Shown here: positions 1 through 64,000 of the stretch, piece after piece
Numbering within the stretch: position 1 is the first letter of the stretch
How the letters are laid out: every line of letters starts with the position of its first letter
Position numbers and translations under genes: made by a program
Source: an uncultured Candidatus Peribacteria bacterium
GTDB taxonomy: Bacteria > Patescibacteriota > Gracilibacteria > UBA1369 > UBA12470
Length of the DNA stretch: 64,000 nucleotides
Direction of reading: 5' to 3'
NCBI GenBank assembly: GCA_964344725.1
Contig: CAYFOI010000001.1
Location: 61,762-125,761 of the forward strand
Notes under the pieces: generated by a model
Databases searched by the model: none
Seen by the model: the letters and a program-made list of their open reading frames with translations, nothing else
What the model was told of the DNA's origin: nothing

Positions 1-744
1 AGACGCAAAACCGGTTTCAGAAACAGCTTTCTCTTCAGCGACCATATCTCCATAAAACAGCTTCTCATCAAACTCAGAATAATCCTCGACGCCTAAATGA
101 TATAAGTGATTTTTATCAAAAAACTCAGCAAGTTGCCCATGAGCAGTCTCAGTATCATCAGAAGGAGGAACGATTACTCCATGCCAAGCTTCGGGCTTCA
201 ACTCTTCAGCAGCGCTATTTCTCTCAAAATCACCGGTATCTTGGTTGAAAATATAAACCTTATCCTCAAAATCTGTATAAGGCAGCATGCTCAAAAACTT
301 ATTGCCACCTTTGGTAACAACAGGGAGTGGAACATCGCCAACAACAACAACACCTACAAGATGATTATCTTCATCCTCGATATCATCCCCATCAAAATAA
401 AGCTTCTCAAGTGCATACGAAATCTCTTCGGCAGTATCACCAGGTTGAACTTGAATGATTACAGACTTGGTCATGCCAAGAGTCGACTGCACATCATATG
501 CATACCTATCAACTCTCTCCGCCAAAGTATTATCACTACTCAAATAAGAACCATACTCATCTCGAAGCCCATCATAACTATTCGAATCATTGTAAACAGT
601 ACTATCAACCAAGATAGCTACAATCCCATACTCCTCAATAACAGGCTTGCTATAAGAGAGGTCAAAAGTAATTAGCTGCGACCCAAGAAAGGCAACAATA
701 AGCCAACTCGTAAGCACTCGTTTTAGAGGAGAAGAAACTAGCAT
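1..744 (-). CDS. hypothetical exported protein, N-terminal part (ORF continues past window start)
   Basis: Not in the ORF track because there is no stop in the window. ATG at 744-742 (rc) is followed by a signal-like MLVSSPLKRVLTSWLIVAFLG. My manual translation of both ends stays open to base 1. Track ORF 106..675(+) is its low-complexity antisense shadow. Confidence 0.55.
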   Translation of the reverse strand, partial: MLVSSPLKRVLTSWLIVAFLGSQLITFDLSYSKPVIEEYGIVAILVDSTVYNDSNSYDGLRDEYGSYLSSDNTLAERVDRYAYDVQSTLGMTKSVIIQVQPGDTAEEISYALEKLYFDGDDIEDEDNHLVGVVVVGDVPLPVVTKGGNKFLSMLPYTDFEDKVYIFNQDTGDFERNSAAEELKPEAWHGVIVPPSDDTETAHGQLAEFFDKNHLYHLGVEDYSEFDEKLFYGDMVAEEKAVSETGFAS

Positions 745-821
745 TAACCTGTAATTTTTGTTTTTAGGTACAATCCGTCAACCCTAATTATATCTGATGT
801 AACAGGTTTGAGACAAACGCG

Positions 822-867
822 AAAACAAAAAATCCGAACCTGTAAAAATTAAATGACTTTACAGGTT
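822..867 (-). terminator. possible intrinsic terminator (AU-rich 10-bp stem AACCTGTAAA/TTTACAGGTT, then AUUUUUUGUUUUC on minus strand)
   Basis: Inverted repeat 837-846/858-867. The minus-strand T-run is encoded by 822-833. The stem has only 3 GC pairs, so it is weak. Confidence 0.35.
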
Positions 868-1021
868 GGTCATATCTGTTCTTATGCTTCAATGGGGATT
901 TGCTCCTTTCGTTATTAAATTTATCCAAAAGAATAAATTTAATACTTAAGGTATTCCGCTATTAGGAAGACTCACGGAGTTCATCTTCCTATCGCTGCGT
1001 AACGCAAATCTCGCCACTACC

Positions 1022-1050
1022 TAAAAAGCCCCCGCCATAAGGCAGGGGCT
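1022..1050 (-). terminator. intrinsic terminator downstream of the pilin gene
   Basis: Minus-strand RNA GCCCCUGCC-UUAU-GGCGGGGGC (9 bp, one G:U) followed by UUUUU, about 25 nt after the pilin stop. Confidence 0.75.
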
Positions 1051-1074
1051 CTAAAACTCTAGAATTCTAAAATT

Positions 1075-1596
1075 CTAATAAACTACAAAGTAATCATCCT
1101 CAGCTGCATCACCTGTAAATTCATCCATTGAAAGCTCATCATGATGATCCTCAACAGCAGGGGTATCGTAAACAAAATCATCTCCACTTTCAGCGACCTC
1201 TAAGTTAGCTGCTATAGCATATTTTGTAAGGCTAGTGCTGCCGTCTGTAGGCTCCATAAACAAAACAACATAATCACCTGCACAGCTAGCTCCGAATGCA
1301 ACGTTTGTGTTGTCATCATCTGGATCAGAAGGAATAGAACCTATAAATGTTTGCAATGTCGAAGAAAGAGTAGCAGCACAAACAGGAGTATTAACAGTAC
1401 CAATGTCGTCAAAAGTCCCATTTTCACTTAGATAATACTCAAGTCCAGTAGCAATACTCTGAAGATCTGTTTGTCTTCGAGCATCCCTAGCGCTAGCACT
1501 TCCACCAACAATCCTTGGAACAAGCGCAACAGCCAAGATACCGATAATAGTTACTACGATCAGTAACTCAATCAGCGTAAAACCTTTTTTGTTCAT
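1075..1596 (-). CDS. type IV pilin / pseudopilin (prepilin-type N-terminal cleavage/methylation domain)
   Basis: N-terminus MNKKGFTLIELLIVVTIIGILAVAL has the G|FTLIE prepilin motif plus a hydrophobic helix. It sits next to pilC/pilB. Confidence 0.85.
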   Translation of the reverse strand: MNKKGFTLIELLIVVTIIGILAVALVPRIVGGSASARDARRQTDLQSIATGLEYYLSENGTFDDIGTVNTPVCAATLSSTLQTFIGSIPSDPDDDNTNVAFGASCAGDYVVLFMEPTDGSTSLTKYAIAANLEVAESGDDFVYDTPAVEDHHDELSMDEFTGDAAEDDYFVVY

Positions 1597-1742
1597 TTTG
1601 TATTTGTTAAATATTTTATTGAAACCAAAGACAATTATACCAAGAGCTAATCTAGAAGCAAACTGTTTTTAGTTTGAAGTTTAAAAGCTTTAATTTACTC
1701 CTGCGAAAATATTTGCACGCTTCTGTTAGGAATAGACATAAT

Positions 1743-1857
1743 GCATTGTAGGAGCTAATGAGAGAATATCAGCAACGCTCCTGGTTTTCTGAGTGCGTAC
1801 ATGTTAGCACGAGGAAAACAGGAAGTGATGCCATGAACGAATTAACTCCTACAATGC
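1743..1857 (-). other. long-range 12-bp perfect inverted repeat (about 115-nt hairpin) between pilC stop and pilin start
   Basis: GCATTGTAGGAG 1743-1754 is the exact reverse complement of CTCCTACAATGC 1846-1857 (14/15 if extended). An inner imperfect stem (CTCCTGGTTTTC / GAAAACAGGAAG) lies within. The outer arm overlaps the pilC stop codon. Confidence 0.5.
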
Positions 1858-3072
1858 GTTCCCTACATCAGTAAGATTCATAATAGGCTGCATCACAGCA
1901 GCTACAAGACCTCCAACACCGACACCCATGATAACTAAGATAACAGGCTCAAGCATCTTGCTGAGACCGCTAATCATATCATCCACTTGCTCCTCATAGT
2001 AATCGGCAATTTTCTCAGCAACTTCATCGACTTTTGCAGTCTGTTCACCGATAGTAATCATCGATACAACCATATCTGGGAAAAGAAATTTAGAATCATT
2101 CAAGTTTTCACCAAGAGGAATACCTTGTGCCACATCTTCTGCAGCCATCAAAATTCTCTTTTTATAAACCTCATTCCCAACAGCACTAGCATTAATCTCC
2201 AAAGCTCTAACAATCGCAATCCCACTCCTCATAAGACTAGAAAGGTTCCTAGCGAAACGTGCAATAGCAAGTTTTCTCAGCATCTCTCCGAAAATCGGCA
2301 AATTAAGGAGTAATCTATGGATTTGATATCTACCAGTTTTAGTTTGTTTAAATAGCCAAAATCCAAGTCCCAGAATTGCAGCGACAATAATTACCTCCAC
2401 ATAAGAATGTTGTGCAATATCGCTCATTGCCATGAGAGTTTTTGTTGAGGTCGGGAGCTCTGTGCCAGATTCTTCAAAAATCCCAGAAATTTTTGGTACG
2501 ACCACAACAAGCATCACAATCAAAGCAGCAATCATGATGCAGATAACTGCAACCGGATAAATCATAGCGCCTTTCACTTTGCTCATAAGGCTAGCGCTTT
2601 TCTGGGTTTGATCGGCAATTTGTCTAAGTACGTCATTTAGCTTACCTGTAGCTTCACCGCTTCTCACCATGCCAACTTCAGCTTCTGGGAAAACTTTTGG
2701 GAAATTACCCATTGCTTCAGAAAGCTTCATGCCTTTTTCAACTTTCTTGGCCATATCTCTAATTATGAGCTTAAGTTTCACGTTTTTAGCCTGATCACTA
2801 AGAACATATAAAGCCCTTATTAAAGGGACTCCAGCATTAATCATAACAGCGAGAAGTTCAAAAAAAGTAACTTTATCCGCAATCTTAATCTTGCTCATAG
2901 ACTGCAAATACATGTTGAACTTATTGTAAAAGTCCACAATAACATTGCCACTAGACGGGACAAAATCATCATCCTGAAGAGGAGCAGCTTCGTTTAAAGC
3001 CTTAAGCCTAGCTTCATCTTCTTCGCTAAGACCTATATCTACTCTGACTTCTTGTTCTGCTTTCTCAGCCAT
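1849..3072 (-). CDS. pilC: type IV pilus / T2SS platform protein (GspF/PilC family)
   Basis: About 400 aa with two repeated GspF-type segments (AGVPLIRALYVL..., SGIAIVRALEI...) and hydrophobic TM segments. It lies immediately downstream of the PilB-type ATPase. Confidence 0.85.
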   Translation of the reverse strand: MAEKAEQEVRVDIGLSEEDEARLKALNEAAPLQDDDFVPSSGNVIVDFYNKFNMYLQSMSKIKIADKVTFFELLAVMINAGVPLIRALYVLSDQAKNVKLKLIIRDMAKKVEKGMKLSEAMGNFPKVFPEAEVGMVRSGEATGKLNDVLRQIADQTQKSASLMSKVKGAMIYPVAVICIMIAALIVMLVVVVPKISGIFEESGTELPTSTKTLMAMSDIAQHSYVEVIIVAAILGLGFWLFKQTKTGRYQIHRLLLNLPIFGEMLRKLAIARFARNLSSLMRSGIAIVRALEINASAVGNEVYKKRILMAAEDVAQGIPLGENLNDSKFLFPDMVVSMITIGEQTAKVDEVAEKIADYYEEQVDDMISGLSKMLEPVILVIMGVGVGGLVAAVMQPIMNLTDVGNAL

Positions 3073-3085
3073 CTATTAAAAAGGA

Positions 3086-4459
3086 TTAAGATTCTTGTGT
3101 TGGTGCTACCTCACTTGGTACTACCTCACTAACATTAACCTCTGCGTCGACCTTCTCCTCAACCTCCACTTCAGACTCTTCACTACTTGGCACTACCTCA
3201 CTATCATCAAGATCCTCAGTATGCCTCGCAACTCTATAAACCTCCTCAAGAGTAGTCATACCTTCAAGAGCTTTAATAACACCAGCTTGTTCAAGAGTAA
3301 CCATGCCTGCAGAATTTTTAGCAGAAGCTTCGATATCCATACTTGATGCTTTTTTCAAAATCAGTCTTCGAAGCTCATTATTCATATGAAGAACCTCATA
3401 AAGACCAACTCGTCCTTGATAACCAGAATTATCACACTTCTCACAACCTTTGCCTTGATAGAATTTTAAACCTTTTATAAGTTCCTGATCCACGTCTGCA
3501 TTTTGAGGTAAATTCCCAAGAGCTGCCTTTACAAGTTCCATAGTACTATCTTGTACCTGCATCTCCTCTTTGCAATGTTCACAAACTCTTCGTACAAGCC
3601 TTTGAGCAATAATTGTATTAATAGTAGAAGTCATCAAGAAAGGCGGAACACCCATATTGTCGATACGAGTCAAAGTCTCAACAGCACTATTCGTATGGAT
3701 TGTAGAAAGCACCAAATGACCTGTTAATGAGGCTTCGATCGCAACATCAATCGTCTCGCGATCACGAATCTCACCTACCATTATAATATCCGGATCCTGA
3801 CGCAAAGCAGTTCTAAGTCCGAACGCAAAAGTATAATCAATATCAGGATGTACTTGACTCTGATTAAGTCCATTCATCTGGATTTCCACAGGATCTTCAA
3901 TTGTAAGGATATTGACTTCGGGTTTGTTTAGCCTACTTAAAGCCGAATACAAAGTCGTTGTCTTACCTGAGCCAGTAGGCCCTGTAGTAAGAATAATCCC
4001 GTTAGGCATGCCAAGACTTTCCTCGATAAATTTAAGTGCAGATCCTCCAATACCAAGCTCAGGCAAATCCGGGATTTCACGTGATTGATCTTGAAGACGC
4101 ATTACAACTTTTTCACCATTTACAGTTGGAAGAGTAGAAACACGAAGATCCATCTCACGCCCATCAGGGGTAGTAACTTGACTCCGTCCATCTTGAGGAA
4201 TTCTTTGCTCATCAATCTTAAGATTCGACATAATCTTAATACGCGATACTACAGCAGGATGAATATTAGGTGGATATTCAACAATACGCCTAAGAACACC
4301 ATCGACTCTGAATCGAATACGTACAAGATTTTCCTCCGGCTCGATATGCACATCACTTGCACGACTATTTATAGCGTGAGAAAGCGAAGTCAAAACAAGT
4401 TGCGGAATGTTTCCCGCAATTATTGAGTCCTGTAATTCTTTAAGTTTGTCTTGAGTCAT
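3086..4459 (-). CDS. pilB: type IV pilus assembly ATPase (GspE/PilB family), short form with acidic C-terminal tail
   Basis: Walker A GPTGSGKTTT, His-box region LVLSTIHTNSA, tetracysteine CEHC...CEKC. There is no long N-terminal GSPII domain. The last ~45 aa are an E/S/V-rich tail. Confidence 0.85.
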   Translation of the reverse strand: MTQDKLKELQDSIIAGNIPQLVLTSLSHAINSRASDVHIEPEENLVRIRFRVDGVLRRIVEYPPNIHPAVVSRIKIMSNLKIDEQRIPQDGRSQVTTPDGREMDLRVSTLPTVNGEKVVMRLQDQSREIPDLPELGIGGSALKFIEESLGMPNGIILTTGPTGSGKTTTLYSALSRLNKPEVNILTIEDPVEIQMNGLNQSQVHPDIDYTFAFGLRTALRQDPDIIMVGEIRDRETIDVAIEASLTGHLVLSTIHTNSAVETLTRIDNMGVPPFLMTSTINTIIAQRLVRRVCEHCKEEMQVQDSTMELVKAALGNLPQNADVDQELIKGLKFYQGKGCEKCDNSGYQGRVGLYEVLHMNNELRRLILKKASSMDIEASAKNSAGMVTLEQAGVIKALEGMTTLEEVYRVARHTEDLDDSEVVPSSEESEVEVEEKVDAEVNVSEVVPSEVAPTQES

Positions 4460-4467
4460 ATCTTATA

Positions 4468-4520
4468 TTGAGCGCTACCGCGCCAAGTTATTTTTAGGCC
4501 TGTGCGCCTTTGGCGCGACC
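4468..4520 (-). repeat. GC-rich hairpin pair (H1 bulged hairpin copy A at 4497-4520, plus GCGC-GGTA-GCGC hairpin at 4468-4487) between two pilus genes
   Basis: Minus-strand reading is GGTCGCGCCAAAGGCGCACAGGCC. Compare the copies at 8006-8029, 39268-39291 and 55958-55981. Confidence 0.7.
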
Positions 4521-5093
4521 TTATTTTTGAAAATAAGCGTTTAATTCTAAGGAATAAGAAAGTACATCATCATCACCCGACAAATTAATAGAGATGCTAT
4601 CCACTCCCATGAGCCTCACTTGATTGTCTAAATTCCCAGATGTCTCAATATATTCCAGGAATTTATAAAAATTATCTTCACTACTTTCAACCTTCATAGA
4701 AAAAGGCAGAACCATATATTTCCCATCAGAAGATTCATTGCTGTCGTTATAATTTATACTGCTGATAAAGAAAGGATTGTTTGAAAAATTATTAGCCACA
4801 GAAAACTCATCAAAAGCTCGAGTTAAAGAAGAAATATCTTCGCTATCCGGAAAAACTCCAGCAATCTCTTCGTTTTTAGCAGCATTAGAGTCTTGGAATA
4901 CCAATTTGCTCTCAGTAATACTGTCAGAAAGTGACGAAACATTACTCTCGACATCAATAATAGTAGCCTCAAGATCCGTATTATAATTGTACAAATCCAG
5001 ATAAGCCGTAACCCGGAAAAATCCAAAAACACCTAGCCCAACTAAGAGGGCAAGTGAAAGCAAAGTTTCGATTTTATTTTTTATTTTGTCCAT
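4521..5093 (-). CDS. hypothetical single-pass membrane protein in pilus cluster (PilN/PilO-like topology)
   Basis: N-terminal TM LLSLALLVGLGVFGFF followed by a ~150-aa soluble part. The assignment rests on position and topology only. Confidence 0.5.
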   Translation of the reverse strand: MDKIKNKIETLLSLALLVGLGVFGFFRVTAYLDLYNYNTDLEATIIDVESNVSSLSDSITESKLVFQDSNAAKNEEIAGVFPDSEDISSLTRAFDEFSVANNFSNNPFFISSINYNDSNESSDGKYMVLPFSMKVESSEDNFYKFLEYIETSGNLDNQVRLMGVDSISINLSGDDDVLSYSLELNAYFQK

Positions 5094-5108
5094 TTATAAA
5101 AAAGTTAT

Positions 5109-6539
5109 TTAAGATTCATCGGTTTCTGTTGCCTCTTCCTCATCTTCAACTTCGTCTTCGTCTTTGACAGCAGGTTCCTCGCTCTCCTCACCCTCTGCTT
5201 CAGACTCCTCACTATTACTTGGTATTGTCTCACTTGGCATTACCTCACTCTCCTCAAGAACAAATGTCGCATCACGCGAATCAGTACCTTCCTGTATTTC
5301 AAATTCCAGCCTAAATCTAGCTTCATATTCATTGTTGTCATCAGAAGCATCACTTTTTGTAAAACTCCTTTCATCAACATTGATAAACAACGAAGATTGT
5401 TCAAGAGCATCAATCAAATTCACAATCAAAGTGAAATTACGAGTGTCGTCAGTAATAGCAGTACCCTGCAATGAAACAGTTTTCGCAGAAGTATCAAATC
5501 CATAAGATGAATAACTAATATCACTCGCAATAGAAGTCCCATAAAGAGGATCTACTTCTTTTGTGATGGTTTGAATTTCCTGAATTATTTCAGACCACTT
5601 TTGTCGATCCGACTTGATCTTAGAAATCACAGTGAAGTTGTCTTCAGTAATATCAGAAAGTCCATCAACAATCTCTTCAGTAGATTCAAGATCTGCCGAA
5701 ACAACTTCTTTCACAAAAGCACCATTTTTAATGAGCGCGAGAGCTCCATTAAGACCACTTATTTCTAGTTGAATATCAGCATCGTCAGCAGCATCCCCAT
5801 CTTCAAGATCTGCAATTTTATCCTCAAGATATTCCTGAGTTGCTTCCTTGAACAAAATATCTACGGATAAATCAGATTCAATCTCAACGCCACTAGGGGA
5901 TACATCTTTAGACAAACGTTCTTGAGCAAGTGACAGCGCTATAGACATATCACTTTCAAGTTCATTTATTTCAGCTTCAAGAGAATCTTTGGTATTAGAT
6001 GATGTATATGCAGATTCATACTGCGAAGTCTTGTAAATATAAGAATCCGCCATATAAGCAAAACTATCCAGATAATAGTAAGCTATCAGATAATTATTAG
6101 CATTAAACTCAGCCTGTGCTCCCATAAGTTCCTCAAGAGAGCTTTCTGAAGCAAGAGTTTGATTAAGCCCAGCCACATCAAAACTAGCGGTAGTTGTAAT
6201 ATAAGATCCGACCAATAAAAGGAGCCACAAGAAAACAACCAACTTAAGTAGACTACCTCCAAAAGAAGAAGGTCTCTCTGCAATATTTAGATTGTCAGTT
6301 TTTGGCTTTGGGCCAAGTATCGATCCTTTAGTTTCAGATTTTTTAATAACAGAATCCGCAACATCATTGTCATTTTTTTCTTTACCCTTTTCTTCGTCAA
6401 ACAAATTAGTAAAAACGTTTCCGTCCGAGCCAGTCGAGGTCTCTTTTTCGGCTTCAGGAGCGGTATCAGGCGCTTTCACCTCGTCTTTTGCTAGCTTTGG
6501 GAAAAGCTTCTTTTTGCCTTTTGAAGTTTTATCGGCCAT
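5109..6539 (-). CDS. hypothetical membrane protein in pilus cluster, charged low-complexity N- and C-termini
   Basis: 476 aa with a single TM near residue 100 (LLKLVVFLWLLLLVGSYI) and an acidic tail ...EESEVMPSETIPSNSEESEAEGEE... I recognise no domain. Confidence 0.5.
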   Translation of the reverse strand: MADKTSKGKKKLFPKLAKDEVKAPDTAPEAEKETSTGSDGNVFTNLFDEEKGKEKNDNDVADSVIKKSETKGSILGPKPKTDNLNIAERPSSFGGSLLKLVVFLWLLLLVGSYITTTASFDVAGLNQTLASESSLEELMGAQAEFNANNYLIAYYYLDSFAYMADSYIYKTSQYESAYTSSNTKDSLEAEINELESDMSIALSLAQERLSKDVSPSGVEIESDLSVDILFKEATQEYLEDKIADLEDGDAADDADIQLEISGLNGALALIKNGAFVKEVVSADLESTEEIVDGLSDITEDNFTVISKIKSDRQKWSEIIQEIQTITKEVDPLYGTSIASDISYSSYGFDTSAKTVSLQGTAITDDTRNFTLIVNLIDALEQSSLFINVDERSFTKSDASDDNNEYEARFRLEFEIQEGTDSRDATFVLEESEVMPSETIPSNSEESEAEGEESEEPAVKDEDEVEDEEEATETDES

Positions 6540-6607
6540 GACTTTTTATTTATTTTTTATCTATATATTGTACCCTAAAAACAGGGAAATAGCAAGGGTG
6601 TAGACAC

Positions 6608-6641
6608 AACAAAAAGACGAGACCACGTAAAGGGCCTCGCC
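6608..6641 (-). terminator. intrinsic terminator after rplL
   Basis: Minus-strand RNA GGCGAGGCC-loop-GGUCUCGUC (9 bp including 2 G:U) followed by UUUUUG. Confidence 0.7.
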
Positions 6642-6666
6642 TTTAAAATCCTAGAATTCTAGAACT

Positions 6667-7224
6667 CTATTTCAATGTAACAGTAGCACCAGCTTCTTCA
6701 AGCTTAGCTTTTGCAGCCTCAGCATCTTCTGTCTTAGCTCCTTCTAGAACGTTCTTTGGAGCACCATCAACGATGTCTTTAGCTTCTTTCAAACCTAGTC
6801 CAGCAAGTTCTTTTACAACCTTGATGACTGCGATCTTTTGGCCTCCAGCAGCCGTAAGCTCAACGTCATAAGAATCTTTTTCTTCAGCGCCTCCAGCATC
6901 TCCGCCAGCAGCAGCGCCTCCAGCAGGCATTGCAGCCATCATTGCAGGAGCAGCAGCGCTAACGCCGAACTCATCTTCCATAGCCTTAACAAGGTCAGCA
7001 ACCTCCATAAGAGACATCTTTTTGACCATGTCTAGAACTTTTTGAGCATCTTTTGATAGCTCTACAGGTTCTTTTTCTTCTTTTGGTTCCTCTTTTTTCT
7101 CTACTTTCTTTGGTTCTTTTTTCTCCTCCTTCTTTTCTTCCTTTGCTTCTTCAGCTGGAGCAGCTTCCTCTGCAGGAGCGTCCTCCTTTTTCTCCTCTTC
7201 AGGAGTAGTGTTTTCGTCTGCCAT
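6667..7224 (-). CDS. rplL: ribosomal protein bL12 (L7/L12) with ~55-aa K/E/P-rich N-terminal extension
   Basis: The C-terminal 130 aa align by eye to L7/L12 ([24 protein letters not shown], Ala/Gly hinge, [27 protein letters not shown]...). It is preceded by [20 protein letters not shown]...KEEKEPVEL. Confidence 0.9.
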
Positions 7225-7282
7225 GATAATAATGGGTTAGAATATTTTTAAAAATAAGGTAAAAACTATTAGTTCCTAGTTA

Positions 7283-7819
7283 TTAGCTACTAGTTTCTTC
7301 AGCTAATTTTGCTCGGTGAGCTTCCAAAACATAAACAAGTCCTCGAGTAACTCCAGCAAGGCTGTTTGCAAGCCCACTCATTGGAGACTTCATAGATCCA
7401 ATAAGTTTTGCAAGAAGTTCTTCTTTTGAAGGCATCTCAGATAGAGCTGTAACCTGTTCTAATGAAAGGACTTCTCCATCCATAAGCCCTCCAAGAAGCT
7501 TAAGAGCTTCATACTCTTTAGCAAGGTCAGCAATAGTTTTTGCTCCTGTAACCTCGTCTTCCGCGAAAATAGCAGCAACAGGACCTTCCATGATTTCGTC
7601 AGGGATAGAATCGTAGCCGTTATCTTTGGCAGCAATCTTAATAAGAGTCTTTTTAGCCACCTTGCATGCAACGTTTTTCTCACGAAGAACGCTTCGAACT
7701 TTCGAAATGTCTTTTACGCTTAGACCGCTATAGGCCGTAAACACAATAGATTTAGCATCTGCAAATTGTGCCTTTAGAGCGGCTAAGATTTCTTCTTTCT
7801 TTTGTCTGGTTATAGCCAT
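7283..7819 (-). CDS. rplJ: ribosomal protein uL10
   Basis: Typical L10 size and sequence (KKEEILAALKAQFADAKSIVFTAYSGLSV...), directly upstream of rplL. Confidence 0.9.
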   Translation of the reverse strand: MAITRQKKEEILAALKAQFADAKSIVFTAYSGLSVKDISKVRSVLREKNVACKVAKKTLIKIAAKDNGYDSIPDEIMEGPVAAIFAEDEVTGAKTIADLAKEYEALKLLGGLMDGEVLSLEQVTALSEMPSKEELLAKLIGSMKSPMSGLANSLAGVTRGLVYVLEAHRAKLAEETSS

Positions 7820-7907
7820 GATTTAGGTAGTTAGTAGATGTAGTGGTAGTTGTAGTAAATGGAGTTCTTCGGACAAATTATTAGTTATTACTTCCTAGTT
7901 CCTAGTT

Positions 7908-7950
7908 AAAAACAAAAAAGTCTCAAATTTTGTGCGCAGACATTTGAGAC
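7908..7950 (-). terminator. intrinsic terminator / attenuator inside the rplJ leader
   Basis: Minus-strand GUCUCAAAU-13 nt-AUUUGAGAC followed by UUUUUUGUUUUU, about 90 nt upstream of the rplJ ATG. Confidence 0.65.
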
Positions 7951-8100
7951 ATGACCCAAAGAAATGGAGATTGAGCTTCCGCTTCGCAGAAGCAGCTATC
8001 TTATTGGCCTGTGCACCTTCGGCGCGGCCTGACCAAATTCTTTTGTCTCGGCAGGTCTTATCAGGTCTCACTACGGGAGCCTGGCCTGCTGTCTGCGACC
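7951..8100 (-). promoter_or_regulatory. structured leader RNA upstream of rplJ-rplL (L10-leader-like), or a separate ~190-nt small RNA
   Basis: A GC-rich stretch between a consensus promoter and a terminator. It contains H1 hairpin copy B (8006-8029) and a GAA-loop hairpin (7974-7997). Track ORFs 7895..8212 and 7932..8246 overlap each other here and look non-coding. Confidence 0.55.
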
Positions 8101-8106
8101 GAGTGC

Positions 8107-8134
8107 ATTCTACTTTGATACTGGGCAAAGTCAA
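8107..8134 (-). promoter_or_regulatory. sigma70-type promoter TTGACT-N16-TAGAAT
   Basis: Read on the minus strand: -35 at 8134-8129 and -10 at 8112-8107. Confidence 0.6.
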
Positions 8135-8151
8135 GGTAAAATACACATCAC

Positions 8152-9090
8152 ATGAGCGATTTACTGACACAACTCGAATCTTTCCTGAAAGAGCCCAAAG
8201 AAAAACCCCCATTAATCATAGTTTTGGGGCCTACAGCTTCAGGTAAGACAAGTTTATCTGTAAAACTTGCCCAAAAATTCAATGGAGAGATCCTCTCTTC
8301 TGATTCTAGGCAAATTTACAGGTATATGGATATAGGAACAGACAAGATTTCGCAAAAAGAAATGCAAGGGATTAAACACTATATGCTAGATGTATGTGAC
8401 CCAGATCGAACTTATACAATGGCCGATTTTCAAAGAGAAGCAACACACTCTATTAAAGAGATCCTTAATAAAGGCAAAATACCATTTTTAGTAGGTGGTA
8501 CGGGACTTTACATAAACGCAATAGCTGACAATTACCAGCTCGACAATGCACCTCCAGATCCAGCATTGCGTACAGAATTAGAACAAGAACTCGAAGAAAA
8601 AGGTGCAGAAGCTCTGCATGAAATGCTCAAAGAACTTGATCCGCTTTCAGCTTCAAAAATCCATCCAAACAATCATCATTACCTGATAAGAGCTCTTGAA
8701 ATAAATCTGAAAACCAAGCAACCGAAAAGCAATCGCCGAGGCGAACCTCCATACGAAACTTTCAAAATTGGTATAGATTGGGATCGCGAAGAACTTTATG
8801 AAAAGATTAACAGCCGGGTAGACGAACAGATAGACCGCGGGATCTTAAACGAAATCAAAACACTTCTAGCAAAAGGATATTCGCGTAATCTGCCGGCAAT
8901 GACAGGACTCGGATACAAAGAGTTCTTCCCATACTTGGATGGAGAAGCAACCCTCGAAGAATGCCTGGAACAACTAAAACAAAACACTCGGAACTATGCG
9001 AAAAGACAAATGACTTGGTTCCGCCGCGACGATGAGATATATTGGATCACCCCAAAGGAAGCAGCACAAATTAAAACTTTAGAATTCTAG
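8152..9090 (+). CDS. miaA: tRNA dimethylallyltransferase
   Basis: P-loop GPTASGKTSL; SSDSRQIYRYMDIGTDK; typical ~310 aa. Confidence 0.9.
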   Translation: MSDLLTQLESFLKEPKEKPPLIIVLGPTASGKTSLSVKLAQKFNGEILSSDSRQIYRYMDIGTDKISQKEMQGIKHYMLDVCDPDRTYTMADFQREATHSIKEILNKGKIPFLVGGTGLYINAIADNYQLDNAPPDPALRTELEQELEEKGAEALHEMLKELDPLSASKIHPNNHHYLIRALEINLKTKQPKSNRRGEPPYETFKIGIDWDREELYEKINSRVDEQIDRGILNEIKTLLAKGYSRNLPAMTGLGYKEFFPYLDGEATLEECLEQLKQNTRNYAKRQMTWFRRDDEIYWITPKEAAQIKTLEF

Positions 9091-9111
9091 AATTCTAAAA
9101 CTCTACGACAG

Positions 9112-9480
9112 ATGAAAACCTCATTCCAGCGCTTAATAGACATCGCAAAAAAACTTCGCTCAGAAAACGGATGTCCTTGGGATAGGGAACAAACAATAGA
9201 ATCTCTGATGGAGGGACTAGAGGAAGAAGCCGGCGAGGTCCTAGAAGCCGTTCAAAAAAACGATTATGCAAATCTTCAAGAAGAACTTGGAGACCTGCTT
9301 TTTCAAATAGTAATGATAAGCCAGATAGCTTCAGAAAAGGGACTATTTACGATGAAAGAAGTCATGGATGACATCGCGCAAAAATTAATAGATAGACATA
9401 CATGGGTGTTCGGCGACGACAAAGCCGAAACCGCAGAAGAAGCTCTCAAAAAATGGAAAGAAAATAAGAAGAAAAAATAA
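9112..9480 (+). CDS. MazG-type nucleoside triphosphate pyrophosphohydrolase (single domain)
   Basis: CPWDREQT, EEAGEVLEA, EELGDLLFQ, RHTWVFG motifs. Confidence 0.8.
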   Translation: MKTSFQRLIDIAKKLRSENGCPWDREQTIESLMEGLEEEAGEVLEAVQKNDYANLQEELGDLLFQIVMISQIASEKGLFTMKEVMDDIAQKLIDRHTWVFGDDKAETAEEALKKWKENKKKK

Positions 9481-9633
9481 CTCGCGCGCGATCCTCCAAC
9501 CCTATAATCCTCCAATCCTATAACTCTCTTCAACTACAAATGGGAAATTCTTAACACAGACTCGAGTCTGACGCCTTTTGAAAAAGTCTTAAAAAACCGA
9601 GGATTAACAGAGAAAGATATCAACAACGACAGT

Positions 9634-11115
9634 ATGCACAGCCCTTGGGATTTCCCAGATATGGAGAAGGCGGTTAAGCGTATAAAAAAAGCTATTGATA
9701 AAAAAGAGAGAATCATGATTTTTGGAGATTATGATGCGGATGGTATTACAGGTACGGCTATTCTGGTAAGAGCTTTGCGTGAATTAGGAGCACAGGTGTC
9801 GTATAGACTGCCACATAGGGAGAATGATGGTTATGGGCTTAGCATGAAATTTATAGAAGAGTTTGTAGATTTAAGTGTAAAACTCATAATAACTGTAGAT
9901 TGCGGAATCGCTTGTCCAGAGGAGGTCAAAAGAGCGAAAGAAGCGGGTATAGATACAATAATTACAGATCATCATGATATTCCGCTTAAACCCGCAAAAG
10001 CTTATGCGATTTTACATACAAAAACAGACTATCCTTTTAGCCACCTTGCTGGAGCGGGAGTAGCTTATAAGTTGGCAGAAGCCTTGTTGGGAGAGAAAGC
10101 ACAAAATTACATAGATTTAGCGGCAATCGGAACAATTGCAGATATAGTGCCATTGATAGGTGAGAATAGAGCTATAGCGAAAGCAGGTTTGCAAAAACTT
10201 GCAAAAACAGAGTGGCCAGGCTTACGTGCTTTGAAAAGAAATGCACAAATATATGACCAAGATTTACTGGAGTTAGACAGTGACTTGATAGGTTATAGAA
10301 TAGGTCCAAGGATAAATGCTGCGGGAAGAATCGACACTCCATACCTAGCGGCGCAGCTTTTGATTTCTGATGAGAAAAACATTAGTGATTTAGCAATGCA
10401 AATAGAAAATTTGAATAAACAGCGCCAAGAATTGGTGAAAGATGTTTTAACAGATCTATCGTACGACGAAGATAGCAAAATCATTTTTGTAATAGGGGAA
10501 TGGCCCAAAGGCATTTTAGGGTTAATAGCCGGAAGAATAAGTGAGCAATCTGGTCGTCCAGTGATCGCTATGGCAGAAAAAGATGGCGTGCTTACAGGCT
10601 CAGCAAGGTCTCATGAATATTTCCATATAACAGAAGCTTTAAAAGAGTTAGACGAAATTCTCGAGGAGTATGGAGGGCATCGAAAAGCTGCAGGATTAAG
10701 CTTAAAAAGAGAAAATGCAGATATCTTGCAAAGAGAATTGAAATCAATGATGAATGCCGTAAAAATACCTCCCAAAAAGCTCAAAATAGACTGCGAAATA
10801 ACGCCTCAGGAACTATCTCAGAGCTTCCTGCAAGCATTAGATGCATTGAAGCCATTTGGAGAAGGGAATGAGCCACCAGTTTTTTTGATGAAGAATATAG
10901 AGATCATAGATATAAAAATGGTAGGCACAGAAGAAAATCATATGAAATTGAGCTGTAAATTTGGTAATAAACAAATCTCAGGCATCAAATTCAACGCTAA
11001 AAATGAAATCCCGCGGGAATTAACAAAAAGAGCTAACATAGCAGGCAAGCTGAAAAAAGACTCCTATGCTAAAACAGGATATAGCTTGTTAATATCAGAT
11101 GTAGAGCCTTGTTAA
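9634..11115 (+). CDS. recJ: single-stranded-DNA-specific exonuclease RecJ (DHH/DHHA1)
   Basis: GDYDADGITG, TVDCGI, ITDHH and GGHRKAAG motifs. The in-frame upstream codons 9541-9633 still look like the RecJ N-terminus, but I saw no ATG/GTG/TTG there. Confidence 0.85.
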   Translation: MHSPWDFPDMEKAVKRIKKAIDKKERIMIFGDYDADGITGTAILVRALRELGAQVSYRLPHRENDGYGLSMKFIEEFVDLSVKLIITVDCGIACPEEVKRAKEAGIDTIITDHHDIPLKPAKAYAILHTKTDYPFSHLAGAGVAYKLAEALLGEKAQNYIDLAAIGTIADIVPLIGENRAIAKAGLQKLAKTEWPGLRALKRNAQIYDQDLLELDSDLIGYRIGPRINAAGRIDTPYLAAQLLISDEKNISDLAMQIENLNKQRQELVKDVLTDLSYDEDSKIIFVIGEWPKGILGLIAGRISEQSGRPVIAMAEKDGVLTGSARSHEYFHITEALKELDEILEEYGGHRKAAGLSLKRENADILQRELKSMMNAVKIPPKKLKIDCEITPQELSQSFLQALDALKPFGEGNEPPVFLMKNIEIIDIKMVGTEENHMKLSCKFGNKQISGIKFNAKNEIPRELTKRANIAGKLKKDSYAKTGYSLLISDVEPC

Positions 11116-11846
11116 GCTGCGGCTCCAGCGGAGGCATTCGCATCAGTTTCTCCATACACCCTCCTTGTTGGTGTCTGCTGCTGAGGCCATGGTCCGTATG
11201 TCTGAGATGGCATAACAGCTATAGTTTTAGGAACTGGTATCGTTGTAGGATGACCTTTCTCATCTAATACAGTTTCTTCTTCCCATGCGGTTGGAAAGCC
11301 TATCCCTGCAAGGATTCTTGTGCTTTCTTCCTGGTCACCATTAATTCCAGCAACGATAGCTCTAACTGTAGCCATTACAATATCTACAACTACTAAGGCC
11401 GACTCTTTGTCATCAATATCAACCTCACGCATTAAAGGACTCGTTGCAAGTTCGTCAGCAATGCGACACCTTAGCACTTTAGCGAAATTACTAACCGGAT
11501 TACCACTTTCATCTAAATCTTCTGCACGTAATTGCGCAGCTTTAATCAAAGCTGGATGTAAGTAATCACGCCTAACTACAGCATAACTAGGACGACCTGC
11601 AGTCCTATCAATTTTGATATCATCATGATCAAAGGCATTTTTTATAAGTCCAGCAATTTCAGAAGATCTCTGCTCAAGAGCTAACCTTATTTCATTCCGA
11701 TCTCTAGTTTCACACCTTTCGTCAGCAACATCTACTCCTTTTTTACCAGAATAGCTCATGCCCCTCTCAGAACCATCAGGTAAAATTGCTACATTAGAGA
11801 ATAAATCAAGCCTTTTATGTACTGGTTTTTCTGCCGAAGATGTCAT
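11112..11846 (-). CDS. hypothetical protein (Arg-rich, no recognised domain)
   Basis: A 244-aa ORF convergent with recJ (4-nt overlap). No motif recognised. Confidence 0.5.
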   Translation of the reverse strand: MTSSAEKPVHKRLDLFSNVAILPDGSERGMSYSGKKGVDVADERCETRDRNEIRLALEQRSSEIAGLIKNAFDHDDIKIDRTAGRPSYAVVRRDYLHPALIKAAQLRAEDLDESGNPVSNFAKVLRCRIADELATSPLMREVDIDDKESALVVVDIVMATVRAIVAGINGDQEESTRILAGIGFPTAWEEETVLDEKGHPTTIPVPKTIAVMPSQTYGPWPQQQTPTRRVYGETDANASAGAAA

Positions 11847-11937
11847 GATTACAGCAATAATAACATAGACACTTAATTTATACTAAAAACACATCCAGTG
11901 TCAAAGTATTTTCACAAAAATATTTAATAAAATACCC

Positions 11938-11965
11938 TTGCAATCGATTGCCCTCATGGTAAACT
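11938..11965 (+). promoter_or_regulatory. promoter TTGCAA-N16-TGgTAAACT (extended -10)
   Basis: -35 at 11938-11943; TG at 11957-58; -10 at 11960-11965. It lies upstream of the nrnA-like gene. Confidence 0.45.
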
Positions 11966-12077
11966 ATCCAGCTAAAGAGCGATATCGCAAGTCTTGACCA
12001 ACTCGTCAAAAAGATGTATAATTATTCGAATACAGCAAATCTCAAGCGATAATTCGCAAACTACAATCTGTAAACAT

Positions 12078-13589
12078 ATGCCAAGAGAAACATCAGAACA
12101 AATCATAAGCCTAATAGAAAAGAGTGAAAAAGTCCTACTTTTGCCGTCCAGCCCGCCGGATGGAGATTCGCTAGGAGCAGCATTGTCGCTATATCTCGTA
12201 CTCAAAAAACTAGGAAAAGAAGTGACGGTAATTTGTGCTGACCCTGTGCCAGATGCTCTCAAATTCTTGCCTACAATCGATGCAATATCCAAAAACTTCG
12301 GTGGTGCAGAAGATTTTGTTGTTACTCTAGACTGTACTGAGTCAGAAGTAGACACAATCAAATATCAAGTAGAGCAGAACAAGGTAAATATCATTATAAC
12401 TCCGCGGAAAGGACGTTTTTCAGAGAAAGACGTGACTTTACACCACGGCGAATCGAAATACGATCTTATAATCACTGTAGATACAGGAGATTTGCAACAG
12501 CTTGGACATGTATACGAGGACAATCCGGAAATGTTCTACTCTATACCTGTTATCAACATCGATCATCATTCTTCAAATAGCGAATTTGGACGTATCAATA
12601 TGATTGATATCACAGCTTCTTCAACAACAGAGATTTTGGTCCCTGTTTTGGAAAAACTTGAAGAAAAAACTGGCCAAAAATTAATAGACCCAGACGTGGC
12701 CACGCTGCTTTTAGCAGGGATAATAACAGATACAGGAAGTTTTCAACACTCTAATACAACACCGCGAGCATTCGCAGTTGCAGCACACCTGCTCGATTTC
12801 GGTGCAAGACAGCAAGAGATCATCAAATATGTCTACAGAACGAAGAGTCTCTCAATGCTTAAATTGTGGGGCAAAGTGCTTTCTAAGATCAAATATGACG
12901 ACGAACACAAGCTAGTATGGTCAACAATTACTCAAGAAGACCTGCAGACTACGGGTAGTACACCTGATGAATCAGCAGGAATAATAGATGAACTGCTTTC
13001 AAACGCTCCAGGAGCGCAAGTAGTTTTGCTTATAAAAGAAAAAAAACCAGGATTAGTATCCGTGAGCGTTAGAACTCCAAATAAAGGAGCAAATGCAAAC
13101 GATATAGCTCAAACGTTTGGAGGCGGCGGACATCCAAAAGCTGCAGGATTTCGCGTGAAAGATATGGAATTTGGAGAAGCAGAAAGTTTTATAATCAAAA
13201 AAATCAAAGAATTTCAAAAAGGAACAGAAGGCGTATCAGCAGAACCACACATGCAACCGGCAGCAGTGGAATTGCCAGAAGTTGAAAATAAGCCAATAAA
13301 TGTAGAAACTCAAAAAACACAGACAGTATCAGATTTACGCAAAGATCCACTTGCAAACGTGCAATTTCAAAAACCAGAAGTAGTCCCAAAGGCTCAACCT
13401 GGCGGAGAGGACCTTCTACTTCAAGATTTTCGCAAGAGAAAACAAGAAAAACAAGATAACGAAGAAAGAGAAGAACGAATAAAAGACATGACCAAAAAGT
13501 TCTTCAGCGAACCAGATGAAAAAGAAGTCACAGTAGAAGACATGTTAAATCAGATCCAAGAAAACGACGAACAAAATCCTAGTCAATAA
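12078..13589 (+). CDS. DHH/DHHA1 phosphoesterase (NrnA-like oligoribonuclease / pAp phosphatase) with ~130-aa charged C-terminal extension
   Basis: PPDGDSLGAALSL, IDHHSSN, GGGGHPKAAGF. I prefer the internal ATG at 12078 (MPRETSEQ...) over the track start 11994, based on typical NrnA N-terminal length. Confidence 0.8.
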   Translation: MPRETSEQIISLIEKSEKVLLLPSSPPDGDSLGAALSLYLVLKKLGKEVTVICADPVPDALKFLPTIDAISKNFGGAEDFVVTLDCTESEVDTIKYQVEQNKVNIIITPRKGRFSEKDVTLHHGESKYDLIITVDTGDLQQLGHVYEDNPEMFYSIPVINIDHHSSNSEFGRINMIDITASSTTEILVPVLEKLEEKTGQKLIDPDVATLLLAGIITDTGSFQHSNTTPRAFAVAAHLLDFGARQQEIIKYVYRTKSLSMLKLWGKVLSKIKYDDEHKLVWSTITQEDLQTTGSTPDESAGIIDELLSNAPGAQVVLLIKEKKPGLVSVSVRTPNKGANANDIAQTFGGGGHPKAAGFRVKDMEFGEAESFIIKKIKEFQKGTEGVSAEPHMQPAAVELPEVENKPINVETQKTQTVSDLRKDPLANVQFQKPEVVPKAQPGGEDLLLQDFRKRKQEKQDNEEREERIKDMTKKFFSEPDEKEVTVEDMLNQIQENDEQNPSQ

Positions 13590-14319
13590 GATCTTCATCT
13601 ATATCAAAATTAGACGACACATTTGTGACATCGTCGTCTTCATCAAGCGCCTCCATAAGCCTAAGAATCTTCTTAGCTTTTTCCTTGTCCTTGATCTTAA
13701 CAGTGTCATTAGGGACAAAAGTAAGTTCTTGCGATTCAACTTCAAGTCCGGCATCGCGCAAAGCTTTAGCAACATCGCCTAAATCAGAAGTCTCAGTGTA
13801 AACAGACATAATGCCGTCTTCGGACTCAATATCAGAAGCGCCGGCATCAATAGCCGTGAGTTCCAATTCGTCAGAATCATTATCGCCTATATTTACAACA
13901 ACCAAACCCTTAGGTTGAAACATCCAAGCGACGCAACCATTTTCTCCAAGGCTTCCTCCGTTTTTGGTGAGAATACTGCGTACATTTGAGACAGTGCGAT
14001 TCTTGTTATCTGTAATACATTGAATATACAAAGCAACTCCAGCAGGTCCATAGCCTTCATAAGTGATCTCCATTAACTGAGCAGCATCTTTATCTGCACC
14101 AGAACCCTTCTTAATGGCACGTTCGATATTTGTATTAGGGGTGTTATCAGCTTTAGCGTTATCTATAGCCAGACGCAAAGCCGGATTCATATCAGGATCG
14201 CCACCGTTCTTGGCAGCTATTTGAATAAGTTTTGCATGTTTTGTGAAAATTTTCCCCCTTTTGGCGTCGGCAGCACCTTTTTTATGTTTAATCGAATGCC
14301 ATTTACTGTGTCCGGACAT
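13579..14319 (-). CDS. YebC/PmpR family DNA-binding transcriptional regulator
   Basis: MSGHSKWHSIKHKKGAADAKRGKIFTK is the hallmark N-terminus; ~245 aa. Confidence 0.9.
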   Translation of the reverse strand: MSGHSKWHSIKHKKGAADAKRGKIFTKHAKLIQIAAKNGGDPDMNPALRLAIDNAKADNTPNTNIERAIKKGSGADKDAAQLMEITYEGYGPAGVALYIQCITDNKNRTVSNVRSILTKNGGSLGENGCVAWMFQPKGLVVVNIGDNDSDELELTAIDAGASDIESEDGIMSVYTETSDLGDVAKALRDAGLEVESQELTFVPNDTVKIKDKEKAKKILRLMEALDEDDDVTNVSSNFDIDEDLID

Positions 14320-14339
14320 AGTTTTGAGCTAAAAAAATA

Positions 14340-15461
14340 CTATTTGATGGAGCTTGCGACAGCATCAGCAACTCCATCATCAAAAATTGACGGAATGATT
14401 CTATCGGAAGTAGGCTCTTTTATCAAATTAGCAAGTGCTTCAGCAGCAGCAATTTTCATATCATCTGTAATCGAGCCAACTCGATTATCGAGAGCTCCAC
14501 GAAAAACCCCAGGAAAGGCGAGAGCATTGTTAACTTGGTTTGGATAATCACTACGACCTGTAGCAATCACCTTAGCTCCAGCCGAAAGAGCATCTTCAGG
14601 AGTGATTTCTGGATCAGGATTCGACATAGCGAAGATAATAGGATCTGTCGCCATAGAAGAAACCATCTCTTTTGTGACAATGCCAGGAGCAGATATCCCA
14701 ATGAATACATCTGCATCTACCAGAACATCGGATAATGATCCAACTTGTCCACCAACGAGTTTCACAAGATCTCCCTTAGACTCATTCATCCGGTCGCGTC
14801 CTTCATGCAAAGCTCCTTGGCTATCACAAACAACAATATGGTGAAACCCATACTTATAAAGTAATTTCGCAATAGCAACTCCAGCAGCACCAGCACCACT
14901 CATGACAATTTTCGGATTTTCACGAGGTGCAACTTTAAGCGCATTAATTAGCCCAGCCAAAACAACTATGGCAGTACCATGCTGATCGTCATGAAAAACA
15001 GGTATAGATAGCTCGTCATCAAGTCTCTTCTCAATCTCAAAACATCTCGGTGCAGATATGTCCTCAAGATTAATTCCCCCAAACTGTGGAGCAATATTTT
15101 TCACAGTCTTGATGATCTCTTCAGTATCCTGTGTGTCCAAACAAATAGGAATCGCATCAATCCCTCCAAATTTCTTAAATAGCAGAGATTTTCCTTCCAT
15201 AACAGGGAAACCAGCAAGTCCACCGATATTTCCGAGACCAAGAACAGCACTGCCGTCAGTTATAACGGCAACCATATTGCCTTTGGGAGTAAGCGCATAA
15301 GCCTCCCCTTGATCTTGAAAAATAGCACGACAAGGCTCAGCTACACCAGGAGTATAATGAGTACTAAGTCCATCTTGGTCATCAACAGAAACTTTGAAAG
15401 AGACTTCCATCTTACCTTTGTGCTTGCGGTGTTCATCTAAAGATTTATCTTCGTAAGTCAT
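14340..15461 (-). CDS. NAD(P)-dependent malic enzyme (short form)
   Basis: VITDGSAVLGLGNIG, DDQHGTAIV and the GAGAAGVAIAKLL Rossmann motif. Confidence 0.8.
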   Translation of the reverse strand: MTYEDKSLDEHRKHKGKMEVSFKVSVDDQDGLSTHYTPGVAEPCRAIFQDQGEAYALTPKGNMVAVITDGSAVLGLGNIGGLAGFPVMEGKSLLFKKFGGIDAIPICLDTQDTEEIIKTVKNIAPQFGGINLEDISAPRCFEIEKRLDDELSIPVFHDDQHGTAIVVLAGLINALKVAPRENPKIVMSGAGAAGVAIAKLLYKYGFHHIVVCDSQGALHEGRDRMNESKGDLVKLVGGQVGSLSDVLVDADVFIGISAPGIVTKEMVSSMATDPIIFAMSNPDPEITPEDALSAGAKVIATGRSDYPNQVNNALAFPGVFRGALDNRVGSITDDMKIAAAEALANLIKEPTSDRIIPSIFDDGVADAVASSIK

Positions 15462-15520
15462 AAATATTAAAAATTATTAACTACAGGTGTAGTTATAGCA
15501 TCAATTGGCTGATCTCGGAA

Positions 15521-15715
15521 CTAAAACTGCCCCATAAGATTATCAACAGCATTCGCAGTAACAGCATCATTAATCTCCCATCCGGTGTTGTAGAAATCTT
15601 CCGGCTCCTTAGGCTCTTCTAAAGAAGGTGAAACAGGCGCATTCATATCGTAATCGCCAGTACAACCGACTAAAGGAAGGATGAACAAAATGATGAATAG
15701 TACTTTCTTGAACAT
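15521..15715 (-). CDS. small lipoprotein
   Basis: Signal peptide with lipobox: MFKKVLFIILFILPLVGC. Confidence 0.5.
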   Translation of the reverse strand: MFKKVLFIILFILPLVGCTGDYDMNAPVSPSLEEPKEPEDFYNTGWEINDAVTANAVDNLMGQF

Positions 15716-15773
15716 ATGGAATTTAACAAAAGGCAGATATTATAGGGCTAAACTCAAAAAAGGCAAGTGTTGT

Positions 15774-15882
15774 TAACTAATAACTAATAACTAACAACTA
15801 ATAACTAATAACTAACAACTAATAACTAATAACCACCACTACATACTACGGATTACGGATTAAGTACTACGTACTACCACTA
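15774..15882. repeat. stop-rich 7-nt-period word array (AACTAAT/AACTAAC x8, then TACGGAT / TACGTAC words)
   Basis: Direct reading: AACTAAT AACTAAT AACTAAC repeated, then CCACTACATAC TACGGAT TACGGAT TAAGTAC TACGTAC TAC. It starts at the stop of the SLH gene. Confidence 0.9.
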
Positions 15883-17208
15883 AAACGCCGTCGTCTGTCC
15901 GTCAGCAATATCGAGAATCATATCAAAAGATCTCTCATACTTAATAGTAACATCAGCTCCAGCACTGTAATAGTAGTCGACAGGGCCAGTACCAACGCCG
16001 ATTGTATCAGTTTCAATCAAATATCTATCGTCAAATAACGACAAAACATAAGTCCCCATATCCTCAGACATAATAAGCGAACGAGCCTCCTCTAAGATCT
16101 CATCCCAGTCAGTCGTTGTGGTAACAGCATCCTCAACATAAGTGGCACTAACTTCGAGGAAATAAATTTGTTTATGCGAATGCTCAGCCAGCGCGCCATC
16201 GCCATAACTACCATGCATTGTAAGAACATCACCACTTTCTAAATACACATACATATCGAGAACAGGCTCAACATCATCAGATATATAAACTTGCAAAGCC
16301 GATAGTCCGTTAACATTAAGCTCGGTAAAAGAAGCTCCATCATAGTCCATCATATCCATAACATCATCAAAAAACTCTCCCGAGGACAAGCCTTCATCGT
16401 TACTGTGAACAAACAGACTAACGCTAGCTGAATTAGGATATTGCCTATCCCAACCAGCTTGATTATTCCCTTCATCTTTGTTCCAAAGGACAACACCACC
16501 ATCTGAGCTAGAGACTACCTGCCAATCATAAGGATACTGAACTTCGTAACCTTGCTCGTTTTGATAAGATTGCCAATTTAAACTTATATCAAATTCAGAA
16601 AGCCCATAATCCTGCACATACATAAATCGATATACGATCTCCGAAAGCTCCGCACGACTCAAAGTCTGAGCCGGATAAAGAAGACCATCATCTTCTGGCT
16701 CAATCAGGTTGAAGTCTTTCGCATAAGCAACGTATTCTGCAAACCAGACATCAGCAGAAACATCTTCGTATGGATCCGACATACCCTCATAATCAAGCTC
16801 AGTTCCAGCAGCCAAAGTTAGCATTTTGAGAGCCTCTGCCAGATTAACAGTTTGATCAGGCGCAAAAGTAGAGTCGCTATACCCAGAAACAATCCCCATA
16901 TCATAAGCTGTATTTATATAAGGCAAATACCACGCGTCATTTGTAAGATCGGAAAAAGGCAACTCGTAAGTATCAAGTTCAGGAGAATCTACTCCAGCCC
17001 CGGAAAGTATGATTTTTAAAGCCTCCGCTCTGTTTATATCCTGATCTGGCATGAAAGTTCCATCATCATAACCACTAATAATGCCGTTAGATTCAAGATA
17101 AGAAATAGCAGCATAATATCGATATCCTTCCGAGACATCTGAAAAACTTGCCATAGCAAGCGAAGACCCGAAGAGAACCAAGATAAGTGAAGTAAATATC
17201 TTTTTCAT
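15880..17208 (-). CDS. S-layer homology (SLH) domain protein
   Basis: Signal peptide, then three SLH-like repeats (FSDVSEGYRYYAAISYLESNGIISGYDDGTFMPDQ..., FSDLTNDAWY...GIVSGYSDSTFAPDQ..., YEDVSADVWF...). Confidence 0.75.
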   Translation of the reverse strand: MKKIFTSLILVLFGSSLAMASFSDVSEGYRYYAAISYLESNGIISGYDDGTFMPDQDINRAEALKIILSGAGVDSPELDTYELPFSDLTNDAWYLPYINTAYDMGIVSGYSDSTFAPDQTVNLAEALKMLTLAAGTELDYEGMSDPYEDVSADVWFAEYVAYAKDFNLIEPEDDGLLYPAQTLSRAELSEIVYRFMYVQDYGLSEFDISLNWQSYQNEQGYEVQYPYDWQVVSSSDGGVVLWNKDEGNNQAGWDRQYPNSASVSLFVHSNDEGLSSGEFFDDVMDMMDYDGASFTELNVNGLSALQVYISDDVEPVLDMYVYLESGDVLTMHGSYGDGALAEHSHKQIYFLEVSATYVEDAVTTTTDWDEILEEARSLIMSEDMGTYVLSLFDDRYLIETDTIGVGTGPVDYYYSAGADVTIKYERSFDMILDIADGQTTAF

Positions 17209-17238
17209 AGTTTTATTTTAATTTTTTATAAGAGAAAT

Positions 17239-17592
17239 CTACTCTCCCGAAGAAACTACTTCGGGTACAGGGCATCCAGCAGCTTCTCCAAGCTCTTCAA
17301 AGGTTTGAACACCCATATCAAGAAGCTCACCATTCATATGCCAAGTAGGATAACCAATGACACCTGCCTCAGAACACTCTTCAGAATGGAAGTCACAATT
17401 TACAAAAGTAATATATTCAAAATCATCCCCAAACATTTCTTTTTGATTACTGCAATGTCCACACCAGTCAGTTCCATAAAAAACCAAGCCAGCATCAGTG
17501 AGACATTTTGCAAACTGCTTGTATGGGCCACCACAACCAGCAATAAAAAGTAGACAGTAAACTGTAAAGAGTAGAATTGCGATCTTTTTCAT
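17239..17592 (-). CDS. thioredoxin-fold thiol-disulfide oxidoreductase lipoprotein
   Basis: Lipobox LFIAGC; WCGHC active site; ...GYPTW... resembles the Trx-like domains that partner with bacterial VKOR/DsbB. Confidence 0.6.
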   Translation of the reverse strand: MKKIAILLFTVYCLLFIAGCGGPYKQFAKCLTDAGLVFYGTDWCGHCSNQKEMFGDDFEYITFVNCDFHSEECSEAGVIGYPTWHMNGELLDMGVQTFEELGEAAGCPVPEVVSSGE

Positions 17593-17602
17593 GTTGTTTT
17601 TT

Positions 17603-17703
17603 GTTAGAATTCTAGAATTTTAGAGTTTTAGACCATCACCACCTACTACTGACTACCCACTACACTACGTACTACGGATTACGGATTACGTACTACCAAC
17701 TAG
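17603..17703. repeat. stop-rich word arrays (CTAGAATT family inverted, then CTAC / GGATTACG family)
   Basis: GTTAGAATTCTAGAATTTTAGAGTTTTAGACC, then CACCTACTACTGACTACCCACTACACTACGTACTACGGATTACGGATTACGTACTACCAACTAG, ending on the hisS stop. Confidence 0.9.
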
Positions 17704-19043
17704 TAAACAATCTCCCCAGGTGAATACGTATCCAAGTTCTCTTCGCCAATCAATTTGATAACTTCTTCAACGGTTTGATCAAAAGGAACAGTTTTCTGCT
17801 GACCTTTCTCCATGTCGCGGATGATAATTACACCTTCACGGACCTCTGTTATTCCCATAATGAGAGTGTAAGGTACTTTGAACTTATCGGCCAAACGTAA
17901 CTGGGCTTTCATACTTGCTTTTCCAAGAGCACCAACAGTTTTCACACCTCGATCACGCAGTTTATTCATAAGAGGAAGACATTTCTTTTTAGCTTCGTCA
18001 CCGAGCTGAGCAACGAAAATATGAATATCATCTTTAGAAGGAACTATCACGTTTTCACGTTTCATATTCATAATAATTCTCTCAATCCCAGCAGCATAGC
18101 CAGACCCTGGAGTAGGTTGGCCACCCATAAGTTCAATTAGACCATCATATCTGCCACCACCACCAATAGCATTCTGAGCACCTTGAGTCTTATCCCAGAA
18201 TTCAAAAACAGTTCCAGTATAATAATCAAGGCCTCGAACTAGCTTCGAATTCTCGACATACTCTATTTCTAATTCATCAAGAAAACTTTTAAGCTTAGTA
18301 TGGAAATCCACACAATCATCACACCTGTACTGATCAAATTTAGGGGCTAATTCTGCAAGAATTTGGCAATCTTCTTCTTTGCAGTCAAGAAGCCTAAGCG
18401 GATTACTATGTAGCCTCTCTTGGCAATTGTCACAAAGTGATCTCTCTTTACCAACATAAAAATTTACAAGATCTTCCTTGTACTTCGTACGACATTTCGG
18501 ACAACCGATATTATTAAGCTGAATTGTAAAAAGATGAGCTACGCCAAGATCCTCGTTGATTCTGTTAGCAATATCAATTATTTGAGCATCCAAAGCAGGA
18601 TCACTCTCTCCAATTATTTCAAACCCAATCTGCCAAAACTGGCGATAACGACCTTTTTGAGGTTTGTCATAACGGAAGTGAGGCTCAATATAATAAAGCT
18701 GTACCGGCTGAGGCCACTCTTTCATCCCATGTTGAATATAGGAACGAACAACACCAGCAGTACTCTCTGGTTTTAGGGTTAAACTGCGTTCGCCTTTGTC
18801 TTCAAATGTATACATCTCTTTACTAACAATATCTGTCGAATCACCAACACCACGTGCAAAAACCTCAGTGTTCTCAAAAATTGGAGTCGTAATACGTTTA
18901 AAACCAGCTTGCCTCGCACGATGACGAACAACCTTCTTGATAAAAGTAAAATACTCATGATCGTCAGGTAATAAATCATGAGCTCCGACAGGTGTTTGTA
19001 ACTTTTGTTTTTTTGTCTTCTCTTCGCCAGTATCTTCAGACAT
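17700..19043 (-). CDS. hisS: histidine--tRNA ligase
   Basis: Class II motifs including GGGGRYDGL and YAAGIERI. It has a Cys-rich insertion (CPKC...CDNC...CKEEDC...CDDC). Confidence 0.9.
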   Translation of the reverse strand: MSEDTGEEKTKKQKLQTPVGAHDLLPDDHEYFTFIKKVVRHRARQAGFKRITTPIFENTEVFARGVGDSTDIVSKEMYTFEDKGERSLTLKPESTAGVVRSYIQHGMKEWPQPVQLYYIEPHFRYDKPQKGRYRQFWQIGFEIIGESDPALDAQIIDIANRINEDLGVAHLFTIQLNNIGCPKCRTKYKEDLVNFYVGKERSLCDNCQERLHSNPLRLLDCKEEDCQILAELAPKFDQYRCDDCVDFHTKLKSFLDELEIEYVENSKLVRGLDYYTGTVFEFWDKTQGAQNAIGGGGRYDGLIELMGGQPTPGSGYAAGIERIIMNMKRENVIVPSKDDIHIFVAQLGDEAKKKCLPLMNKLRDRGVKTVGALGKASMKAQLRLADKFKVPYTLIMGITEVREGVIIIRDMEKGQQKTVPFDQTVEEVIKLIGEENLDTYSPGEIVY

Positions 19044-19129
19044 ATGTTTTCAGGTTTACGAAAATAAAGTGCAAAGTTAATTGTACCAGATCAAGGCTTT
19101 AAGTAAACCTGTTTTTGGCTTAGGAGAAA

Positions 19130-19651
19130 TCAGTCTAGCCAAAACTTTGACGGAAAAAGATAATTACGCATACCAATCTCCATAACGCCATTATATTTGT
19201 AAGATTTGCTTGGGGACAAAATCGTATCGATAAAAAGACACTCGTGACCGGGAAGATCACCATAAAGAACATCATTATACAGTTCACATGAATATTCATC
19301 GTAATATATGCTACTTACTTCATCTGCCCATTCACCACTTCCGTCAGATTCATCATAGCAATTGATTTGAAAGATGCCATGATCGTCATCATAAGTATAG
19401 TTCGTACAAACATCATCCCAATGTAGAGAATAAATGTATCCAGTATCATGACAATATACGCTACCGTTGTCAGCAACATCATAATCAGAACAATACTCAT
19501 CCCAAGGTGGATCATAAGTGCCATCGCGGAGAATCAACATGCCAACAGGAGGATACCACCCATAAGCTCCATAACAGATAGACATTGACCCGAATACAGA
19601 AGTCATAATAATCAATGCTGAAAGAAGCCACTTAAGTTTATGGTTTCTCAT
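19130..19651 (-). CDS. hypothetical secreted Cys/Tyr/Asp-rich protein
   Basis: N-terminal signal peptide (WLLSALIIMTSVFGS); about 10 Cys; no recognised domain. Confidence 0.5.
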   Translation of the reverse strand: MRNHKLKWLLSALIIMTSVFGSMSICYGAYGWYPPVGMLILRDGTYDPPWDEYCSDYDVADNGSVYCHDTGYIYSLHWDDVCTNYTYDDDHGIFQINCYDESDGSGEWADEVSSIYYDEYSCELYNDVLYGDLPGHECLFIDTILSPSKSYKYNGVMEIGMRNYLFPSKFWLD

Positions 19652-19678
19652 TTGGAAAAAATTATAGAGTAGACATGT

Positions 19679-20650
19679 CTACAATAGCGTGGCTTTGTTT
19701 GTAGCTTCAACATTCTGCCACTTTCGATACTGATTTGAGCCAGAAATATAGCGAAAATACCCAGCAACAGCGATCATTGACGCATTATCTGTGCAGTAAG
19801 CGATTTTTTTAGGAAATCTCAGTGGCAAACTTATCCTCTCAGCTACCATCTCACGCAATCTAGTATTCGCACTAACACCTCCAGCAAGATGAACCTCTTT
19901 CGCACCGAACTTCTCAGCTGCACGACGTAATTTCTCAGACAAAACATCACAAACAGCTTCCTGAAAGCTCGCCGCGACATTATTGGTGTCCTCAAGCGGC
20001 AACCTAGAGGCAGCAGTTTTCAATCCAGAAAAACTGAAATCGAAGCTGTCTGGGGAGAGCCAAGCCCGTGGTAAATCATATTTATTTGGATTACCATCTT
20101 CTGCAGCTTTTGAAATATAAGGTCCGCCAGGATATCCCAGGCCAAGCAGCCTAGCAACTTTATCAAAAGCCTCGCCGGCAGCGTCATCAAGGGTTTCGCC
20201 AATAACTTCAAAATCGCCATGCCCTCGCATCAAAACAAGCTCATTGTGTCCGCCCGAAACTGTCAAAACAACAATAGGGAACTGAATCTCAGAAGCATCA
20301 CGTTCAAGCCAATTCGCATAAATATGTCCTTCAATATGATTCACAGGTATCAACGGTTTCTCAAGAACAAGAGCCATAGTCGAAGCGGTCACGGTCCCAG
20401 TTAATAGCGAGCTAATAAGCCCGGGCCCTTGTGTAACAGCAATAGCATCTATTTCATCAAGATTAATCTCATCGAGAGCAGGAATAATCTTCAAAATATG
20501 TTCACGCGCAGCAACCTCCGGCACAACTCCGCCGGTCTTCGCATGCATATCAATTTGCGAATAAATAATATTCTTAAGAACTTTTGTCCCGTTCTCGACT
20601 ACAGCAACTGCAGTTTCATCACAAGAAGTTTCAATCCCAAGAATTTTCAT
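19679..20650 (-). CDS. tsaD: tRNA N6-adenosine threonylcarbamoyltransferase
   Basis: ILGIETSCDETAVAVV, HIEGHIYA, SGGHNEL, GPGLISSLL. Confidence 0.9.
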   Translation of the reverse strand: MKILGIETSCDETAVAVVENGTKVLKNIIYSQIDMHAKTGGVVPEVAAREHILKIIPALDEINLDEIDAIAVTQGPGLISSLLTGTVTASTMALVLEKPLIPVNHIEGHIYANWLERDASEIQFPIVVLTVSGGHNELVLMRGHGDFEVIGETLDDAAGEAFDKVARLLGLGYPGGPYISKAAEDGNPNKYDLPRAWLSPDSFDFSFSGLKTAASRLPLEDTNNVAASFQEAVCDVLSEKLRRAAEKFGAKEVHLAGGVSANTRLREMVAERISLPLRFPKKIAYCTDNASMIAVAGYFRYISGSNQYRKWQNVEATNKATLL

Positions 20651-20752
20651 ATTTAGAAGTAATTTGCTTTATCTAGCCCATCCATTAAAATCTAAAAAAG
20701 CAAAAACTACAACCCACTTGGTACCACCTCACTTGGGTCTATCTCACTAATC

Positions 20753-22069
20753 ATGGAGAAAACATCCATAAAAATAGTAAAAATCCTTCGGAAAGCTGGC
20801 TACGATGCTTTTTGGGCCGGGGGCTGTGTTCGTGACACGCTGATGCTACGCAAACCAAAGGACTACGACATAGTAACAAGCGCCAAACCGGATGTTATTG
20901 AGGATCTTCTTGAGCATACAATACCGATCGGGAAAGAATTTGGAGTGATTCTCGCAGTAGTAAAAGGCCATCATTTCGAGATAGCAACATTTAGGTCAGA
21001 CAGTGGATACTCAGATGGACGTAGGCCAGACGCTGTAGAGTTCACACATCCAGAAGAAGATGCGAAGCGGAGAGACTTTACGATCAATGGACTTTTTTAC
21101 GATCCGATAAAAAAACAAATCCACGATTTTGTAGACGGGAAACGCGATATAAAAGATAAACTCATTAGGTTCATCGGCGATCCACACGAACGTATCCTCG
21201 AAGATCACCTCAGAATAGTTCGTGCAATAAGGTTCAAAACGACACTCGACTTCCAATATCATCCGGATACATACAAGGCGATAAAAAAACACGCATCGCT
21301 TTCAGCAAAAGTATCAGCGGAACGTCTTCGTGACGAACTCGACAAGATGATGTTAGATGACAATCCAGTCGAAGGATGGGAAGACATGGAAGATACTGGC
21401 GTACTTGAACATGTCATGCCTGAATTACTTGAACTAAAAGGCATAGCGCAGCCACTAGAATTTCATCATGAAGGAGATGTATGGGACCATACAATGCAAG
21501 CTCTCGGTTCCTTGCCGACAACCGCAACTCTCGAAGAAAAATGGGCGGTCCTTCTCCACGACATAGCCAAGCCACAAACTTTCGAACAAAAGGAACGTAT
21601 CCGTTACGACGGTCATCCGGAAAAGTCTGCAGAAATGGCAAATGTTATTTTGCGCCGCCTCAAATTCCCAAAATATTTTATCAAACGCGTGTGTTTCGGA
21701 ATCAAACACCACTTCGACATGAAGCAACTAATCGAAATGCCCGAAGGCACCCGCATAAAATGGTTTAAGAAACCCGCCTTCCCGGTACTTATGACAGTTT
21801 TCAAAGCCGATATAGCGGGCACAACACCAAGTGACTATTCCATGTACGAGAAACTTGAGAAACTTTACAAAAAAGCCAAGAAGAAAATCGCAAAAGAACC
21901 AAAAAAACTTATTACGGGAGAAGACGTCATAAAGATTCTAGAGATAAAGCCAGGACCAAAACTCGGACAAATACTCGAAGAACTTTACGAGAAACAACTT
22001 GCTGGAGAAATCAAAAATAAACGCGCAGCTTTAAAATGGGTAAATTCACTGAAAAAGTCTACGAAGTAG
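20753..22069 (+). CDS. cca: CCA-adding tRNA nucleotidyltransferase with HD domain
   Basis: GGCVRDTLM...DYDIVT, RRDFTINGLFYD, and downstream HD (LLHDIAKP). Confidence 0.85.
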   Translation: MEKTSIKIVKILRKAGYDAFWAGGCVRDTLMLRKPKDYDIVTSAKPDVIEDLLEHTIPIGKEFGVILAVVKGHHFEIATFRSDSGYSDGRRPDAVEFTHPEEDAKRRDFTINGLFYDPIKKQIHDFVDGKRDIKDKLIRFIGDPHERILEDHLRIVRAIRFKTTLDFQYHPDTYKAIKKHASLSAKVSAERLRDELDKMMLDDNPVEGWEDMEDTGVLEHVMPELLELKGIAQPLEFHHEGDVWDHTMQALGSLPTTATLEEKWAVLLHDIAKPQTFEQKERIRYDGHPEKSAEMANVILRRLKFPKYFIKRVCFGIKHHFDMKQLIEMPEGTRIKWFKKPAFPVLMTVFKADIAGTTPSDYSMYEKLEKLYKKAKKKIAKEPKKLITGEDVIKILEIKPGPKLGQILEELYEKQLAGEIKNKRAALKWVNSLKKSTK

Positions 22070-22290
22070 TTCGCCGTATTCCTCGCGGCAAAACTATGAC
22101 TTATGGCGAAGTCGCACGCCTAGCTGGAAACCCAAAGGCCGCCAGAGCCGTCGGCAATATTTTGCATAACAACCCAGATCCAAAGAAGATCCCATGCCAT
22201 AGAGTAGTTAACGCAAAAGGAAAAGTAGCCAAAAACTACGCATTTGGCGGAGGAATGGCTCAGAGAAAGAAGCTACAAGAGGAAAGCTAG
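22036..22290 (+). CDS. MGMT-family DNA-binding domain protein (stand-alone Ogt C-terminal domain, PCHR motif present)
   Basis: TYGEVARLAGNPKAARAVGNIL...IPCHRVVNAKG. 84 aa. Overlaps the cca 3' end by 34 nt. Confidence 0.75.
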   Translation: MGKFTEKVYEVVRRIPRGKTMTYGEVARLAGNPKAARAVGNILHNNPDPKKIPCHRVVNAKGKVAKNYAFGGGMAQRKKLQEES

Positions 22291-22296
22291 CTGACT

Positions 22297-22929
22297 ATGC
22301 CATTTTGTGGTAAAATTATAAGATTAATTTGTCACAAAATGACTAACGAAGGCTCACCAGACAGAGCAGAAAAAATAGAAACACTCAAGGCAGAACTAGA
22401 GGTAATATACGACACGGGATACTCAGCATTTGGACATGGTACAATTGAAGGACACGCTCAAAAAACATTTGAATCTGGCTTAAAAAGTCAGGACAAAAGA
22501 ATACAAAGTACGATGATACCAATATTAGATTATGATAGAAGTTTTGAAGAACAATGGGATGATCTGTTAGAACGGTTAGAACATTGGCCTCATTACAATC
22601 TAAGCTTCATAGTCATCGTAATGATTCCGGCACCAGCACCCGGTGATGTAGGAGGTATCGGTCACTATGAACAGGTTTGGGAAGACAATCCAGATCCAGA
22701 CAAAGATGATAAGTTTTATAGAAAGCCATGGAGGGTCCCAGGCAGATATGTCATAGGATATGTAGACATTAATAAATTAGAGTTCGTTCGTAATCAAGAA
22801 TTTAATCCCCAGGCATTACCATCACTAGGTAGATTGGATGAAATGGAGACATGGGAACCAGACGAAATGGATCTTACAGCTCTGTTAGATCCTAATCCAG
22901 ATTTGGATCTAGATGATGATGTCTGGTGA
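22297..22929 (+). CDS. hypothetical protein (acidic C-terminus)
   Basis: 210-aa ORF with no recognised domain. An alternative start at 22339 (MTNEGS...) is possible. Confidence 0.5.
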   Translation: MPFCGKIIRLICHKMTNEGSPDRAEKIETLKAELEVIYDTGYSAFGHGTIEGHAQKTFESGLKSQDKRIQSTMIPILDYDRSFEEQWDDLLERLEHWPHYNLSFIVIVMIPAPAPGDVGGIGHYEQVWEDNPDPDKDDKFYRKPWRVPGRYVIGYVDINKLEFVRNQEFNPQALPSLGRLDEMETWEPDEMDLTALLDPNPDLDLDDDVW

Positions 22930-22986
22930 CGAGACGAATAAACGGTTCAAAAACCCAAGTTAATTCGTGAAGTAGCTTCAAAATTA

Positions 22987-23092
22987 TCGAGAGAGCATCA
23001 GCAATGTCCCTAGTTCTTCTCCAAGATTTTTTTGAATGTTAAGAGCGAACTTGGAAACGTCCGAAGGACTTTCCCGCGAGCGAAAAACATTA
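22987..23092 (+). repeat. mosaic intergenic element, short version (modules M1, M3, M4; GGAAACGTCC-GAA-GGACTTTCC hairpin at 23053-23074)
   Basis: Both flanks align by eye to 55907-55944 and 56028-56053. The 5' part aligns to 49169-49200 and 1760-1793. Confidence 0.65.
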
Positions 23093-23105
23093 CAAAAAAA
23101 TCCCT

Positions 23106-24323
23106 TTAAACTAATTTCTTCTTCCTAAGCTCAACAACAATTTTTTCCATATAAATCACAAGTCCACCTAGAGCGATGAACATAACGATCCAATTAACAA
23201 ACAGACCGATATAAGGGACCGCAGACAATATCAAGAGAAGTCCTAGCCCGAGAGCCATTCGTCCAAAATCAGGCCAGAATTTACTAGTTTTAGTCTTCGG
23301 TTTCAAAATCATACTGCCGATCAAATAACCAGCATATATCTTCGCCAAAACCCAATAAATAGCCACAATTAGTAGTAAGATCAAAGCCATCTTAAATCCA
23401 ACAAGCGTAAACATAAGCATGACAGATACAATGGGCAGTCCAATGATGAATATCAGCCCATAAAAAAGACTCTTCCAGTATTTTTGATAAACAATCTCAC
23501 AAGTATTTCGCATAGAGTAAGGAACGAGAAGAGCCAGCACCAAACCAATTACTAACAAGCTCAAAAGTGACCAGATCTTCATAAATATAAATCCAACACT
23601 AGTAACCTTAGCAGCCTCTTGTTTAAGCTCATCAGCTTGAGCAGTTAACTCTTCTTTGGCTTGAGAAAAATCCAAAGCACTTATTTGCTCAAAAGCTACC
23701 CTGCCACCAACAACATCATCATTAACCATTAACTCACTCGAAGATCTATAACTCAAATTCCCCTCAATCCATGCTTTGTCAGATATATGGATCCCAGATT
23801 CAGAAGTGAAATTAGCATTGCCCAAAACAGTCCCACCAAAAACAAGAGTAGAAGCAATGAAAGTAAGGTCGTTCGCATAAGTACCGTTCAAATTAGCATT
23901 GCCGGAAGTCCCATAGACATCACCACCAACACTACTATCTGGAGACATAGACACAGTGCCTCCAAGAATCATAACATCATCACCAACAGCACCATTGATA
24001 TTAACCCACCCTCCAGCACAACGAACATCATCTCCGACATCTCCAGAGAGCACAACTTGCCCACCAGTTATAAGAATGTCACCGGCAACATCTCCAGAAA
24101 TCTCAACATTTCCACCAACCACTATAAGATCACCATTAACATCTTCCTTAACGACAACATTGCCGCCAAATACATACAAATCGTCATCATAAGCCTCCTC
24201 AAGAATTGATGTCTCGGCATACTCAAAACTAGCAGCCTTTGCAACTAAGCTAAGTCCAACAACGCTTAGGCAGATAGCCACAAGCGCAATAATAGCTATA
24301 GTCTTTTTCATTTTTTGTTTCAT
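23106..24323 (-). CDS. membrane protein with N-terminal extracytoplasmic G-D-V repeat (bactofilin/beta-helix-like) region and C-terminal multi-TM domain
   Basis: Signal/TM, then repeated GGNVxxxGDVxGD units and 5-6 hydrophobic segments. The family assignment is tentative. Confidence 0.45.
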   Translation of the reverse strand: MKQKMKKTIAIIALVAICLSVVGLSLVAKAASFEYAETSILEEAYDDDLYVFGGNVVVKEDVNGDLIVVGGNVEISGDVAGDILITGGQVVLSGDVGDDVRCAGGWVNINGAVGDDVMILGGTVSMSPDSSVGGDVYGTSGNANLNGTYANDLTFIASTLVFGGTVLGNANFTSESGIHISDKAWIEGNLSYRSSSELMVNDDVVGGRVAFEQISALDFSQAKEELTAQADELKQEAAKVTSVGFIFMKIWSLLSLLVIGLVLALLVPYSMRNTCEIVYQKYWKSLFYGLIFIIGLPIVSVMLMFTLVGFKMALILLLIVAIYWVLAKIYAGYLIGSMILKPKTKTSKFWPDFGRMALGLGLLLILSAVPYIGLFVNWIVMFIALGGLVIYMEKIVVELRKKKLV

Positions 24324-24418
24324 TTTGTTTGTTTTATGGAAATTCTCTTCAAATTCTAACCTAGAAGTAAAAAAAGTTCAAAATTTCAACAAAAAGGCCG
24401 ATGCCGCGACACACACAT

Positions 24419-24463
24419 CCCACTACATACTACGGATTACGTACTACGTACTAACAACGCTAC
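24419..24463. repeat. CTAC / GGATTACG word array overlapping the rlmD-like 3' end
   Basis: CCCACTACATACTACGGATTACGTACTACGTACTAACAACGCTAC. The stop (TAA, rc of 24437-39) and the last ~8 codons (..ALLVRST) lie inside the array. Confidence 0.85.
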
Positions 24464-25816
24464 ATCCTCAATATGATAAGTATGCGGGAACATATCCACA
24501 GGCTGAACATACTCTAATTTATACCCACGATCCTCAAAAAACTTAACATCCCTCGATAAATTCACAGGGTCACAAGACACATAAACAATTCGTCCAGGCT
24601 CAAACCCGCAGACCTTGTCTGTAACCTTTTCGCCAAGCCCACACCTTGGTGGATCAACTATCACGACATCAGGCACTCCTGGAATGTCATACAGTCGAGC
24701 ATCAACATCGCCAGCCTTGAACCACGCGTTCTCGATCCCATTCAGCATCATGTTCTGCTTGGCATTCTTAGTTGCAGACTCATTCAGCTCAATTCCATAA
24801 ACCATCTTGGCCTGATTTGCACAAAACAGCCCAATAGTTCCAGTCCCACAATACAAGTCAAAGACATTTTCTTCTCCTGTCAGCTGTGCTGCCTTAAGAA
24901 CTTCCGCATATAGAACTTCAGCTTGCCTAGTATTCGGCTGAAAGAAAGCTTGCGGTGAAATTTTAAACTTCAAACTGGACCCATCAGGACGTCTAAGCTC
25001 TTCTTGAATGGTTGGCTTCCCATACAAAAGATGTTCGACATGTTGAGTAGGCATGCCACGCTTCCTCTTGATAATTGTCCAATAAATAGACGCACAAATA
25101 TCTTGCAAGAGCTCAACAAACTCCTTCTGCGGTTCAAAATCAGGCTTGCAAGTCACAAGATTCACCATGATTTCGCCTGTACTTTTGCTTTCACGAATAA
25201 AAAGAGAAGAAAGTAGTCCCTCGTCAGTTCGATAATTATAAAAAGTAAGCCTATGATCAGCAACGAACTTGCGAACTCGCGCAAGAATCTCCGAAGCCTT
25301 CTCAGAACCGAGAAAGCACTCCTCAACATCAAATACATCGACTCTTCGCCCAGCAGGATGCAATCCCACCCTCACAACAGGATCCTCTTTCGACTCATTT
25401 CCAAAAGAAAACTCCATCTTATTGCGATAAAACCAAAAATTTTCACAGCCAATAATAGGCCTAACGATTTCCGAAACATTAGTAACCCCTCCAGTATGAG
25501 TAAGGGCTTCACGAACCTGTTCCTCTTTATATTTAAGTTGTTCTTCATAGGGTAGCATCTGCCACTTACAACCACCACAACGATCAAAATGCTTGCATCT
25601 CGGATTAACTCGAGCCTTAGACGGCTCAACAACTTTCACAAGACTAGCCTCAGCGTAATTTTTCTTGATCTTGCTCAGGCTAACCTCAGCTTTGTCTCCA
25701 GGCACGACCCCTTCGACAAAAACTTTGCGTCCATCTTCAAGCGCACCAATACCTCTACCTCCAAAGGCAAGTTTTTTAATTTCGGCAGTTATAATTTGAC
25801 CTTTTTGAAGTTGCAT
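24437..25816 (-). CDS. rlmD: 23S rRNA (uracil-C5)-methyltransferase, RlmD/RumA family
   Basis: N-terminal TRAM-like domain, Fe-S Cys cluster CKHFDRCGGCKWQ, SAM motif DLYCGTGTIG, catalytic YVSCDP. Confidence 0.8.
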   Translation of the reverse strand: MQLQKGQIITAEIKKLAFGGRGIGALEDGRKVFVEGVVPGDKAEVSLSKIKKNYAEASLVKVVEPSKARVNPRCKHFDRCGGCKWQMLPYEEQLKYKEEQVREALTHTGGVTNVSEIVRPIIGCENFWFYRNKMEFSFGNESKEDPVVRVGLHPAGRRVDVFDVEECFLGSEKASEILARVRKFVADHRLTFYNYRTDEGLLSSLFIRESKSTGEIMVNLVTCKPDFEPQKEFVELLQDICASIYWTIIKRKRGMPTQHVEHLLYGKPTIQEELRRPDGSSLKFKISPQAFFQPNTRQAEVLYAEVLKAAQLTGEENVFDLYCGTGTIGLFCANQAKMVYGIELNESATKNAKQNMMLNGIENAWFKAGDVDARLYDIPGVPDVVIVDPPRCGLGEKVTDKVCGFEPGRIVYVSCDPVNLSRDVKFFEDRGYKLEYVQPVDMFPHTYHIEDVALLVRST

Positions 25817-25856
25817 ATGTAAGATCTCAAAGTAAGCACGCGCATATTAAGAATAA

Positions 25857-26279
25857 ATGCTCAAAATAACAATCCTAAAAATCGGCAAACTCAAAAAAGA
25901 GTACGTAGAAGCAGAAAAAGAATTTCTAAAACGTCTCCAAGCCTTCGCCGACGTAACAGTAGAAACAAAAAAAGACGACGAATCTATAGCAAAATCACTA
26001 GATCCACAAACACACATAATCTCACTTGATCGTGAAGGCAAGCAATATTCATCCGAAGATTTTGCAGAAATAATCCGCGATCAAAGAGATTTCGGCAAAG
26101 GAGCGATCACTTTTTTAATCGGAGGTCCCCACGGGTTCCCTGAAGAAATAACAAGAAAAGCACACCTGCGCCTATCTTTCTCAAAGCTGACTTTTACGCA
26201 CCAGCTCGCATACATACTGCTTCTCGAACAACTCTATCGTACACACACCATTCTAAGCGGCAAAAAATACCACTACTAG
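25857..26279 (+). CDS. rlmH: 23S rRNA (pseudouridine1915-N3)-methyltransferase
   Basis: SPOUT fold motifs FLIGGPHGF, LSFSKLTFTHQL, EQLYR. Confidence 0.85.
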   Translation: MLKITILKIGKLKKEYVEAEKEFLKRLQAFADVTVETKKDDESIAKSLDPQTHIISLDREGKQYSSEDFAEIIRDQRDFGKGAITFLIGGPHGFPEEITRKAHLRLSFSKLTFTHQLAYILLLEQLYRTHTILSGKKYHY

Positions 26280-26313
26280 CTACTGACTACTGACTAAATC
26301 CTACTGACTGATA
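26268..26313. repeat. CTACTGA 7-nt word array spanning the rlmH stop to the next start
   Basis: TACCACTACTAG CTACTGA CTACTGA CTAAATC CTACTGA CTGATAA. A TGA or TAA occurs in each 7-nt unit. Confidence 0.9.
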
Positions 26314-26316
26314 AAA

Positions 26317-27405
26317 ATGCTCACCAAAATAATAACAACAATCCTCCTAATAATAAGCCAAGTCACTGGATACATGCTCCAGGATAATATTTTTATGACG
26401 TATAGATCTTACTCAGCAGGCAAACACGTCTACACAAGAACGATAGAGCCTAGAGAGATGGAAAGAGCTCCTGCCGAGATGTTGTTTTTTGGCGATGTTA
26501 TGCTAGGACGTTATATCGAAACGCTTCGTAGTAGATATGCAGAAGAAGAGCCAACATTCCCCTTAACAAACCTCCCAGAAATTATAGGCACATATTCAGA
26601 TGACCCCGACATTGTCGCAGTGAATCTCGAAGGACCAATCACAGATTTTCAAATATCTTATTGTGACCTTTGTTTTCGCTTCCTTCCCGAAACAGCAGAC
26701 CTCTTAGCTCAGCAAGGCGTGTCTTTTGTAAATCTGGCCAATAACCACATGTTTAACCAGGGCGAAACAGGCTACGACCAAACCAAAGAATATATCATAG
26801 CAGCTGGGATTAATTACGTAGGCCACGCTCACGAAGTGAATGAATTTTCATCATATATCCAAGAGATAAACGGCTACGAAATAGGATGGCTCGGATTTGA
26901 TGATGTAGAGGTTGCACTAGACTACGAAGCGGCGGTTGCGCTCACGCAGGAGATAGCAGCGCAAACAGATTTTACGATAGTTGCAATTCATTGGGGGACA
27001 GAATATGTAAATACACCATCAAGTTCTATTCAGCAGCATGCACATGATTTCATTGATGCAGGTGCAGATATGATTTGGGGAACTCATCCTCATGTAATTC
27101 AATCAATAGAAAACTACAGCGATGGAATGATTTTCTACTCACTTGGGAATTTTGTTTTTGATCAATATTGGTCAGCAGGGACGCAAGAAGGACTCGGAGT
27201 TTATCTAACATTCCAAGATCCAGGCGATCCGACTTACGAACTTATACCAATCAAACTAGCAGAGTCTTACAGAGGCGACCCATACCTTATGAATGAAGAA
27301 GAAAAAGCGGATATGCTCTCAAGATTAAAAACATACTCAGAAGCTATCGGCGTAGTGGCAGATGAAAATATGAACTTTGCAGAAAGTATTTTGAAGCCTT
27401 GGTAA
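26317..27405 (+). CDS. CapA/PgsA-family metallophosphoesterase (poly-gamma-glutamate capsule synthesis-like)
   Basis: FFGDVMLGR, NLEGPIT, NLANNH, HWGTEY, GTHPHV, SLGNFVFDQ. Confidence 0.75.
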   Translation: MLTKIITTILLIISQVTGYMLQDNIFMTYRSYSAGKHVYTRTIEPREMERAPAEMLFFGDVMLGRYIETLRSRYAEEEPTFPLTNLPEIIGTYSDDPDIVAVNLEGPITDFQISYCDLCFRFLPETADLLAQQGVSFVNLANNHMFNQGETGYDQTKEYIIAAGINYVGHAHEVNEFSSYIQEINGYEIGWLGFDDVEVALDYEAAVALTQEIAAQTDFTIVAIHWGTEYVNTPSSSIQQHAHDFIDAGADMIWGTHPHVIQSIENYSDGMIFYSLGNFVFDQYWSAGTQEGLGVYLTFQDPGDPTYELIPIKLAESYRGDPYLMNEEEKADMLSRLKTYSEAIGVVADENMNFAESILKPW

Positions 27406-27465
27406 AGATAGTTATTGAATTATTTTATGTTACAATAATGCCAACATCATATAAATAAAAAAACA

Positions 27466-27804
27466 ATGAACGAAACAAAAGTTATGAAACACTCTGGGGT
27501 TGGAATCGCAGCGTTTGTGATCTCGATAGTAGTCGGAGTGTTAGAGTTCTTCCTGACCCTACTTGCTGGGTATATGGAAATGTCTACGCCAGGCGGTATT
27601 AGCGAAACAGACCCAATGGCAGCGGTATTAGGACTATTGCTGCTGGGAGGTCTTTTGCTGGCTTTTGTAGGTGTCGGTCTTGGTATTGGAACCCTTTTTC
27701 AAAAGGACAAAAAGAAAATATTTGGTATTTTGGGATTGATATTTAGCTCAGTGATCCTGTTAGGGATGGGAGGACTGATGTTATTAGGTTCAGCAGCAGC
27801 TTAA
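27466..27804 (+). CDS. small hypothetical membrane protein (3-4 TM)
   Basis: 112 aa, almost entirely hydrophobic segments. Confidence 0.5.
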   Translation: MNETKVMKHSGVGIAAFVISIVVGVLEFFLTLLAGYMEMSTPGGISETDPMAAVLGLLLLGGLLLAFVGVGLGIGTLFQKDKKKIFGILGLIFSSVILLGMGGLMLLGSAAA

Positions 27805-27815
27805 TCAAAACCACA

Positions 27816-28448
27816 ATGAGGAAAACAGAATTAACAACTGTACTACTGACAGTAGCTTCGATAGTGTCTGCTTGGCTTTTATATCCTCATATGCCGCCAG
27901 AGATGGCTTCGCATTGGAATGCTGCAGGAGAGGTCGATGGATATATGAGTAAATTTTGGGGGCTCGCACTATTCCCAATCCTCTTCGGATTTATGACAGT
28001 GCTTTTTATAGCAATTCCACGTATCGATCCGCTCAAAAAAAACATCAAAAAATTCCAGAGCTATTTCGATGGATTCATAATCCTTTTATACCTGTTTTTC
28101 GTATGGATTTTTGCACAGATGGTGCTGTGGAACTTCGGGATAGAAATCTCAATGATGATAACGATGCCAATAGCAATGGCAATACTTATGTTTTACATTG
28201 GAATTCTTTTGGAAAAAGCTAAACAAAATTGGTTTATAGGAATTCGTACCCCTTGGACACTCTCTAGCGAAAAAGTTTGGGATAAAACTCACAAACTGGG
28301 AGCAAGATTGTTCAAAACACTGGCAGTAATAATACTTGCAAGCCTTCTTGTGCCAAAGTACTCGATTTGGATCGTCATAATGCCGATTATAGCCACAGCA
28401 TTATGGCTTTTTATATATTCTTATTTAGAATTTAAAAAAGAAAAATGA
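27816..28448 (+). CDS. SdpI/YhfL-family membrane protein (DUF1648 + SdpI)
   Basis: MASHWNAAGEVDGY and GIRTPWTLSSEKVWDKTHK motifs; 5-6 TM. Confidence 0.6.
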   Translation: MRKTELTTVLLTVASIVSAWLLYPHMPPEMASHWNAAGEVDGYMSKFWGLALFPILFGFMTVLFIAIPRIDPLKKNIKKFQSYFDGFIILLYLFFVWIFAQMVLWNFGIEISMMITMPIAMAILMFYIGILLEKAKQNWFIGIRTPWTLSSEKVWDKTHKLGARLFKTLAVIILASLLVPKYSIWIVIMPIIATALWLFIYSYLEFKKEK

Positions 28449-28747
28449 AACCTGGCATACAAGCCACAAGCAGAGTGCCAATAGACGGATATGGTCAGCT
28501 GAGAACAGAAGATAATGGGGATGGAGAAACTACAATAACTTTCGAAGGGCAAAGCTGGATTGTGCCGACAGGCAGAACGGCTGCAATAGTCAAAGAAATG
28601 AGAAGACCAATGGCAAGGATGGATGGGGCAAGTGCAATGGATAAAATCCAGCTGCCGTCTCTCGCTAGTCTGGAAGAACCTCTAGCAAGAATAGAAATGC
28701 TGGTCAAACAATACGGTGGAAGAGCAGCCGAAGCCACACAGCCCTAG
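28445..28747 (+). CDS. hypothetical soluble protein (Arg-rich), start overlaps the sdpI-like stop (ATGA)
   Basis: 100-aa ORF with no recognised domain. Confidence 0.4.
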   Translation: MKPGIQATSRVPIDGYGQLRTEDNGDGETTITFEGQSWIVPTGRTAAIVKEMRRPMARMDGASAMDKIQLPSLASLEEPLARIEMLVKQYGGRAAEATQP

Positions 28748-28806
28748 CGCAACTTGCGAAAACATGGTATAATAACAGGAGTAAATAAAAACAAAACTCC
28801 TTTTAT

Positions 28807-30189
28807 ATGAAATTCACATCTTACGGAGCAGCGCGCGAAGTCACTGGTTCAAAGCACCTCATCCAATTAGGGGACAAAAAAGTCCTATTTGATTGTGGAA
28901 TGTTCCACGGTCGCAGGAAGGAAGCGAATCAAAAAAACCGAGAATTCGCATTTAATCCATCAGAAATAGATGCGGTTGTTCTTTCACATGCGCACATTGA
29001 TCACAGCGGAAGCCTTCCGAACCTGGCAAAACAAGGATTTCAAGGTCCGATCTACTGTACTCCAGCAACTCGAGATCTATGCCAACACATGCTACGCGAT
29101 AGTGCATACATCCAAGAACGTGAAGCAGAATATATAAACGAAAAACACCGCAAAAAAGGAGAAGAACTCATTGAGCCGATCTATACACAAGAAGACGCAG
29201 AACTAGCTCTTCAATACTTTAGATCACAAAAATACGGCGAAACTTTTGAGCCAGTAGAAGGGATGAAAGTAACTTTTCGCGAAGCTGGCCATATCCTTGG
29301 TGCAGCAATAGTAGAAATAGAAGCAGAGGGTAAAAAAATAGTTTTCACAGGAGATCTAGGACGAAAAGACTTACCTGTTTTAAAAGATCCATACCTTCCA
29401 GCACAAGCAGATATCTTGATTACCGAAGCAACTTACGGTAATCGCCTGCACGAATCTGTAGTCGAAGCTGAAGAGAAACTAGGAGACATCATAAATCGTA
29501 CAATCAAAAAAGGAGGAAAAGTAATCATCCCCGCGTTTGCACTAGGAAGAACACAGGAAGTTGTATACGCAATCCACAAATTAGTACAAGAAGGTAGGGT
29601 TAGCGCAGATTTGCCAGTTTATGTAGACAGTCCACTCGCAGTCAACGTTACAGACGTATTTAGGCAGCACAAAGAGTGTTATGACACAGAAGCAAAAGAA
29701 CTTTTTACAGACAGAGAAGAAGACGCATTCGGATTTTCACGTCTCAAGTACATAACAAAAGTCGAAGAATCTAAAGCTCTCAACCATCACGTTGGGCCAT
29801 GCATAATTATCTCGGCATCTGGGATGTGTGAGTTCGGACGAATAACACATCACCTCAAGAATAATGTCGAAGACCACAAGAACACAGTTCTCATAGTCGG
29901 ATACATGGCCGAAAATACTTTGGGAAGAAAACTCCTAGAAAAACAGAAAGAAGTCAAAATCTTCGGGAAACCTTATCAAGTCCACGCAGAAGTTGAGGTA
30001 ATTGATTCATATTCAGCACATGCAGACCGTTCAGACCTTCTTAATTTCGCAACACACTTAGAAGGACTTAAAAAAATCTTTATAGTTCACGGCGAGGAAA
30101 CAGCACAAATGGACTACAAAGAAGCTCTTAAACAGAACGGATTCACTGATATACAGATCCCAAAGCAGGGGGAAGAATTTGAGATATAA
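28807..30189 (+). CDS. MBL-fold beta-CASP ribonuclease (CPSF-73/RNase J-like)
   Basis: HAHIDHSG, EATYG and later His/Asp motifs. ~460 aa, typical of COG1236-type RNA-processing exonucleases. Confidence 0.75.
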   Translation: MKFTSYGAAREVTGSKHLIQLGDKKVLFDCGMFHGRRKEANQKNREFAFNPSEIDAVVLSHAHIDHSGSLPNLAKQGFQGPIYCTPATRDLCQHMLRDSAYIQEREAEYINEKHRKKGEELIEPIYTQEDAELALQYFRSQKYGETFEPVEGMKVTFREAGHILGAAIVEIEAEGKKIVFTGDLGRKDLPVLKDPYLPAQADILITEATYGNRLHESVVEAEEKLGDIINRTIKKGGKVIIPAFALGRTQEVVYAIHKLVQEGRVSADLPVYVDSPLAVNVTDVFRQHKECYDTEAKELFTDREEDAFGFSRLKYITKVEESKALNHHVGPCIIISASGMCEFGRITHHLKNNVEDHKNTVLIVGYMAENTLGRKLLEKQKEVKIFGKPYQVHAEVEVIDSYSAHADRSDLLNFATHLEGLKKIFIVHGEETAQMDYKEALKQNGFTDIQIPKQGEEFEI

Positions 30190-30190
30190 A

Positions 30191-30823
30191 ATGGCACTTC
30201 CAGGTAAAAGAATAGGATTCCGAAAAGCACCAGCATTAACAGGGCCGTTAATGAAAATTTTAGAGTCCATAACTGAGACTACAGTTGCATTTGAAGTGGA
30301 GAAAATGTGCCAAGATCCAGATTTCGCGGTAGCTTTCACGGCAAGAGTTCCAGATCCTGCTGAACAAAGAAGATATTTGACGGAAACATCAAAATATCTA
30401 ATCCAAGGTCCCAAGGCAGCAGATCATAGATATGTTCTTGTTTTTAGAAGGACTTTGCCATCAGAAACTCCAAAAGCGGAGGAGCATTGGACAGCTGAAT
30501 ATATTCAAGCAAGAAATGGGCTTAGAAGAGAGATTCCAGAAGGACCACATAGATGGTATAGCGTAATCCTATGTTCTAGCTTGGACGATATCATGTCTGA
30601 TGGAGGATTACATCCAGAACAAAACGAAGCGACAACAGACGGAGAAGTAAAAGTGATAAGCCCAGCTTATGACGTTTCTAGATGTGTTTGTATTATAAAA
30701 CCCGAAAGAGAACAACAAGCATTAGCTGAATATCTAGAAACTGCAGGAGCAATAACCTTAGATGAACTCAGAGGTCGAATCGCACGTAAATGGGGAAAAA
30801 CTACAGGAGAATCCGAGATCTAA
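30191..30823 (+). CDS. hypothetical protein (Arg-rich)
   Basis: ORF; I prefer the ATG at 30191, just after the upstream stop. No recognised domain. Confidence 0.45.
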   Translation: MALPGKRIGFRKAPALTGPLMKILESITETTVAFEVEKMCQDPDFAVAFTARVPDPAEQRRYLTETSKYLIQGPKAADHRYVLVFRRTLPSETPKAEEHWTAEYIQARNGLRREIPEGPHRWYSVILCSSLDDIMSDGGLHPEQNEATTDGEVKVISPAYDVSRCVCIIKPEREQQALAEYLETAGAITLDELRGRIARKWGKTTGESEI

Positions 30824-31263
30824 AAAGCTCTATTCCTGCCGTTGCCGCGACCACGACCGCGACCACATCCTCTGCGAGGTCTTTGATCTTGTTGTGAATT
30901 GTCTTTGTCGTCGCATGGTCCCATGCCGCGACCTGTTTTTGGGCCTTTGCCTTGAGGCCCGGTTCCGTCTCGATTTGGCATATTTATATTGGTTAAAATT
31001 TTGATAGCTTTGCCGTTTACTAAAGCATCTGAAACTTTTTTGTGAGCAGATGATAGAATTCTTTGGAAAGTTGCTTTGGAAATGGTCATTTTTTTAGAAG
31101 CCTCATCCATCTTTAGTCCATCGATATTTGAGAGTCTCATAGCTTCAAGCTCATCATCTTCTAAATCGATTTGTTTAAGTAGGGAAGCGGGAACCCCTTG
31201 CGGCTTGTAGTAAGTAACGTCAGGAGAGAATCGAATTCGACGACGTCTTTTTGGCCTTGTCAT
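30820..31263 (-). CDS. DUF134 (HTH) protein fused to DUF5320-like Gly/Arg-rich C-terminus
   Basis: MTRPKRRRRIRFSPDVTYYKPQG...LEAMRL...SKATFQRIL is DUF134-like. MPNRDGTGPQGKGPKTGRGMGPC is DUF5320-like. Confidence 0.65.
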   Translation of the reverse strand: MTRPKRRRRIRFSPDVTYYKPQGVPASLLKQIDLEDDELEAMRLSNIDGLKMDEASKKMTISKATFQRILSSAHKKVSDALVNGKAIKILTNINMPNRDGTGPQGKGPKTGRGMGPCDDKDNSQQDQRPRRGCGRGRGRGNGRNRAF

Positions 31264-31333
31264 TCAGTGCGTAGTTACGAAACATGTCTCATAACTATTT
31301 TAGCAAAACAAATGAAAAAAACAAACGTTTTCC

Positions 31334-31361
31334 TTGACATTAACGTTTCGATGAATAAAAT
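31334..31361 (+). promoter_or_regulatory. candidate ilv promoter TTGACA-N16-TAAAAT flanked by palindrome AAACGTT(31323-29)/AACGTTT(31342-48)
   Basis: Direct reading. The transcription start would fall only a few nt before the leader-peptide ATG. Confidence 0.45.
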
Positions 31362-31371
31362 CGAGGTAACT

Positions 31372-31431
31372 ATGAAATTTCTACGCGGAACAAAACTAAT
31401 TTCAATTATTCTAATCCTAGCCCTGAGTTAG
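31372..31431 (+). CDS. Ile/Leu-rich leader peptide MKFLRGTKLISIILILALS
   Basis: 19 codons, with 8 of codons 9-18 being Ile or Leu. It lies immediately upstream of alternative hairpins and a terminator, and of BCAA genes. Confidence 0.65.
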   Translation: MKFLRGTKLISIILILALS

Positions 31432-31453
31432 CGAGATCTTTTATGTAAATATG

Positions 31454-31497
31454 TCCCCGCAAAGAACCTCGCTAACTAAGAAGCGGGGATTTTTTTT
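31454..31497 (+). terminator. attenuator terminator TCCCCGC-22 nt-GCGGGGA + T8
   Basis: Stem 31454-60/31483-89 followed by 8 T. A competing 10-bp stem (31426-35/31468-77) overlaps the leader stop codon. Confidence 0.65.
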
Positions 31498-31806
31498 GGC
31501 CACCTAAAACATATTTACTATCTAAGAACTTAAAAAAATGGATCCCGAAATTACAAGTACCGCAGAAAAGCCAAGCATTACAGCAATAATCGCCCAAATA
31601 GCACAAGAAAGACCAGAATTGTTTGCTAACCAAGGCAAACCGGGAGATGTAGGTCCATGGGACCGGCAGAAGACCCTAGATTAACAGCAGAAATAGAAGC
31701 AAGAATGATGAGAGCACATACAGGTCAGGCAGCCGTAAACGCTACTCAAATAGGAATACCAGCCGCCGCCACTTAAAACTCGTTTACCTCACTAATTCAC
31801 TAAAAA

Positions 31807-33648
31807 ATGAACCACCAGAAATTCTACAAACTTAGATGCGTACAATGTAAGAAAGAAACTGCCGAAGAAAAAACAGCGACGGTTTGCCCAAGTTGCGGAG
31901 GTGCTTTGGATGTGGAATACGATTACGAGTACATCAAATCAAAGATGAATTTCTATTCGCTTAGGAACGCTCCGATATCGGCTAGGAAGTATCTTGGGTT
32001 TTATCCTCTGAACAACCTGAATCTGCTGGTTACGCTGAGTGAGGGCGGAACTCCCCTGAGAAACGCCCACAAACTCGGCAAGAAACTAGGACTGAAAAAT
32101 CTGTATATAAAAAATGAAGGCGCCAACCCCACGGGCGTCTTCAAAGATAGAGGGTCACTTGTAGAGCTTACAAAAGCTCGTGAACTTGGCGCAAAAGCTG
32201 TTTGCTGTGCATCAACAGGTAATATGGCAGCATCTGTTTCCGCTTATGCTGCAGCCTCAAATATGCCATGCTATGTGTTGGTGCCAGAAGGAACGCCAAT
32301 TGGCAAGTTGGCTCAGAGTCTGATTTACGGAGCTCGTATCCTCCAAATCCGTGGAACTTATGCAGACTGTTGTAGGCTTTGTGAGGAGATGGCGAAAAAG
32401 CACAACTTCTATCTTGCTGGAGACTATGTTTTCCGCGCAGAGGGACAGAAGTCTTGTGCTTATGAAATAATTGAACAGCTTTTTTGGAAAGTACCTGATG
32501 CGGTAATTGTGCCGATGGGTTGTGGTACAAACATTTCGGCTATTTGGAAAGGATTTAAAGATCTAAAAGCACTCGGCTTTATAAGAAAAATGCCAAAAAT
32601 GATAGGTGTACAACCTGAAAAAGTACCAACCATCGTTGATGCTTTTAGAAATAATAAAAAGAGATATACGAGAGTCGACAAACCATCTTCAGTAGCATCG
32701 GCGGTTGGAATTGGAGAACCGCTCGATGACATAAAAGCATTACGCACACTGCGCGAATCGGACGGCTGGGCAGAATCAGCAGAAGAAATGGAAATATTAC
32801 AGGCAGAAAAAGACATGGCCCACGAAGAGTCGATATTCGTCGAGCCAAGTGCAGCTTTGCCAGTCGCTTGTTTGAAAAAACTCCTCAAAAAGAAAGTAAT
32901 TAAGGAAAATGACGTTGTCGTATGTATTGCAACAGGCTTAGGACTGAAAGATCCGAAGTCAGCAACAGCAATTATGCCGGATCCACCGGTTTTAGAGCCG
33001 ACAAATGATGACATAGACAGATATCTAAAACACAAAATCTACGAAATTCGTGCAGCCTCAGTCGCAGGACGTGAAAATATGCTTTGGACAAAGATCCCAA
33101 CCAAAGAACAACTCAAGAAAATCGTAAAAAAAGAGTTCAATTTGACCCTGTCCAAAGGACATTTAGAAGAAGCTATCAGGCAAGTTAAGCTTTTCCACGA
33201 AAAAACAGAAAAAATGCGCCAAGCAGACTTGCAGTACATTGTTGAAAACGTCCTTAAGAACTTCACCGACAAGAAAAAAGTCCTAGAAGTTAAAGATTAC
33301 AAACTTGACGTAACTCGCCACGAAAAACCACGTGCAGAAGTAGAAGTCCTATACTTCGGCGAAACAATCCGTGTCGCAGCAAAAGGTGCGGGTCCAGTCG
33401 ACGCTATAATCAAAGCTGCCCGCAAAGCCATAGAAGGGAAGGATAAGCTAGAATGCTGGCTCACATCTTACAATGTAGAGATAAGCACCCAAGGTACAGA
33501 CGCCGTCGTAGAAGTTCAAATGGGTGTGAAATCAAAAGATGGAACAGAAGTCCTAGTCTCAGCAACATCACCTGATATAATCGTGGCATCAATTGATTGC
33601 TTCGAAAAAGGTTACAATAATTTATTCTATAAATCGAATGGCAAATGA
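31807..33648 (+). CDS. threonine-synthase-family PLP enzyme with N-terminal zinc ribbon and C-terminal LeuA/CimA-type (LeuA_dimer-like) regulatory domain
   Basis: CVQC...CPSC ribbon; NEGANPTGVFKDRG PLP-lysine motif; CASTGNMAAS. The C-terminal ~140 aa carry AAKGAGPVDAIIKAARKAI and SPDIIVASIDCFEKGYNNL, as in IPMS/citramalate synthase regulatory domains. Confidence 0.7.
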   Translation: MNHQKFYKLRCVQCKKETAEEKTATVCPSCGGALDVEYDYEYIKSKMNFYSLRNAPISARKYLGFYPLNNLNLLVTLSEGGTPLRNAHKLGKKLGLKNLYIKNEGANPTGVFKDRGSLVELTKARELGAKAVCCASTGNMAASVSAYAAASNMPCYVLVPEGTPIGKLAQSLIYGARILQIRGTYADCCRLCEEMAKKHNFYLAGDYVFRAEGQKSCAYEIIEQLFWKVPDAVIVPMGCGTNISAIWKGFKDLKALGFIRKMPKMIGVQPEKVPTIVDAFRNNKKRYTRVDKPSSVASAVGIGEPLDDIKALRTLRESDGWAESAEEMEILQAEKDMAHEESIFVEPSAALPVACLKKLLKKKVIKENDVVVCIATGLGLKDPKSATAIMPDPPVLEPTNDDIDRYLKHKIYEIRAASVAGRENMLWTKIPTKEQLKKIVKKEFNLTLSKGHLEEAIRQVKLFHEKTEKMRQADLQYIVENVLKNFTDKKKVLEVKDYKLDVTRHEKPRAEVEVLYFGETIRVAAKGAGPVDAIIKAARKAIEGKDKLECWLTSYNVEISTQGTDAVVEVQMGVKSKDGTEVLVSATSPDIIVASIDCFEKGYNNLFYKSNGK

Positions 33649-35339
33649 AATCTGATAATTTTAGTGAACAACAGCTGGGAGGGGGAGCTCGTGAGGGGGA
33701 ACCTAAGGTGCCCACTCACGAATTAAGATCTGATATTTTAAAAAAAGACGTTGCAACAATCCCACACCGCGCGCTCTTGCGAGCATGCGGCGTTACAGAG
33801 GATGACTTCAAAAAACCTTTCATCGGAGTCGCAAACTCATATAACGACGTAGTGCCAGGACACATACATCTGAACGAATTAACAGAGGAAGTTAAGCGCG
33901 GAATCCGCGATGCTGGAGGCGTCCCATTTGCTTGGGGAGTGCCTGGAGTTTGTGACGGGATAGCGATGTATGCGGAAATGCGTTTATCTCTTCCATCTCG
34001 AGAACATATTGCTGACAACATCGAGATCATGATGCTTTCTCATTCGTTTGATGGATGGGTCGGAGTCACTAATTGCGACAAAATTACGCCAGGAATGCTC
34101 ATGGCAGCAGGTCGTTTAGACTTGCCAGCAATGCTGATAACAGGCGGCCCTATGAAAAGAGCGGAAAGTGATGGTGAAAAAGTTCATCCAATCCAAGGAT
34201 TCGGATACGCAGGACAAGTTAAAGCCGGCAAAATGAGCCTCGAAGAAGCTGAAAAGAAACTCCAAATCTGCTCAAAATGTGGAGCCGGCTCTTGCGTTGG
34301 TCTATACACAGCAAACACAATGGCTTGTGTGACCGAAACACTCGGTATGTCCGTCACGAAATGTGCAACGACATGGGCTCTTTCAGAAGAAAAAAAGAAT
34401 CAGGCTTACGAAACAGGTCGTCGCATAGTTGAGTTGGTACAGCAAGACATGAAACCGTCTCAAATTATGACGAAAGAATCTTTTGAAAACGCAGTCAGGG
34501 TAGATATGACAATGGGAGGATCCACAAACGCAGTTCTTCATATCCCAGCGATCGCAAAAGAACTCGGTATCGAGATTGGCAACGACGATTTCGATAGGAT
34601 AGCTCGTGAAACCCCGAACATCTGCAAGCTTATTCCGGCCTCGGACAAATATGAAATGATCGATCTTGATAGGGCAGGCGGAATCCCCGCAGTTTTGAGT
34701 CGGATAAAAGATATGATTAATGATGGACAGACTGTGAACGGACGAACCATTATGGAAATCGCATCTTCAGCTGAAATTCTAGACGATGATGTTGTGAGAC
34801 CACTAGACAATCCTTACTTCGAACAAGGTGGAATAGCCGTTTTGAAAGGCAACATCGCGGAAGGATCTGTAATCAAACAAACAGCAGTCGTAGAAGACAT
34901 GATGGAGCACTCAGGTCCGGCAAAAGTTTTCACTTCAGAAGAAGATTTACTTGTAGCAATTGAGAAGAAAGAGATCGAAGAAGGCGACGTAGTTGTAATG
35001 CAATATATGGGACCGGCTGGAGCACCTGGAATGCCGGAAATGCTTACTCCGACAGACGCGATCAAAGGCGCAGGTTACAAAAAAGTCGCACTAATAACAG
35101 ATGGCAGATTTTCAGGAGGAACCGTAGGTCCATGCATAGCTCATATCGAACCAGAAGCATTTAACGGTGGACCAATTGCAGCAATCCGAGATGGTGACAT
35201 CATAGAAATCAGCGTCCCAAATCGTACACTCAATGTGAAACTCTCAGACGAAGAAATCGCAGAACGTCTCAAAACCGCACAAGCACCAGAAAGAAAAATG
35301 ACATCAGTCCTTGAAAGATATCGTGACATGTATTCATAA
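33645..35339 (+). CDS. ilvD: dihydroxy-acid dehydratase
   Basis: PHRALLRACGV, CDGIAM, CDKITPGMLMAA, TDGRFSGGT. The ATG overlaps the upstream stop (ATGA). Homology begins near codon 24, and an in-frame GTG at 33708 is an alternative start. Confidence 0.9.
   Translation: MKSDNFSEQQLGGGAREGEPKVPTHELRSDILKKDVATIPHRALLRACGVTEDDFKKPFIGVANSYNDVVPGHIHLNELTEEVKRGIRDAGGVPFAWGVPGVCDGIAMYAEMRLSLPSREHIADNIEIMMLSHSFDGWVGVTNCDKITPGMLMAAGRLDLPAMLITGGPMKRAESDGEKVHPIQGFGYAGQVKAGKMSLEEAEKKLQICSKCGAGSCVGLYTANTMACVTETLGMSVTKCATTWALSEEKKNQAYETGRRIVELVQQDMKPSQIMTKESFENAVRVDMTMGGSTNAVLHIPAIAKELGIEIGNDDFDRIARETPNICKLIPASDKYEMIDLDRAGGIPAVLSRIKDMINDGQTVNGRTIMEIASSAEILDDDVVRPLDNPYFEQGGIAVLKGNIAEGSVIKQTAVVEDMMEHSGPAKVFTSEEDLLVAIEKKEIEEGDVVVMQYMGPAGAPGMPEMLTPTDAIKGAGYKKVALITDGRFSGGTVGPCIAHIEPEAFNGGPIAAIRDGDIIEISVPNRTLNVKLSDEEIAERLKTAQAPERKMTSVLERYRDMYS
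33654..33720 (+). repeat. 67-nt G-rich hairpin module, copy 1 (inside annotated ilvD 5' end)
   Basis: 61/67 identical to 35447-35513 by manual alignment. Stems CGTGAG/CTCACG and GGGAACC/GGTGCCC. Confidence 0.9.
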
Positions 35340-37183
35340 TGACAAAGAATATTAAAAAAGGTGAATTAAAATTATACGAGCGCACGTCGAAACAAAAGAG
35401 ACGGGTCTCGTGGGTCCCGGCTCGCCTTGTTTCTAAGTTTAGTGAGGATGATTTTAATGAACAACAGCTGGGAGGGGGAGCCCGCGAGGGGGAACCTAAG
35501 GTACCCACTCGCGACAACTTAACAGGGTCGGATATAATAATGAAAAGCCTTATTAAAGAGGGAACAAAAGTCATATTCGGATATCCAGGAGGCGCGCTGA
35601 TCCCAATTTATGATGCAATGACCAACTATCCAGAGCTCAGGCATATCCTTGTAAGACACGAACAAGGCGCAGCTCTCGCCGCAGACGGATACGCTAGATC
35701 AACCGGCGAAGTTGGGGTTTGCCTAGGGACGTCAGGTCCAGGCGCAACCAACCTAGTCACGGGTATTGCAAACGCATACATGGACTCGGTCCCAATGGTT
35801 GCGATAACAGGACAGGTTAACAAAGGAATGCTAGGTAGCGACGCTTTCCAAGAAGTCGATATTACAGGAATTACGCTCCCGATTACGAAACACAATTATC
35901 TTGTCGACAATACAGAGGATCTCCCGATGATTATTAAGGAAGCTTTTTATATAGCAAAAAGCGGTCGCCCGGGTCCTGTGCATATCGATATTCCAGTCGA
36001 TCTTTGTAAAAAATCTTTAGACAGCTTTGAATATCCAGAAAAAATAGAAATCCCAGGCTTCGAAATCCCAGGTAAAGCGGACGAAGAAGCTGTGAAGAGA
36101 GCGGTAGAACTGATCCAAGAGTCAAAAAAACCGGTAATAATCTGTGGACATGGAGTTCCGATTTCAGGAGCATCCAAAGAGCTCACAGAACTTGCAGAAA
36201 GAAGCCACATTCCAGTAGTTCACACAATCCTCGGCAAAGGATCTTTCCCAGAAAGCAGTCCATTGTCATTCGGAATGCTAGGAATGCATGGTATGGCTTA
36301 TGCGAACTTCGCAGTTCATCACTCAGACTTAATAATCAATGTCGGATCACGTTTTGACGATAGAATTACAGGCAGCTTAGACGCTTTCGCAAAAGGAGCG
36401 AAGGTGATTCATGTCGATATCGACGCATCCGAGATCAACAAAAACGTTCCAGCATACTTGCCAGTAGTCGGTGACGCAAAAAAAGTCCTCAAGCAAATTC
36501 TCGAAATCCTGCCACACAAAAAACACCCAGATTGGCTTGATGAAATCGACGGATGGACTAAGAATTACCCACTCGCAGGCAAGGAAACAGAGATGCTCAC
36601 AGTTCCAAAAGTCCTTGTAAAACTGCACGAAGCAACAAAGGGTGATGCTCTTATAGTAACAGATGTAGGACAGCACCAAATGTGGTCAGCCCAATACTAT
36701 CCCCAAGACAAACCAAATAAATTCCACACATCAGGAGGTCTTGGCGCAATGGGATACGGACTCCCTGCAGCAATTGGAGCCCGTGTCGCAGATCCTGACG
36801 AAGAAATTTGGCTAATCAGCGGCGATGGAAGCTTCCAAATGAACATTCAGGAGCTTATGACAATTGTTCAGGAAAACATCGATATAAAGATCGCAATAAT
36901 GAACAATGGATTCCTTGGCATGGTCCGCCAATGGCAAGAAATGTTTTACGACAAAAACTACTCAGGCACACCGATAACAAGTCCAGATTACCAACTAATC
37001 GCAGAAGGCTACGGACTAAAACACTTAAGAGCTCGCACGGAGCAGGAGGCAGAAGACGTTATAAAAGCGGCTCGCGATCTCAAAGGTACGGTAATATGCG
37101 AATTTATAATAGAGCCAGAAGACAACGTATTTCCAATGGTCGCACCAGGCAAAGGACTAAAAGACACGTTGATTGGGAAATAG
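35339..37183 (+). CDS. ilvB: acetolactate synthase (AHAS) large subunit
   Basis: FGYPGGALIPIYDA, GLGAMGYGLPAAIGA, GDGSFQMN. The ATG overlaps the ilvD stop (TAATG). Homology starts near codon 62, and ATG 35540 is an alternative start. Confidence 0.9.
   Translation: MTKNIKKGELKLYERTSKQKRRVSWVPARLVSKFSEDDFNEQQLGGGAREGEPKVPTRDNLTGSDIIMKSLIKEGTKVIFGYPGGALIPIYDAMTNYPELRHILVRHEQGAALAADGYARSTGEVGVCLGTSGPGATNLVTGIANAYMDSVPMVAITGQVNKGMLGSDAFQEVDITGITLPITKHNYLVDNTEDLPMIIKEAFYIAKSGRPGPVHIDIPVDLCKKSLDSFEYPEKIEIPGFEIPGKADEEAVKRAVELIQESKKPVIICGHGVPISGASKELTELAERSHIPVVHTILGKGSFPESSPLSFGMLGMHGMAYANFAVHHSDLIINVGSRFDDRITGSLDAFAKGAKVIHVDIDASEINKNVPAYLPVVGDAKKVLKQILEILPHKKHPDWLDEIDGWTKNYPLAGKETEMLTVPKVLVKLHEATKGDALIVTDVGQHQMWSAQYYPQDKPNKFHTSGGLGAMGYGLPAAIGARVADPDEEIWLISGDGSFQMNIQELMTIVQENIDIKIAIMNNGFLGMVRQWQEMFYDKNYSGTPITSPDYQLIAEGYGLKHLRARTEQEAEDVIKAARDLKGTVICEFIIEPEDNVFPMVAPGKGLKDTLIGK
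35447..35513 (+). repeat. 67-nt G-rich hairpin module, copy 2 (inside annotated ilvB 5' end)
   Basis: See copy 1. The outer stem here is CGCGAG/CTCGCG. Confidence 0.9.
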
Positions 37184-37254
37184 TCAGTAGAAACTAACTT
37201 GCGCAAAGCGCTCCACTACTAAAATCCTCTAATCCTACAACCCTACAATCCTCC
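37181..37254. repeat. word array + GCGC-AAA-GCGC hairpin (37198-37214) + AATCCTNN 8-nt array between ilvB and ilvN
   Basis: TAGTCAGTAGAAACTAACTTGCGCAAAGCGCTCCACTACTAAAATCCTCTAATCCTACAACCCTACAATCCTCC, then ATG. Confidence 0.85.
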
Positions 37255-37722
37255 ATGAAAGCAGTCATCCAAATAATCTCAGAAGATCGTCCAGGCGTGC
37301 TCAATCGTGTCACAGCGCTACTACGTCGCAAACGCTTCAATATAATCGGAATCACAGCAGGACCTGTCCTCAGGCCGAACACATCCCGGTTTGCAATAAC
37401 GCTTGATGACACAGAAGAACGCATAGCAACGATCATGAAGCAAATCTACAAACTTGTAGAAGTAATAAGCGTAAAAAACATGGTTGCTGAGGGAGCTATA
37501 ATGCGCGAAATGCTACTTGCTGAATTTGAAAAAATGTACGAAATGCCCGAAGATATGAAAGAGTTCAAAGCAGAAATAATAGGTGAGGACGAGGGCCGTA
37601 CACTCGTAGAAGTAGTAGGATCTCCAGAAGAAATAGATAAATTTATAAATAAATTCCGCGACAAAGGCATGAACAGAATCGCACGAAGCGGAATCACATC
37701 ACTTAAATCACTAAAAACATGA
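37255..37722 (+). CDS. ilvN: acetolactate synthase small (regulatory) subunit
   Basis: ACT-domain start ISEDRPGVLNRVTALLRRKRFNI; ~155 aa; follows ilvB. Confidence 0.85.
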   Translation: MKAVIQIISEDRPGVLNRVTALLRRKRFNIIGITAGPVLRPNTSRFAITLDDTEERIATIMKQIYKLVEVISVKNMVAEGAIMREMLLAEFEKMYEMPEDMKEFKAEIIGEDEGRTLVEVVGSPEEIDKFINKFRDKGMNRIARSGITSLKSLKT

Positions 37723-38096
37723 AAGAAATCGTATCAACAGACCAGGCTCCAGCAGCAGTAGGACCGTACTCACAGGCTACAAAGGCAAACGGATTCGTAT
37801 TTTGCTCAGGACAAATCCCTTACACGCCTGCGGGAGAACTTGTAAGTGAAGATGTGGCCGAACAAGCGAGCCAATGTATGAAGAATGTAAAAGCTGTCCT
37901 CGAAGCTGCAGGATCAAGCCTCGACAGGATCATGAAAACAACAATCTTCCTTAAAGATATGGGAGATTTCAAAACAGTTAACGAAATATACGCATCTTTC
38001 TTCGAGTCGGACCCGCCAGCAAGAGCAACGGTAGAGGTTGCAAGGCTTCCATTAGATGTTAAGGTAGAGATTGACGCAGTTGCACTAACAAACTAG
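37719..38096 (+). CDS. ridA: RidA/YjgF-family reactive enamine/imine deaminase
   Basis: APAAVGPYSQA, GQIP, PARATVEVARLP; 125 aa. Confidence 0.85.
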   Translation: MKEIVSTDQAPAAVGPYSQATKANGFVFCSGQIPYTPAGELVSEDVAEQASQCMKNVKAVLEAAGSSLDRIMKTTIFLKDMGDFKTVNEIYASFFESDPPARATVEVARLPLDVKVEIDAVALTN

Positions 38097-38137
38097 AAAA
38101 CTAATTCTAGAATTCTAAAACTCTAAAATTCTAACCC
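38091..38137. repeat. CTAGAATT/CTAAAACT 8-nt word array between ridA and ilvC
   Basis: AACTAGAAAACTAATTCTAGAATTCTAAAACTCTAAAATTCTAACCC. The same family occurs at 1051-1081, 6645-6669, 9073-9105 and (inverted) 17603-17634. Confidence 0.9.
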
Positions 38138-38146
38138 ATATACACT

Positions 38147-39190
38147 ATGCAAATGGATTTCGGTGGCACAGTCGAAGATGTCATCACAAAACAAGAATTC
38201 TCAATGGACAAAGCTAGAGAAACCATGAAAGATGAAACTCTAGCAATAATCGGCTACGGCGTTCAAGGTCCTGGCCAAGCTCTCAACCTCCGTGACAATG
38301 GATTCAACGTAATCATTGGACAACGCGAAGGAGGGAGGTCTTGGGACAAAGCTGTTGAGGACGGTTGGGTGCCAGGAGAAACACTCTTTCCAATAGAAGA
38401 AGCTTGTAAACAAGGAACAGTGATCTTTGATCTACTTTCAGACGCAGGACAAAAAGAAGTTTGGCCACGCATGAAGCCTCATCTTACAGAGGGGAAGACA
38501 CTTTATTTTTCACACGGATTTTCAGTAGTTTACAAAGACCAAACCGGCGTAGAACCACCGGAAAACATCGATGTCATTCTCGTAGCGCCAAAAGGCCCAG
38601 GAGCATACCTAAGAAAACTCTTCCTAGAGGGGAAAGGTGTTAACTCAAGTTATGCTATTCACCAAGACTACTCAGGCAAAGCTCGCGAAAAAGCGCTAGC
38701 AATAGGCATCGGGGTAGGCTCTGGGTTCCTATTCGAAACAACTTTCGAAAAAGAAGTATGGAGCGACCTAACAGGAGAAAGAGGAGTGCTAATGGGAGCG
38801 CTATGCGGAGTTATGGAAGCTCAATACAACGAACTACGCAAACGCGGACATAGCCCAAGCGAAGCTTTCAACGAGACCGTAGAAGAAGCAACACGTAGCC
38901 TTATCCCGCTCATCAACGAGAAAGGCATGGACTGGATGTTCGCCAACTGCTCAACAACAGCTCAAAGAGGCGCACTAGACTGGCGCCATGAATTTCGCAA
39001 GGCAACGGAGCCTGTATTTGAACGTCTATACGATAGCGTCAAAAGTGGCGAAGAAACTCGCATAGTTCTCGAAGCAAACAGCGCCGCAGACTATCGCGAA
39101 AAACTCGAAGCCGAGCTAAAAGAAATGCGCGAATCAGAAATGTGGCAGGCGGGTGAGACAACACGAAAATTGCGTCCAGAGAACAACTAA
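38147..39190 (+). CDS. ilvC: ketol-acid reductoisomerase (class I)
   Basis: IIGYGVQGPGQALNLRDNG, LLSDAGQ, FSHGF, ...CSTTAQRGA. Confidence 0.9.
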   Translation: MQMDFGGTVEDVITKQEFSMDKARETMKDETLAIIGYGVQGPGQALNLRDNGFNVIIGQREGGRSWDKAVEDGWVPGETLFPIEEACKQGTVIFDLLSDAGQKEVWPRMKPHLTEGKTLYFSHGFSVVYKDQTGVEPPENIDVILVAPKGPGAYLRKLFLEGKGVNSSYAIHQDYSGKAREKALAIGIGVGSGFLFETTFEKEVWSDLTGERGVLMGALCGVMEAQYNELRKRGHSPSEAFNETVEEATRSLIPLINEKGMDWMFANCSTTAQRGALDWRHEFRKATEPVFERLYDSVKSGEETRIVLEANSAADYREKLEAELKEMRESEMWQAGETTRKLRPENN

Positions 39191-39221
39191 GATTGCATCG
39201 TAAAAGCTGATAAGCGATAAT

Positions 39222-39341
39222 AACTTTCGAACGGACCATGTCGGGCCGAAAGTTTTGTCAGCCAGCAGGCCGCGCCGAAGGCGCACAGGCCACAACGCTC
39301 GCAAGAGCGCAGTATATAAAAGTTTCGCCGTAAGGCGAAAC
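39222..39341 (+). other. cluster of four consecutive GC-rich hairpins downstream of ilvC (includes H1 copy C)
   Basis: AACTTTCG/CGAAAGTT (39222-54); H1 GGCCGCGCCGAAGGCGCACAGGCC (39268-91); CGCTC-GCAA-GAGCG (39296-309); GTTTCGCC-GTAA-GGCGAAAC (39322-41). None is followed by a T-run. Confidence 0.7.
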
Positions 39342-39386
39342 ACAAATTACTATGTACTACCACTACTAACTACACACTACACAAAA

Positions 39387-40568
39387 ATGCCATACTTCGA
39401 AATATTTCTACTTCTAGCCAGCGTTTGGGCCATCGGCCGCGTATTTAGGAAATTCAATTGGCCACCTTTATTCGGTGAGATCCTCGCAGGAATAATCGTA
39501 GGACCTGTTGTCCTCGGCGTTGTTGAAGAAAGTGAAGCGATCAAAGTTATGGCAGAGCTGGGTATATTCTTCTTAATGCTCCACGCAGGATTGGAAACGA
39601 GTCCAAAAGATCTTTTTCAGGCATCTAAGAGAGCATTTTTAGTAGGGGTTGGAGGAGTAGTTCTACCTTTTGTGTTTGGCTTAGGAGTTTCACATCTATT
39701 TGGATATTCGCTAGGGGAGTCGTTGTTTATTGCAATGGGGCTTTCTATTACAGCCATTGCAGTAAGTGCAAAACTTTTCAAAGACTATGCGATAATGAGC
39801 TCGAGAGTTGCACATATAACGATGGGTGCAGCCATAATTGACGACATACTTGGCCTCATACTCTTCTCGGTAGTTCTAAGTATTGCAGACAGCGGATCAG
39901 TAGATGTAGTCGCACTATCTATTTTGATAGCGAAGATCATGGCGTTTTTTGGCATAGTCCTGTTTTTGGGAAGAAAATTTTTCAAACAACTTCACAAAAT
40001 GCTTTATACTGGTAACAAAGCATTTACTTTCACTATAGTCATAGCACTAGCGTTTGGTCTTTTGTCTGAAGTGATTGGTCTCCACATAATTATCGGAGCA
40101 TTTTTAGCAGGACTTTTTATTAGAGAAGAAATCGTAGAGATAAGCTTGTTTAACAAGATAGAAGATCGTGTTTACGGACTCGCTTACAGTCTTTTTGGGC
40201 CGATATTTTTTGCGTCGCTTGCCTTTCATTTAGATTTTTCAGCATTTGAAACGGCAGCACTCTTCACGGTAGTTGTGATACTTATAGCGACTGCAGGGAA
40301 AATTATCGGATGTGGGCTTGCAGCTAGAGTGACAAAACTGGGGCCGAAGGAATCCCTAGGTATAGGTCTAGCAATGAATAGCCGAGGGGCGGTAGAACTT
40401 ATTATTGCTTCAATTGGTTTAGAATATGGTGTCATCGGAGCAGAAGTGTTCTCGATTTTAGTCGTAATGGCATTCGCAACCACCATAATATCCATAGTAG
40501 GATTGAAACCACTCGTAAAATACTTTCCAAAAGGCACAGCAGCATCAACGCCTAGGGAAGAAATTTAA
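39387..40568 (+). CDS. cation:proton antiporter (CPA2/Kef-NapA type)
   Basis: Start MPYFEIFLLLASVW...GEILAGIIVGP is typical. About 11 TM. The track start 39255 reads through the hairpin cluster and is rejected. Confidence 0.8.
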   Translation: MPYFEIFLLLASVWAIGRVFRKFNWPPLFGEILAGIIVGPVVLGVVEESEAIKVMAELGIFFLMLHAGLETSPKDLFQASKRAFLVGVGGVVLPFVFGLGVSHLFGYSLGESLFIAMGLSITAIAVSAKLFKDYAIMSSRVAHITMGAAIIDDILGLILFSVVLSIADSGSVDVVALSILIAKIMAFFGIVLFLGRKFFKQLHKMLYTGNKAFTFTIVIALAFGLLSEVIGLHIIIGAFLAGLFIREEIVEISLFNKIEDRVYGLAYSLFGPIFFASLAFHLDFSAFETAALFTVVVILIATAGKIIGCGLAARVTKLGPKESLGIGLAMNSRGAVELIIASIGLEYGVIGAEVFSILVVMAFATTIISIVGLKPLVKYFPKGTAASTPREEI

Positions 40569-40640
40569 GTAAGTTGCAGCAAAAATGGAAAAATTGAAGC
40601 AGATGATGTATTCTCAGACTGTTCTTTAACCAAAACAAAC

Positions 40641-41030
40641 ATGTCACCAAACACAATCGTCCTAGCCAAGCTATTAGGACCAATTTTTGTGTTCGCAGGA
40701 CTTGGAATCGCTGTGAACAAGAAATTGATGAAAAAGATCGTAGAAGATTTCGGCAAAAACTATGGAATGCTCTATTTCATGGGAATGTTCACTATGATCG
40801 TAGGTATGATCATGGTAATAACTCACACTATTTGGACTAGTATCCCTGCTGGAATTATCACGGTATTTGGATGGATGGCAGCTATCAAAGGAGCTCTACT
40901 GATGGTAATTCCGGATCATCTTATGAAGCTTTCAAAGAAAATGAGCAAGACGACAGATCTGTATGTGCTTATCGGAATAATTTGGGTTGGGCTAGGGATC
41001 TATATAGGGTACGTGGGGTATTTTATGTAA
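40641..41030 (+). CDS. small hypothetical membrane protein (4 TM)
   Basis: 129 aa, hydrophobic. Confidence 0.5.
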   Translation: MSPNTIVLAKLLGPIFVFAGLGIAVNKKLMKKIVEDFGKNYGMLYFMGMFTMIVGMIMVITHTIWTSIPAGIITVFGWMAAIKGALLMVIPDHLMKLSKKMSKTTDLYVLIGIIWVGLGIYIGYVGYFM

Positions 41031-41031
41031 A

Positions 41032-41802
41032 TTAATCATGTGTTAACTGAGCAAGGAGCAAACCGTCTTGATCGAGTTCGCTAAGATTTGCAAAAACCCA
41101 TTCTCCACCAAATTGATCGACGGCCTCATTAAGATGAGTAGAAACCAAATCGTTTCTTCTATCTGTGGGTAAAAGCGAATTTTCAGTAATAAAAACCTGG
41201 CGTCTGGTATTTGAAAGCAAGGCCAATATTTCTGGCAAATCTTGTCCAAAGACATGTCCTCTAAGAAGAGCGTGAGGAATCTCTCTTCTCAAAGCTACAA
41301 TGCCTTCTCTATGAGCCCTTCTGTGAAATTGTAGCTGCAGATCAAAAACGTCGCGATCTTCATCAGGAAGGCCTAAGCCCGTATCGATCAAAGTTACATT
41401 TTCTGAATCAGGAAGCCTAGCCCCAGGTCTAATAGTAGTGTCAACTACAGTAGGCGAATCAATCTGGAGACGCCCCCCATATTGCGCATAGAGTTGAGCA
41501 AACTGCTCATGCGGATCATTATCTGCCAATATGACTCTTTTAGCACGCCTTGCTACTTGCAAAGCAATTGGCACGACACCAGGCCCTGAAAACAAATCCA
41601 AAAGCTCGTCACATTGCAGTACCTTTAATAAGCCCAAAAAATAAGCACGTTGCATCGGTCTGCTTGCCTCCATCCAATCTCGAATATCTCGTCTTACCGC
41701 CTTTTCTGGCATGCCAGTCTGCCTAGATATATGACCAGCATGTATATCTTCCCTAGCTTTCCATGTTCTATCAAAAGGTCTTGTTTTGCCAAATAAAGGC
41801 AT
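41032..41802 (-). CDS. hypothetical protein with Rossmann methyltransferase-like motif I (Arg-rich)
   Basis: LLDLFSGPGVVPIAL...VILADND resembles SAM-MTase motifs I/II. I saw no clear (D/N)PP(Y/F) motif. Confidence 0.45.
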   Translation of the reverse strand: MPLFGKTRPFDRTWKAREDIHAGHISRQTGMPEKAVRRDIRDWMEASRPMQRAYFLGLLKVLQCDELLDLFSGPGVVPIALQVARRAKRVILADNDPHEQFAQLYAQYGGRLQIDSPTVVDTTIRPGARLPDSENVTLIDTGLGLPDEDRDVFDLQLQFHRRAHREGIVALRREIPHALLRGHVFGQDLPEILALLSNTRRQVFITENSLLPTDRRNDLVSTHLNEAVDQFGGEWVFANLSELDQDGLLLAQLTHD

Positions 41803-41824
41803 AAGCTACGCATTAGAAGGCGGT

Positions 41825-41853
41825 ATCATAAAACGAAGAAGGGCTCGCGTCAA
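41825..41853 (-). promoter_or_regulatory. promoter TTGACG-N17-TATGAT
   Basis: Read on the minus strand: -35 at 41853-41848 and -10 at 41830-41825. Confidence 0.5.
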
Positions 41854-41878
41854 GATCATGCGGAGTGCGGGACTGGGG

Positions 41879-42817
41879 CTATCGTTTCCTCTTCCTAGAA
41901 GCAATATATCTCTCGATAGCCTGTTTGGTTGTAACCCAGTTCCGCCCATCTTTGTGGGCTTCTAATTTTCCTTGAGTAGCCAATTTTCTTAAATAAGCTG
42001 CAGAATAAGGTGAATCTTTGGAAAGTTCCTTAAGGCTAATATATTGTTCATCTTTTTTTTGGCTAGGGCTCAAAATACCTAAATAAATATTCAAACTTCG
42101 AATAACAGCTTGCGCAATAAATTCGCAAAGTGGGGCATAATTACCATCATCAGCTAAAGACAAAACCCTATAATAACGTTTCCGATCATTCTTTAGGATA
42201 ACTGCAATAGGATAGCCTTTACTCATTATTAAAATATTCATAACAAGACGAGCAGTTCTTCCATTGCCATCCCAGAAAGGGTGGATATAAGCCAATTTAT
42301 GATGCAAGAGAGCAGAAAACTCTACAGGATGCAACTTCCTTTTATTATTAGAAGCCCAATCAATAATACTCTTCATTTGAGAAGGAACTTGCAAATAACT
42401 TGGTGGTTTATGATCAGCTCCCCCAATAATGACATCTCCGTCGCGATATTTACCTGCTATATCTCTTTGAGAATCACGAACAACTAAAGTATGTAACTCT
42501 TTAATCAAATGTTCGGAGATAGTATGCCTTTTACTGTTATCAATAAGTTCGTAAAGATATTCCAAAGCTTCTTTATGATTTTTTGCTTCCAAATGATCTT
42601 TTAAAGGTTTTTCTTTAATAGTGATGCCTTCTTGTATTACCCAGAAAGTCTCTTTTAGGGTAAGGGAATTACCTTCGATAGCATTAGAATTATAAGTCAT
42701 TTCTATTTGAAATTGCTCTCGAATTTTGGCAAGTACGCTAGGATGAATTGGCCTTAATGAGTTGAGTTTCTTAAGTTTCTCTTCTAGGGCACGAATTGTA
42801 TTTCCTGAAAGATGCAT
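41879..42817 (-). CDS. Fic-family AMPylase with intramolecular inhibitory motif and C-terminal HTH
   Basis: HPFWDGNGRTARL Fic motif; SNAIEGN matches (S/T)xxxE(G/N). The C-terminal ISLKELSKDSPYSAAYLRKLATQGKLEA is HTH-like. Start moved to ATG 42817 because a consensus promoter lies inside the longer track ORF. Confidence 0.8.
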   Translation of the reverse strand: MHLSGNTIRALEEKLKKLNSLRPIHPSVLAKIREQFQIEMTYNSNAIEGNSLTLKETFWVIQEGITIKEKPLKDHLEAKNHKEALEYLYELIDNSKRHTISEHLIKELHTLVVRDSQRDIAGKYRDGDVIIGGADHKPPSYLQVPSQMKSIIDWASNNKRKLHPVEFSALLHHKLAYIHPFWDGNGRTARLVMNILIMSKGYPIAVILKNDRKRYYRVLSLADDGNYAPLCEFIAQAVIRSLNIYLGILSPSQKKDEQYISLKELSKDSPYSAAYLRKLATQGKLEAHKDGRNWVTTKQAIERYIASRKRKR

Positions 42818-42850
42818 AAGGTTAAAATAAGGTACGATAGGCTCAAAAAC

Positions 42851-42879
42851 ATTATATCGTACCTTAAGCAATAAGTCAA
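42851..42879 (-). promoter_or_regulatory. promoter TTGACT-N17-TATAAT
   Basis: Read on the minus strand: -35 at 42879-42874 and -10 at 42856-42851. Confidence 0.6.
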
Positions 42880-42985
42880 TTTTTTATGCAAAAGCAACGT
42901 TGGCTCAGTGCTGTAAGGCGCAAAAATTTCGCAAAATTCCGTTTGGAGCTCCTTATGGAAGGAAGTGCGGACTGTGGTTGTCTTT

Positions 42986-44101
42986 TTAGCTTAGGAAAAA
43001 CTCGCCTTGGCGATGAATTAAACGGAAAGCCTCCATAACTCTAGCTATTTCTTCTTCAGACTCATCACCGCAGATTGTCAAAGGAGATCCGTGGTCTCTT
43101 AGGCGTGCAAAAGTATCCACGACAGGGTCAAGTCCAGAAGCTTCGTGAGGTTCAAGTGCTACACGATTCACCAATATATCGTAGAATCTATCTTGTAAAT
43201 CAGGGAGATGTAGCCAATGCATATCACCTTGCTTAGCACGAAATCCCAACCCCTTGGCAAAAGCATCATAGTCATAATTAACACCTGAAGCTGGAATTAA
43301 AGTAAATCTTTTATCTCTAGCACCTGCTAATGACAAGCATTTCATAGAATCGGCACCGAGATCATAAGCAACATACATAGCAAGTAAGCCGAGAGCTCTA
43401 GAAGGATGTAGTTTTAATGCTTTCTTAAATCTGCCACACGCCTGGACTTTTTCATCATAACCAGCTTTCTTTGGGGACATGCCGCTGCCACAGCGAACAA
43501 TCCTAACAGCTGTACCATCTTCGACCTGTTCAGTATCTAAACCAAGTCGCCAAACTTCTCCAGATATATGAAACCTCTGTCCTTTTTCAACACCTATAGC
43601 CAAATCGACAGAAAATGTCCCTGATCCACTACCACCTTTGCAAGACAAATAACAGCCAGTTCCAGGTATAGTTTCTTTATAAAACATTCCACGTTGTTTA
43701 GAATACTTAGGATGTCTTGCAAAAAAGTCCATTCCAAATCGACTAATCCAAAACTGTGCATTAGTCAAGATCTGATCTAGAACATGATCTAAGTCTGTAG
43801 AGGTAGTCATGTATTTAAAAGCATTAGACTTAAAGAAGTCTTTAAACTGAGTAACAACGCCTAAGTCACCTAGAAACGCAGCAACTCTATCGGATTGATC
43901 TGCAGATGGAGGATCAGAAATAAGACCTTTTAGCTTAAGATACTTCATAAATCCATCAATAACCCTACGAGGCATTTCTACAGATGGAGCAAGATCTAAT
44001 GCTCCCTGATCAGGCAGTAGCAAGCCATCTCCGCCAGGTATAACAAGCCTATCTGTTTTAATCCCTTGATCTTCCATAAGAATAAATATAACGACAGACA
44101 T
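42986..44101 (-). CDS. hypothetical protein (372 aa, no recognised domain)
   Basis: Track ORF trimmed to ATG 44101, because codons 1-31 overlap the tRNA-Gly gene and its terminator. Confidence 0.5.
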   Translation of the reverse strand: MSVVIFILMEDQGIKTDRLVIPGGDGLLLPDQGALDLAPSVEMPRRVIDGFMKYLKLKGLISDPPSADQSDRVAAFLGDLGVVTQFKDFFKSNAFKYMTTSTDLDHVLDQILTNAQFWISRFGMDFFARHPKYSKQRGMFYKETIPGTGCYLSCKGGSGSGTFSVDLAIGVEKGQRFHISGEVWRLGLDTEQVEDGTAVRIVRCGSGMSPKKAGYDEKVQACGRFKKALKLHPSRALGLLAMYVAYDLGADSMKCLSLAGARDKRFTLIPASGVNYDYDAFAKGLGFRAKQGDMHWLHLPDLQDRFYDILVNRVALEPHEASGLDPVVDTFARLRDHGSPLTICGDESEEEIARVMEAFRLIHRQGEFFLS

Positions 44102-44107
44102 AATAAA

Positions 44108-44133
44108 ACAAAAAAGCCTTCTAGTCAAGGCCT
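44108..44133 (-). terminator. weak intrinsic terminator after tRNA-Gly
   Basis: Minus-strand GCCUU-GACUAG-AAGGC followed by UUUUUUGUUUU. Confidence 0.4.
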
Positions 44134-44208
44134 TGGAGCGGGTAACGGGAATTGAACCCGTGTTTACTGATTGGCAACCAGTCGTAATAGCCACTATACG
44201 ATACCCGC
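44134..44208 (-). tRNA. tRNA-Gly (anticodon GCC), CCA encoded
   Basis: Manual cloverleaf: acceptor GCGGGTA/TACCCGC, anticodon stem ACTGG/TCAGT with loop TTGCCAA, T arm ACGGG-TTCAATT-CCCGT, discriminator T, CCA. 75 nt. Confidence 0.9.
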
Positions 44209-44262
44209 CTGTTTTTCGATGTGCGAAGACATTATACGAAATCGAATTCCAAACACAACATT

Positions 44263-44294
44263 AAGATATTTTTAATTCTTAGAGCGACCTAGCG
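44263..44294 (+). repeat. module M3 copy of the mosaic intergenic element
   Basis: AAGATATTTTTAATTCTTAGAGCGACCTAGCG aligns with 55907-55940 and 23023-23057. Confidence 0.5.
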
Positions 44295-44354
44295 ATTAGC
44301 CTCGGGAACTAAAAAAATTAAAAAATCCACAAGCTACTAGCTACAACCTACGAG

Positions 44355-45635
44355 CTATACTTCAGCCTGTCTCTTCATAATCCCCAAAATAACCTGATTA
44401 GTCTTTTCCATACCCGCAACTGTAATTTCCGCTAAATTCTGCATAGTTTTTTCCGCAGTCTCACCAATAATTCCATTTGGTCCTGATGCACGATATCCAT
44501 CCAAAGCTGCAAAAGCCGCAGACAGAGCGCTGTGAGCCGAACTAGCAACTTTCACAGCACAACCCATATTGGCTCCATTACAGAACATCCCTCCAAGATC
44601 ATTCGCTACATTATCAATCGCATAAGTAATAAGTCGCAGATCTTTTTTCTTCTGGTAAACACAAGCCGCAGCCGCACCAACTCCAGCAGCAATAGCACAC
44701 TGGCAGATAGGGGACAACTCTCCGGCAAAAGCTTTCACATAAGCGTTCAGCAGATGCGAAAGGGCAATACTCCTAAGCATCTTTATCCTTCCGATACCAT
44801 AATGCTTTGCCCAAAAATACGGTACCAAAATCGCAACAATACCCTGATTGCCAGACCCTCCGCTGCTCATAACAGGTAGGGACATCCCAGACATACGACC
44901 ATCAGAAGCTGAAGCCACAGCAATTTTCGCTTCAGAAAACAGACCTTTCTTGACTTCACCCATATCTTGTAAACGCTTAACTTCAGCAGCATACCCATCA
45001 TACTTCAGCCCTTCGTGGCTTGCTTCAAGGTTCATCTCAATGCCTTCTTCAATATATTTAAGATCAGCAGGCGTGGCTTGATCAGCCGCTTCAATAAGGT
45101 CTGCAAGAGTGGATCTCTCGAGTTTCTTTTTATATACCGACAAAGTCATGCCCTTTTTATGACCAGACTTTTTCTTGACGCTCACACCATTTTTCTTAAG
45201 CTCAATTAAATTCGTATGACTCTTCACGATTTTAGCGATTCCTTCACCTTTATCTGTTTTCACTTTAACGCGAATATATAAATACGGCTTTGAAAAATTC
45301 GGTTTCAAAACAACCTCATGAGCAGCAAGTAGCTTCTTAGCTTCCTTGAGATCTTTCTTCTGAACATTTTGCAAAACGCTGAGCCCATCTTGTGGATCAC
45401 CGCAAAGAGCTCCAAGAGCCGCAGCAACAGGTATGCCTATTGCACCTTCCGCGCCAGGAATAGCAACATTCATTCCATTCTTGAACGTCCCAGCATCCAA
45501 CATGACAGTCACGCGCCAAACCTTCCCGCCAACAACATTGCTCGCATAAGCAGCAGCAAGCGCTACCGCAACAGGTTCGGTACAACCCATTGCAGGCATC
45601 ACTTCATGCTTGAGAACTGATTTAAGGAGAGTCAT
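44355..45635 (-). CDS. UPF0597 / L-cysteine desulfidase family protein (serine dehydratase alpha-like)
   Basis: N-terminal ...PAMGCTEPVAVALAAAYA is the hallmark of the YhaM/CdsB family; ~426 aa. Confidence 0.7.
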   Translation of the reverse strand: MTLLKSVLKHEVMPAMGCTEPVAVALAAAYASNVVGGKVWRVTVMLDAGTFKNGMNVAIPGAEGAIGIPVAAALGALCGDPQDGLSVLQNVQKKDLKEAKKLLAAHEVVLKPNFSKPYLYIRVKVKTDKGEGIAKIVKSHTNLIELKKNGVSVKKKSGHKKGMTLSVYKKKLERSTLADLIEAADQATPADLKYIEEGIEMNLEASHEGLKYDGYAAEVKRLQDMGEVKKGLFSEAKIAVASASDGRMSGMSLPVMSSGGSGNQGIVAILVPYFWAKHYGIGRIKMLRSIALSHLLNAYVKAFAGELSPICQCAIAAGVGAAAACVYQKKKDLRLITYAIDNVANDLGGMFCNGANMGCAVKVASSAHSALSAAFAALDGYRASGPNGIIGETAEKTMQNLAEITVAGMEKTNQVILGIMKRQAEV

Positions 45636-45636
45636 T

Positions 45637-45710
45637 TAACTAGGAACTAGGGACTAGAAACTAGGAACTCGGAGCCTAGCTAGCTAAATAGCTAACAAGC
45701 TAACTAGCTA
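45637..45710. repeat. CTAGGAA 7-nt array followed by AGCTAANN 8-nt array
   Basis: TAACTAGGAACTAGGGACTAGAAACTAGGAACTCGGAGCCTAGCTAGCTAAATAGCTAACAAGCTAACTAGCTA, ending on the pnp stop. Confidence 0.9.
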
Positions 45711-47836
45711 TCCATGGCATCTTTACGCGACAGATTATACCGTCCCTCTTTGTCGATTTCTAGCAGTTTTACCTTGATTTGATCGCCCTCTTTCACAACA
45801 TCCTCAACTTTCTCGACACGTTTATTCTCAAGTTTAGATATGTGAACTAGACCTTGTTTACCAGGCATGAACTCAACAAAAGCACCAAAATCCATGATCT
45901 TAACAACCTTAGCTTCATAGATAGCACCGACCTCAGGATCGGCAACGATACTTTTGATCCAGTCGATAGCTTTTTGACCTTTCTCCTGGTCTGGAGCGGT
46001 AACCATGACAAGTCCATCATCTTCAATATCGATTTCAACTTCGCATTCAGCGGTGATTTTTTGAATAGTTTCGCCACCTTTGCCAATAACTTCGCGAATC
46101 TTTTCAGGATCAATCTGGATGTTAGTAATCATAGGCGCATAAGGGGACATATTCTCGCGAACAGCGGGGATAGCCTCAAGCATTTTGCCCATAATATGCA
46201 TGCGACCTTCATTAGCTTTTGCGAGTGCCTCACGCATGATGTCTACAGTCAATCCTTTGACTTTAATATCCATCTGCAAAGCCGTAATACCATTCTTAGT
46301 ACCAGTAACCTTGAAGTCCATATCTCCAGCAAAGTCCTCCATTCCTTGGATATCCGAAAGAATCACATACTTTCCACCAGGGGTGAGAACTCCATTTTCA
46401 TTCTCAGTAACAAGCCCCATCGCAATTCCTGAAACAGGAGCAACAATAGGAACTCCAGCATCCATAAGACTAAGAGTAGATCCACAAACGCTAGCCATCG
46501 AGCTTGACCCGTTACAAGCCAAAATCTCCGACACAACACGCATTGTGTAAGCAAACTTCTCTTTCTCAGGAATCATTAGCTCCAAAGCACGTTCCGCTAG
46601 ATAACCATGTCCGATTTCACGTCTAGAAGTCCCGCGTAGTGGCCTAGCTTCTCCAACAGAATAAGGAGGGAAGTTGTAGTGATGCATATACCTTCTAGTA
46701 TCATCTTGGTCCATAGTGTCTACAAGCTGAGCTGCACCTGGAGATCCAAGAGTTGTGATAGTAAGAGCTTGAGTTTCACCTCTTTGAAAAATCGCACTAC
46801 CATGAGTACGAGGAAAAACACCAACCTTACAAGTGATAGGCCTGATTTCTTCTGGTTTACGACCATCTATACGTACTTCTTTATCCAAAATATTCTTACG
46901 CATTCTCTTTTTGAAAGCCGTATCAAGAGCGTCCGCTAAGTCTCTTTCAGTAAACACCTCTTCTTCGAGCTGAGAAGCATATTTTTCTAGAAGTTTATCT
47001 TCAAGAACATGCAATTTGTCCTTAACTTGATTCTTGTCACCCGTAACGCCGTCCAAATCTGCCTCAGTTATAGCCTCTTGGACAGCATTTGCAGCTTCTT
47101 CAGAAACAGCAGCCTCTGTATGTTCACGAACTTCAACACCGACTTTGTCACGAAGTTCTATCTGCAATTCACAAAGCTTCTTAATATGCTGATGAGCCAA
47201 TTCAAGAGCTTCAAGCATTTTCTCTTCAGTTACTTCTTTTGCACCAGCTTCAACCATAGTAATAGCATCAGTAGTACCGGCTACAATCAGATTAAGTTGC
47301 CCTTCTTCTTCTTGTTCAAGAGTTGGATTTACAATAAGTTCATCATTGATCATACCGATCCGAATACCTGCAATAGGCCCTTCGAAAGGCATTCCAGAAA
47401 GCATCAAAGCAGTGCTCGCTGCAGTCATAGCCGTCGTTCCTGGGTCAACCTCCATATCCGCAGACAAGACAGTACAGATAACCTGCACATCATTCCTCAT
47501 CATCTTAGGGAAAAGCGGTCTAAGAGGTCGATCAATCAAACGAGAAGTAAGTACAGCCTTATCCGAAGGTCGACCTTCACGTTTAATGAATCTACTACCG
47601 CTTATTTTGCCAGTAGCGTAAAATTTCTCTTCATAATCGCACATAAGAGGGAAAAAATCAGTGCCCTCCCGAGAGCCACCCATGGTAGTGGTAGCCAAAA
47701 TAACAGTATCGCCTAAGCTGGCAACAACAGATCCATGTGCTTGACCCGCTAATTCGCCAGTTTTCAATGTAAACTCGCGACCAGCAAGATCAATAGAAAC
47801 AGAATGTTCCATGTCTTTTTTAGGGTTAAATTCCAA
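45704..47836 (-). CDS. pnp: polyribonucleotide nucleotidyltransferase (PNPase)
   Basis: Two RNase PH domains, KH (GKGGETIQKI) and S1 (FGAFVEF). The track start is TTG at 47836, and ATG at 47812 (MEHSVS...) is an alternative. Confidence 0.9.
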   Translation of the reverse strand: MEFNPKKDMEHSVSIDLAGREFTLKTGELAGQAHGSVVASLGDTVILATTTMGGSREGTDFFPLMCDYEEKFYATGKISGSRFIKREGRPSDKAVLTSRLIDRPLRPLFPKMMRNDVQVICTVLSADMEVDPGTTAMTAASTALMLSGMPFEGPIAGIRIGMINDELIVNPTLEQEEEGQLNLIVAGTTDAITMVEAGAKEVTEEKMLEALELAHQHIKKLCELQIELRDKVGVEVREHTEAAVSEEAANAVQEAITEADLDGVTGDKNQVKDKLHVLEDKLLEKYASQLEEEVFTERDLADALDTAFKKRMRKNILDKEVRIDGRKPEEIRPITCKVGVFPRTHGSAIFQRGETQALTITTLGSPGAAQLVDTMDQDDTRRYMHHYNFPPYSVGEARPLRGTSRREIGHGYLAERALELMIPEKEKFAYTMRVVSEILACNGSSSMASVCGSTLSLMDAGVPIVAPVSGIAMGLVTENENGVLTPGGKYVILSDIQGMEDFAGDMDFKVTGTKNGITALQMDIKVKGLTVDIMREALAKANEGRMHIMGKMLEAIPAVRENMSPYAPMITNIQIDPEKIREVIGKGGETIQKITAECEVEIDIEDDGLVMVTAPDQEKGQKAIDWIKSIVADPEVGAIYEAKVVKIMDFGAFVEFMPGKQGLVHISKLENKRVEKVEDVVKEGDQIKVKLLEIDKEGRYNLSRKDAMDS

Positions 47837-47884
47837 ATAAAAAAATGACGCAAAAACGCGCCTAAAGATAACTGAGAAACGAAT

Positions 47885-47985
47885 TTTAGGTAGTAGCTTG
47901 TGGCTTGTAGCTTGTAGTATATATTGCGCGAAGCGCTCAATTACTACTGACTAATTCCTACTCTCTACTGACTACTGACTAAAAT
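47885..47985. repeat. tripartite element: GTAG-word arm, TTGCGC-GAA-GCGCTCAA hairpin (47924-47940), CTAC/CTGA-word arm
   Basis: TTTAGGTAGTAGCTTGTGGCTTGTAGCTTGTAGTA...TTGCGCGAAGCGCTCAA...TTACTACTGACTAATTCCTACTCTCTACTGACTACTGACTAA. Confidence 0.85.
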
Positions 47986-48049
47986 TCACCTCCCAGCGCT
48001 GAGGGATTCACGATGAATGCCAAGATTTCAAAGAACTAATATTGTAAGT

Positions 48050-48313
48050 TTATTTGCGAAGTTTCAACTTAGTGACCAATTCGTCATAAGAATCTTTGCT
48101 CTTGTTCTTCAGGTAATTAAGAAGACCTCTTCTTTTTCCAACCATCTGAATAAGACCTCTCCTAGAATGGTTGTCTTTAGGATGAGTCTTCAAATGCTCG
48201 CTCAAATCATTGATTTTCTGAGTTAGAACAGCGATTTGAACCTGTGGAGAGCCAGTATCTTTATCGTGGACTTGATGTTTTTTAATAACTTTCTTCTTTT
48301 TATCGCTCTTCAT
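48050..48313 (-). CDS. rpsO: ribosomal protein uS15
   Basis: [34 protein letters not shown]...; 87 aa; upstream of pnp as in many bacteria. Confidence 0.9.
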
Positions 48314-48412
48314 TTTGAGTTTAAGTTTAAAAATATTCGCAAAAGAAATTATACTGATAACCTGAAACTAAAGCAAGAGATTTTACAAACAGTCAAATTG
48401 ACGTCAAAATAC

Positions 48413-48440
48413 TTGACAAAACCCAGGCAGCATGTATAAT
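48413..48440 (+). promoter_or_regulatory. promoter TTGACA-N16-TATAAT
   Basis: -35 at 48413-18 and -10 at 48435-40. The -10 overlaps the track ORF start 48439, so that start is unlikely. Confidence 0.6.
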
Positions 48441-48477
48441 GAGCATCCTTTTCACCAATTTTATAACTAAAAATATT

Positions 48478-49080
48478 ATGACAGAAATAACACAAACCAC
48501 AGAGGCACAACGCCCAGGTATCTTGTCACAAGCTATGGGCCTAGCGGGCAAAGCTCTAGACAGAGTCCCCGGTGGACTTAAGCAAGCCCTAAAATACGCT
48601 CCTCTAGCAGTAGCTCTTGTTCTATCTCCAGGATGTCGTAATGACGACAACGGTGATGACTGCGAAGGCAGTTGTGCTGGTGAGGTTGATTCAGGATATA
48701 CTGACGACGATACAGACAATTTAGTCTGTGTAGATTCTAGTGGAGACATAGTGGAGACACAGTGTTCAGACGGAGTTGATAATAATGACGATGGCGTTCA
48801 AGATGCAGATGATCCATACTGTCAGGTTAGCGGAGAATACAATCCATGTGACGACACAGAGTTGTCTGAATGTGATGACCATGTCGACAATGATGGTGAC
48901 GGAGTAATGGATTCAGACGATTCAGACTGTGAAGATGGATACGATGGTAATGAACGAAAAACATGCTATAACGACTTTGATGACGATGGAGACGGATGGA
49001 CTGATAATGAAGATCCAGATTGTGACGGTGAAGACGGAAACTACGACAAGGATTTAGAAGAAGACGGAAGCACTAACTAA
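48478..49080 (+). CDS. secreted/lipoprotein with three Cys-bounded Asp-rich (CxDxxDNDxDGxxDxxDxxC) putative metal/Ca-binding repeats
   Basis: LAVALVLSPGC lipobox-like; repeats CSDGVDNNDDGVQDADDPYC, CDDHVDNDGDGVMDSDDSDC, CYNDFDDDGDGWTDNEDPDC. Confidence 0.6.
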   Translation: MTEITQTTEAQRPGILSQAMGLAGKALDRVPGGLKQALKYAPLAVALVLSPGCRNDDNGDDCEGSCAGEVDSGYTDDDTDNLVCVDSSGDIVETQCSDGVDNNDDGVQDADDPYCQVSGEYNPCDDTELSECDDHVDNDGDGVMDSDDSDCEDGYDGNERKTCYNDFDDDGDGWTDNEDPDCDGEDGNYDKDLEEDGSTN

Positions 49081-49120
49081 TCCTAAATAAGCGTTTAATC
49101 TCCCCTTCAAATAAGCAAAA

Positions 49121-49148
49121 GGCCTCGTAGAAATGCGAGGTCTTTTTT
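49121..49148. terminator. bidirectional intrinsic terminator
   Basis: GGCCTCG-8 nt-CGAGGTC, with T6 downstream on the plus strand and a shorter U-run (UUUUG) downstream on the minus strand. Confidence 0.7.
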
Positions 49149-49168
49149 ACGAAAAGATTTTGTTATTG

Positions 49169-49260
49169 TCGAAAGAGCATCTAGCAGCACTAACAAGATT
49201 TTTGGCGATAGGCGAAAGAACGTACTTATGCGAAGTGAAAGAGCCTATCGACCAAAAATC
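49169..49260. repeat. mosaic element modules M1 + M2; M2 forms a 17-bp long-stem hairpin abutting the corA stop
   Basis: GATTTTTGGCGATAGGC (49197-213) pairs with GCCTATCGACCAAAAATC (49243-60), with one bulged A. The 5' arm is shared with 55864-55880. Confidence 0.7.
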
Positions 49261-50199
49261 TCATAACCATCTCTTCAACTTAAAGAAAAGCAACATCACC
49301 AAAACAACCATCGCCATCGCACCCGTAATACCAATGAAAACTTGAGGATTCTCAGCATAAGGTAGTGCAACATTCATCCCATACAAACCTGTAAGGAACG
49401 TCAGCGGCAGCATGATTACAGAAAAAATCGTAAGAACCTTGATCACATTGTTTGTGGTATGAGAAATTATCGATTCGTTGGTTTCCTGGAGAGAAATCAT
49501 AAGATCTTTCATGCCCTCAAGATTGCTCCAGATTTTCTCAACTTTATCGACCAAATCATCAAAATAAATGTCCAAGTTTTCAGGCAAGAATTGTTTGTTC
49601 TTATGCTCAAGTTGAGCCATAACGGTCCTCTGTGGTCCAATAATCCTCCTCATCGTAATAATATCCTTCTTCAAAATCAAAATATCCTTAAGCATATCAT
49701 GCTGCTCAGTACCCGTACCGAAAACACTTCTTTCAATAGTTTTTGTATTTTTTGAAAGGTAATCCAGAAGTCCAAAAGAATCGTTAAGCATCGCATCAAT
49801 AATTTCATAAAGAAGAAATCCAGTACCATTAGCCATATAAGCACGTCTTTGTTTCAGAGATTCACCACATTTATCAAAAAGCTCATTCAGAGGTTTCAAA
49901 ACTCCGTCATGAATAGTAATCAAGTAATTTTGACCTATAAATATATCGACCTCCTCGGTCACCATCGCCTTACGTCTTTTATCAAAATGAGGGAAATGCA
50001 GAACTATGAATAGATATTTGCCATATTCATCAATCTTTGGCCTTTGATTTTCAGAGGCACAATCTTCAAGATCAAGTTCGTGGAACTTATGTTTCTTTTT
50101 CAGAGCTTCTAAAGTTTCTTGGTCAGGTGCGACAATATCGGTCCAAACTGTCTTCTTAAACTTAACTCTTTCAATTTTTGTTTTTGATTCAGCAGGCAT
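49261..50199 (-). CDS. corA: CorA-family magnesium/cobalt transporter
   Basis: YGMNV motif between two C-terminal TM helices; ~312 aa. Confidence 0.85.
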   Translation of the reverse strand: MPAESKTKIERVKFKKTVWTDIVAPDQETLEALKKKHKFHELDLEDCASENQRPKIDEYGKYLFIVLHFPHFDKRRKAMVTEEVDIFIGQNYLITIHDGVLKPLNELFDKCGESLKQRRAYMANGTGFLLYEIIDAMLNDSFGLLDYLSKNTKTIERSVFGTGTEQHDMLKDILILKKDIITMRRIIGPQRTVMAQLEHKNKQFLPENLDIYFDDLVDKVEKIWSNLEGMKDLMISLQETNESIISHTTNNVIKVLTIFSVIMLPLTFLTGLYGMNVALPYAENPQVFIGITGAMAMVVLVMLLFFKLKRWL

Positions 50200-50282
50200 A
50201 ATTAAATCTGTTAGCCTTCCACTTTAATTTAGGAGCTTCATATGATAAAGTCAACTAAAACCGCCAAAAGTAAAGAAATATA

Positions 50283-51269
50283 ATGGATTACAAAAAGGTA
50301 ATTAAAGATGCTTGGTTTTTGGCTCGTGACGACAGAAGGTTGTTTTGGTGGTGGGCTTTCTTCCCAGCAATTATATCTATTGTCGCTGGCATAGGGATTT
50401 TCATGTATCAGGTCATGGCTTTTAGATATTCTCCAGTAATGCATTCTGGAGAGCATAGTGATAGTTTTATGAGAATGATATTTGAATGGGCATACGATTT
50501 CATGGAAGCAAATACGTCAATTGGAATAGTTTTGATAGTTATCGCAGCAATTGTGACGCTGCTGTATTTCGTATATCCGACTTTTTCCCAGGTTGCTTTG
50601 ATACAACTTATTGCCAGAGTTAGAAATGGACAGCAGGTCAGCATGATCGACGGAATTACATACGGGGCCCTTGGGTTTATGAAGCTTTTTGAGTATCATC
50701 TTATAATAAAAACATTCAGCATAATCACTCTCGCAACGGAGGCTATGTTTGTTTTGAGAAATCTTGGCTGGGATGCGTTCAAAATAATAATAATACCTTT
50801 TGCACTTTTCGGGATATTTGGCTTGGTCCTAATGCTATTTCTGACCTATACGGATTTCTACATCGTTATTGATGAAGAAGGAGTAATTAAATCTATGGGG
50901 AAAAGCGTAAAATTAGTAACCTTGAACTGGAGACATACAATCCTACTTCTGATCTTGATGTTAGTCATAACTCTTAGAATTATTCTCAATATAATTCTAG
51001 TACTACTTGTTCCGTCATTAATATTCTTGGCCGCTGGATTAATAGCAACGGTGACGTTGGCCAAAATAGGTATAATCATAGGTGTATTGGTTGGAATTGT
51101 TGCTCTTCTGTTTGCCGCATATTTCACGGGTATACTAGAGGTGTTTGCAAATGCTGTATGGGTATTCACATTTCTAGAATTAACTGAAAAAGGCGAAATC
51201 AGCGCTCGCGACAAAGGCGAGGTCAAATTTAACGCTAGAGGGGAAGAAGTTACTGAACCAAATACGTAA
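50283..51269 (+). CDS. hypothetical polytopic membrane protein
   Basis: 328 aa, about 6-7 TM, no recognised motif. Confidence 0.5.
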   Translation: MDYKKVIKDAWFLARDDRRLFWWWAFFPAIISIVAGIGIFMYQVMAFRYSPVMHSGEHSDSFMRMIFEWAYDFMEANTSIGIVLIVIAAIVTLLYFVYPTFSQVALIQLIARVRNGQQVSMIDGITYGALGFMKLFEYHLIIKTFSIITLATEAMFVLRNLGWDAFKIIIIPFALFGIFGLVLMLFLTYTDFYIVIDEEGVIKSMGKSVKLVTLNWRHTILLLILMLVITLRIILNIILVLLVPSLIFLAAGLIATVTLAKIGIIIGVLVGIVALLFAAYFTGILEVFANAVWVFTFLELTEKGEISARDKGEVKFNARGEEVTEPNT

Positions 51270-51828
51270 AAGCTAAAAAGACAGCATACACAACTGCAAA
51301 AGCGAAAACCCTTCTCGACATGGCGTCGTAATGGCGTTTGTATTCAAGCTTTGGATTCTTATGTCGCTGAATTTGATAAATAACAATATCCAAAGCATAA
51401 GAAAACAGTATCAAAAGTGCCCCGTAAACGTATAAGTTGCCATTAAAATAAAGCTTGCTAAGAAGTTCAGACTCAATATGTGCCGGTTTGAGATGATAAA
51501 TCAAATAATTCCCTACAAAAAATATTACCAAAATATGAAAGAATTGATCCAAAAAGAATGGATATGATTTTTTCTCTTTATTATATTTCTTTTCATAAAA
51601 AACTTTAGCCCAATCTTGAATAAAATGTGTTACTCCTAGAATAATTAGTGCCCACCAAAGGAGAGCCTGATCTAAATAGGGAAAAAACAAAGCAAGGTTA
51701 ATAGCAATAACAATAAGTACATGGACTAATATGCCCACAGGACTTTTTTGTTTCCATTCGACAAGCTTCCCGGGTTGGAACAAAAAATCTCCAGCTAGAT
51801 GTGCCAAAACAAGAATATATGTAGCCAC
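51250..51828 (-). CDS. DUF3307-like membrane protein
   Basis: LAHLAGDFLFQ and HFIQDWAK motifs. Recognised from memory only. Confidence 0.45.
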   Translation of the reverse strand: MATYILVLAHLAGDFLFQPGKLVEWKQKSPVGILVHVLIVIAINLALFFPYLDQALLWWALIILGVTHFIQDWAKVFYEKKYNKEKKSYPFFLDQFFHILVIFFVGNYLIYHLKPAHIESELLSKLYFNGNLYVYGALLILFSYALDIVIYQIQRHKNPKLEYKRHYDAMSRRVFAFAVVYAVFLAFTYLVQ

Positions 51829-51838
51829 AGGATTTGAA

Positions 51839-52234
51839 TTAGTTACGTTCTATTACAGCTTTTTTGAGCGCCTCTTCGGCCTCAGGATTGTTTGCAAGTA
51901 GAAGACCGAGATCAGATCTCTTTAGAATAAATATCTCAGAGTCCTCGACAATTTTTGCAGAAGCATTTCTAGCTTCATCTGAAACGAGGGCAAGCTCACC
52001 AAAAAAATCATTGTCAGACAGAACCGCGACTTCCTTACCGTCTTTTACGATTTGAACCTTGCCGCTCTTGATAATATACATCTCAACGCCAGGATCTCCC
52101 TGCTTAAAAAGCTCATAATCAGCAGGGTAATATTGAAGAGTGACGTTGTCGATAATCTGCTTGTGAACCCGTTGATCCAGATGTGAAAAAATAGGTATCT
52201 TCTGCAGAATAGGTAGGATTGATTGATCGTTCAT
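51839..52234 (-). CDS. cyclic-nucleotide-binding domain protein (stand-alone)
   Basis: GDPGVEMYIIKSGKV...FFGELALVSDEARNASA. Confidence 0.7.
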   Translation of the reverse strand: MNDQSILPILQKIPIFSHLDQRVHKQIIDNVTLQYYPADYELFKQGDPGVEMYIIKSGKVQIVKDGKEVAVLSDNDFFGELALVSDEARNASAKIVEDSEIFILKRSDLGLLLANNPEAEEALKKAVIERN

Positions 52235-52375
52235 ATTTTTATATTTATTTAACGTATCAAATTATAACATGAGGTCTCTGCGGAAGTACAACAGCCGTAC
52301 GATAAATGAATAAATTTGAGCGAAAATTCTGCGAAGCGACAACGGCGTATCAGGTTTGAAAGGGCGCCTTAGGGG

Positions 52376-52404
52376 TTGACTTTCGTAAAAATGTGTTTTA
52401 TAAT
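52376..52404 (+). promoter_or_regulatory. promoter TTGACT-N17-TATAAT
   Basis: -35 at 52376-81 and -10 at 52399-404. Confidence 0.6.
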
Positions 52405-52442
52405 ATAACACTGAGGGGATAAAACAAGAAAAACCAAAATCA

Positions 52443-52631
52443 ATGCAGTACATCCAATCCCTGACACCTCGTGCTAAGCTAGTAATTATCGTTGTATCTA
52501 TATTCATTGTAAGTATCACGATAGGACTGTTGGTCTTCGGAGTTAATATGGAGACAGAACAGATTTATGTAGACTCTCTTCACAATGTCAGCAGTGATAT
52601 GATTTTGGTGCCTCACGGAGAGGCTGAATAG
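52443..52631 (+). CDS. small single-TM hypothetical protein
   Basis: 62-aa ORF downstream of a consensus promoter. TM VIIVVSIFIVSITIGLLVFGV. Confidence 0.4.
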   Translation: MQYIQSLTPRAKLVIIVVSIFIVSITIGLLVFGVNMETEQIYVDSLHNVSSDMILVPHGEAE

Positions 52632-52712
52632 TAGTAGTTTGTAGTGGTAGTAGGTAGTAATGGAGCGCTTCGCGCAAATACACTACGTACTACGGATTAT
52701 GTACTACATTTG
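52632..52712. repeat. tripartite element: TAG/GTAG arm, GGAGCGC-TTC-GCGCAAA hairpin (52662-52678), CTAC/GGATTA arm
   Basis: TAGTAGTAGTTTGTAGTGGTAGTAGGTAGTAATGGAGCGCTTCGCGCAAATACACTACGTACTACGGATTATGTACTAC. Confidence 0.85.
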
Positions 52713-52775
52713 CAACCTTCCCCCTGTTTAGAGTATTATTCGCTCTGAACTTTTTACAAATAAATTAAAACGGCA

Positions 52776-55187
52776 ATGCCTGCAAAGAAAAAACACAATC
52801 CCAAGGTCTTAGAAAAAAAATGGCGCGAAATTTGGGATAAAAAGAAACTCTACAAAACTAACTTAAAGACAACAAAAAAACCTAAATTCTATAACCTGGT
52901 GATGTTCCCATATCCATCAGGCGACAAGCTCCATATTGGACACTGGTATAGCTATGCACCGGCAGACTCTTGGGGTCGTTATATGCGAATGAAAGGACAT
53001 GAAGTTTTTCAGCCAATCGGATTTGATTCCTTCGGCTTGCCAGCAGAAAATTATGCAATCAAAACAGGTATCCATCCATCAAAGACGACTAAGACAAACA
53101 CCGATTATATGCGCAAACAGCTATCAGCAATGGGAGCAGCATGGGACTGGGACGCAGAGGTTATGACATCCAGCCCAGAGTATTACAAATGGACTCAATG
53201 GGTTTTCTTGCAGCTTTATAAAAACAAACTCGCGTATCGCAAAGCAGCACCGGTGAACTGGTGTCCAGGGTGTAAAACCGTACTTGCAAACGAACAAGCT
53301 CAAGATGGAACTTGCGAAAGGTGCGATAGCGAAGTTGAACAAAAAGACCTAACTCAATGGTTTTTTGCAACTCGCAAATATGCAAAAAAACTCCTCAATT
53401 ACAAAGGATTAGACTGGCCAGAGAAAACGATAACTATGCAGAAGAACTGGATAGGGCGCAGCGAAGGAATCGACATTGAATACGAAGTTGAAGGTCTCAA
53501 AGATACAATAAAAGTTTTCACAACAAGGCCAGATACAAACTTCGGAGCAACATTCATAGTCGTAGCTCCGGAGAGCAAATTCGTACAAAAGAATTTCAAC
53601 AAATTTTCAAACCAGAAAAAATGCCAGACGTATATCGATAAAGCAAAAAACAAGAGCGAAATGGAAAGGATCGCAGAAGGACGCAAAAAAACAGGTGTGT
53701 TTACAGGTCTATATGCGCTAAACAACCTCAACAAGAAGAAGATGCCGATTTACATCAGTGATTTTGTACTCGCAACAGTTGGTACAGGCTGCGTGGTCGG
53801 TGTACCTGGACATGACATCAGAGATTTCGAATTCGCAAAAGAAAAAAAGCTAGAAATAATCAGAGTTGTGGTCGGCTCAGACGGAGATAAATCAAAAATC
53901 ACCAAAGCATCACAAGTGCAGGAAGAAGAGGGAACAATGGTAAACAGCGGCTTCTTAAACGGCATGGATATCCACAAGGCCACAGAAGCGGTCAAAGACT
54001 ACTTAGTCGAAAAAGAATGGGGGAAAAGAGTCGTGAATTATCGTCTCAAAGACTGGCTCCTTTCACGTCAACGTTTCTGGGGAGCGCCAATTCCAATTGT
54101 GTACTGCGATAAGTGTGGAGAACAACCAGTCCCAGACAAAGATCTCCCAGTAGAATTACCAAAATATGTGGACTTTAATCCAAAAGGTGACGGAAAATCA
54201 CCACTTGCGACATCACACAAATTTGTTAATACGAAATGTCCAAAATGTAAGGGGCCAGCGAAGCGCGAAACAGACACAATGGACACATTCGTATGCTCAA
54301 GTTGGTACTTCTTGCGTTATCCAACAGCCAAGCTAAAAAGAGCAGCATTCGACAAAAAAATGCTCGATAAATGGATGCCGGTTGACATGTACATCGGAGG
54401 TCCAGAACACGCTTGCATGCACCTTATTTATGCTCGCTTCATTCATCGTGTAATGCACGATCTTGGTTACGTCAAAGCAAAAGAGCCATTCAAAAGACTT
54501 GTTCACCAAGGAATGATTACAAAGGATGGTGCAAAGATGTCTAAATCAAAAGGTAACGTTGTTAGCCCTGACGAATTCGTCAAAAAATATGGCAGCGACG
54601 TCTTCCGAATGTACTTAATGTTTATGGGGCCTTTCACTCAAGGCGGTGACTGGAGTGACAAAGGCATTATGGGTGTAAAAAGATTCGCTGATAGATTCTG
54701 GGATGTTATGACGGCAGAGGACTCCGAAGGTAACGACGCAATAGTTCACAAAACGATCAAAAAAGTCACAGACGATATGGAAAAGCTTCATTTCAATACA
54801 GTTATCGCAGCTGTAATGGAGCTCACAAACGCATCTATGAAAACAGGCTTAAATAGGAAGCAAAAGCAAGCAGTTATCAGGCTTCTTGCGCCATTAGCGC
54901 CTCATTTATGTGAAGAATTATGGGAGGTTAATGGAGGACGCGGTAGTGTTTTCAATGCAGATTGGCCAGAGTACGATGAAAAGCTTCTTATTGAGGACAC
55001 AATCACAATTGCAGTCCAAGTTAATGGTAAACTGCGTGGAACTATCGAAGTAGGAAAAGATTCCCCTAAAGATGACGTTCTCTCTGCGGCTAAAGAAGTA
55101 GAAAACGTAAAGAAATACCTAGATTCAGGGAAGCTTGTTAAAGAAATCTACGTGCCAGGGAAGCTGGTGAGTTTGGTTGTGAAATAG
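52776..55187 (+). CDS. leuS: leucine--tRNA ligase
   Basis: HIGH-type motif (LHIGHWYSY), KMSKS (KMSKSKGN), CP1 editing region; ~800 aa. Confidence 0.9.
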   Translation: MPAKKKHNPKVLEKKWREIWDKKKLYKTNLKTTKKPKFYNLVMFPYPSGDKLHIGHWYSYAPADSWGRYMRMKGHEVFQPIGFDSFGLPAENYAIKTGIHPSKTTKTNTDYMRKQLSAMGAAWDWDAEVMTSSPEYYKWTQWVFLQLYKNKLAYRKAAPVNWCPGCKTVLANEQAQDGTCERCDSEVEQKDLTQWFFATRKYAKKLLNYKGLDWPEKTITMQKNWIGRSEGIDIEYEVEGLKDTIKVFTTRPDTNFGATFIVVAPESKFVQKNFNKFSNQKKCQTYIDKAKNKSEMERIAEGRKKTGVFTGLYALNNLNKKKMPIYISDFVLATVGTGCVVGVPGHDIRDFEFAKEKKLEIIRVVVGSDGDKSKITKASQVQEEEGTMVNSGFLNGMDIHKATEAVKDYLVEKEWGKRVVNYRLKDWLLSRQRFWGAPIPIVYCDKCGEQPVPDKDLPVELPKYVDFNPKGDGKSPLATSHKFVNTKCPKCKGPAKRETDTMDTFVCSSWYFLRYPTAKLKRAAFDKKMLDKWMPVDMYIGGPEHACMHLIYARFIHRVMHDLGYVKAKEPFKRLVHQGMITKDGAKMSKSKGNVVSPDEFVKKYGSDVFRMYLMFMGPFTQGGDWSDKGIMGVKRFADRFWDVMTAEDSEGNDAIVHKTIKKVTDDMEKLHFNTVIAAVMELTNASMKTGLNRKQKQAVIRLLAPLAPHLCEELWEVNGGRGSVFNADWPEYDEKLLIEDTITIAVQVNGKLRGTIEVGKDSPKDDVLSAAKEVENVKKYLDSGKLVKEIYVPGKLVSLVVK

Positions 55188-55267
55188 TATAGAAATTTTT
55201 CAGGAAAATTTAATGTGAGAGAAGTATTATAAGTAATGCTCCTCTTTTGATTTTCTCTAAAAGACAA

Positions 55268-55296
55268 TTGACCTGTAGGTGTAAAAAGTATATACT
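55268..55296 (+). promoter_or_regulatory. promoter TTGACC-N17-TATACT with overlapping palindromes (AGTATATACT, GTACAT)
   Basis: -35 at 55268-73 and -10 at 55291-96, upstream of the TA pair. Confidence 0.55.
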
Positions 55297-55323
55297 AAGT
55301 ATGTACATCGTAAACACCGCTGT

Positions 55324-55605
55324 ATGAGCACGATAATCAATGTAAAAACCGATCCAAAGGTTAAAAGCACAGCTCAAAAAATAGCATCAGAGCTAGGACT
55401 CAGCTTAAGTAGCGTAATAAACGCTTATTTAAGAGAATTCATTCGTACAAAAACAATACGTGTAAGCCTAGAGACACCTTCTGAAAAGCTAAAACAAGCT
55501 ATATCAGAAGCGAAAGAAGAACTCGAAAGGGGAAAGGTTGTATCTTTTGATCAGGCAAAAGATGCAATCGATTACCTCGATCAGTTCATCAAAAAGAAGA
55601 AATGA
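55324..55605 (+). CDS. RelB/DinJ-family antitoxin
   Basis: INVKTDPKVKSTAQKIASELGLSLSSVINAYLREFIR is a ribbon-helix-helix DinJ-like N-terminus. The stop overlaps the toxin start (ATGA). Confidence 0.8.
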   Translation: MSTIINVKTDPKVKSTAQKIASELGLSLSSVINAYLREFIRTKTIRVSLETPSEKLKQAISEAKEELERGKVVSFDQAKDAIDYLDQFIKKKK

Positions 55606-55865
55606 AAATTAGCTACTCAAAGAAATTTTTGAAAAAATTTCAAAAAAGCCCCCGAAAAATAAAGCTAGCATTCAAAAAAAGGTTAACATTATTTGTAGAA
55701 AACGAATATCACCCAAGCCTCAACAACCATGCGCTATTAGGTGAATACGAAAGCTATAGGAGTATAAATATAACAGGTAATTGGCGTGCGATTTTTCAGA
55801 AATTAAAAAATGATGAAATTGTATTCTTCATCATGCTGGGGACGCATAGTGAACTTTATAAATGA
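55602..55865 (+). CDS. RelE/YafQ/ParE-superfamily toxin
   Basis: 87 aa; ...HPSLNNHALLGEYESYRSINITGNWRAIFQ...GTHSELY. Confidence 0.75.
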   Translation: MKISYSKKFLKKFQKSPRKIKLAFKKRLTLFVENEYHPSLNNHALLGEYESYRSINITGNWRAIFQKLKNDEIVFFIMLGTHSELYK

Positions 55866-56053
55866 TTTTTGGCGATAGGCCAAAAACTCCTAACAGATTG
55901 CCACGTAAGATTTTTTTAAGGCTTAGAGCAACCTTAGAAACGTCTCGCCAGATAACAGGCCGCTCCAAAGGAGCACAGGCCCCATACAAATAAACGCGTT
56001 CTAAAAGAACGCTTCCTAATAATGCGAGACTTTCTCGAGAGCGAAAAGCATTA
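55864..56053 (+). repeat. mosaic intergenic element, long version (M2, M3, H1 copy D at 55958-55981, second hairpin, M4)
   Basis: Basal stem GAAACGTC (55937-44) / GACTTTC (56028-34) encloses ~83 nt that are absent from the otherwise homologous copy at 23023-23092. Confidence 0.7.
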
Positions 56054-56061
56054 AAACATCT

Positions 56062-56541
56062 CTAATCCACCTCCTCCGCGATCCCGCTCAACTTGTGTAC
56101 AATAATATCTTGCGATAATTCACCGGAACTTATTGCAAACTCCAGATCCTCAGGGTCAGCTTCGCCATCTACATAATCTACAGTGAAATCTCCATAAGGT
56201 GCTTCGTAATATACAGACCACTCTTCTGGATAAGTAGACACACCTTCAAAACTATAGGTCTCAATGGTGTCGGTATCATCTCCATCTATTGTTATCTCAA
56301 AACCATCTGCAACAGTCGTAAGATTTACATAGTAGATGTCATACATTTCCCCATCTATCTCAACATTCTTAATTGCATACCCACGTGCTTCTTGAAAAAC
56401 AGCGATAATATCTTGAACCGTATCGTTGAATTCAGAACTAAGTAAATGTGCTCTCCACGCGCCAATAGAAACAGCAGAAGTCATTGCAACGATTGTAACA
56501 ACTATAACCAACTCTAATAATGTAAATCCTGACCTTTTCAT
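56062..56541 (-). CDS. prepilin-type N-terminal cleavage/methylation domain protein (pseudopilin)
   Basis: MKRSGFTLLELVIVVTIVAMTSA. The start overlaps the rsmI stop. Confidence 0.8.
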   Translation of the reverse strand: MKRSGFTLLELVIVVTIVAMTSAVSIGAWRAHLLSSEFNDTVQDIIAVFQEARGYAIKNVEIDGEMYDIYYVNLTTVADGFEITIDGDDTDTIETYSFEGVSTYPEEWSVYYEAPYGDFTVDYVDGEADPEDLEFAISSGELSQDIIVHKLSGIAEEVD

Positions 56542-57209
56542 TTTTGTTTTTTGAAATTTTTTGGTGCGATCATGACGACGAATTCTCCTTTAGCTTTAAC
56601 CTTGTCTTTGACCTCCCCTGCAGTTCCTCTTATAAACTCTTCATAAACCTTGGTAAGCTCTCGCGCAACAACAATATACCGTTCCGGCATACGCTCCGCA
56701 ATCTCAGAGAGGGTCTTAGCTATCCTATGAGGCGACTCATAAAAAATCACTGTTCGTTCTTCATCCATCATGGAATCTAAGAGCTTCTTCCGACCTTTTT
56801 TAAGTGGCAAAAATCCAAGATACAGGAATTTATCAGTCGGTAGCCCAGAAGCTTGTAAAGCACAAAGAAAAGCACTCGCACCAGGTATAGGAATGACATC
56901 AATACCTTCGTCCCGAGCTTGTTTGATAAGTACAAAACCAGGATCAGAGATCCCAGGCGTTCCAGCATCAGAAATCAAAGCCACATCATCACCATCCCGT
57001 AGCCTATCCATAATTTTCTCAAGCTTTCCATGTCCAGAATGAGAATGGAAACTATCCATAGGGGTCGCAATTTCATATTTCTTAAGCAAAATCCCAGAAT
57101 GTCTCGTATCCTCAGCGACGATTAAGTCGACATCTCGCAAAACTTTAACAGCACGATACGTAATATCATCTAAATTCCCGATAGGTGTTGCAACTGTATA
57201 AAGCGTCAT
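56538..57209 (-). CDS. rsmI: 16S rRNA (cytidine1402-2'-O)-methyltransferase
   Basis: LYTVATPIGNLDDITYRAVKVL...DAGTPGISDPG (tetrapyrrole-methylase fold). Confidence 0.85.
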   Translation of the reverse strand: MTLYTVATPIGNLDDITYRAVKVLRDVDLIVAEDTRHSGILLKKYEIATPMDSFHSHSGHGKLEKIMDRLRDGDDVALISDAGTPGISDPGFVLIKQARDEGIDVIPIPGASAFLCALQASGLPTDKFLYLGFLPLKKGRKKLLDSMMDEERTVIFYESPHRIAKTLSEIAERMPERYIVVARELTKVYEEFIRGTAGEVKDKVKAKGEFVVMIAPKNFKKQK

Positions 57210-57619
57210 TTTTTAGGCATAGTAATATTAGGAGGCTTATCATAGAACGGTTCAACCATATCACATTTCTCAAGTTCTTGAAGACTCAGACCCTTCACAA
57301 ATTCTCCAAAACTTTCCTCGTCTCGCTCAGGAGTTTTCATCGTATAAATAGGCACCTTAAGTAAAAACGCCAAAGTATTCACGATAGTAATGCCAACGCG
57401 CAAAGCGGTAAAACGCCCAGGCCCCTTGAAAACAAAAAGCTCATCAATATCTTGGAAATTAAGCTTGAGCTCCGCAAAAGTATCTCTCAAATATGGAAGT
57501 ATGCGATCACTCTCATTCGCATCTGCCTCCCACGAATCTTCTTTCAAAACCTTGTCATCACGCAAAATAGCGATTTCCGTAGTCGAGGTTGCCGTATTGA
57601 TTGCTAATAAAATACTCAT
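57206..57619 (-). CDS. tsaB: TsaB-like t6A biosynthesis protein (short form)
   Basis: ILLAINTATSTTEIAIL...GPGRFTALRVGITIVNTLAF; 137 aa. Confidence 0.7.
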   Translation of the reverse strand: MSILLAINTATSTTEIAILRDDKVLKEDSWEADANESDRILPYLRDTFAELKLNFQDIDELFVFKGPGRFTALRVGITIVNTLAFLLKVPIYTMKTPERDEESFGEFVKGLSLQELEKCDMVEPFYDKPPNITMPKK

Positions 57620-57689
57620 CGCAAAAGATGGTAAGTTATTTAAGCAATAACATCAACTCAACCACCCCAACACTCCAAGTTTCAAATTC

Positions 57690-57941
57690 CTAGTTCCTAG
57701 TTTCTAGTTTCTTCTTCAAAAGCTCACTCCTCCTCTGCTCCAACTTAGAAGTCAGCTCTCTAAGGTGATGAATCAGTTTATCCAAAACTTTTAAATTATC
57801 CCAATATTTACCTCGAGAAAGCACGCCATTAATTTTCTCAATACATCCCATAATAGACCTTTCGATGAATCCCCCTGCCAAAGGCATTATGTTAAACGTT
57901 ACATCGACGCAGTCCTTATTTTCGCAAGGGAGTTTCTTCAT
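57690..57941 (-). CDS. small hypothetical protein
   Basis: 83 aa. The start overlaps the upstream stop by 4 nt. The last codons (..LETRN) are built from the CTAG word array at 57686-57714. Confidence 0.4.
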   Translation of the reverse strand: MKKLPCENKDCVDVTFNIMPLAGGFIERSIMGCIEKINGVLSRGKYWDNLKVLDKLIHHLRELTSKLEQRRSELLKKKLETRN

Positions 57942-60900
57942 AGATCTGTTATATGTTTGATTTCTACATCAGTGTAATAGTATTCAATGATTTCGTCATA
58001 ACTGCTGCCATCCTCAGCCGCAGCCTCAGCTCCACATCCGCTAAGCCCGACTCCATGTCCACTGAACTCACTCGCATCACAAAGAGAATCAGCAACAGGG
58101 ACTAGCCAAGGTGTATCAGTCCAACCCCAAACTTCCTCAGCACTCTTTGTATAAGTTCCATCTGTGCTGTTGAAGTAAGGCGTCTTCACAAGATTTCCAT
58201 CATAAGTTACGACCAAACCTTCTGTGTCCCCAGCAGCCTCGGCCATATTTGGAGATCTCGCTTCGTAACCATATCCAAGATATTTTTGACAGTAATCAGG
58301 ATCATCATTCAGGTGATATGGGAAACCAGGAAACTTCTCATCCTCATAAATGTAATAAAGCGCGTAAGTCCTTGCCAAGACCGCCATGGTTTTGAGCTTC
58401 TCCTCAGGATCGCTGTTCGAAACCTCAGCAACACCTTTTACATAATCTTCAAGCGGCAGCTCATTAATCACAACAATCTCGCCATCAATCTCTCTGATCT
58501 CAATATTTCCGCGGTAACGATTGTCATTGAGTGACTCATCCCAAGCAGGACGATTTTCAAAATCCTCAATTTCCATAATAACGTCATCGTCATCCGGAAC
58601 GAAAACAGGATAAGAATCAAGAACCCACGCATGAGTGCCAGATCTTGCCTGGAAATATGTACCGTCAAAACTAACATCAACACTGTCATCTTCAGTAAAC
58701 TCGCTAACCAAATCGTCGTCATCATACATAGCAAAATCACCATCAGCAGTGATCGAAGGCTCATCACCATCATAGCTTAAGGCAACTCGCACATCCGGAT
58801 CAGCATAATCACCTGCAGTTCCAGGTACTACAGAGAACTCATAATAAAAACTTCCTTGATACAAATTGCGACCATTTACACGTGGCTTAATATAAATTTT
58901 ATAATCTCCTACCTCGTCAGGCGCTGTAACAGTGAACTTTATCTTGCCGGTTTCACCAGGTTCAACAGAGCTCTCAACCAAATATTCGCTCTTCACTCCA
59001 ATCTCCGTATATTTGATAAATCCAACAGTCAAATTATCATCAGTCCAAGTCTGATAGCCGGTATTAAGAAGCTCAAGAAAGACTTCTTCCTGCTCACCAG
59101 GATAAAACTCATCCTTGTCACTCTTGTCACTGAACTCAGCTTGCTGGGAATTGTTATATACGAGAACTTCAAACGAAGTATCGTCATCGGTTTCTCCAGC
59201 TCCGATATCTCCGAATGACAAAGTGAACTCCTCTAAATAATTATCAGCCTCTGTCGATCCTTCGATAGTGAATTCAAAAGTTGCTGTCTCGCCAGGCTCA
59301 ACTTCGCTTTCACTCATAAGAATCTCATCGAAGAACATTGTACCCTCAAGAGTAGCCGGATAATCACCAGTATTACTCCAAACTATATTTCCAGTATTTT
59401 TAAGTTCAACAATGACGTCCATTTCATCGCCACTCTCAAGCCTGCTACTTCCCAAATCAATATCAGAAACCTCATAACTCAAATCAGGAAACTCAACATA
59501 AACAGGCAAGCTCATGTAATTCGAAGTCTTCTTATATCCATTAAAAATCGGCGTTATATCAAAACTCACAAAACCACCGACAATAGTAGAATCCAAAGTT
59601 ACATCAAAAGTCGCAGTTTCACCAGGGCTAACTTCGTCCTCATTCATAGGCGCAATGCCAGTATTGTCAGTCTTGTTAATGTCTACAACAGAATCCGCAT
59701 CAACATCGGTATTCGACGTCAAATAGGTATCACTATCCCAAGTTTCAGTACCAACATTTTCAATCTCAAAAGTAACAGCCACAGAATCCTCAGGCGTCAT
59801 ATAGATAGGTTCCCAATCTGAAACAGTTTGATATGCATACTCATCATCGTCGTCATAAGAATAAGAAACGTAAGATGCACCAACAGCAGATTCTATATCC
59901 GGTAGCATATTGTAAATATACTCACCAGGACAAAGCGTAGCACCAACATCTCTATGACCAAGTAAGTTAGGGATAACTTCACCCCTAAACATCGAATTAG
60001 CTTCCACATCTATATTATGCTCATCAGAAAGCTCTTCAATTAAAGCCATCAAGCTAACAAGAGCCTCGTAAGTAAGTGGCTCATTCTCAAAATTACCAAG
60101 CATAGCTATGCCAACCGAACCAACGTTATATCCAGCAGCATGTCCTCCAACAACCCCTTCGCCACCATAACGTCCTTCGTAAATATTCCCATATTGATCG
60201 ATAATGTAGTTATATCCGATATCCCCCCAACCACGGGTTATAGCGTGATAATAATAAATAGCACGAATTGCAGCTTCAGGATCATCCAAATTAGAAGTTG
60301 TAGCTGTATGATGAATGATAATCTTGTCTACATCTTCAGGATATTCAAGCGCCCATGACAGCTTCTCTCCTCCTTCATGAGTCACGATATCCTCAATAGC
60401 AAGTTCTTCATCATAAAGCCCTTCCCAAAGCTCACTCTCAATAGCCGAAGAAAGCCCATCATCATCTTCGAGCTCCTCTTCATCTCCATCAAAAAAACGG
60501 TAATCCTCATCAGCTCCCCATTCACTACGGGAGATAATATCCACATCACCAGAATTGAACTCAAGTTTATTTAAATCAAAAGACAAAGGCGACCGAGTAG
60601 TCGCCAAAGTAGAATCTATATATTGGAACTCAATATCTGCGAGATAAGGAGTCGCGTATCCGTCCTCTGAATGCATCACAACCTTATACTGAAAAGCATT
60701 CGAAGTGTCTGTCATAATAAAACTATAAGCTGTACCAAAAGAATCCCCCTTATCTTCAGGATCTTTCTCGAGCTCCTGCCAATCTGTCCATTCGCTATCT
60801 TGCGAAAACCTTATGTAAAGCTCACTCGAAGTGCCGCCTGGAACCTCTTCGTACCACTCCAGACCTACAGCATTAAAATCAAAATCTCCATAAAACTCTT

Positions 60901-61099
60901 CTGAAATAAAGACCTTATCAAGCTGATATTTCGAAGCATAATCCTCCAAAGAAGCTGTTACCTCGTGATCTAGAGACAGCTCAATATCATCATAAATATA
61001 ACCGACCTTAATGTCCTGGGACGGCTCTGAATAGGTAAGAGTGTATCCAAACAACGCAGTTATAAGTGCAACGATTAGAGCGCTAGCAATTTTTTTCAT
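57938..61099 (-). CDS. secreted peptidoglycan hydrolase fusion: Amidase_2 (PGRP-type MurNAc-L-Ala amidase) + Ig-like repeats + SpoIID/LytB domain
   Basis: Signal peptide. IIIHHTATT...GWGDIGYNYIIDQYGNIYEGR...LGHRDVGATLCPG is the amidase. There are 3-4 repeats with V(E/S)PGETATF. The C-terminal YRGNIEIRE...VINELPLEDYVKGVAEV...ARTYALYY...YFNSTDGTYT is SpoIID. Confidence 0.75.
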   Translation of the reverse strand: MKKIASALIVALITALFGYTLTYSEPSQDIKVGYIYDDIELSLDHEVTASLEDYASKYQLDKVFISEEFYGDFDFNAVGLEWYEEVPGGTSSELYIRFSQDSEWTDWQELEKDPEDKGDSFGTAYSFIMTDTSNAFQYKVVMHSEDGYATPYLADIEFQYIDSTLATTRSPLSFDLNKLEFNSGDVDIISRSEWGADEDYRFFDGDEEELEDDDGLSSAIESELWEGLYDEELAIEDIVTHEGGEKLSWALEYPEDVDKIIIHHTATTSNLDDPEAAIRAIYYYHAITRGWGDIGYNYIIDQYGNIYEGRYGGEGVVGGHAAGYNVGSVGIAMLGNFENEPLTYEALVSLMALIEELSDEHNIDVEANSMFRGEVIPNLLGHRDVGATLCPGEYIYNMLPDIESAVGASYVSYSYDDDDEYAYQTVSDWEPIYMTPEDSVAVTFEIENVGTETWDSDTYLTSNTDVDADSVVDINKTDNTGIAPMNEDEVSPGETATFDVTLDSTIVGGFVSFDITPIFNGYKKTSNYMSLPVYVEFPDLSYEVSDIDLGSSRLESGDEMDVIVELKNTGNIVWSNTGDYPATLEGTMFFDEILMSESEVEPGETATFEFTIEGSTEADNYLEEFTLSFGDIGAGETDDDTSFEVLVYNNSQQAEFSDKSDKDEFYPGEQEEVFLELLNTGYQTWTDDNLTVGFIKYTEIGVKSEYLVESSVEPGETGKIKFTVTAPDEVGDYKIYIKPRVNGRNLYQGSFYYEFSVVPGTAGDYADPDVRVALSYDGDEPSITADGDFAMYDDDDLVSEFTEDDSVDVSFDGTYFQARSGTHAWVLDSYPVFVPDDDDVIMEIEDFENRPAWDESLNDNRYRGNIEIREIDGEIVVINELPLEDYVKGVAEVSNSDPEEKLKTMAVLARTYALYYIYEDEKFPGFPYHLNDDPDYCQKYLGYGYEARSPNMAEAAGDTEGLVVTYDGNLVKTPYFNSTDGTYTKSAEEVWGWTDTPWLVPVADSLCDASEFSGHGVGLSGCGAEAAAEDGSSYDEIIEYYYTDVEIKHITDL

Positions 61100-61247
61100 A
61101 TTTGGAGGGAGTTTTATTTAAATTCATGTTCAGTAAATTATAACATATTTCAGGAGAAGATGGTACGATGTTGATGTTGACAAAAGAGACGGAAAGGTCC
61201 GTTTAAATATTCGAAAATCTTAATAAAAACGGAATAAATACAGTTAT

Positions 61248-61298
61248 GAATTAGCACTCGCTACATTCGCTTGCTAATTCAAAATGTTGTGATAGAAT
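61248..61298 (+). promoter_or_regulatory. trxA promoter TTGCTA-N16-TAGAAT overlapped by 9-bp inverted repeat GAATTAGCA/TGCTAATTC
   Basis: -35 at 61271-76 and -10 at 61293-98. Palindrome arms at 61248-56 and 61272-80. Confidence 0.45.
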
Positions 61299-61336
61299 GG
61301 GGCCGATTTTGAAAAATACTTAACCAAAAACACACA

Positions 61337-61651
61337 ATGGCACAAGTTTTCACAGATCAAGATTTCGAAGCAGAAGTTTTGAAAGCTGATGGTCTCGTAC
61401 TCATAGACTTTTTTGCAGAATGGTGCGGTCCTTGTAAAATGCTAGCTCCAATTATTGATGAGCTCGCAAGCTCTGCAGAAGGAGTTAAAATAGGCAAGGT
61501 TGACGTAGACAATGCACCAGAAACAGCAAGAAAATATGGAGTTATGAGCATACCGACACTTCTTTTCTTCAAAAGCGGAGAAGTTGTTGAACAAATGGTT
61601 GGAATGAAATCAAAAGAAGACCTAGAAGCAAAGATCGCTGAGCTAAAATAA
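61337..61651 (+). CDS. trxA: thioredoxin
   Basis: WCGPCK active site; 104 aa. Confidence 0.9.
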   Translation: MAQVFTDQDFEAEVLKADGLVLIDFFAEWCGPCKMLAPIIDELASSAEGVKIGKVDVDNAPETARKYGVMSIPTLLFFKSGEVVEQMVGMKSKEDLEAKIAELK

Positions 61652-61678
61652 TCAATAATCTTTGAAGCGATCTTGCGA

Positions 61679-62314
61679 TTAGTCACGGGAGCTGAAAAGA
61701 TTCACGGATTTCGATTCAATACGTTTTAAATTCGCCTCTGTTTTAGGGGCGAATTTTATATATTTACCGCAAAAAGTACAGTCGACACGAATAGGTGATT
61801 CATCGGATTTTTGGCTTAAGATGCCGGGCGTCTCCTTCTGACACTTCTCACAAAAAAAACTACTACTACCACTACCGCTATCAACTACAACACTACTACT
61901 ACTGTTACAACAACTACTACTCATCTCCTGCGCAAGCCGATCACACTCATTATTGTATTTATTCTTTGCATGACCTTTTACCCATTCCCATTTAATCGTA
62001 AGTCCCTCTGTAACTTCCCCAAGCTGAGCCCATAGATCGGTATTTTTTTTGGTCTTCCAGCCTTCATTCATAGTTTTGATTATCAGATCAGAATCACTCC
62101 TAACCAAAACAGCTGGAATATCTTTTTTGAAATTCTCACGCACCCACTCAAAAGCTTTGATAACAGCAAGAAGCTCCATCCGATTATTAGTCGTATTAGG
62201 CTCACTACCAAAAAGTTTATGAGTCTTGCGGTCATACATAACAAGAGCGGCCCAACCTCCAGGGCCTGGATTGCCTTTGCTGCTGCCGTCCGTATAGATA
62301 GTGATTTTTTTCAT
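61679..62314 (-). CDS. rnhA: ribonuclease HI with Ser-rich linker and C-terminal Cys4 zinc-ribbon extension
   Basis: YTDGSSKGNPGPGGWA, TTNNRMEL, SDSDL, WVKGH...NECDRLA. This is followed by SSSCCNSSSSVVVDSGSGSSS and CEKC...CTFC. Confidence 0.85.
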   Translation of the reverse strand: MKKITIYTDGSSKGNPGPGGWAALVMYDRKTHKLFGSEPNTTNNRMELLAVIKAFEWVRENFKKDIPAVLVRSDSDLIIKTMNEGWKTKKNTDLWAQLGEVTEGLTIKWEWVKGHAKNKYNNECDRLAQEMSSSCCNSSSSVVVDSGSGSSSFFCEKCQKETPGILSQKSDESPIRVDCTFCGKYIKFAPKTEANLKRIESKSVNLFSSRD

Positions 62315-62364
62315 ACAAAAACCACTTTAAAAGGCAAAACCTCGAACGTCAATCAGTTTGGATG

Positions 62365-62754
62365 TTAAATTCCAGTATCTTCATCGCAAATCGGGGTACC
62401 ATCTTGTCTAGTACACCAATCGTAATCAATAGTACATCCATCTGGTGCGCTAAAGAAAGTTTCATTTAAATATTCTTCCAATTTAGGTCTGGTCCACTCA
62501 TGACAATGAAGTTCTTGCATCGCAATCACGCGCCCATAACCGACATCACGTTGATCGCAAGAAGCTTCTGAATAACAGGTCAAATTTCCCTGAGGATGTT
62601 CTTCGCAATAATCAGCAACAGTAGGAGCAGCAGTAGCAGGATCAAGATTGCAATATTGCTCTCCCTGAGGAGACGCGCATCCCAACGCAAGAACAGCAGA
62701 TAGAAGAACCGCGTGGCTAGAATTAGAAAGAGTAGGATTAGAACGTGGAGGCAT
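62365..62754 (-). CDS. hypothetical Cys-rich lipoprotein
   Basis: LSAVLALGC lipobox; about 10 Cys. Confidence 0.45.
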   Translation of the reverse strand: MPPRSNPTLSNSSHAVLLSAVLALGCASPQGEQYCNLDPATAAPTVADYCEEHPQGNLTCYSEASCDQRDVGYGRVIAMQELHCHEWTRPKLEEYLNETFFSAPDGCTIDYDWCTRQDGTPICDEDTGI

Positions 62755-62820
62755 AACAAAATAAGGTTAACAAAATGGGAAATAATGATGACATAATTAA
62801 TAAGATTAAACAAAAAACAC

Positions 62821-63741
62821 ATGCTGGCGCAACAAGATATTAAAGGCTACAATCTATCGCGTATGGATTACAACGAAAAAATCAAACAAGAAGGTGAGTT
62901 TTGGGATCGGGAAGCTAATGAGCTGAAGTCTCGTGGGTTTGATTTCAAATCTCGAAAAAATTTCCGCACACATTCTACAATATCGATTTGGGAAGATTCG
63001 TTCCTGGAAGATCTCATTAGAGGGCCTTATAAAAATGAGATAATAAAGCTAGCGGTAGAGACAGGCGGTCCAACATTAGAACTAGGATGTGGTACTGGCT
63101 GGCTGACCCGTGAAATTGCAAAAAAGGGAATCGAAGCAGAAGGTTACGACGTAGCAGAAGAAAACATCAAAATGGCATCCGAATTCGCAAAAAACTTATC
63201 AGCGAAATTTGCCGTCAAAGACCTCAATTTCGCAGAATTTCCTGAAAATAAATTCGGTGCAGTTGTCGTATGGGACTCTCTGCATCATTTCGCTGAGCTT
63301 GAGCGAATCTGTAAAGAAATCAAAAAAACCCTAAAGCCAAATGGCTATTTCTTGATCTGGGATCATATAGAACTCCAAGGGATTCGCGGTGCTCTAAGTA
63401 AAATACTAGCCTTGTTCTTTTACCTTTTACTTCCGACGGAAGAACGTCTTGGCAAGAAACTCAAATACACCTGGAACAAATTACGTGGGAAAAAGACAGG
63501 AGACGAATCCCCATTCGAAGATGTCGCAAGCGCATCTCTTGAACAGACAGTAGAAAAAAACTTCAAAGTCGAGCACAAATCGTATCCGATAACTTTCATT
63601 CGCTTTTTTATAGCAAGAATTAGACCGAAAATTCCAGCCTATGAATTAATAATCAAATTTTTGGTGAACCTCGACAAACTGCTTGGTAAAATAAGACTGC
63701 TCAAAGGCGAATATGTATTTATGATCTGTAAAAATGACTAA
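62821..63741 (+). CDS. class I SAM-dependent methyltransferase
   Basis: LELGCGTGWLT motif I, VVVWDSLHH, NGYFLIWD. Confidence 0.75.
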   Translation: MLAQQDIKGYNLSRMDYNEKIKQEGEFWDREANELKSRGFDFKSRKNFRTHSTISIWEDSFLEDLIRGPYKNEIIKLAVETGGPTLELGCGTGWLTREIAKKGIEAEGYDVAEENIKMASEFAKNLSAKFAVKDLNFAEFPENKFGAVVVWDSLHHFAELERICKEIKKTLKPNGYFLIWDHIELQGIRGALSKILALFFYLLLPTEERLGKKLKYTWNKLRGKKTGDESPFEDVASASLEQTVEKNFKVEHKSYPITFIRFFIARIRPKIPAYELIIKFLVNLDKLLGKIRLLKGEYVFMICKND

Positions 63742-64000
63742 AGCTTTAATCTTTGGAAATTACGGTGCAAAAAACTTCGGCGACGAACTCGTGCTGAGAG
63801 GGATTTTGAACATAATCAAGGATAAAAAATACGATATCCGAGTTCTTTCTAGTGACCCAAAAGAAACAAAAAAACTGCATAACGTAAAATCCGGATGGGT
63901 CTTCCCAACAGGTTTGAAATCGCTACTAAGAGGTCGTATTTTCCGAACGCTCAAATACTATTGGCAAGCGGACATCATTATATTCGGTGGCGGAACATTA
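63734..64000 (+). CDS. polysaccharide pyruvyl transferase (CsaB-like), N-terminal part, runs off window end
   Basis: Not in the track. ATG at 63734; MTKALIFGNYGAKNFGDELVLRGIL...ADIIIFGGGTL is open to base 64000. Confidence 0.6.
   Translation, partial: MTKALIFGNYGAKNFGDELVLRGILNIIKDKKYDIRVLSSDPKETKKLHNVKSGWVFPTGLKSLLRGRIFRTLKYYWQADIIIFGGGTL

Follow-up and report, generated by a model that had tools for sequence, protein, structure and literature searches.

The gaps between genes in the window, by which we mean the whole 64-kb stretch of DNA that was analyzed, carry tandem arrays of 7- and 8-nt words that are real and far beyond chance. Judged by sequence and placement, they belong to a known kind of repeat, that of the STRR and TAACTGA-type heptamers, here in an SD-less candidate-phylum bacterium. 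The explanation to which we give roughly an even chance is that they are STRR/TAACTGA-like heptamer and octamer SSRs, forming dispersed, genome-specific families, and that the copies close to start codons are putative SD-independent leaders.

Twenty-four arrays, 971 nt in total, were curated (Table 1). They are present in 17–18 of the 46 intergenic gaps of at least 20 nt, rather than in most gaps as the initial annotation had stated. All are intergenic or overlap only the last 4–28 nt of an ORF, in agreement with their reported confinement to gene boundaries, and nearly all of the positions originally listed were recovered by TRF or a lag-match scan. The focal gap reads as first described, and TRF resolves it into a 21-nt super-unit, AACTAATAACTAATAACTAAC, present 2.8 times with 100% match (15775–15833), and a second array with a period of 7 and 5.7 copies (15838–15877). 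A period of 7 or 8 had been claimed for every array; this stands for those otherwise recovered, while the presumed octamer at 44330–44357 has a TRF period of 7 or 14 and the GTAG-word arrays are irregular (TRF periods 3, 7, 12 and 13). Period-7 arrays have 3.6–8.6 copies by TRF, and three further families have a period of 8.

At a threshold of at least four copies and at least 78% match, the lag-match scan found seven period-7 and six period-8 arrays in the window, and none with a period of 5 or 9–13. In the intergenic DNA (5,658 nt) it found six and three, respectively, and 200 dinucleotide-preserving shuffles gave a mean of 0.0 at either period, with maxima of one period-7 array and no period-8 array. 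Threshold-free autocorrelation of the gaps gave z values of 5.5, 4.3 and 6.0 at lags 7, 14 and 21. Six independent contigs (ENA ERZ930070 and ERZ930068; two other samples) cover 13 of the 24 arrays with 99.95–100% identity and zero indels, which rules out the assembly artefact against which the initial annotation had cautioned. CRISPRs are composed of 24–48-nt repeats with unique spacers of similar length, whereas TRF shows the 7–8-nt units to lie head to tail with no spacers. An Rfam scan of the whole window at gathering thresholds detected only a tRNA-Gly, and no L10, S15 or pnp leader.

Table 1. Arrays and associated features in the window (positions in nt)
Feature	Position	Strand	Detected by	Family	Context
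8-nt array CTAAAACT/CTAGAATT (+ strand reading)	1047–1081	-	TRF		Holds TAG stop of pilin-like gene 1075–1596(-)
Intrinsic terminator 3' of preceding array	1043–1028	-			Array lies between pilin-like gene stop and terminator
8-nt array CTAGAATT	6643–6672	-	TRF		Holds TAG stop of rplL (6667–7224, -; L7/L12 Pfam match)
Intrinsic terminator after preceding array (rplL)	6644–6613	-
7/14-nt array, mRNA sense AACTAGG/AACTAAT	7262–7300	-		D7	Overlaps TAA stop of rplJ (7283–7819, -)
GTAG-word array (+ strand), a G-free ACTAC-word leader as mRNA	7826–7858	-			Composite element 1, left arm; ends 6 nt before rplJ ATG at 7819 (L10 Pfam match); + strand C = 0, G = 12; predicted MFE 0.0
Small central hairpin GTTCTTCGGAC of composite element 1	7864–7874			D14
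7-nt array TTATTAG/TTCCTAG	7878–7907	+		D7, I5, I10	Composite element 1, right arm
8-nt array	9071–9109	+	TRF, lag-match scan		Spans TAG stop of miaA (8152–9090; Pfam) and encodes last MiaA residues; ends 2 nt before ATG of MazG-like gene at 9112
8/16-nt G-free array ATCCTCCA/ACCCTATA	9491–9528	+	TRF		Between stop of MazG-like gene (9480) and inferred recJ ATG; G = 0; predicted MFE 0
Focal array, + strand TAACTAA x8.6, mRNA sense TTATTAG/TTGTTAG	15774–15836	- (flanking genes)	TRF
7-nt array, mRNA sense TAGTACG/TAATCCG heptads	15837–15879	-	TRF	D2 copy	Begins directly after TAG stop of SLH protein gene 15880–17208(-)
8-nt array, mRNA sense CTAAAACT/CTAAAATT/CTAGAATT	17601–17636	-	TRF, lag-match scan	I1, I8, I24	Ends 8 nt before ATG of thioredoxin-like gene at 17592
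7-nt array	17638–17703	-		D2	First heptad is TAG stop of hisS (17700–19043, -); 90% identity to 15837–15876 over 40 nt
7-nt array	24414–24463	-	TRF	D2	Overlaps last 27 nt and TAA stop of tRNA methyltransferase gene 24437–25816(-)
7-nt array CTACTGA	26268–26313	+		D4	Spans TAG stop of SPOUT methyltransferase gene; ends 3 nt before ATG at 26317; predicted MFE 0
8-nt G-free array AATCCTNN	37218–37254	+	TRF, lag-match scan		Ends exactly at ilvN ATG (37255); G = 0, C = 15
8-nt array CTAGAATT/CTAAAACT	38097–38137	+	TRF, lag-match scan		Starts directly after ridA TAG stop; ends 9 nt before ilvC ATG (38147)
ACTAC-word array (G = 1)	39341–39386	+	TRF		Ends at ATG of Na+/H+ exchanger gene
7/14-nt array AGCTACN	44329–44359	-	TRF		Holds TAG stop of serine dehydratase gene 44355–45635(-)
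7-nt array, mRNA sense TTCCTAG	45637–45673	-			Ends 1 nt before serine dehydratase ATG (45635)
8-nt array, mRNA sense TTAGCTNN	45675–45714	-			Holds TAG stop of pnp (45704–47836, -)
Composite element 2, rpsO-pnp spacer	47885–47985	-		I3	GTAGCTT array 47885–47919 and CTACTGA array 47939–47985; long periodic hairpin, predicted fold -29.4 to -32.7 kcal/mol, z -2.7 to -4.6; neighbours have S15 and PNPase Pfam matches
Central hairpin GCGCGAAGCGC of composite element 2	47926–47936
Composite element 3, upstream of leuS, between divergent genes	52629–52712	+		D14, I3, I11	GTAG-word array 52629–52660 and ACTACGN array 52674–52712; predicted fold -28.9 kcal/mol, z -3.7
Hairpin GCGCTTCGCGC of composite element 3	52665–52675
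7-nt array, mRNA sense GAAACTA/GGAACTA	57680–57717	-	TRF, lag-match scan	I2, I12	Supplies TAG stop of ORF 57690–57941(-)

The arrays mark true gene boundaries, around which mechanical ORF calls are misplaced. For example, we infer from conservation that recJ starts at ATG 9540 and not at the called position of 9634, and the Na+/H+ exchanger gene, called from a TTG at 39255 through an array, has its real ATG at 39387. Several protein C-termini are encoded by arrays.

Within the window's genome the arrays are related to one another. An exact 9-mer is common to 44 of the 276 array pairs (shuffles: mean 4.6, maximum 11), and 22 of the 24 arrays match at least one other window array in this way. 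The words fall into six or more distinct families, of which a few with a common (A)CTA/TAG core are now dispersed over many gaps. Copies at separate loci have stretches of 27–46 nt in common, at 74–96% identity and in both orientations. In family D2, the variant heptads occur in the same order at four loci, and copies differ by whole heptads. Such long, identical higher-order word orders at separate loci do not come from local slippage alone. Three composite elements consist of inverted arrays with a conserved central hairpin in common, and only these and the self-complementary CTAGAATT family fold at all. A role as intrinsic terminators was rejected, as most arrays do not fold and two adjoin separate, conventional terminators downstream.

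In contingency SSRs, copy number varies between close strains or within a population and switches a gene on or off. No 7- or 8-nt indels were found between the window and the six contigs from the two other samples, nor between the near-identical relatives L005 and L007 (99.9%) or L008 and L009 (99.97%; the only gaps being two single bases), which speaks against a hypermutable or phase-variable nature. In addition, neither 7 nor 8 is divisible by 3, and no array lies within the body of an ORF. The microsatellite expansion considered in the initial annotation, taken as a plain hypermutable microsatellite, is not supported either: near-identical strains lack copy-number differences, and word families are common to several gaps. 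Under the explanation that we prefer, arrays would arise and change size in steps of 7–8 nt by slipped-strand replication or recombination, and would spread between gaps by a copy-paste route, possibly ectopic conversion; the survival of particular copies and orientations would depend on whether a highly compact genome without SD can tolerate or use them. The case for slippage comes from the heptad differences between paralogous copies, and near-identical strains show no copy-number polymorphism.

Relatives of the SLH protein belong to Peregrinibacteria/Peribacteria MAGs, in which synteny is conserved, and the window is assigned to a Candidatus Peregrinibacteria (CPR) genome. A cyanobacterial origin, suggested at first by the heptamers and the GC content, was rejected in view of these relatives and of the high coding density. 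The intergenic DNA of close relatives (window excluded) gave z values of 4.4, 3.7 and 3.9 at lags 7, 14 and 21, and 19 distant loci gave 0.9, 0.5 and 1.6 and contained no arrays, which shows that the clade is characterised by a heptad period in its intergenic DNA. When array position and array sequence were compared separately, as the initial annotation had envisaged, arrays were often found at the same gene junctions in several lineages with differing words. The orthologous hisS-trx gap, for example, carries arrays in five of seven lineages, made of different words, although ATAGACA-type words are common to three of them with periods of 7, 8 and 14. No 9-mer is common to a window array and a relative's array in any of 432 pairs, and word turnover is complete between the window and lineages with HisRS proteins 81–89% identical to its own. 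Among relatives, arrays have been gained and lost at individual gaps, and their density is about four times higher in the window than in the closest relatives. The genome was correctly described as compact and SD-independent: it is about 91% coding (GC about 40%), and a 4-mer SD motif is absent from 58 of the 59 window genes. Such a motif precedes 0–20% of genes in the array-bearing clade and 47–80% in most distant loci with at least seven genes, the distant loci without arrays being those of SD-using CPR. The association between SD loss and arrays concerns a single clade and represents one phylogenetic event. Ca. Peribacter riflensis has been described as SD-scarce (7% SD), with the conserved CCUCC core absent (PMC10783764). 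A literature search for tandem repeats in Peregrinibacteria returned no report, and the Peribacteria genome paper mentions, of repeats, only short ones near the origin.

Two rival explanations bear on these patterns. The first, which we hold to be possible though unlikely, is that the arrays are selfish or neutral simple-sequence DNA, the products of slippage and recombination with a unit size set by the replication machinery, in which case their polarity and stop content would simply record the insertions that do no harm. In many bacteria no long SSR is as over-represented as the heptamer, for which an explanation by polymerase footprint has been put forward (Mrazek 2007, as cited in PMC4692102 and PMC4679880). 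The complete word turnover, the coming and going of arrays at single gaps, and the fact that most leaders manage without them all fit this possibility. Against it, arrays of 30–100 nt persist despite the high coding density, the hisS-trx array has been kept across several lineages, near-identical strains lack length polymorphism, the long shared word orders exceed local slippage, and arrays precede essential genes with high expression (e.g., rplJ, ilvN and ilvC). The second, a family of miniature mobile elements (REP/BIME-, MITE- or small-dispersed-repeat-like) served by a transposase encoded elsewhere, with the heptads secondary, is very improbable. It would account for the similar stretches in both orientations, the higher density in the window, the replacement of words at the hisS-trx gap in this lineage and the composite elements. 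Most arrays, however, are direct repeats without terminal inverted repeats, target-site duplications were not recognised, the number of units varies between copies and the ends are not fixed. Apart from the self-complementary unit noted above, only the three composites fold as hairpins, and a scan of roughly 60 proteins from the 64 kb showed no transposase, RAYT, integrase or other gene of a mobile element. The REPs of enterobacteria are likewise short, dispersed and extragenic, lie after stops or within operons in both orientations, and are in some cases composite, but they are imperfect palindromes moved by RAYT.

The initial annotation proposed that the arrays place a stop codon in every reading frame. 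All 12 arrays that touch a stop codon do close the three sense frames, compared with about 0.47–0.51 expected for random tandem words, but not all of the arrays close three frames (13/24 on the + strand, 19/24 on the - strand). Among the 12 genes with a stop-touching array, TAG is the stop codon of 10, and in each of these it is supplied by the array itself; of the 53 other genes, 14 end in TAG (Fisher p = 4e-4). The two strands contain 99 and 117 stop trinucleotides (shuffles: 56 +/- 5 and 74 +/- 6), and the ORF at 57690–57941 stays open until the third word of its array. It is possible on these grounds that arrays were selected as frame-independent punctuation, stopping read-through or frameshifted ribosomes at gene ends, but we consider this improbable. 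The enrichment is limited to CTA/TAG (about 4x), with TAA at 1.16x and depletion of TGA (0.66x) and TCA (0.04x); CTAG is enriched 8.4x, and the ACTA/CTAG core 6–8x. Both strands contain stops, which a CTA/TAG core would produce and selection on the sense strand would not, and it is because of this common core that arrays of the window's genome have stops in all frames. In relatives, orthologous gaps included, only one of 11 stop-adjacent arrays closes all frames and five close none (e.g., CTTGCAA, AATTTCG and AGACTTGG). Several arrays are found after terminators or at sites that ribosomes do not reach, for instance the promoter regions between divergent genes, and start-proximal arrays without stop contact often leave frames open. 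A general enrichment of stop codons was therefore rejected in favor of the CTA/TAG core, and the property of a stop in every frame is limited to this genome among those compared. Within it, the data support punctuation in a descriptive sense, not as the reason for the existence of the arrays. Returning to the preferred explanation, an array at the 3' end of a gene might invade the ORF only where a stop is soon supplied, and such a tolerance filter, together with descent of the families from a TAG-containing word, could produce all-frame stops without these being a selected function. A simple tolerance filter would not obviously lead to frame closure as complete as 12/12.

Polarity at start codons is a more consistent regularity than frame closure. 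Nine of the 24 arrays end 0–12 nt before a start codon, and in all nine the mRNA strand has more C than G, with no more than one G in five of them. Three of these arrays belong to minus-strand genes, against the general C-richness of the + strand, and the same polarity is seen in six of seven start-proximal arrays of relatives. They contain almost no AUG, GUG or UUG and have almost no predicted secondary structure (predicted MFE of 0 in 5/9), and the G content of array leaders is 5.7%, compared with 12.6% for leaders overall. The G-rich orientation of arrays after stops was not accepted as a rule of its own: all nine cases are on the minus strand and confounded with the window-wide C-richness of the + strand, and polarity is for this reason claimed only for start-proximal arrays. 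Similarly, CsrA-like GGA sites in ACGGATT words were discarded, as they lie on the antisense strand in three of four copies.

With its G-poor strand as mRNA, an array would provide a leader nearly free of structure and of alternative starts. Since an unstructured, start-codon-poor leader is a requirement of SD-independent initiation, we take the start-proximal arrays to be candidate working ribosome-loading leaders, and the start-adjacent copies probably serve in this way. OB-fold single-strand RNA binders of the cold-shock and bS1 type have a footprint of about 7 nt, and proteins such as these might bind the leaders. CspB binds a pyrimidine-rich heptanucleotide (PMC1904285), and in Bacteroidia without SD, mRNA structure tunes initiation and AUG is depleted near start codons (PMC6847099). 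Fifty of the 59 window genes have G-poor leaders without any array, from which it follows that arrays are not required for initiation and may be only tolerated. For the arrays away from start codons, about half of the total and found after stops, in composite hairpins or ahead of terminators, the leader model offers no function.

Rut sites are C-rich, G-poor, unstructured and untranslated RNA segments of about 70–80 nt upstream of a Rho-dependent 3' end. The start-proximal arrays are indeed C-rich and G-poor, which had led to their comparison with rut sites, but they are 30–46 nt long and directly precede start codons within operons, at sites where Rho termination would do harm; the arrays that precede intrinsic terminators are in the G-richer orientation. 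The wider possibility that the arrays bind a dedicated DNA or RNA regulator, whether through rut sites, a nucleoid protein or a post-transcriptional regulator of the (A)CTA core, has little probability in our judgment. The enriched core, the C-rich and G-poor composition of several arrays and the suitability of identical tandem units for cooperative binding speak for it, and MacGregor proposed the same for TAACTGA (PMC4679880). The arrays are nevertheless only 30–66 nt long, no candidate binding protein was found among the roughly 60 window proteins scanned, and the six or more word families of this one genome are all replaced in relatives that have diverged by 10–20% in protein, so that a specific factor would need very fast co-evolution. 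A more elaborate scheme, which we regard as doubtful, is a genome-wide cis-regulatory grammar in which G-free leaders recruit ribosomes, with one word for each OB-fold domain of a bS1- or cold-shock-type protein. The G-rich complements after stops would pair with leaders in cis (rpsO-pnp, leuS and rplJ composite hairpins) and elsewhere in trans, gating initiation, and copy-paste spread would be anchored on TAG stops. If true, it would be the first mechanistic explanation for the cyanobacterial STRR and the TAACTGA repeats.

STRR units include CCCCAGT, TTGGTCA and CAACAGT. The arrays in the window differ from STRR1-3 in their units and occur in another phylum, the relatives being Peregrinibacteria/Peribacteria MAGs; they are also short (30–66 nt), AT-rich with a CTA/TAG core, placed in a genome that is about 91% coding, and in part built of 8-nt units. 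They resemble STRR and the long heptamer SSRs of Mrazek (2007) in being dispersed, intergenic, genome-specific in unit and preferentially heptameric, and, with 24 arrays in 64 kb, 22 of which share a 9-mer with another array, they are dispersed and longer than chance allows, with units inside the 5–11-nt range of that class. While the initial annotation recognised no described class of this sort, STRR, LSSR, TAACTGA repeats (PMC4679880) and G-rich heptamers (PMC4692102) are such classes. The STRR of heterocystous cyanobacteria (Mazel 1990) have been without an assigned function since 1990, according to the summaries in PMC4692102 and PMC4679880. The G-rich heptamers comprise GGGAATC in Xanthomonas and GGGGA(T/C)T in Nostoc, which form G-quadruplexes (Rehm et al. 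2015, PMC4692102). They too are intergenic, mostly 0–50 nt from the end of a neighbouring ORF and strand-dependent relative to it, with a conserved position, a length and sequence that vary between relatives, and some paired inverted repeats; in contrast, the arrays here lack G-runs and many are G-free on one strand. The SD-independent initiation regions of Bacteroidia (Baez et al. 2019, PMC6847099) are similar in having A-rich, unstructured leaders that avoid extra starts, but are generally not tandem repeats, and represent a functional analogy rather than a repeat family.

With STRR known since 1990 and TAACTGA since 2015, and no function demonstrated for either, this lineage offers a clean natural test case. 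The leader hypothesis is directly testable here, given a compact SD-less genome, arrays abutting stops and starts, strict polarity at starts and a clade-restricted periodicity; and if the arrays are only tolerated filler, they would nevertheless extend a known repeat class to a new phylum.

The closest resemblance is to the TAACTGA repeats of marine Beggiatoaceae, some Cyanobacteria and Bacteroidetes (MacGregor 2015, PMC4679880), which are mostly in forward orientation, end about 1 nt upstream of SD-less start codons, and for which bS1, Csp and CsrA were proposed as binders. Both sets consist of short tandem 7-nt units (TAACTGA typically in 2–6 or more copies), almost all intergenic, with variant heptamers interspersed and no RNA structure predicted. 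In both, many arrays end 0–12 nt upstream of starts in a fixed orientation before genes without SD, some overlap and terminate ORF ends with stops in all forward frames, and ribosomal protein operons are among the sites. The nine start-proximal arrays of the window, placed before SD-less starts with the G-poor strand as mRNA, follow this arrangement. No TAACTGA tandem is present in the window, and there are other differences: at least six word families with no single dominant word, three of them with a period of 8; a CPR host; many copies after stops in the opposite orientation; composite inverted arrays around a small GC hairpin; and full replacement of words between close relatives. Arrays after stops and composite arrangements are minor classes in the published TAACTGA set (PMC4679880). 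The focal unit TAACTAA (15774–15836) is one mismatch away from TAACTGA, and CTACTGA has ACTGA in common with it.

The gap that holds the focal array reads as the initial annotation described it, with TAACTAA-type heptads followed by ACTACGN/GATTACG heptads; the former, at 15775-15833, form a 21-nt super-period repeated 2.8 times with 100% match (TRF), and the latter reach the stop codon of the gene at 15880-17208. Nearly all of the other arrays listed there were recovered by TRF and a lag-match scan. With at least 4 copies and at least 78% match required, the whole window contains seven period-7 and six period-8 arrays and none of period 5 or 9-13. The intergenic DNA (5,658 nt) carries six and three, respectively, and this excess is confirmed by 200 dinucleotide shuffles, which gave a mean of 0.0 for both periods and at most one period-7 and no period-8 array per shuffle. 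Threshold-free autocorrelation of the gaps gave z = 5.5 (lag 7), 4.3 (lag 14) and 6.0 (lag 21). The curated set comprises 24 arrays (971 nt in total), all intergenic or reaching no further into an ORF than its terminal 4-28 nt, and they lie within only 17-18 of the 46 gaps of at least 20 nt, fewer than the 'most' gaps first supposed. The arrays are real: two independent ENA assemblies contribute six contigs that cover 13 of the 24 at 99.95-100% identity and with zero indels, which excludes an assembly artefact and indicates that they are not length-polymorphic in this population.

The arrays had been proposed to place stops in all three reading frames, and in this genome those that touch a gene's stop codon do. 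The arrays hold 99 stop trinucleotides on one strand and 117 on the other, where shuffles give 56 +/- 5 and 74 +/- 6, and all 12 arrays touching a gene's stop codon close the three sense frames, an outcome reached 47-51% of the time by random tandem 7- or 8-mers of matched composition. TAG ends 10/12 array-touched genes versus 14/53 other genes (Fisher p = 4e-4), and several ORFs run into arrays and end there; the C-terminus of MiaA is array-encoded, and ORF 57690-57941 reaches its stop only in the third array word. Descriptively, then, the arrays punctuate genes. The enrichment, however, is limited to CTA (3.9x), TAG (4.1x), CTAG (8.4x) and ACTA (6x), with TAA at expectation (1.16x) and TGA (0.66x) and TCA (0.04x) depleted, so that the shared feature is a double-stranded CTA/TAG core and not the stop codon as such. 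Nor does closure extend to relatives: of their 11 arrays next to a stop codon, just one closes all frames and five close none, among them arrays at the same junctions (CTTGCAA following hisS, AATTTCG following the SLH gene). Arrays also occupy the divergent upstream regions 7826-7907 and 52629-52712, into which no ribosome reads. Our conclusion is that this element class is not kept in the clade by frame-independent termination, and fail-safe translational punctuation is improbable as its function. Closure here is best explained by common descent of the expanded families from a TAG-bearing word combined with a 3'-end filter, whereby an array could abut or invade a 3' end only when a stop is supplied soon; MacGregor argued likewise for TAACTGA repeats (PMC4679880).

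The relatives compared were six further lineages with HisRS 81-89% identical to that of the window, a partial and more distant one (L013, 71%), and 19 distant CPR loci (HisRS identity at most 47%). Heptad periodicity is a clade-wide trait: with the window left out, the gaps of the close relatives gave z = 4.4 (lag 7), 3.7 (lag 14) and 3.9 (lag 21), and the distant loci gave 0.9, 0.5 and 1.6, with period-7 and period-8 arrays absent from the ~230 kb scanned. Array density in the window is ~4x that of its closest relatives. At the hisS-trx junction (see table), ATAGACA-type words are common to three lineages, so this array is old and its period changed during descent; in the window and L002 it has been replaced, and gain and loss are seen at other junctions. 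Word repertoires are genome-specific. Of the 276 pairs of window arrays, 44 have an exact 9-mer in common (4.6 on average and never above 11 in shuffles), and 22 of the 24 arrays have a partner elsewhere; among the 432 pairs formed between window and relatives the number is 0. In the dispersed family D2, four loci keep the variant heptad order GTAGTAC, GTAATCC, GTAGTAY, GTAGTGK, with differences of complete heptads between copies. Together with the 9-mer sharing, this identifies the arrays as dispersed copies of a few families, resized in unit steps, and not as independent local microsatellites. A transposase-driven miniature element might also be invoked for such dispersal, but with copies differing in whole units we regard it as very improbable.

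The most consistent regularity is the polarity of start-proximal arrays. At nine genes (rplJ, mazG-like, recJ, trx-like, the gene at 26317, ilvN, ilvC, Na+/H+ exchanger and sdaA) an array stops 0-12 nt short of the start codon, and in every one of these arrays C exceeds G on the mRNA strand; five of them contain no more than one G. The + strand is C-rich in 19 of the 24 window arrays, and the three start-proximal arrays that belong to minus-strand genes oppose this, so the polarity goes with the gene rather than with the DNA strand. It recurs in 6/7 start-proximal arrays of relatives. The predicted MFE is 0 in 5/9 of these leaders, AUG/GUG/UUG are almost missing from them, and their G content is 5.7%, versus 12.6% for the A/C/T-rich leaders of the window in general. 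Most genes have leaders without an array, and about half of the arrays lie away from start codons; both points weaken the leader account given below. We consider purely neutral or selfish DNA unlikely, though deserving of some weight. Over the whole window, GC skew goes with the strand of the genes, and C is in excess on the + strand overall.

Even a 4-mer of the SD core is missing from 58/59 window genes of at least 100 aa, in agreement with the listing of Ca. Peribacter riflensis as SD-scarce (7% SD) and without a conserved CCUCC anti-SD core (PMC10783764). Among the loci fetched, only the SD-poor clade (SD 4-mer in 0-20% of genes, leader G 10-16%) shows arrays and heptad periodicity; for the majority of distant loci with 7 or more genes the values are 47-80% and 17-26%, respectively, and arrays are absent. 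Arrays co-occur with SD loss at the clade level, an association that is only suggestive because it represents a single phylogenetic event. It matches the published distribution of the closest analogue, the TAACTGA heptamer repeats of Beggiatoaceae (about 25% SD), Cyanobacteria and Bacteroidetes, which are mostly forward and end ~1 nt before SD-less start codons, with bS1, Csp or CsrA as suggested binders (PMC4679880). In SD-blind Bacteroidia, mRNA structure tunes initiation and the surroundings of start codons are depleted of AUG (PMC6847099); the ligand of CspB is a heptanucleotide rich in pyrimidines (PMC1904285), and bS1 of most CPR has 3-4 S1 domains (PMC9297842). Given these findings, the 7-8-nt register could plausibly derive from an OB-fold footprint. 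Sites for a dedicated sequence-specific binder, rut sites included, would suit the C-rich leaders, but the word repertoires differ from genome to genome and we find this improbable.

The initial annotation knew of no described element class of this kind, yet one exists: STRR of Calothrix/Nostoc and the over-represented heptamer SSRs of Mrazek, with a polymerase-footprint hypothesis (as summarised or cited in PMC4692102, PMC4679880), the Xanthomonas/Nostoc G-rich heptamers, whose conserved positions lie no more than 50 nt from ORF ends (PMC4692102), and the TAACTGA repeats. The window arrays share structure and position with STRR and TAACTGA repeats but differ in unit sequence, the window having no TAACTGA tandem, and in lacking a cyanobacterial host. 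Such a host, a guess prompted by STRR, is ruled out, as the SLH protein has its relatives in Candidatus Peregrinibacteria/Peribacteria MAGs, with synteny kept across ~20 kb. No literature report of repeats in Peregrinibacteria was found. New here are the phylum for heptamer-type arrays, 7- and 8-nt families side by side with a CTA/TAG core, anchoring on TAG stop codons, strict start-codon polarity, composite inverted arrays and the clade-level association with SD loss. We give roughly even chances to the complete account, in which STRR/TAACTGA-class arrays would originate by slippage and ectopic copying, selection would filter them within a compact (coding density ~91%), SD-less genome, start-proximal copies would serve as unstructured, start-codon-free ribosome-loading leaders, and frame closure would be a by-product.

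All nine arrays that only follow stop codons have G>C on the mRNA strand, but since every one belongs to a minus-strand gene, strand is a confounder and no rule is claimed. In two cases the array separates the stop codon from a conventional intrinsic terminator. More ambitiously, leader arrays and their complementary trailers could form a regulatory grammar in place of SD-based recruitment, a reading that we think quite unlikely. In each of three composite elements, a small GC hairpin separates a GTAG-word array from a C-rich one; the predicted folds of the two in the table have z = -2.7 to -4.6, and the third (7826-7907, upstream of rplJ) folds no better than shuffles (z about +0.4). In the rpsO-pnp spacer (47837-48049), the long hairpin predicted from complementary arrays recalls the E. 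coli pnp leader hairpin, which is processed by RNase III.

Features of the window and of the loci of relatives (L-numbers)
Feature	Location	Description
Focal gap	15716-15879	Flanked by two minus-strand genes
hisS-trx junction	window	TAGTACG/TAATCCG heptads, then CTAAAACT octads
hisS-trx junction	L002	CTTGCAA x4
hisS-trx junction	L005	AGACACAGATAGYA x2
hisS-trx junction	L008	ATAGACNN x3, period 8
hisS-trx junction	L010	ACAGNAA/AGACACAG
Start-proximal array words, same polarity	relatives	AGTCCTA, CTACAAA, CTTCCTAA, ACTCTGTC, CTATTAT, TCTGTTA
Composite element	47885-47985, rpsO-pnp spacer	Predicted long periodic hairpin
Composite element	52629-52712, upstream of leuS	Predicted long periodic hairpin
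GC-rich hairpin GGCCTGTGCGCCTTCGGCGCGGCC	4497-4520 (+), 8006-8029 (+), 39268-39291 (-), 55958-55981 (-)	At most 3 mismatches
Leader ORF, 19 codons	31372-31431	MKFLRGTKLISIILILALS, Ile- and Leu-rich
Hairpin with T8 tract	31455-31497	Alternative pairing possible; 3' of leader ORF
68-nt direct repeat	33654-33721, 35447-35514	91% identity; near 5' ends of IlvD-like/IlvB-like ORFs
15-nt tandem motif ACTTGGTACTACCTC	3100-3130, 3185-3210, 5217-5249, 20716-20741; L002 about 2005-2045	
RelB-like antitoxin beside small ORF; Fic/DOC family protein	55324-55865 and 41879-42871	

The window carries ordinary housekeeping genes, among them leuS, hisS, pnp, rpsO, rplJ-rplL, recJ, miaA, an ilv operon and type IV pilus/T2SS genes. 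Its stop codons are TAA (27), TAG (22) and TGA (10), an unusually high share of TAG (37%). Mechanical ORF calls were misplaced beside arrays (39255-39386, 9540-9633, 6667-7224): the true start of the Na+/H+ exchanger gene is ATG 39387 instead of TTG 39255, that of recJ lies at ~9540 instead of 9634, and the L7/L12 ORF 6667-7224 has ~55 extra N-terminal codons ahead of the first Pfam domain. The 5' end of ORF 42986-44194 overlaps tRNA-Gly(GCC) at 44134-44208 (-), and its true start must lie downstream of the tRNA gene.

The GGCCTGTGCGCCTTCGGCGCGGCC hairpin, with four intergenic copies versus 0 expected by chance, is REP-like and separate from the heptad arrays. A putative ilv attenuator (31335-31497), in which a promoter-like TTGACA/TAAAAT pair read by eye precedes the 19-codon leader ORF and the T8 hairpin of the table, lies upstream of the ilvA/leuA-like gene at 31807. 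The 68-nt repeat encodes the peptide EQQLGGGAREGEPKVPT, N-terminal of the first Pfam domain in the IlvD-like and IlvB-like proteins. The ACTTGGTACTACCTC motif falls in two ORF regions (opposite-strand reading) and also ahead of the CCA-adding enzyme gene, where the leader copy is kept in L002. The RelB-like antitoxin, small ORF and Fic/DOC protein are probably toxin-antitoxin or accessory genes amid the housekeeping genes.

Follow-up and report, generated by a model that had tools for sequence, protein, structure and literature searches.

The ilv operon in the window (the whole 64-kb stretch of DNA analysed) raises the question of which enzyme feeds it with 2-oxobutanoate. The first-pass annotation had described a fusion gene as the first gene of an ilv operon that also encodes RidA and lacks ilvA, and this description was borne out: the fusion gene, ilvD, ilvB, ilvN, ridA and ilvC lie in this order on the same strand, no ilvA is present among them and no other PALP-family ORF occurs anywhere in the window.

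31807..33648 (+): fusion gene, 613 aa, with zinc ribbon, ThrC-like PLP domain, LeuA-type linker and R-domain
33645..35339 (+): ilvD, dihydroxy-acid dehydratase (TIGR00110, 678 bits), its start overlapping the fusion stop codon
35339..37183 (+): ilvB, acetolactate synthase large subunit (TIGR00118, 754 bits)
37255..37722 (+): ilvN, acetolactate synthase small subunit (TIGR00119, 96.7 bits)
37719..38096 (+): ridA, enamine/imine deaminase (TIGR00004, 175 bits)
38147..39190 (+): ilvC, ketol-acid reductoisomerase (TIGR00465, 336 bits)

Judged from its sequence and gene context, the fusion enzyme probably makes 2-oxobutanoate in place of the threonine deaminase IlvA, and on account of this role the name "threonine synthase", under which all its relatives are entered in databases, is probably wrong.

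The fusion gene is one uninterrupted reading frame (31807-33648, +) of 613 aa that holds a CxxC...CxxC arrangement (C11/C14/C27/C30), NEGANPTGVFKDRG, CASTGNMAAS, AAKGAGPVDAIIKAARKAI and SPDIIVASIDCFEKGYNNL. Pfam placed PALP at residues 75-377 and LeuA_dimer at residues 471-606, and the protein was divided as follows.

31825..31920 (+): N-terminal zinc ribbon, residues 7-38 (C11, C14, C27, C30), from cysteine conservation and strands of the model
32029..32937 (+): fold-type II PLP catalytic domain, residues 75-377 (Pfam PALP, E = 1e-72)
33019..33216 (+): helical linker homologous to LeuA subdomains, residues ~405-470 (NCBIfam LeuA alignment, Foldseek)
33217..33624 (+): LeuA/CimA allosteric (LeuA_dimer) domain, residues 471-606 (PF08502, E = 1.9e-22)

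The PALP match, the ThrC models and the four cysteines agreed with the original description of a ThrC-type N-terminal part carrying a zinc ribbon. Each of the four cysteines was kept by 90% or more of the 119 homologues compared, and the predicted model of the ribbon contained beta strands at residues 7-11 and 33-38. A frameshift or assembly error joining two genes, which had been named as a possible refutation, was ruled out because 119 full-length homologues (52-87% identity) share the architecture together with conserved linker residues; the fusion was present at no fewer than 76 independent loci.

The C-terminal region scored 80 bits with Pfam LeuA_dimer (PF08502), whose gathering score is 24.9, and the match spanned positions 3-130 of the 131-position model. 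NCBIfam bacterial LeuA models aligned fusion residues 405-609 to LeuA positions 300-504, or 409-609 to 310-504. Because the LeuA models align from residue ~405-409 onward, the linker is itself LeuA-derived and corresponds to the helical subdomains before the R-domain; the stretch of ~60 aa that had earlier been taken for a separate spacer is instead part of the LeuA-derived module. The R-domain profile matched the Leptospira citramalate synthase (LiCMS) 3F6G at E = 1.2e-13. An AlphaFold model of residues 401-613 (pLDDT 84.8), searched with Foldseek, superposed on the R-domain of LiCMS (3F6G/3F6H, Ile-bound; TM 0.80-0.86, rmsd 2.2-2.9 A) and also matched M. tuberculosis LeuA (1SR9/3FIG) at E ~1e-7 with 172-179 columns aligned. 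No fold besides these two was found under E = 1e-3 in that search, the next match having an E-value ~10^4-fold weaker. Residues 471-606 of the model have a beta-beta-beta-alpha x2 fold that is superposable on solved R-domains, and both this fold match and Pfam supported the LeuA_dimer-type domain that the first-pass annotation had recognised.

Six of the seven positions that we take to form the isoleucine pocket of LiCMS (D431, L451, Y454, I458, T464 and V468, plus Y430) were kept in the alignment as D532, L552, Y555, I559, T564 and V568, and the seventh, Y430, is Val in the fusion, as it is in IPMS. HMM similarity of the R-module was greatest to the Leu-binding IPMS, and the effector (Ile or Leu) is therefore uncertain. 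With the R-domains of LiCMS and MtLeuA the fusion has in common its sequence family (PF08502), the beta-beta-beta-alpha x2 fold and the GxGxxDA loop, with LiCMS also most of the putative Ile-pocket positions, and with LeuA the helical linker ahead of the R-domain. In CimA and LeuA, however, the R-domain follows an HMGL-like TIM barrel, whereas in the fusion it follows a PLP enzyme. The N-terminal 400 residues consist of the zinc ribbon and PALP, with no Pfam match to an HMGL-like domain in the fusion, and its assignment as a LeuA or CimA enzyme was ruled out by the absence of this barrel.

The top-scoring NCBIfam models of the catalytic domain were those of ThrC (TIGR00260, 244.9 bits against a cut-off of 167.1; PRK08197, 305.3 bits against 303 and thus borderline), and its closest PDB matches were the ThrC structures 2ZSJ, 6CGQ, 2D1F and 1UIM, with ~39% identity. 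The ThrC cut-offs passed and this identity to real ThrCs both speak against reading the protein as an analogue of IlvA. With the ThrCs of Aquifex (2ZSJ), T. thermophilus (1UIM) and B. subtilis (6CGQ) it shares PLP fold-type II, the FKDRG lysine, the STGN loop and EGQK/R160, and with many archaeal and other ThrCs the N-terminal zinc ribbon. The Schiff-base lysine, K113 within VFKDRG, was invariant in the 119 homologues, as were R210 (the equivalent of R160) and the EGQK motif, and the STGN loop was conserved. The fusion differs from ThrC in ~210 extra C-terminal residues of LeuA origin and in its phosphate-site residues. The ThrCs of Aquifex, Bacillus, Mycobacterium, Thermus and Arabidopsis all have T88, N154, S155 and N188 (T. 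thermophilus numbering), residues that Omi in 2003 and Murakawa in 2011 reportedly described as holding the phosphate of the substrate or product. Their equivalents in the fusion are Met140, Gly205, Asp206 and Cys239, so that R160 is the only one of T88, N154, S155, R160 and N188 to be kept. M140 and G205-D206-Y207 were invariant across the 119 homologues. Since R210, the counterpart of the phosphate-binding R160, is invariant, some anion site probably remains, and this residue is a further point against an IlvA analogue. The motif argument is weak taken alone, because Microcystis ThrC_1, whose motif set differs again (NINLRPYYSEGSK), reportedly turns O-phosphohomoserine into threonine; excluding ThrC activity by the substituted motif alone was dropped as unsafe for this reason.

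The models for IlvA (TIGR01124, TIGR01127, TIGR02079) gave the fusion 69-94 bits against cut-offs of 379-577, which ruled out orthology with IlvA. Cysteate synthase was likewise rejected (TIGR03844, 70.8 bits against 324.9), and TIGR03844 was missing among the E<=1e-40 matches of the archaeal relatives. The fusion resembles IlvA in its PLP fold superfamily, in the layout of a catalytic domain followed by a C-terminal sensor, in its operon position and in its predicted role, namely to form 2-oxobutanoate in a committed step under Ile control, partnered by RidA. The two are nevertheless not orthologous, and the IlvA sensor is the ACT-like Thr_dehydrat_C, whereas that of the fusion is LeuA_dimer; Thr_dehydrat_C was not found in the fusion, where Pfam gave LeuA_dimer at that position.

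A phylogeny with ThrC, another suggested check, placed the fusion outside the crystallised ThrCs. In a neighbour-joining distance tree of 146 ThrC-like representatives, built without bootstrap support, 36 sequences with the STGNM / GDYxFRxEG signature formed one clade with no intruders (the GDY clade), apart from a 13-member clade containing the five PDB ThrCs and the NC10 housekeeping ThrC. T88, N154 and S155 were replaced throughout the GDY clade, and N188 in the query and most fusions. Short archaeal GDY proteins (Methanocella, DPANN), which form the sister subclade, had no ridA or ilv context; these proteins and the NC10 fusions outside ilv context speak against an IlvA-like role. The fusion occurs in more than 120 protein clusters, and relatives are encoded in no fewer than 444 species genomes, the hosts being Peregrinibacteria and other Patescibacteria as well as NC10/Methylomirabilota, so the wiring that had been called unusual is not a rare architecture. 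One Methylomirabilis locus (L078) contained the fusion and, in addition, a canonical 354-aa thrC beside hom. Canonical-motif zinc-ribbon ThrCs were found in thrB-thrC-hom-ask and thrC-ask-asd-thrB operons; the genes linked to the fusion are, by contrast, ilv and ridA, not hom, thrB or ask. Narrow and broader literature searches found no publication on a ThrC-LeuA_dimer fusion, which as far as could be found is uncharacterised, and no pathway detail was found in reviews of Peregrinibacteria and Methylomirabilis metabolism.

We compared 80 fusion loci, 40 low-GC (CPR-type) and 40 high-GC, with flanks of +/-10 kb. Among the low-GC loci, ilv genes adjoined the fusion in 30 of 40, ridA in 13 of 40, and either or both in 38 of 40. 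An ilvE gene was nearby in 26 loci, directly 3' of the fusion in most of those. The pairing with ridA extended to unfused members of the clade, with ridA 4 bp downstream or overlapping in two (P0132, P0154) and immediately upstream in a third (P0031). No IlvA-like PALP protein and no CimA were found in 1.34 Mb of fusion flanks, including ~30 otherwise complete ilv operons; the other matches there were trpB, ThrC paralogues and one leuA only. Neither the window nor the 80 loci contained thr genes near the fusion, the thrC-hom pair of L078 being separate from it. With ilv genes and RidA around it and an Ile-rich leader ahead of it, the fusion is the operon's sole candidate source of 2-oxobutanoate. 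This context supports an enzyme that works like IlvA, not membership of the IlvA family.

Expression of the operon is predicted to be controlled by a ribosome-mediated leader-peptide attenuator upstream of the fusion gene, composed of the following elements.

31334..31361 (+): sigma-70-like promoter TTGACA-16-TAAAAT, best site of the region scanned, agreeing with the consensus at 11 of 12 positions
31373..31432 (+): leader peptide ORF MKFLRGTKLISIILILALS, 19 aa including 4 Ile and 5 Leu, read from the sequence
31455..31497 (+): intrinsic terminator within the attenuator, with a CCCCGC...GCGGGG stem and U8, from a terminator scan

On folding, the terminator stem gave -12 kcal/mol. It competes with a long hairpin in which the 3' arm of the terminator pairs with bases around the leader's stop codon, and the fold of the entire leader region gave -27.6 kcal/mol. 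The arrangement was conserved upstream of orthologues, with Ile-rich ORFs of 15-25 aa followed by a hairpin and a U-run in 15 of the 40 low-GC loci. Such ORFs occurred at 1.7 per kb upstream of the fusion compared to 0.03 per kb elsewhere (54-fold; Poisson P ~2e-21), and the peptides contained 30% Ile, 16% Leu, 10% Val and 3.5% Thr. No T-box, riboswitch or other known leader RNA was detected by Rfam at the gathering threshold, its one match in the window being a tRNA. The enterobacterial ilvGMEDA, ilvBN and leu attenuators likewise combine a short ORF rich in the regulating residue, alternative hairpins and an intrinsic terminator ahead of a branched-chain amino acid operon. The leader described here differs from these in having no sequence similarity to them and no Rfam family, in its Patescibacteria host and in the dominance of Ile. 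The conserved Ile-rich leaders point to classical ribosome-mediated attenuation in CPR bacteria.

Of the two options offered in the first-pass annotation, a branched-chain-regulated ThrC or a replacement of IlvA, both built on domains and an operon reading that held up, the comparative evidence favours replacement of IlvA: the fusion lies in a separate, substituted clade, coexists with thrC-hom in NC10, is linked to ridA and ilv genes, follows Ile-rich leaders and has no IlvA in its flanks. We put a probability of about 0.5 on the fusion being a neofunctionalised ThrC paralogue that catalyses the committed step of isoleucine synthesis under feedback control, an analogue and not an orthologue of IlvA, and consider the case for threonine as its substrate to be evenly balanced. 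The reaction, the substrate and the effector are inferred from sequence and context. The PLP domain, with K113 as the Schiff base, would form PLP-aminocrotonate, most likely from L-threonine, and would release 2-aminocrotonate rather than adding water. The co-encoded RidA would hydrolyse the enamine/imine to 2-oxobutanoate and ammonia, and IlvBN, IlvC and IlvD (plus IlvE in most relatives) would take 2-oxobutanoate to isoleucine. The LeuA/CimA-type module may dimerise and bind a branched-chain amino acid, for which the logic of the pathway suggests isoleucine, the effector of citramalate synthase, with binding expected to inhibit the enzyme, and the Ile/Leu-rich leader peptide would additionally attenuate transcription.

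The chemistry proposed for the fusion is also shown by several ThrC-family enzymes (B. subtilis and T. thermophilus ThrC, Microcystis ThrC_1 and mammalian THNSL2), which form 2-oxobutanoate promiscuously. This promiscuity provides a short evolutionary route from a synthase to a deaminase or lyase. In those unfused enzymes, however, it is a side or moonlighting activity, whereas the lineage of the fusion is proposed to be dedicated to it, with an allosteric domain of its own and a place in an operon. Even bona fide ThrCs show a weak threonine-dehydratase activity, which can rescue the loss of ilvA (bioRxiv 10.64898/2026.09.15.751699; PMC12172450), and RidA serves PLP dehydratases (PMC3565831).

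The same product and IlvA-like role could be reached from another substrate, and all of the context evidence applies equally to an Ile-gated phospho-lyase that would convert O-phospho-L-homoserine by gamma-elimination to 2-aminocrotonate and on to 2-oxobutanoate. RidA would be obligate for such an enzyme, which would replace IlvA and the citramalate pathway in Patescibacteria and NC10 and let isoleucine synthesis bypass free threonine; aminocrotonate would be released since, in the remodelled site, the leaving phosphate would no longer be placed so as to catalyse water addition. An anion-binding site may persist, given the invariant R210 and EGQK, and ThrC without bound phosphate, according to what Murakawa reportedly found in 2011, yields only 2-oxobutanoate. 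There is precedent in B. subtilis ThrC and mammalian THNSL2, which convert phosphohomoserine to 2-oxobutanoate, and NC10 genomes, owning hom and thrC, can supply the substrate. We nevertheless regard this reaction as fairly unlikely, as the changes S155->Asp, T88->Met and N154->Gly remove hydrogen-bond donors and add negative charge at what is said to be the phosphate site, hom and thrB were not seen beside the fusion in CPR loci, and published Peribacteria genomes contain very few amino-acid biosynthesis genes (PMC4736985), which makes a supply of phosphohomoserine doubtful in many hosts.

That the database name is right, and the protein a genuine ThrC inhibited by branched-chain amino acids through its LeuA-type domain, with IlvA encoded elsewhere, is unlikely. 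A place in the ilv operon would then follow from threonine being the precursor of isoleucine, and the ThrC scores above cut-off, the top sequence and structure matches to true ThrCs, the conserved PLP lysine, STGN loop and R160, and the reported activity of a ThrC subfamily with non-canonical motifs all fit. However, the L078 NC10 genome already owns a canonical thrC beside hom, thr operons hold canonical-motif zinc-ribbon ThrCs and not GDY ones, and three ThrC-invariant residues are replaced clade-wide and a fourth in most fusions. Nor does a synthase that releases no enamine give a rationale for the tight pairing with ridA, unfused relatives included, or sit well with leaders that are Ile-rich and nearly Thr-free and with ~30 otherwise complete ilv operons lacking IlvA. 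Another PLP reaction, such as Ser/Cys elimination, a cysteate-synthase-like beta-replacement or a catabolic Thr/Ser dehydratase unrelated to isoleucine, appears very unlikely. The ThrC superfamily has repeatedly given rise to new activities, cysteate synthase among them, and such a reaction would suit the NC10 loci without ilv linkage and those CPR loci (L006, L007, L009, L019) where ridA accompanies the fusion and ilv genes are absent from the 10 kb around it. Against it stand the low score with the cysteate synthase model, the dominant context of a complete ilv operon behind an Ile-rich attenuator and the derivation of the fused sensor domain from enzymes of the branched-chain pathway.

If the fusion does replace IlvA, the first enzyme of isoleucine synthesis is misnamed in at least 444 species genomes and among many more metagenomic proteins, and its recognition would fill a gap in the metabolism reconstructed for Patescibacteria and Methylomirabilota. 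Some CPR bacteria, which are usually deemed amino-acid auxotrophs, would run a regulated, threonine-fed Ile/Val pathway. The committed step to 2-oxobutanoate would have a third solution beside IlvA and CimA, and the enzyme would clearly exemplify how an allosteric sensor module can pass from one catalytic scaffold to another, non-homologous one that serves the same pathway.

Among smaller observations, several CPR loci with ridA and the fusion only would also fit a catabolic role. In NC10 the fusion was not adjacent to ilv genes, and panE was nearby in 11 of the 40 high-GC loci. A 513-aa protein encoded after ilvE in some loci (Family 18) was considered as leuA or cimA and ruled out, as it is a membrane protein.

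The open reading frame at 31807-33648 (+) forms one unbroken frame of 613 codons, and its product contains the following parts:

C11, C14, C27 and C30: four cysteines of an N-terminal Zn-ribbon
residues 75-377: PLP-dependent enzyme domain (Pfam, E=1e-72)
residues 471-606: LeuA allosteric/dimerisation domain (Pfam, E=1.9e-22)

Threonine synthase models topped the NCBIfam ranking (PRK08197, 305 bits; TIGR00260, 245 bits), and IlvA models scored 69-94 bits, far under their cut-offs. Residues 405-609 aligned to positions 300-504 of the bacterial LeuA models (NCBIfam); the first-pass annotation was thus right about the C-terminal LeuA-type domain, but the 'linker' it placed ahead of that domain is also LeuA-derived. 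The whole-protein AlphaFold model, built from 119 homologues (mean pLDDT 87.5), had threonine synthases as its top PDB matches (~39% identity). Residues 401-613, modelled separately (pLDDT 84.8), matched only M. tuberculosis LeuA, its leucine-bound structure among the hits, and the Ile-bound regulatory domain of Leptospira citramalate synthase (LiCMS; 3F6G/3F6H, TM 0.80-0.86); no other fold scored below E=1e-3, and the next-best match had an E-value ~10^4-fold higher. The C-terminal sequence profile matched 3F6G alone (E=1.2e-13). The fusion of a ThrC-like enzyme to a LeuA_dimer domain, previously read from the sequence, is confirmed by both sequence (Pfam, NCBIfam) and fold (AlphaFold/PDB matches).

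This architecture is common and is no assembly error. More than 120 protein clusters (90% identity clustering; ~15 at 50%) were full-length PALP+LeuA_dimer proteins 52-87% identical to the query. When one genome per species was scanned, at least 444 genomes encoded a relative, and the best 80 of these loci all held full-length fusions, which together with the clusters rules out an erroneous joining of two genes. Hosts of these 80 were Peregrinibacteria/Peribacteria, Gracilibacteria, other Patescibacteria and many Methylomirabilota (NC10); the closest (L001, a Peregrinibacteria MAG) was 78% identical with an operon order identical to the window's, which makes a peregrinibacterial origin most likely for the window. 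All named clusters carry the label threonine synthase, and a literature search found no paper mentioning the architecture; the proteins are widespread and apparently misannotated as threonine synthase.

The stop codon of the fusion overlaps the ilvD start, followed by ilvB, ilvN, ridA and ilvC and then by an unrelated CPA2 antiporter. Approximately 58 N-terminal residues of the ilvB ORF (35339-37183) lie outside all acetolactate synthase models, whose alignments start at residue 59, and translation may truly start 3' of the overlap with the ilvD stop. When every ORF of the window was scanned with phmmer, no second PALP-family protein emerged and hence no ilvA within the 64 kb; the earlier inspection had seen none in the operon. 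No IlvA-like protein or CimA was detected in 1.34 Mb of fusion-flanking DNA, where the other matches were only one trpB, ThrC paralogues and one true leuA.

Upstream of the fusion lies a leader attenuator:

31334-31361: near-consensus promoter
31373-31432: leader ORF of 19 codons, MKFLRGTKLISIILILALS, 3' of the promoter
31455-31497: G+C-rich hairpin with a U8 tail, 3' of the leader ORF
copies in relatives, among others: L001 9833-9941; L005 9864-9973; L013 8123-8231; L017 9864-9972; L059 9860-9971

The 3' arm of the hairpin alternatively pairs around the leader stop codon. In 15 of 40 low-GC loci this design was repeated within the 260 nt 5' of the fusion: the ORF, of 15-25 aa, contained stretches like IIII, and a terminator followed ~50 nt past the stop. 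The parts conserved in Patescibacteria are the promoter, an Ile-rich 15-25-aa ORF, competing hairpins and a U-tailed terminator, with no match in Rfam. Leader density in low-GC loci was 1.7 per kb upstream of the fusion versus 0.03 per kb elsewhere (54-fold enrichment; P ~2e-21), and leader composition was 30% Ile, 16% Leu, 10% Val and 3.5% Thr. Such Ile-rich leaders mark a biosynthetic operon under the control of isoleucine rather than a threonine operon. In the window ~300 nt (31500-31806), with small ORFs at 31538-31684 (48 aa) and 31657-31776 (39 aa), separate the terminator from the fusion start codon, whereas in relatives the leader is merely ~90-150 nt upstream of the gene.

In T. thermophilus ThrC numbering, the fusion retains the Schiff-base lysine (K61 = K113) and R160 (R210); substituted are T88 (M140), N154 (G205), S155 (D206) and N188 (C239), four residues shared by all five crystallised ThrCs compared, from the Aquifex enzyme to that of Arabidopsis. 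M140 and G205-D206-Y207 were invariant among the 119 homologues. In ThrC, the residues that the fusion has replaced reportedly grip the O-phosphohomoserine phosphate, which stays in the site as the base enabling water addition, and ThrC without it reportedly releases 2-oxobutanoate only (Omi et al. 2003; Murakawa et al. 2011). The signature STGNM / GDYxFRxEG occurred in 36 of 146 ThrC-like representatives, which formed one clade (GDY) in a neighbour-joining distance tree without support values, and all crystallised ThrCs sat together in a different clade of 13. A further group of ~490-aa ThrC-like proteins (P0148, P0172, P0187, P0191, P0219, P0221, P0223, P0227, P0236, P0243, P0246, P0255, P0267) carries another residue at the Schiff-base lysine position (F[ILVN]DRG versus FKDRG) and a C-terminal extension of ~70 aa; these may be pseudoenzymes or regulators.

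In low-GC (CPR-type) loci, ilv genes lay beside the fusion in 30/40, ridA in 13/40 and at least one of the two in 38/40, counts that are non-independent events as the loci are phylogenetically related. The aminotransferase gene ilvE (class IV) was near the fusion in 26 of them, directly 3' in most. High-GC loci (mostly NC10, the GC split being a mere proxy for CPR versus NC10) had no fusion-ilv linkage among 40; their sole recurrent metabolic neighbour was a downstream panE/ApbA ketopantoate reductase gene (11/40; e.g., L035 8579-9490, L061 7879-8802, L042 15116-16027). Unfused members of the fusion's subclade have ridA overlapping or 4 bp downstream (P0132, P0154), and another ThrC-like representative, P0031, has it immediately upstream; ilv and ridA context was absent from the archaeal sister subclade (Methanocella, DPANN). 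Upstream of the P0154 gene (JGI contig) is an overlapping 410-aa HMGL-like gene for an IPMS/citramalate-synthase catalytic domain without LeuA_dimer, an arrangement that may be a relic of, or clue to, domain exchange.

Canonical-motif Zn-ribbon ThrCs were found in thrB-thrC-hom-ask and thrC-ask-asd-thrB operons. In a Methylomirabilis locus (L078), a thrC of 354 aa, complete in its canonical motifs, lies ~5 kb from the fusion and adjoins a homoserine dehydrogenase gene. Directly upstream of the fusion, two NC10 loci (L016 1312-2562; L061 4656-5891) encode yet another Zn-ribbon paralogue of the ThrC type, 411-416 aa long and with motifs of its own (LKDRS, STGNAGSS, GASRNPYKQEGKK, PVAVGE), and some NC10 genomes therefore hold three ThrC-family genes.

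An operon attenuated at Ile codons must produce isoleucine and so needs a source of 2-oxobutanoate, for which the sole candidate in fusion-headed ilv operons is the fusion together with RidA. RidA is known to hydrolyse the enamine from threonine/serine dehydratases (PMC3565831), and ThrCs have weak threonine-dehydratase activity able to rescue ilvA mutants (bioRxiv 10.64898/2026.09.15.751699; PMC12172450). The LeuA/CimA-type sensor derives from enzymes gating other BCAA branch points and appears to retain most LiCMS Ile-pocket positions. Because of the Ile attenuation, the RidA pairing, the ThrC side activity and this sensor, we propose from sequence, with a probability of about 0.65, that the fusion is a ThrC-derived, BCAA-gated enzyme that would form 2-oxobutanoate in place of IlvA. 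Of the two options in the first-pass annotation, context, clade and leaders favour this one, and a BCAA-regulated threonine synthase is kept as a rival.

L-threonine is a likelier substrate than O-phosphohomoserine given the small amino-acid biosynthetic repertoire of CPR genomes (PMC4736985); an O-phosphohomoserine lyase, whose product would be the same, is unlikely. A genuine, feedback-regulated threonine synthase appears slightly more doubtful still: Microcystis ThrC_1, of yet another motif subfamily, is reported to produce threonine, so variant motifs alone are compatible with synthase activity, but the Ile-rich leaders with 3.5% Thr are of the isoleucine type. A different PLP reaction is the most improbable reading. 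The IlvA replacement proposed here remains our preferred assignment.

Elsewhere in the window, a 460-aa beta-CASP/MBL nuclease (28807-30189) matched best a type VII CRISPR Cas14 model (440 bits, cut-off 800) and also archaeal aCPSF1. An SDH_alpha/UPF0597 (cysteine desulfidase-like) family protein gene (44355-45635, -) adjoins the window's only tRNA gene (44137-44208, -), which is overlapped by a mechanically called ORF (42986-44194) whose 5' end is probably spurious.

Follow-up and report, generated by a model that had tools for sequence, protein, structure and literature searches.

An inserted structured element, probably mobile, near the 5' ends of ilvD and ilvB

A G-rich hairpin common to two BCAA genes might be taken for a new riboswitch, but it is actually part of an inserted element. 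It was found in a window of 64,000 nt (the whole stretch of DNA analysed), for which the initial annotation had proposed a cis-regulatory RNA of BCAA genes; a conserved RNA structure proved to be genuine, whereas the varied neighbours of its homologues and the empty orthologous sites of relatives speak against the regulatory part of that proposal. We favour, with moderate confidence, the interpretation that the module belongs, as its 3' end, to a structured element of about 160 nt that is mobile now, or was until recently, and that resembles the Rickettsia palindromic elements (RPEs) and not a BCAA riboswitch. One complete copy would have entered ilvB after codon 4, and one 5'-truncated copy would have entered ilvD, likewise after codon 4, with duplication of the first four codons. 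The insertions are probably translated and tolerated rather than regulatory, and the conserved loops and the 3' module would be kept for the propagation of the element or for an RNA function. The analysis shows insertions at sites that are empty in relatives, an unbroken reading frame, duplications at the flanks, a fold under selection on the sense strand and no specificity for particular genes; the element is not dedicated to BCAA genes.

Few mobile elements and non-coding RNAs have been described in candidate-phyla-radiation (CPR) bacteria. The element represents a structured family of these bacteria that lies outside Rfam and shows strong covariation, and it provides clear cases of in-frame insertion into essential genes of metabolism and repair (ilvD, ilvB and dinB), where relatives have empty sites. 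Among the precedents for such in-frame insertions, those of Rickettsia are the best known. For annotation, caution is indicated, as an N-terminal extension in a CPR enzyme can originate from an element.

The two copies in the window

The 67-nt repeat that had been noticed near the 5' ends of ilvD and ilvB was confirmed by a repeat search of the window, with 62 of 68 positions (91%) identical between 33654-33721 and 35447-35514. A 38-nt core pattern has exactly two matches in the window and none in 100 shuffles, and the covariance model, run with filters off, retrieved just two copies across the 64 kb. The copies hold the top two G-rich 30-mers of the window (17 G of 30 each), in agreement with their description as its only strongly G-rich tracts. 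A DGR-type template/variable repeat pair was considered and rejected, the differences between the copies not being adenine-specific.

Both copies are in frame with the longest ORFs of ilvD (33645-35339, plus strand, 564 aa) and ilvB (35339-37183, plus strand, 614 aa), the ATG of the latter overlapping the ilvD stop (TAATG). As annotated, they lie inside the 5' ends of the ORFs and upstream of the homology. All 119 IlvD homologues begin with M[RK]S[DE]IL, which corresponds to LRSDIL in the window, located 3' of copy 1; this copy is held in a 26-codon N-terminal extension. Homology to solved AHAS sequences starts at residue 56-62 (TGSDII) of the ilvB ORF, with 6lpi (the sequence of the E. coli IlvB structure) aligning from residue 56, and copy 2 constitutes a 55-codon N-terminal insertion.

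Copy 2 (35351-35515, plus strand) is a complete element of 165 nt, or 55 codons, inserted in frame between codon 4 of ilvB (ATG ACA AAG AAT) and AAC TTA ACA GGG (NLTG). Covariance model R1 matches it at 35358-35514, over model positions 1-158, with 160.8 bits, a score as good as that of any other member, and copy 2 is therefore regarded as intact. Its minimum-free-energy fold equals the consensus structure (-53.1 kcal/mol, z = -2.6). A long irregular hairpin domain (35361-35462), closed by GU-GA / GA-AC and P1 (AUUAAAAU / AUUUUAAU), carries the invariant apical segment GGGTCTCGTGGGTCCC (35403-35418), which consists of a closing GGG/CCC and a 10-nt loop. It is followed, also on the plus strand, by the G-rich loop region (35467-35481), with GGGAGGGGG at 35470-35478 flanked by GCU/AGC, and by the terminal hairpin CGCGAGGGGG AACCUAAGGUA CCCACUCGCG (35483-35513), as judged from the predicted fold and pair counts. 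Two other, independent assemblies contain copy 2 with 0 mismatches, which rules out an assembly artefact.

Copy 1 (33657-33722, plus strand; 66 nt, 22 codons) is truncated at its 5' end and retains the 3' strand of P1, the G-rich loop and the terminal hairpin; R1 matches at 33637-33721 with 67.2 bits. Its flanks read ATGAAATCTGAT / TTAAGATCTGAT and contain a duplicated target on the plus strand. The left target copy (33645-33656) is ATG AAA TCT GAT (MKSD), its ATG overlapping the TGA of the ilvA-like gene (ATGA), and the right one (33723-33734) is TTA AGA TCT GAT (LRSD). The right target copy is orthologous to the ilvD start ATG AGA TCT GAC of a relative (L010), with ATG changed to TTA.

The terminal hairpin is predicted in both copies (33690-33720 and 35483-35513, plus strand), with modest single-sequence stability relative to shuffles (z = -1.6 and -1.8). 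The hairpin initially described thus stands as predicted and covarying, with the correction that the conserved stem is GAGGGGG/CCCCCUC together with three outer covarying pairs; both window copies have a G.A mismatch (CCCAC) in it. The compensatory difference between the copies, U:A against C:G, is real as well, and the outer C:G of copy 2 is the derived compensatory state, U:A being present in copy 1 and in the homologous loci L001, L002 and L003. In copy 1, GTG 33708-33710, which had correctly been placed in frame with ilvD, occupies the unpaired position that adjoins the main stem on its 3' strand.

Empty sites, flanking duplications and reading frame

In L010, whose IlvB is 87% identical, both the ilvA|ilvD and the ilvD|ilvB junctions lack the element: ilvD begins with ATG AGA TCT GAC ATA CTG after a G-less leader, and at ilvD|ilvB the TGA overlaps ATG AAA AAT ACT AAT TTG ACG GGT (MKNTNLTG). 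Alignments showed that L017 is empty at both junctions and L011 at ilvD|ilvB, and the covariance model gave no match on the ilv loci of L011-L016 (IlvB 72%), L017 having been judged by alignment alone. The absence of the element from the orthologous junctions of relatives identifies it as a recent insertion and not a conserved leader.

L010 itself contains a decayed copy (51.5 bits) within the same operon, between ilvN and ridA. It is flanked by a 23-nt direct repeat, a sequence with a single occurrence in the window, and it lacks the 3' end of the element, perhaps lost in a subsequent deletion between CGCGAA and CACGAA. At another locus (L009), a 201-nt in-frame insertion in dinB lies between exact 15-nt repeats; the junction shows a 5-nt microhomology (TCGGG) between the 3' end of the element and the target, and this copy carries an additional 5' hairpin. 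Thus, insertion polymorphism with empty sites comprises three events (copy 1, copy 2 and the L010 copy), and flanking duplications were found at three insertions, with lengths of 12 (copy 1), 15 (L009) and 23 nt (L010), none being detectable for copy 2 or L001-L004. The three insertions in one ilv operon of two relatives could reflect local hopping or selection there.

Scans of the 57 window ORFs and of 10 element-flanking ORFs elsewhere revealed no transposase, integrase or reverse transcriptase, and no terminal inverted repeats were seen across the element loci, the 5' end (A-run and GTGAG) not being an inverted copy of the 3' end (CCCCCUCNNN). A classical MITE was rejected on the grounds of these missing repeats and of duplications that are 12, 15 or 23 nt long or absent. 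A phage, plasmid or viral origin was likewise dismissed, as neither the viral contigs scanned with patterns nor the phage and plasmid collections searched by blastn gave a match.

The lengths of the insertions, 165 nt for copy 2, 66 + 12 nt for copy 1 and 201 nt for L009, are all multiples of 3, and none of the three contains an in-frame stop. Four full-length copies adjoin a gene, and each has a single open frame, which is in phase with that gene; L003 and L004, which stand alone, are closed by stops in every frame. ATG 35339 is the sole in-frame start 5' of the ilvB homology region. As the upstream ATGs overlap the preceding stops and the frame is open, the ribosome most likely reads through the copies. 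Judged from the sequence, both copies are most likely translated, which would provide IlvD with 26 and IlvB with 55 additional residues as Gly/Glu/Pro-rich N-terminal extensions, with predicted peptides that include SDNFSEQQLGGGAR and VSWVPAR.

Two further readings of the coding sequence were discarded. A +1-frame upstream ORF (MNNSWEGE...), with starts at GTG 33664 and ATG 35457 and a TAA directly before the conserved protein, is disfavoured because all differences would be non-synonymous in this frame and the start is absent from the other loci. An alternative genetic code was also rejected: stop usage (TAA 27, TAG 21, TGA 9) and long intact ORFs indicate that the standard code applies.

Fold, covariation and distribution of the element

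Homologues of the module, which the initial annotation had suggested looking for, were found at L001-L009 by scans of public genomes and metagenomes; a covariance model was built, and the stems of the homologues covary. Six full-length copies align over about 160 nt, and the 67-nt module, initially taken to be self-contained, is merely the 3' third of this element. The layout is an irregular hairpin of about 100 nt, a short linker, the G-rich loop GGGAGGGGG and the terminal hairpin NNNGAGGGGG...CCCCCUCNNN. The apical loop GGGUCUCGUGGGYCCC is identical in all six full-length copies except at the one Y position, and the apical segment is also found in the decayed L010 copy. Within the G-rich loop, GGAGGGGGAGC is invariant in 10 of 10 sequences, a motif that the searches demanded; since no sequence without both G tracts could match the search patterns, the invariance of these tracts is partly due to the search.

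The stems covary strongly. In helices 1-4, 22 of the 35 pairs are changed on both sides among six loci (RNAalifold and pair counts), and in the terminal hairpin pairing reaches 96% across 10 sequences, with covariation of the three outer pairs (CG/AU, GC/AU/CG and CG/UA); the GCU/AGC pairs that flank the G-rich loop show no covariation. Over the whole consensus of 52 pairs, 92% are paired and 24 are changed on both sides, compared with 32-50% pairing in slid controls. None of 500 shuffles attained the observed values on four of five measures, and one of 500 did so on the fifth, further pair types. The strong covariation, together with 14 G-U/U-G pairs versus a single A-C/C-A pair, indicates that the fold was selected as sense-strand RNA.

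The hosts are Peregrinibacteria-type lineages, with a variant and related architectures in GC-rich bacteria. Compared with copy 1, the 3' module is 88-94% identical in four of the five other Peregrinibacteria-type copies and 82% identical in L004. The neighbours are unrelated (rsmA, a glycosyltransferase gene, dinB, tRNA genes), some copies stand alone, and no conserved protein-coding neighbour was seen among the element loci. Copy numbers are low, with two in the 64 kb analysed here and one strict pattern match on each of two large contigs, of 715 kb (L004) and 328 kb.

The initial statement that no known riboswitch or leader class matches was upheld by Rfam scans of the window and of L001-L009. 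At the gathering threshold, the whole window yielded tRNA alone; an E-value scan of 33550-35600 added two chance-level matches (E = 2.6 and 6.9), and at E <= 0.1 the loci L001-L009 gave tRNAs and one chance match that overlaps a tRNA, but nothing in the element. The families it fails to match include T-box, ykkC/ppGpp, twister, hatchet, pistol, HDV-like, SRP and 6S. It may be added that GTCTCGTGGG in the invariant loop equals the start of the Nextera read-2 adapter (a literature match to ATAC-seq protocols); contamination with adapter was rejected, as the match covers just about 10 nt, the flanks differ and form a covarying stem, and independent assemblies agree.

Alternative explanations and known systems

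It should be noted that several observations also speak against a mobile element: the copy number is low, unlike in typical MITE or RPE families, terminal inverted repeats are missing and the duplications are variable or undetectable, and no mobilisation gene is present among the ORFs scanned. In addition, the conserved 3' module recurs beside tRNA genes in GC-rich bacteria, which suggests a cellular RNA function that a purely selfish reading leaves unexplained. One alternative is a stand-alone small RNA gene with a cellular, trans-acting or protein-binding role and with incidental or tolerated ORF overlap; the intact copies would be functional, and copy 1 and the L010 copy would be dispersed and pseudogene-like. 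L004 fits this picture, as the single pattern match of its 715-kb contig has on its 3' side a hairpin with a U run that resembles an intrinsic terminator, and beyond it a convergent gene, and so do L007 and L008, which adjoin tRNA genes, and L005, which adjoins uvrB and a DUF1360 gene, all without an in-phase downstream ORF. The invariant loops and covarying stems resemble those of functional RNAs, related architectures occur in GC-rich bacteria, and copy 2 is intact. However, the sole intact copy seen in this genome lies inside the ilvB frame, where excision from the mRNA would cut ilvB, and the position of the element is not conserved, since close relatives have no copy there. Moreover, no known RNA family matches and no conserved protein-coding neighbour accompanies the element. 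We regard such a gene as unlikely, although the distinction is not strict, because a mobile element can derive from an RNA of this kind.

Rather doubtful is a cis-acting leader that controls translation or stability of the downstream gene and was co-opted by the ilv operon. It could work by competition of two GAGGGGGA tracts for CCCCCUC, in the manner of a riboswitch or thermosensor, or it could recruit ribosomes in a genome devoid of Shine-Dalgarno sequences. The element indeed has two identical GAGGGGGA tracts, which could pair alternatively with its single CCCCCUC; five in-phase copies (copies 1 and 2, L001, L002 and L009) and the decayed L010 copy are sense-oriented near a start codon; the intact copy has preserved its hairpin by a compensatory double change; and three insertions affect the same operon in two relatives. 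Nevertheless, the downstream genes are functionally mixed (ilvB, ilvD, rsmA, glycosyltransferase, dinB, tRNA or none), relatives do not carry the element at orthologous sites, the invariance of the G tracts stems in part from the search patterns, and Rfam gave no match, T-box and ykkC-type families included. The start signals also argue against a leader. The 30 nt preceding each of the 57 window ORFs are G-poor and show no Shine-Dalgarno motif, which agrees with what had been remarked about the other starts. The loop codon is a GTG in frame in copy 1, L002 and L009, but over 10 copies it varies (GTG in six, GTT in three, GTA in one), and in L001 it is out of the gene's phase; the proposed burial of a Shine-Dalgarno sequence and of a GTG start in the hairpin is thus not borne out. 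An N-terminal peptide tag common to IlvD and IlvB, targeting or regulatory and selected at the protein level, could explain why the 22 residues encoded by the two copies are almost identical, D[ND]F[SN]EQQLGGGAREGEPKVPT[HR], and why three of the six nucleotide differences are synonymous. Yet among the homologues the covarying codon specifies R, H, P, N or T, wobble positions are conserved like the other codon positions (8, 8 and 11 variable columns by codon position), the frame relative to the downstream gene varies among loci, being different in L001 and shifting inside the element in L009, and the stand-alone copies have stops in all frames. The enzymes of relatives lack the peptide, and an exhaustive HMMER search of 1.84 billion protein representatives gave 0 matches; a word-index protein search with the 67-aa N-terminus also returned nothing, a weak result because it missed the window's own proteins as well. 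A peptide tag is highly improbable, and the substitution pattern effectively refutes it.

The mobile RPE-like element remains the preferred interpretation, its likeness to RPEs being one of described features. RPEs are hairpin-forming sequences of about 100-150 nt that are inserted in frame into unrelated coding genes, leave the host ORF open and are translated as an additional peptide, that also occupy non-coding positions and that have no coding capacity for their own mobilisation (PMC10969869). The element likewise forms hairpins, occurs in frame in unrelated genes and also at non-coding sites, and has no mobilisation genes of its own. It differs in that only one or two copies per contig were found, as opposed to dozens of RPEs, that insertions into coding genes are all confined to the first few codons, that the flanking duplications are long and variable (12-23 nt), and that one copy is 5'-truncated with an intact 3' end. 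Furthermore, its fold is selected on one strand (G-U far exceeding A-C), its loops are invariant, and it occurs in several Peregrinibacteria-type lineages and, in a variant form, in GC-rich bacteria.

With ERIC, Correia/NEMIS, BOX and RUP sequences, the element shares a small size, non-autonomy, a location at gene boundaries with co-transcription in operons, and stable RNA hairpins, which can affect mRNA processing or stability (described in part in PMC10969869). Terminal inverted repeats, short duplications of fixed length, many copies and a position mostly outside ORFs, which characterise those families, were not seen here. BCAA leaders (T-box, ppGpp/ykkC subtype 2a) and RNA thermometers are similar as structured RNAs 5' of ilv genes with a paired purine-rich tract, but the element has no covariance-model match to them, lacks gene specificity and orthologous conservation, and lies inside the reading frame, in a host that shows no Shine-Dalgarno motifs upstream of its genes.

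A more far-reaching and rather improbable idea is that the element is a bacterial counterpart of SINEs, a structured RNA copied back by target-primed reverse transcription or a comparable RNA-templated repair. The enzyme would recognise the RNA via the invariant 3' module and the apical loop. Such a mechanism would account for a 3' end that stays constant, the 5' truncation of copy 1, the duplications of 12-23 nt, the 5-nt microhomology at L009 and the strand-specific fold that tolerates G-U pairs; surviving insertions would be those in the first codons or between genes. Eukaryotic SINEs and processed small-RNA pseudogenes share with the element an origin from structured RNA, a constant 3' end, 5' truncation (as in copy 1), variable duplications (12, 15 and 23 nt), microhomology (TCGGG in L009) and conservation of the structure on the sense strand, a pattern that rests here on three or four informative insertion events. 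The differences are that the element has no A-rich tail, that no reverse transcriptase partner was found in the ORFs scanned (no RT domain among the 57 ORFs of these 64 kb of genome), that L009 has an extra 5' hairpin, and that the L010 copy is without the 3' end. We know of no SINE-type element in bacteria. The combination of 5' truncation, variable duplications and selection on the RNA strand makes bacterial RNA-mediated spread directly testable.

A two-copy module and the larger element to which it belongs

A repeat search of the window grouped 33654-33721 with 35447-35514 in a family of two copies with 91% identity, so that the repeat reported in the initial annotation is real: a 38-nt core pattern has exactly two matches in the window and none in 100 shuffles, both sites are the top G-rich 30-mers, and a covariance-model search with filters off found no third copy in the 64 kb. 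Both copies lie in the longest open reading frames of ilvD (33645-35339) and ilvB (35339-37183), in the same frame as the enzyme, and their in-frame translations read ...DNFSEQQLGGGAREGEPKVPTH... and ...DDFNEQQLGGGAREGEPKVPTR... As had also been stated, they are located upstream of the start of homology: M[RK]S[DE]IL is the N-terminus of all 119 closest IlvD homologues and aligns to LRSDIL in the window, and the alignment with the solved-structure sequence of E. coli IlvB begins at residue 56 of the ilvB ORF. The claimed hairpin is predicted from the single sequences in both copies, with a modest gain over shuffles (z = -1.6 and -1.8).

A degenerate pattern, run against one genome per species, matched three Patescibacteria/Peribacteria MAGs, and a scan of metagenome contigs added six further sites. 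The family size of about ten members applies to public collections searched by exact patterns requiring both G tracts, and the invariance of these tracts is partly an effect of the same patterns. At five of these loci (L001-L004 and L009), about 100 nt 5' of the module can be aligned to the sequence upstream of the ilvB copy, and on this alignment the window module evidently forms the 3' end of a longer structured element that is conserved. This element comprises, in order, an A-run and GTGAG, then a long irregular hairpin with the invariant apical segment GGGUCUCGUGGGYCCC, a linker (GAACAACAGCU), a loop (GGGAGGGGG) with GCU/AGC on its flanks, and a terminal hairpin, NNNGAGGGGG-AACCnnnGGUn-CCCCCUCNNN. 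The ilvB copy (copy 2, 35351-35515) is full length and scores 160.8 bits with the covariance model, while the ilvD copy (copy 1, 33657-33722) comprises only the last 66-68 nt and scores 67.2 bits. The GC-rich variants L005, L007 and L008 have the 3' module and the overall architecture in common with the other loci and differ in the 5' domain. An Rfam scan, as had been proposed, gave no family match to the element, either in the window or at any other locus. In the window (35404-35413) and in all homologues, the invariant apical loop contains GTCTCGTGGG, which equals the Nextera read-2 adapter over its first 10 nt. The identity looks coincidental, since the stem around the loop covaries, the flanking sequences are different and independent assemblies concur.

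Covariation and the level of selection

RNAalifold applied to six full-length copies yielded 52 pairs, 24 with compensatory changes, and 92% of the cells of the trimmed alignment were paired, pair counts that have to be read with the caveat that the structure was derived from the very same sequences. Slid controls had 32-50% of cells paired. Two-sided changes were present in 51 cells of the trimmed alignment versus 17.5 in shuffles; no shuffle out of 500 came up to the observed value on four of the five measures, and one of 500 did so on further pair types. The stems thus covary, a point that the initial annotation had marked for checking. For the terminal hairpin a specified structure was used, and here 96% of cells were paired over ten sequences and the three outer pairs covary. 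The 165-nt insert of the window has a minimum free energy fold that recovers the consensus structure (-53.1 kcal/mol, z = -2.6).

In a double-stranded DNA palindrome, G-U and A-C cells are expected to be about equally frequent. The excess of G-U/U-G over A-C cells (14 versus 1) therefore indicates that the fold is selected on the sense strand, as for an RNA. Selection evidently acts on the nucleotides and not on the encoded peptide. The covarying outer-stem codon specifies R, H, P, N or T depending on the copy, variable columns are spread over the codon positions as 8, 8 and 11, the downstream gene is in phase with frame 1 in the window, at L002 and at L009 and with frame 2 at L001, L009 has a frame shift inside the element, and an exhaustive HMMER search with the 39-residue translation against 1.84 billion representative proteins returned nothing; peptide-level selection was rejected on these grounds.

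Empty sites, signs of mobility and competing readings

The operon order that the relatives share with the window is beta-CASP nuclease, ..., PALP-LeuA_dimer, ilvD, ilvB, ilvN, ridA and ilvC. The first ilv-operon gene of the window (31807-33648) encodes a PLP-dependent (PALP) domain fused to a LeuA allosteric/dimerisation domain, with a CxxC...CxxC motif at its beginning, and the fusion is kept in relatives (L011 6352-8202). In the relative's locus L010, whose IlvB is 87% identical to that of the window, the ilvD/ilvB junction reads ...TTTTCAAAATGAAAAATACTAATTTGACGGGTTCGGAC, the ilvD stop overlaps the ATG, and the protein starts MKNTNLTGSD; the window has ATG ACA AAG AAT, 165 nt, and then AAC TTA ACA GGG TCG GAT. 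Compared with this junction, copy 2 can be recognised as a 55-codon in-frame insertion after ilvB codon 4; it was found with zero mismatches in two independent assemblies of other samples. The ilvD gene of L010 starts ATG AGA TCT GAC ATA CTG after a G-less leader, and that of the window reads ATG AAA TCT GAT, 66 nt, TTA AGA TCT GAT ATT TTA. The first four codons are thus found on either side of copy 1; the downstream duplicate lost its ATG, which accounts for the Leu (TTA) of the window at the position of the initiator Met in every homologue. The repeat flanking copy 1 sits exactly on the boundaries set by the empty site, and its score is just over the 95% level of shuffles. No copies are present at the ilv junctions of L017 and L011-L016 (72%), the latter being negative by model search, and by these comparisons both window copies are evidently insertions. 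For IlvB the closest homologues come from Peregrinibacteria-type bins (ACD_51; 72-87%), and for IlvD they carry Nanoarchaeota/Woesearchaeota labels (72-78% identity), which suggests either that bins are mislabelled or that genes moved between CPR bacteria and DPANN archaea.

A decayed copy lies between ilvN and ridA in L010 (3795-3940; 51.5 bits over model positions 19-91), with a 23-nt direct repeat, ATCACATCACTTAAATCAYTAAC, on its two sides. This repeat is present once in the window, which therefore represents the empty site for the L010 copy; the missing 3' part could reflect a deletion between CGCGAA and the terminal CACGAA. Across the stems, the L010 copy is closer to L001 and L002 than to copy 2, and thus the elements of the window and L010 are not simple orthologues. 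At L009, a 201-nt in-frame insertion in dinB lies between exact 15-nt repeats (TCGGGCTATTTTACA), the first five bases of which coincide with the terminal hairpin's end. The inserted unit is longer there than at other loci, since an additional near-perfect hairpin (ATCTCGAAATTTAAAAAATTTCGAGAT; L009 3227-3266) separates the left target duplication from the element's conserved 5' motif. No significant flanking repeat was found for copy 2 or L001-L004, no terminal inverted repeats were seen in the element, and the viral, phage and plasmid collections contained no match to it.

The data best support a small mobile element that is structured and non-autonomous; its surviving copies occupy gene starts, where they would be tolerated as in-frame extensions. 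A dedicated riboswitch or thermosensor of branched-chain amino acid genes, as initially proposed, is not supported: relatives have empty ilv sites, and the neighbours are unrelated, the downstream genes being rsmA/ksgA at L001, a glycosyltransferase at L002, dinB (..VPPRAILHVDADAFF) at L009 and tRNA genes at L007 and L008. L004 is followed by a terminator-like hairpin and a convergent gene, and L005 has no in-phase downstream ORF, with uvrB and a DUF1360 gene on its upstream side. The closest known analogue of the mobile element is the Rickettsia palindromic element (PMC10969869), from which it differs in its low copy number (within the contigs searched), non-inverted termini, long and variable target duplications, one copy truncated at its 5' end but intact at the 3' end, selection on the RNA strand, invariant loops and a distribution extending to GC-rich bacteria. 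In view of these differences, two other readings may be considered. Intact copies may be functional small-RNA genes, copies of which are occasionally dispersed, or the spreading may be RNA-mediated and SINE-like, a reading drawn from only three or four informative junctions. No reverse transcriptase, transposase or integrase was found among the 57 window ORFs and the 10 element-flanking ORFs of other loci.

Translation of the host genes

The initial annotation also had the hairpin burying a Shine-Dalgarno motif and a GTG start. This was not borne out: none of the 57 window ORFs has such a motif in the upstream 30 nt, so that the G tracts of the element are unlikely to be ribosome-binding sites, and the proposed start codon in the loop is GTG, GTA or GTT across copies. 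The upstream 30 nt are G-poor and often made up of short G-less tandem repeats, a feature shared by relatives. G-less tandem units of 7-8 nt (TCTAGAAT, CTACAAA and CCTA types) lie immediately 5' of the ATG in many genes (window 37217-37254, 38097-38146, 9069-9111, 1047-1085 and 17602-17630; L010 1-31; L011 9975-10000), and may be translation leaders of a type specific to the lineage.

Translation of ilvB probably starts upstream of ATG 35531; TGSDII aligns to solved AHAS structures and to MKNTNLTGSD of the relative, and upstream of ATG 35531 the frame has a single start, ATG 35339, overlapping the stop of ilvD (TAATG). In ilvD, where the ancestral ATG is now TTA, two starts remain, GTG 33708 and ATG 33645; the latter overlaps the stop codon of the preceding gene (ATGA). 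Each of the four full-length copies next to a gene has a single open frame through the element, and in every case this frame matches the phase of the gene; at L003 and L004, which stand alone, all three frames are interrupted by stops. From the available starts and the in-phase open frames we infer that the inserts would be read through, giving N-terminal extensions of 26 (IlvD) and 55 (IlvB) residues. The start codons would not be occluded, since the first stable structure follows them at a distance of about 22 nt in ilvB and about 45 nt in ilvD.

In a ribosomal protein L7/L12 ORF of 185 aa (6667-7224, minus strand), the normal dimerisation domain is preceded by an N-terminal extension of some 55 residues, rich in Lys, Glu and Pro, and the covariance model found no element copy there. 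A 402-aa ORF without Pfam match (42986-44208, minus strand) overlaps the only tRNA gene of the window (44137-44208) and adjoins a Fic-domain protein (41879-42871).
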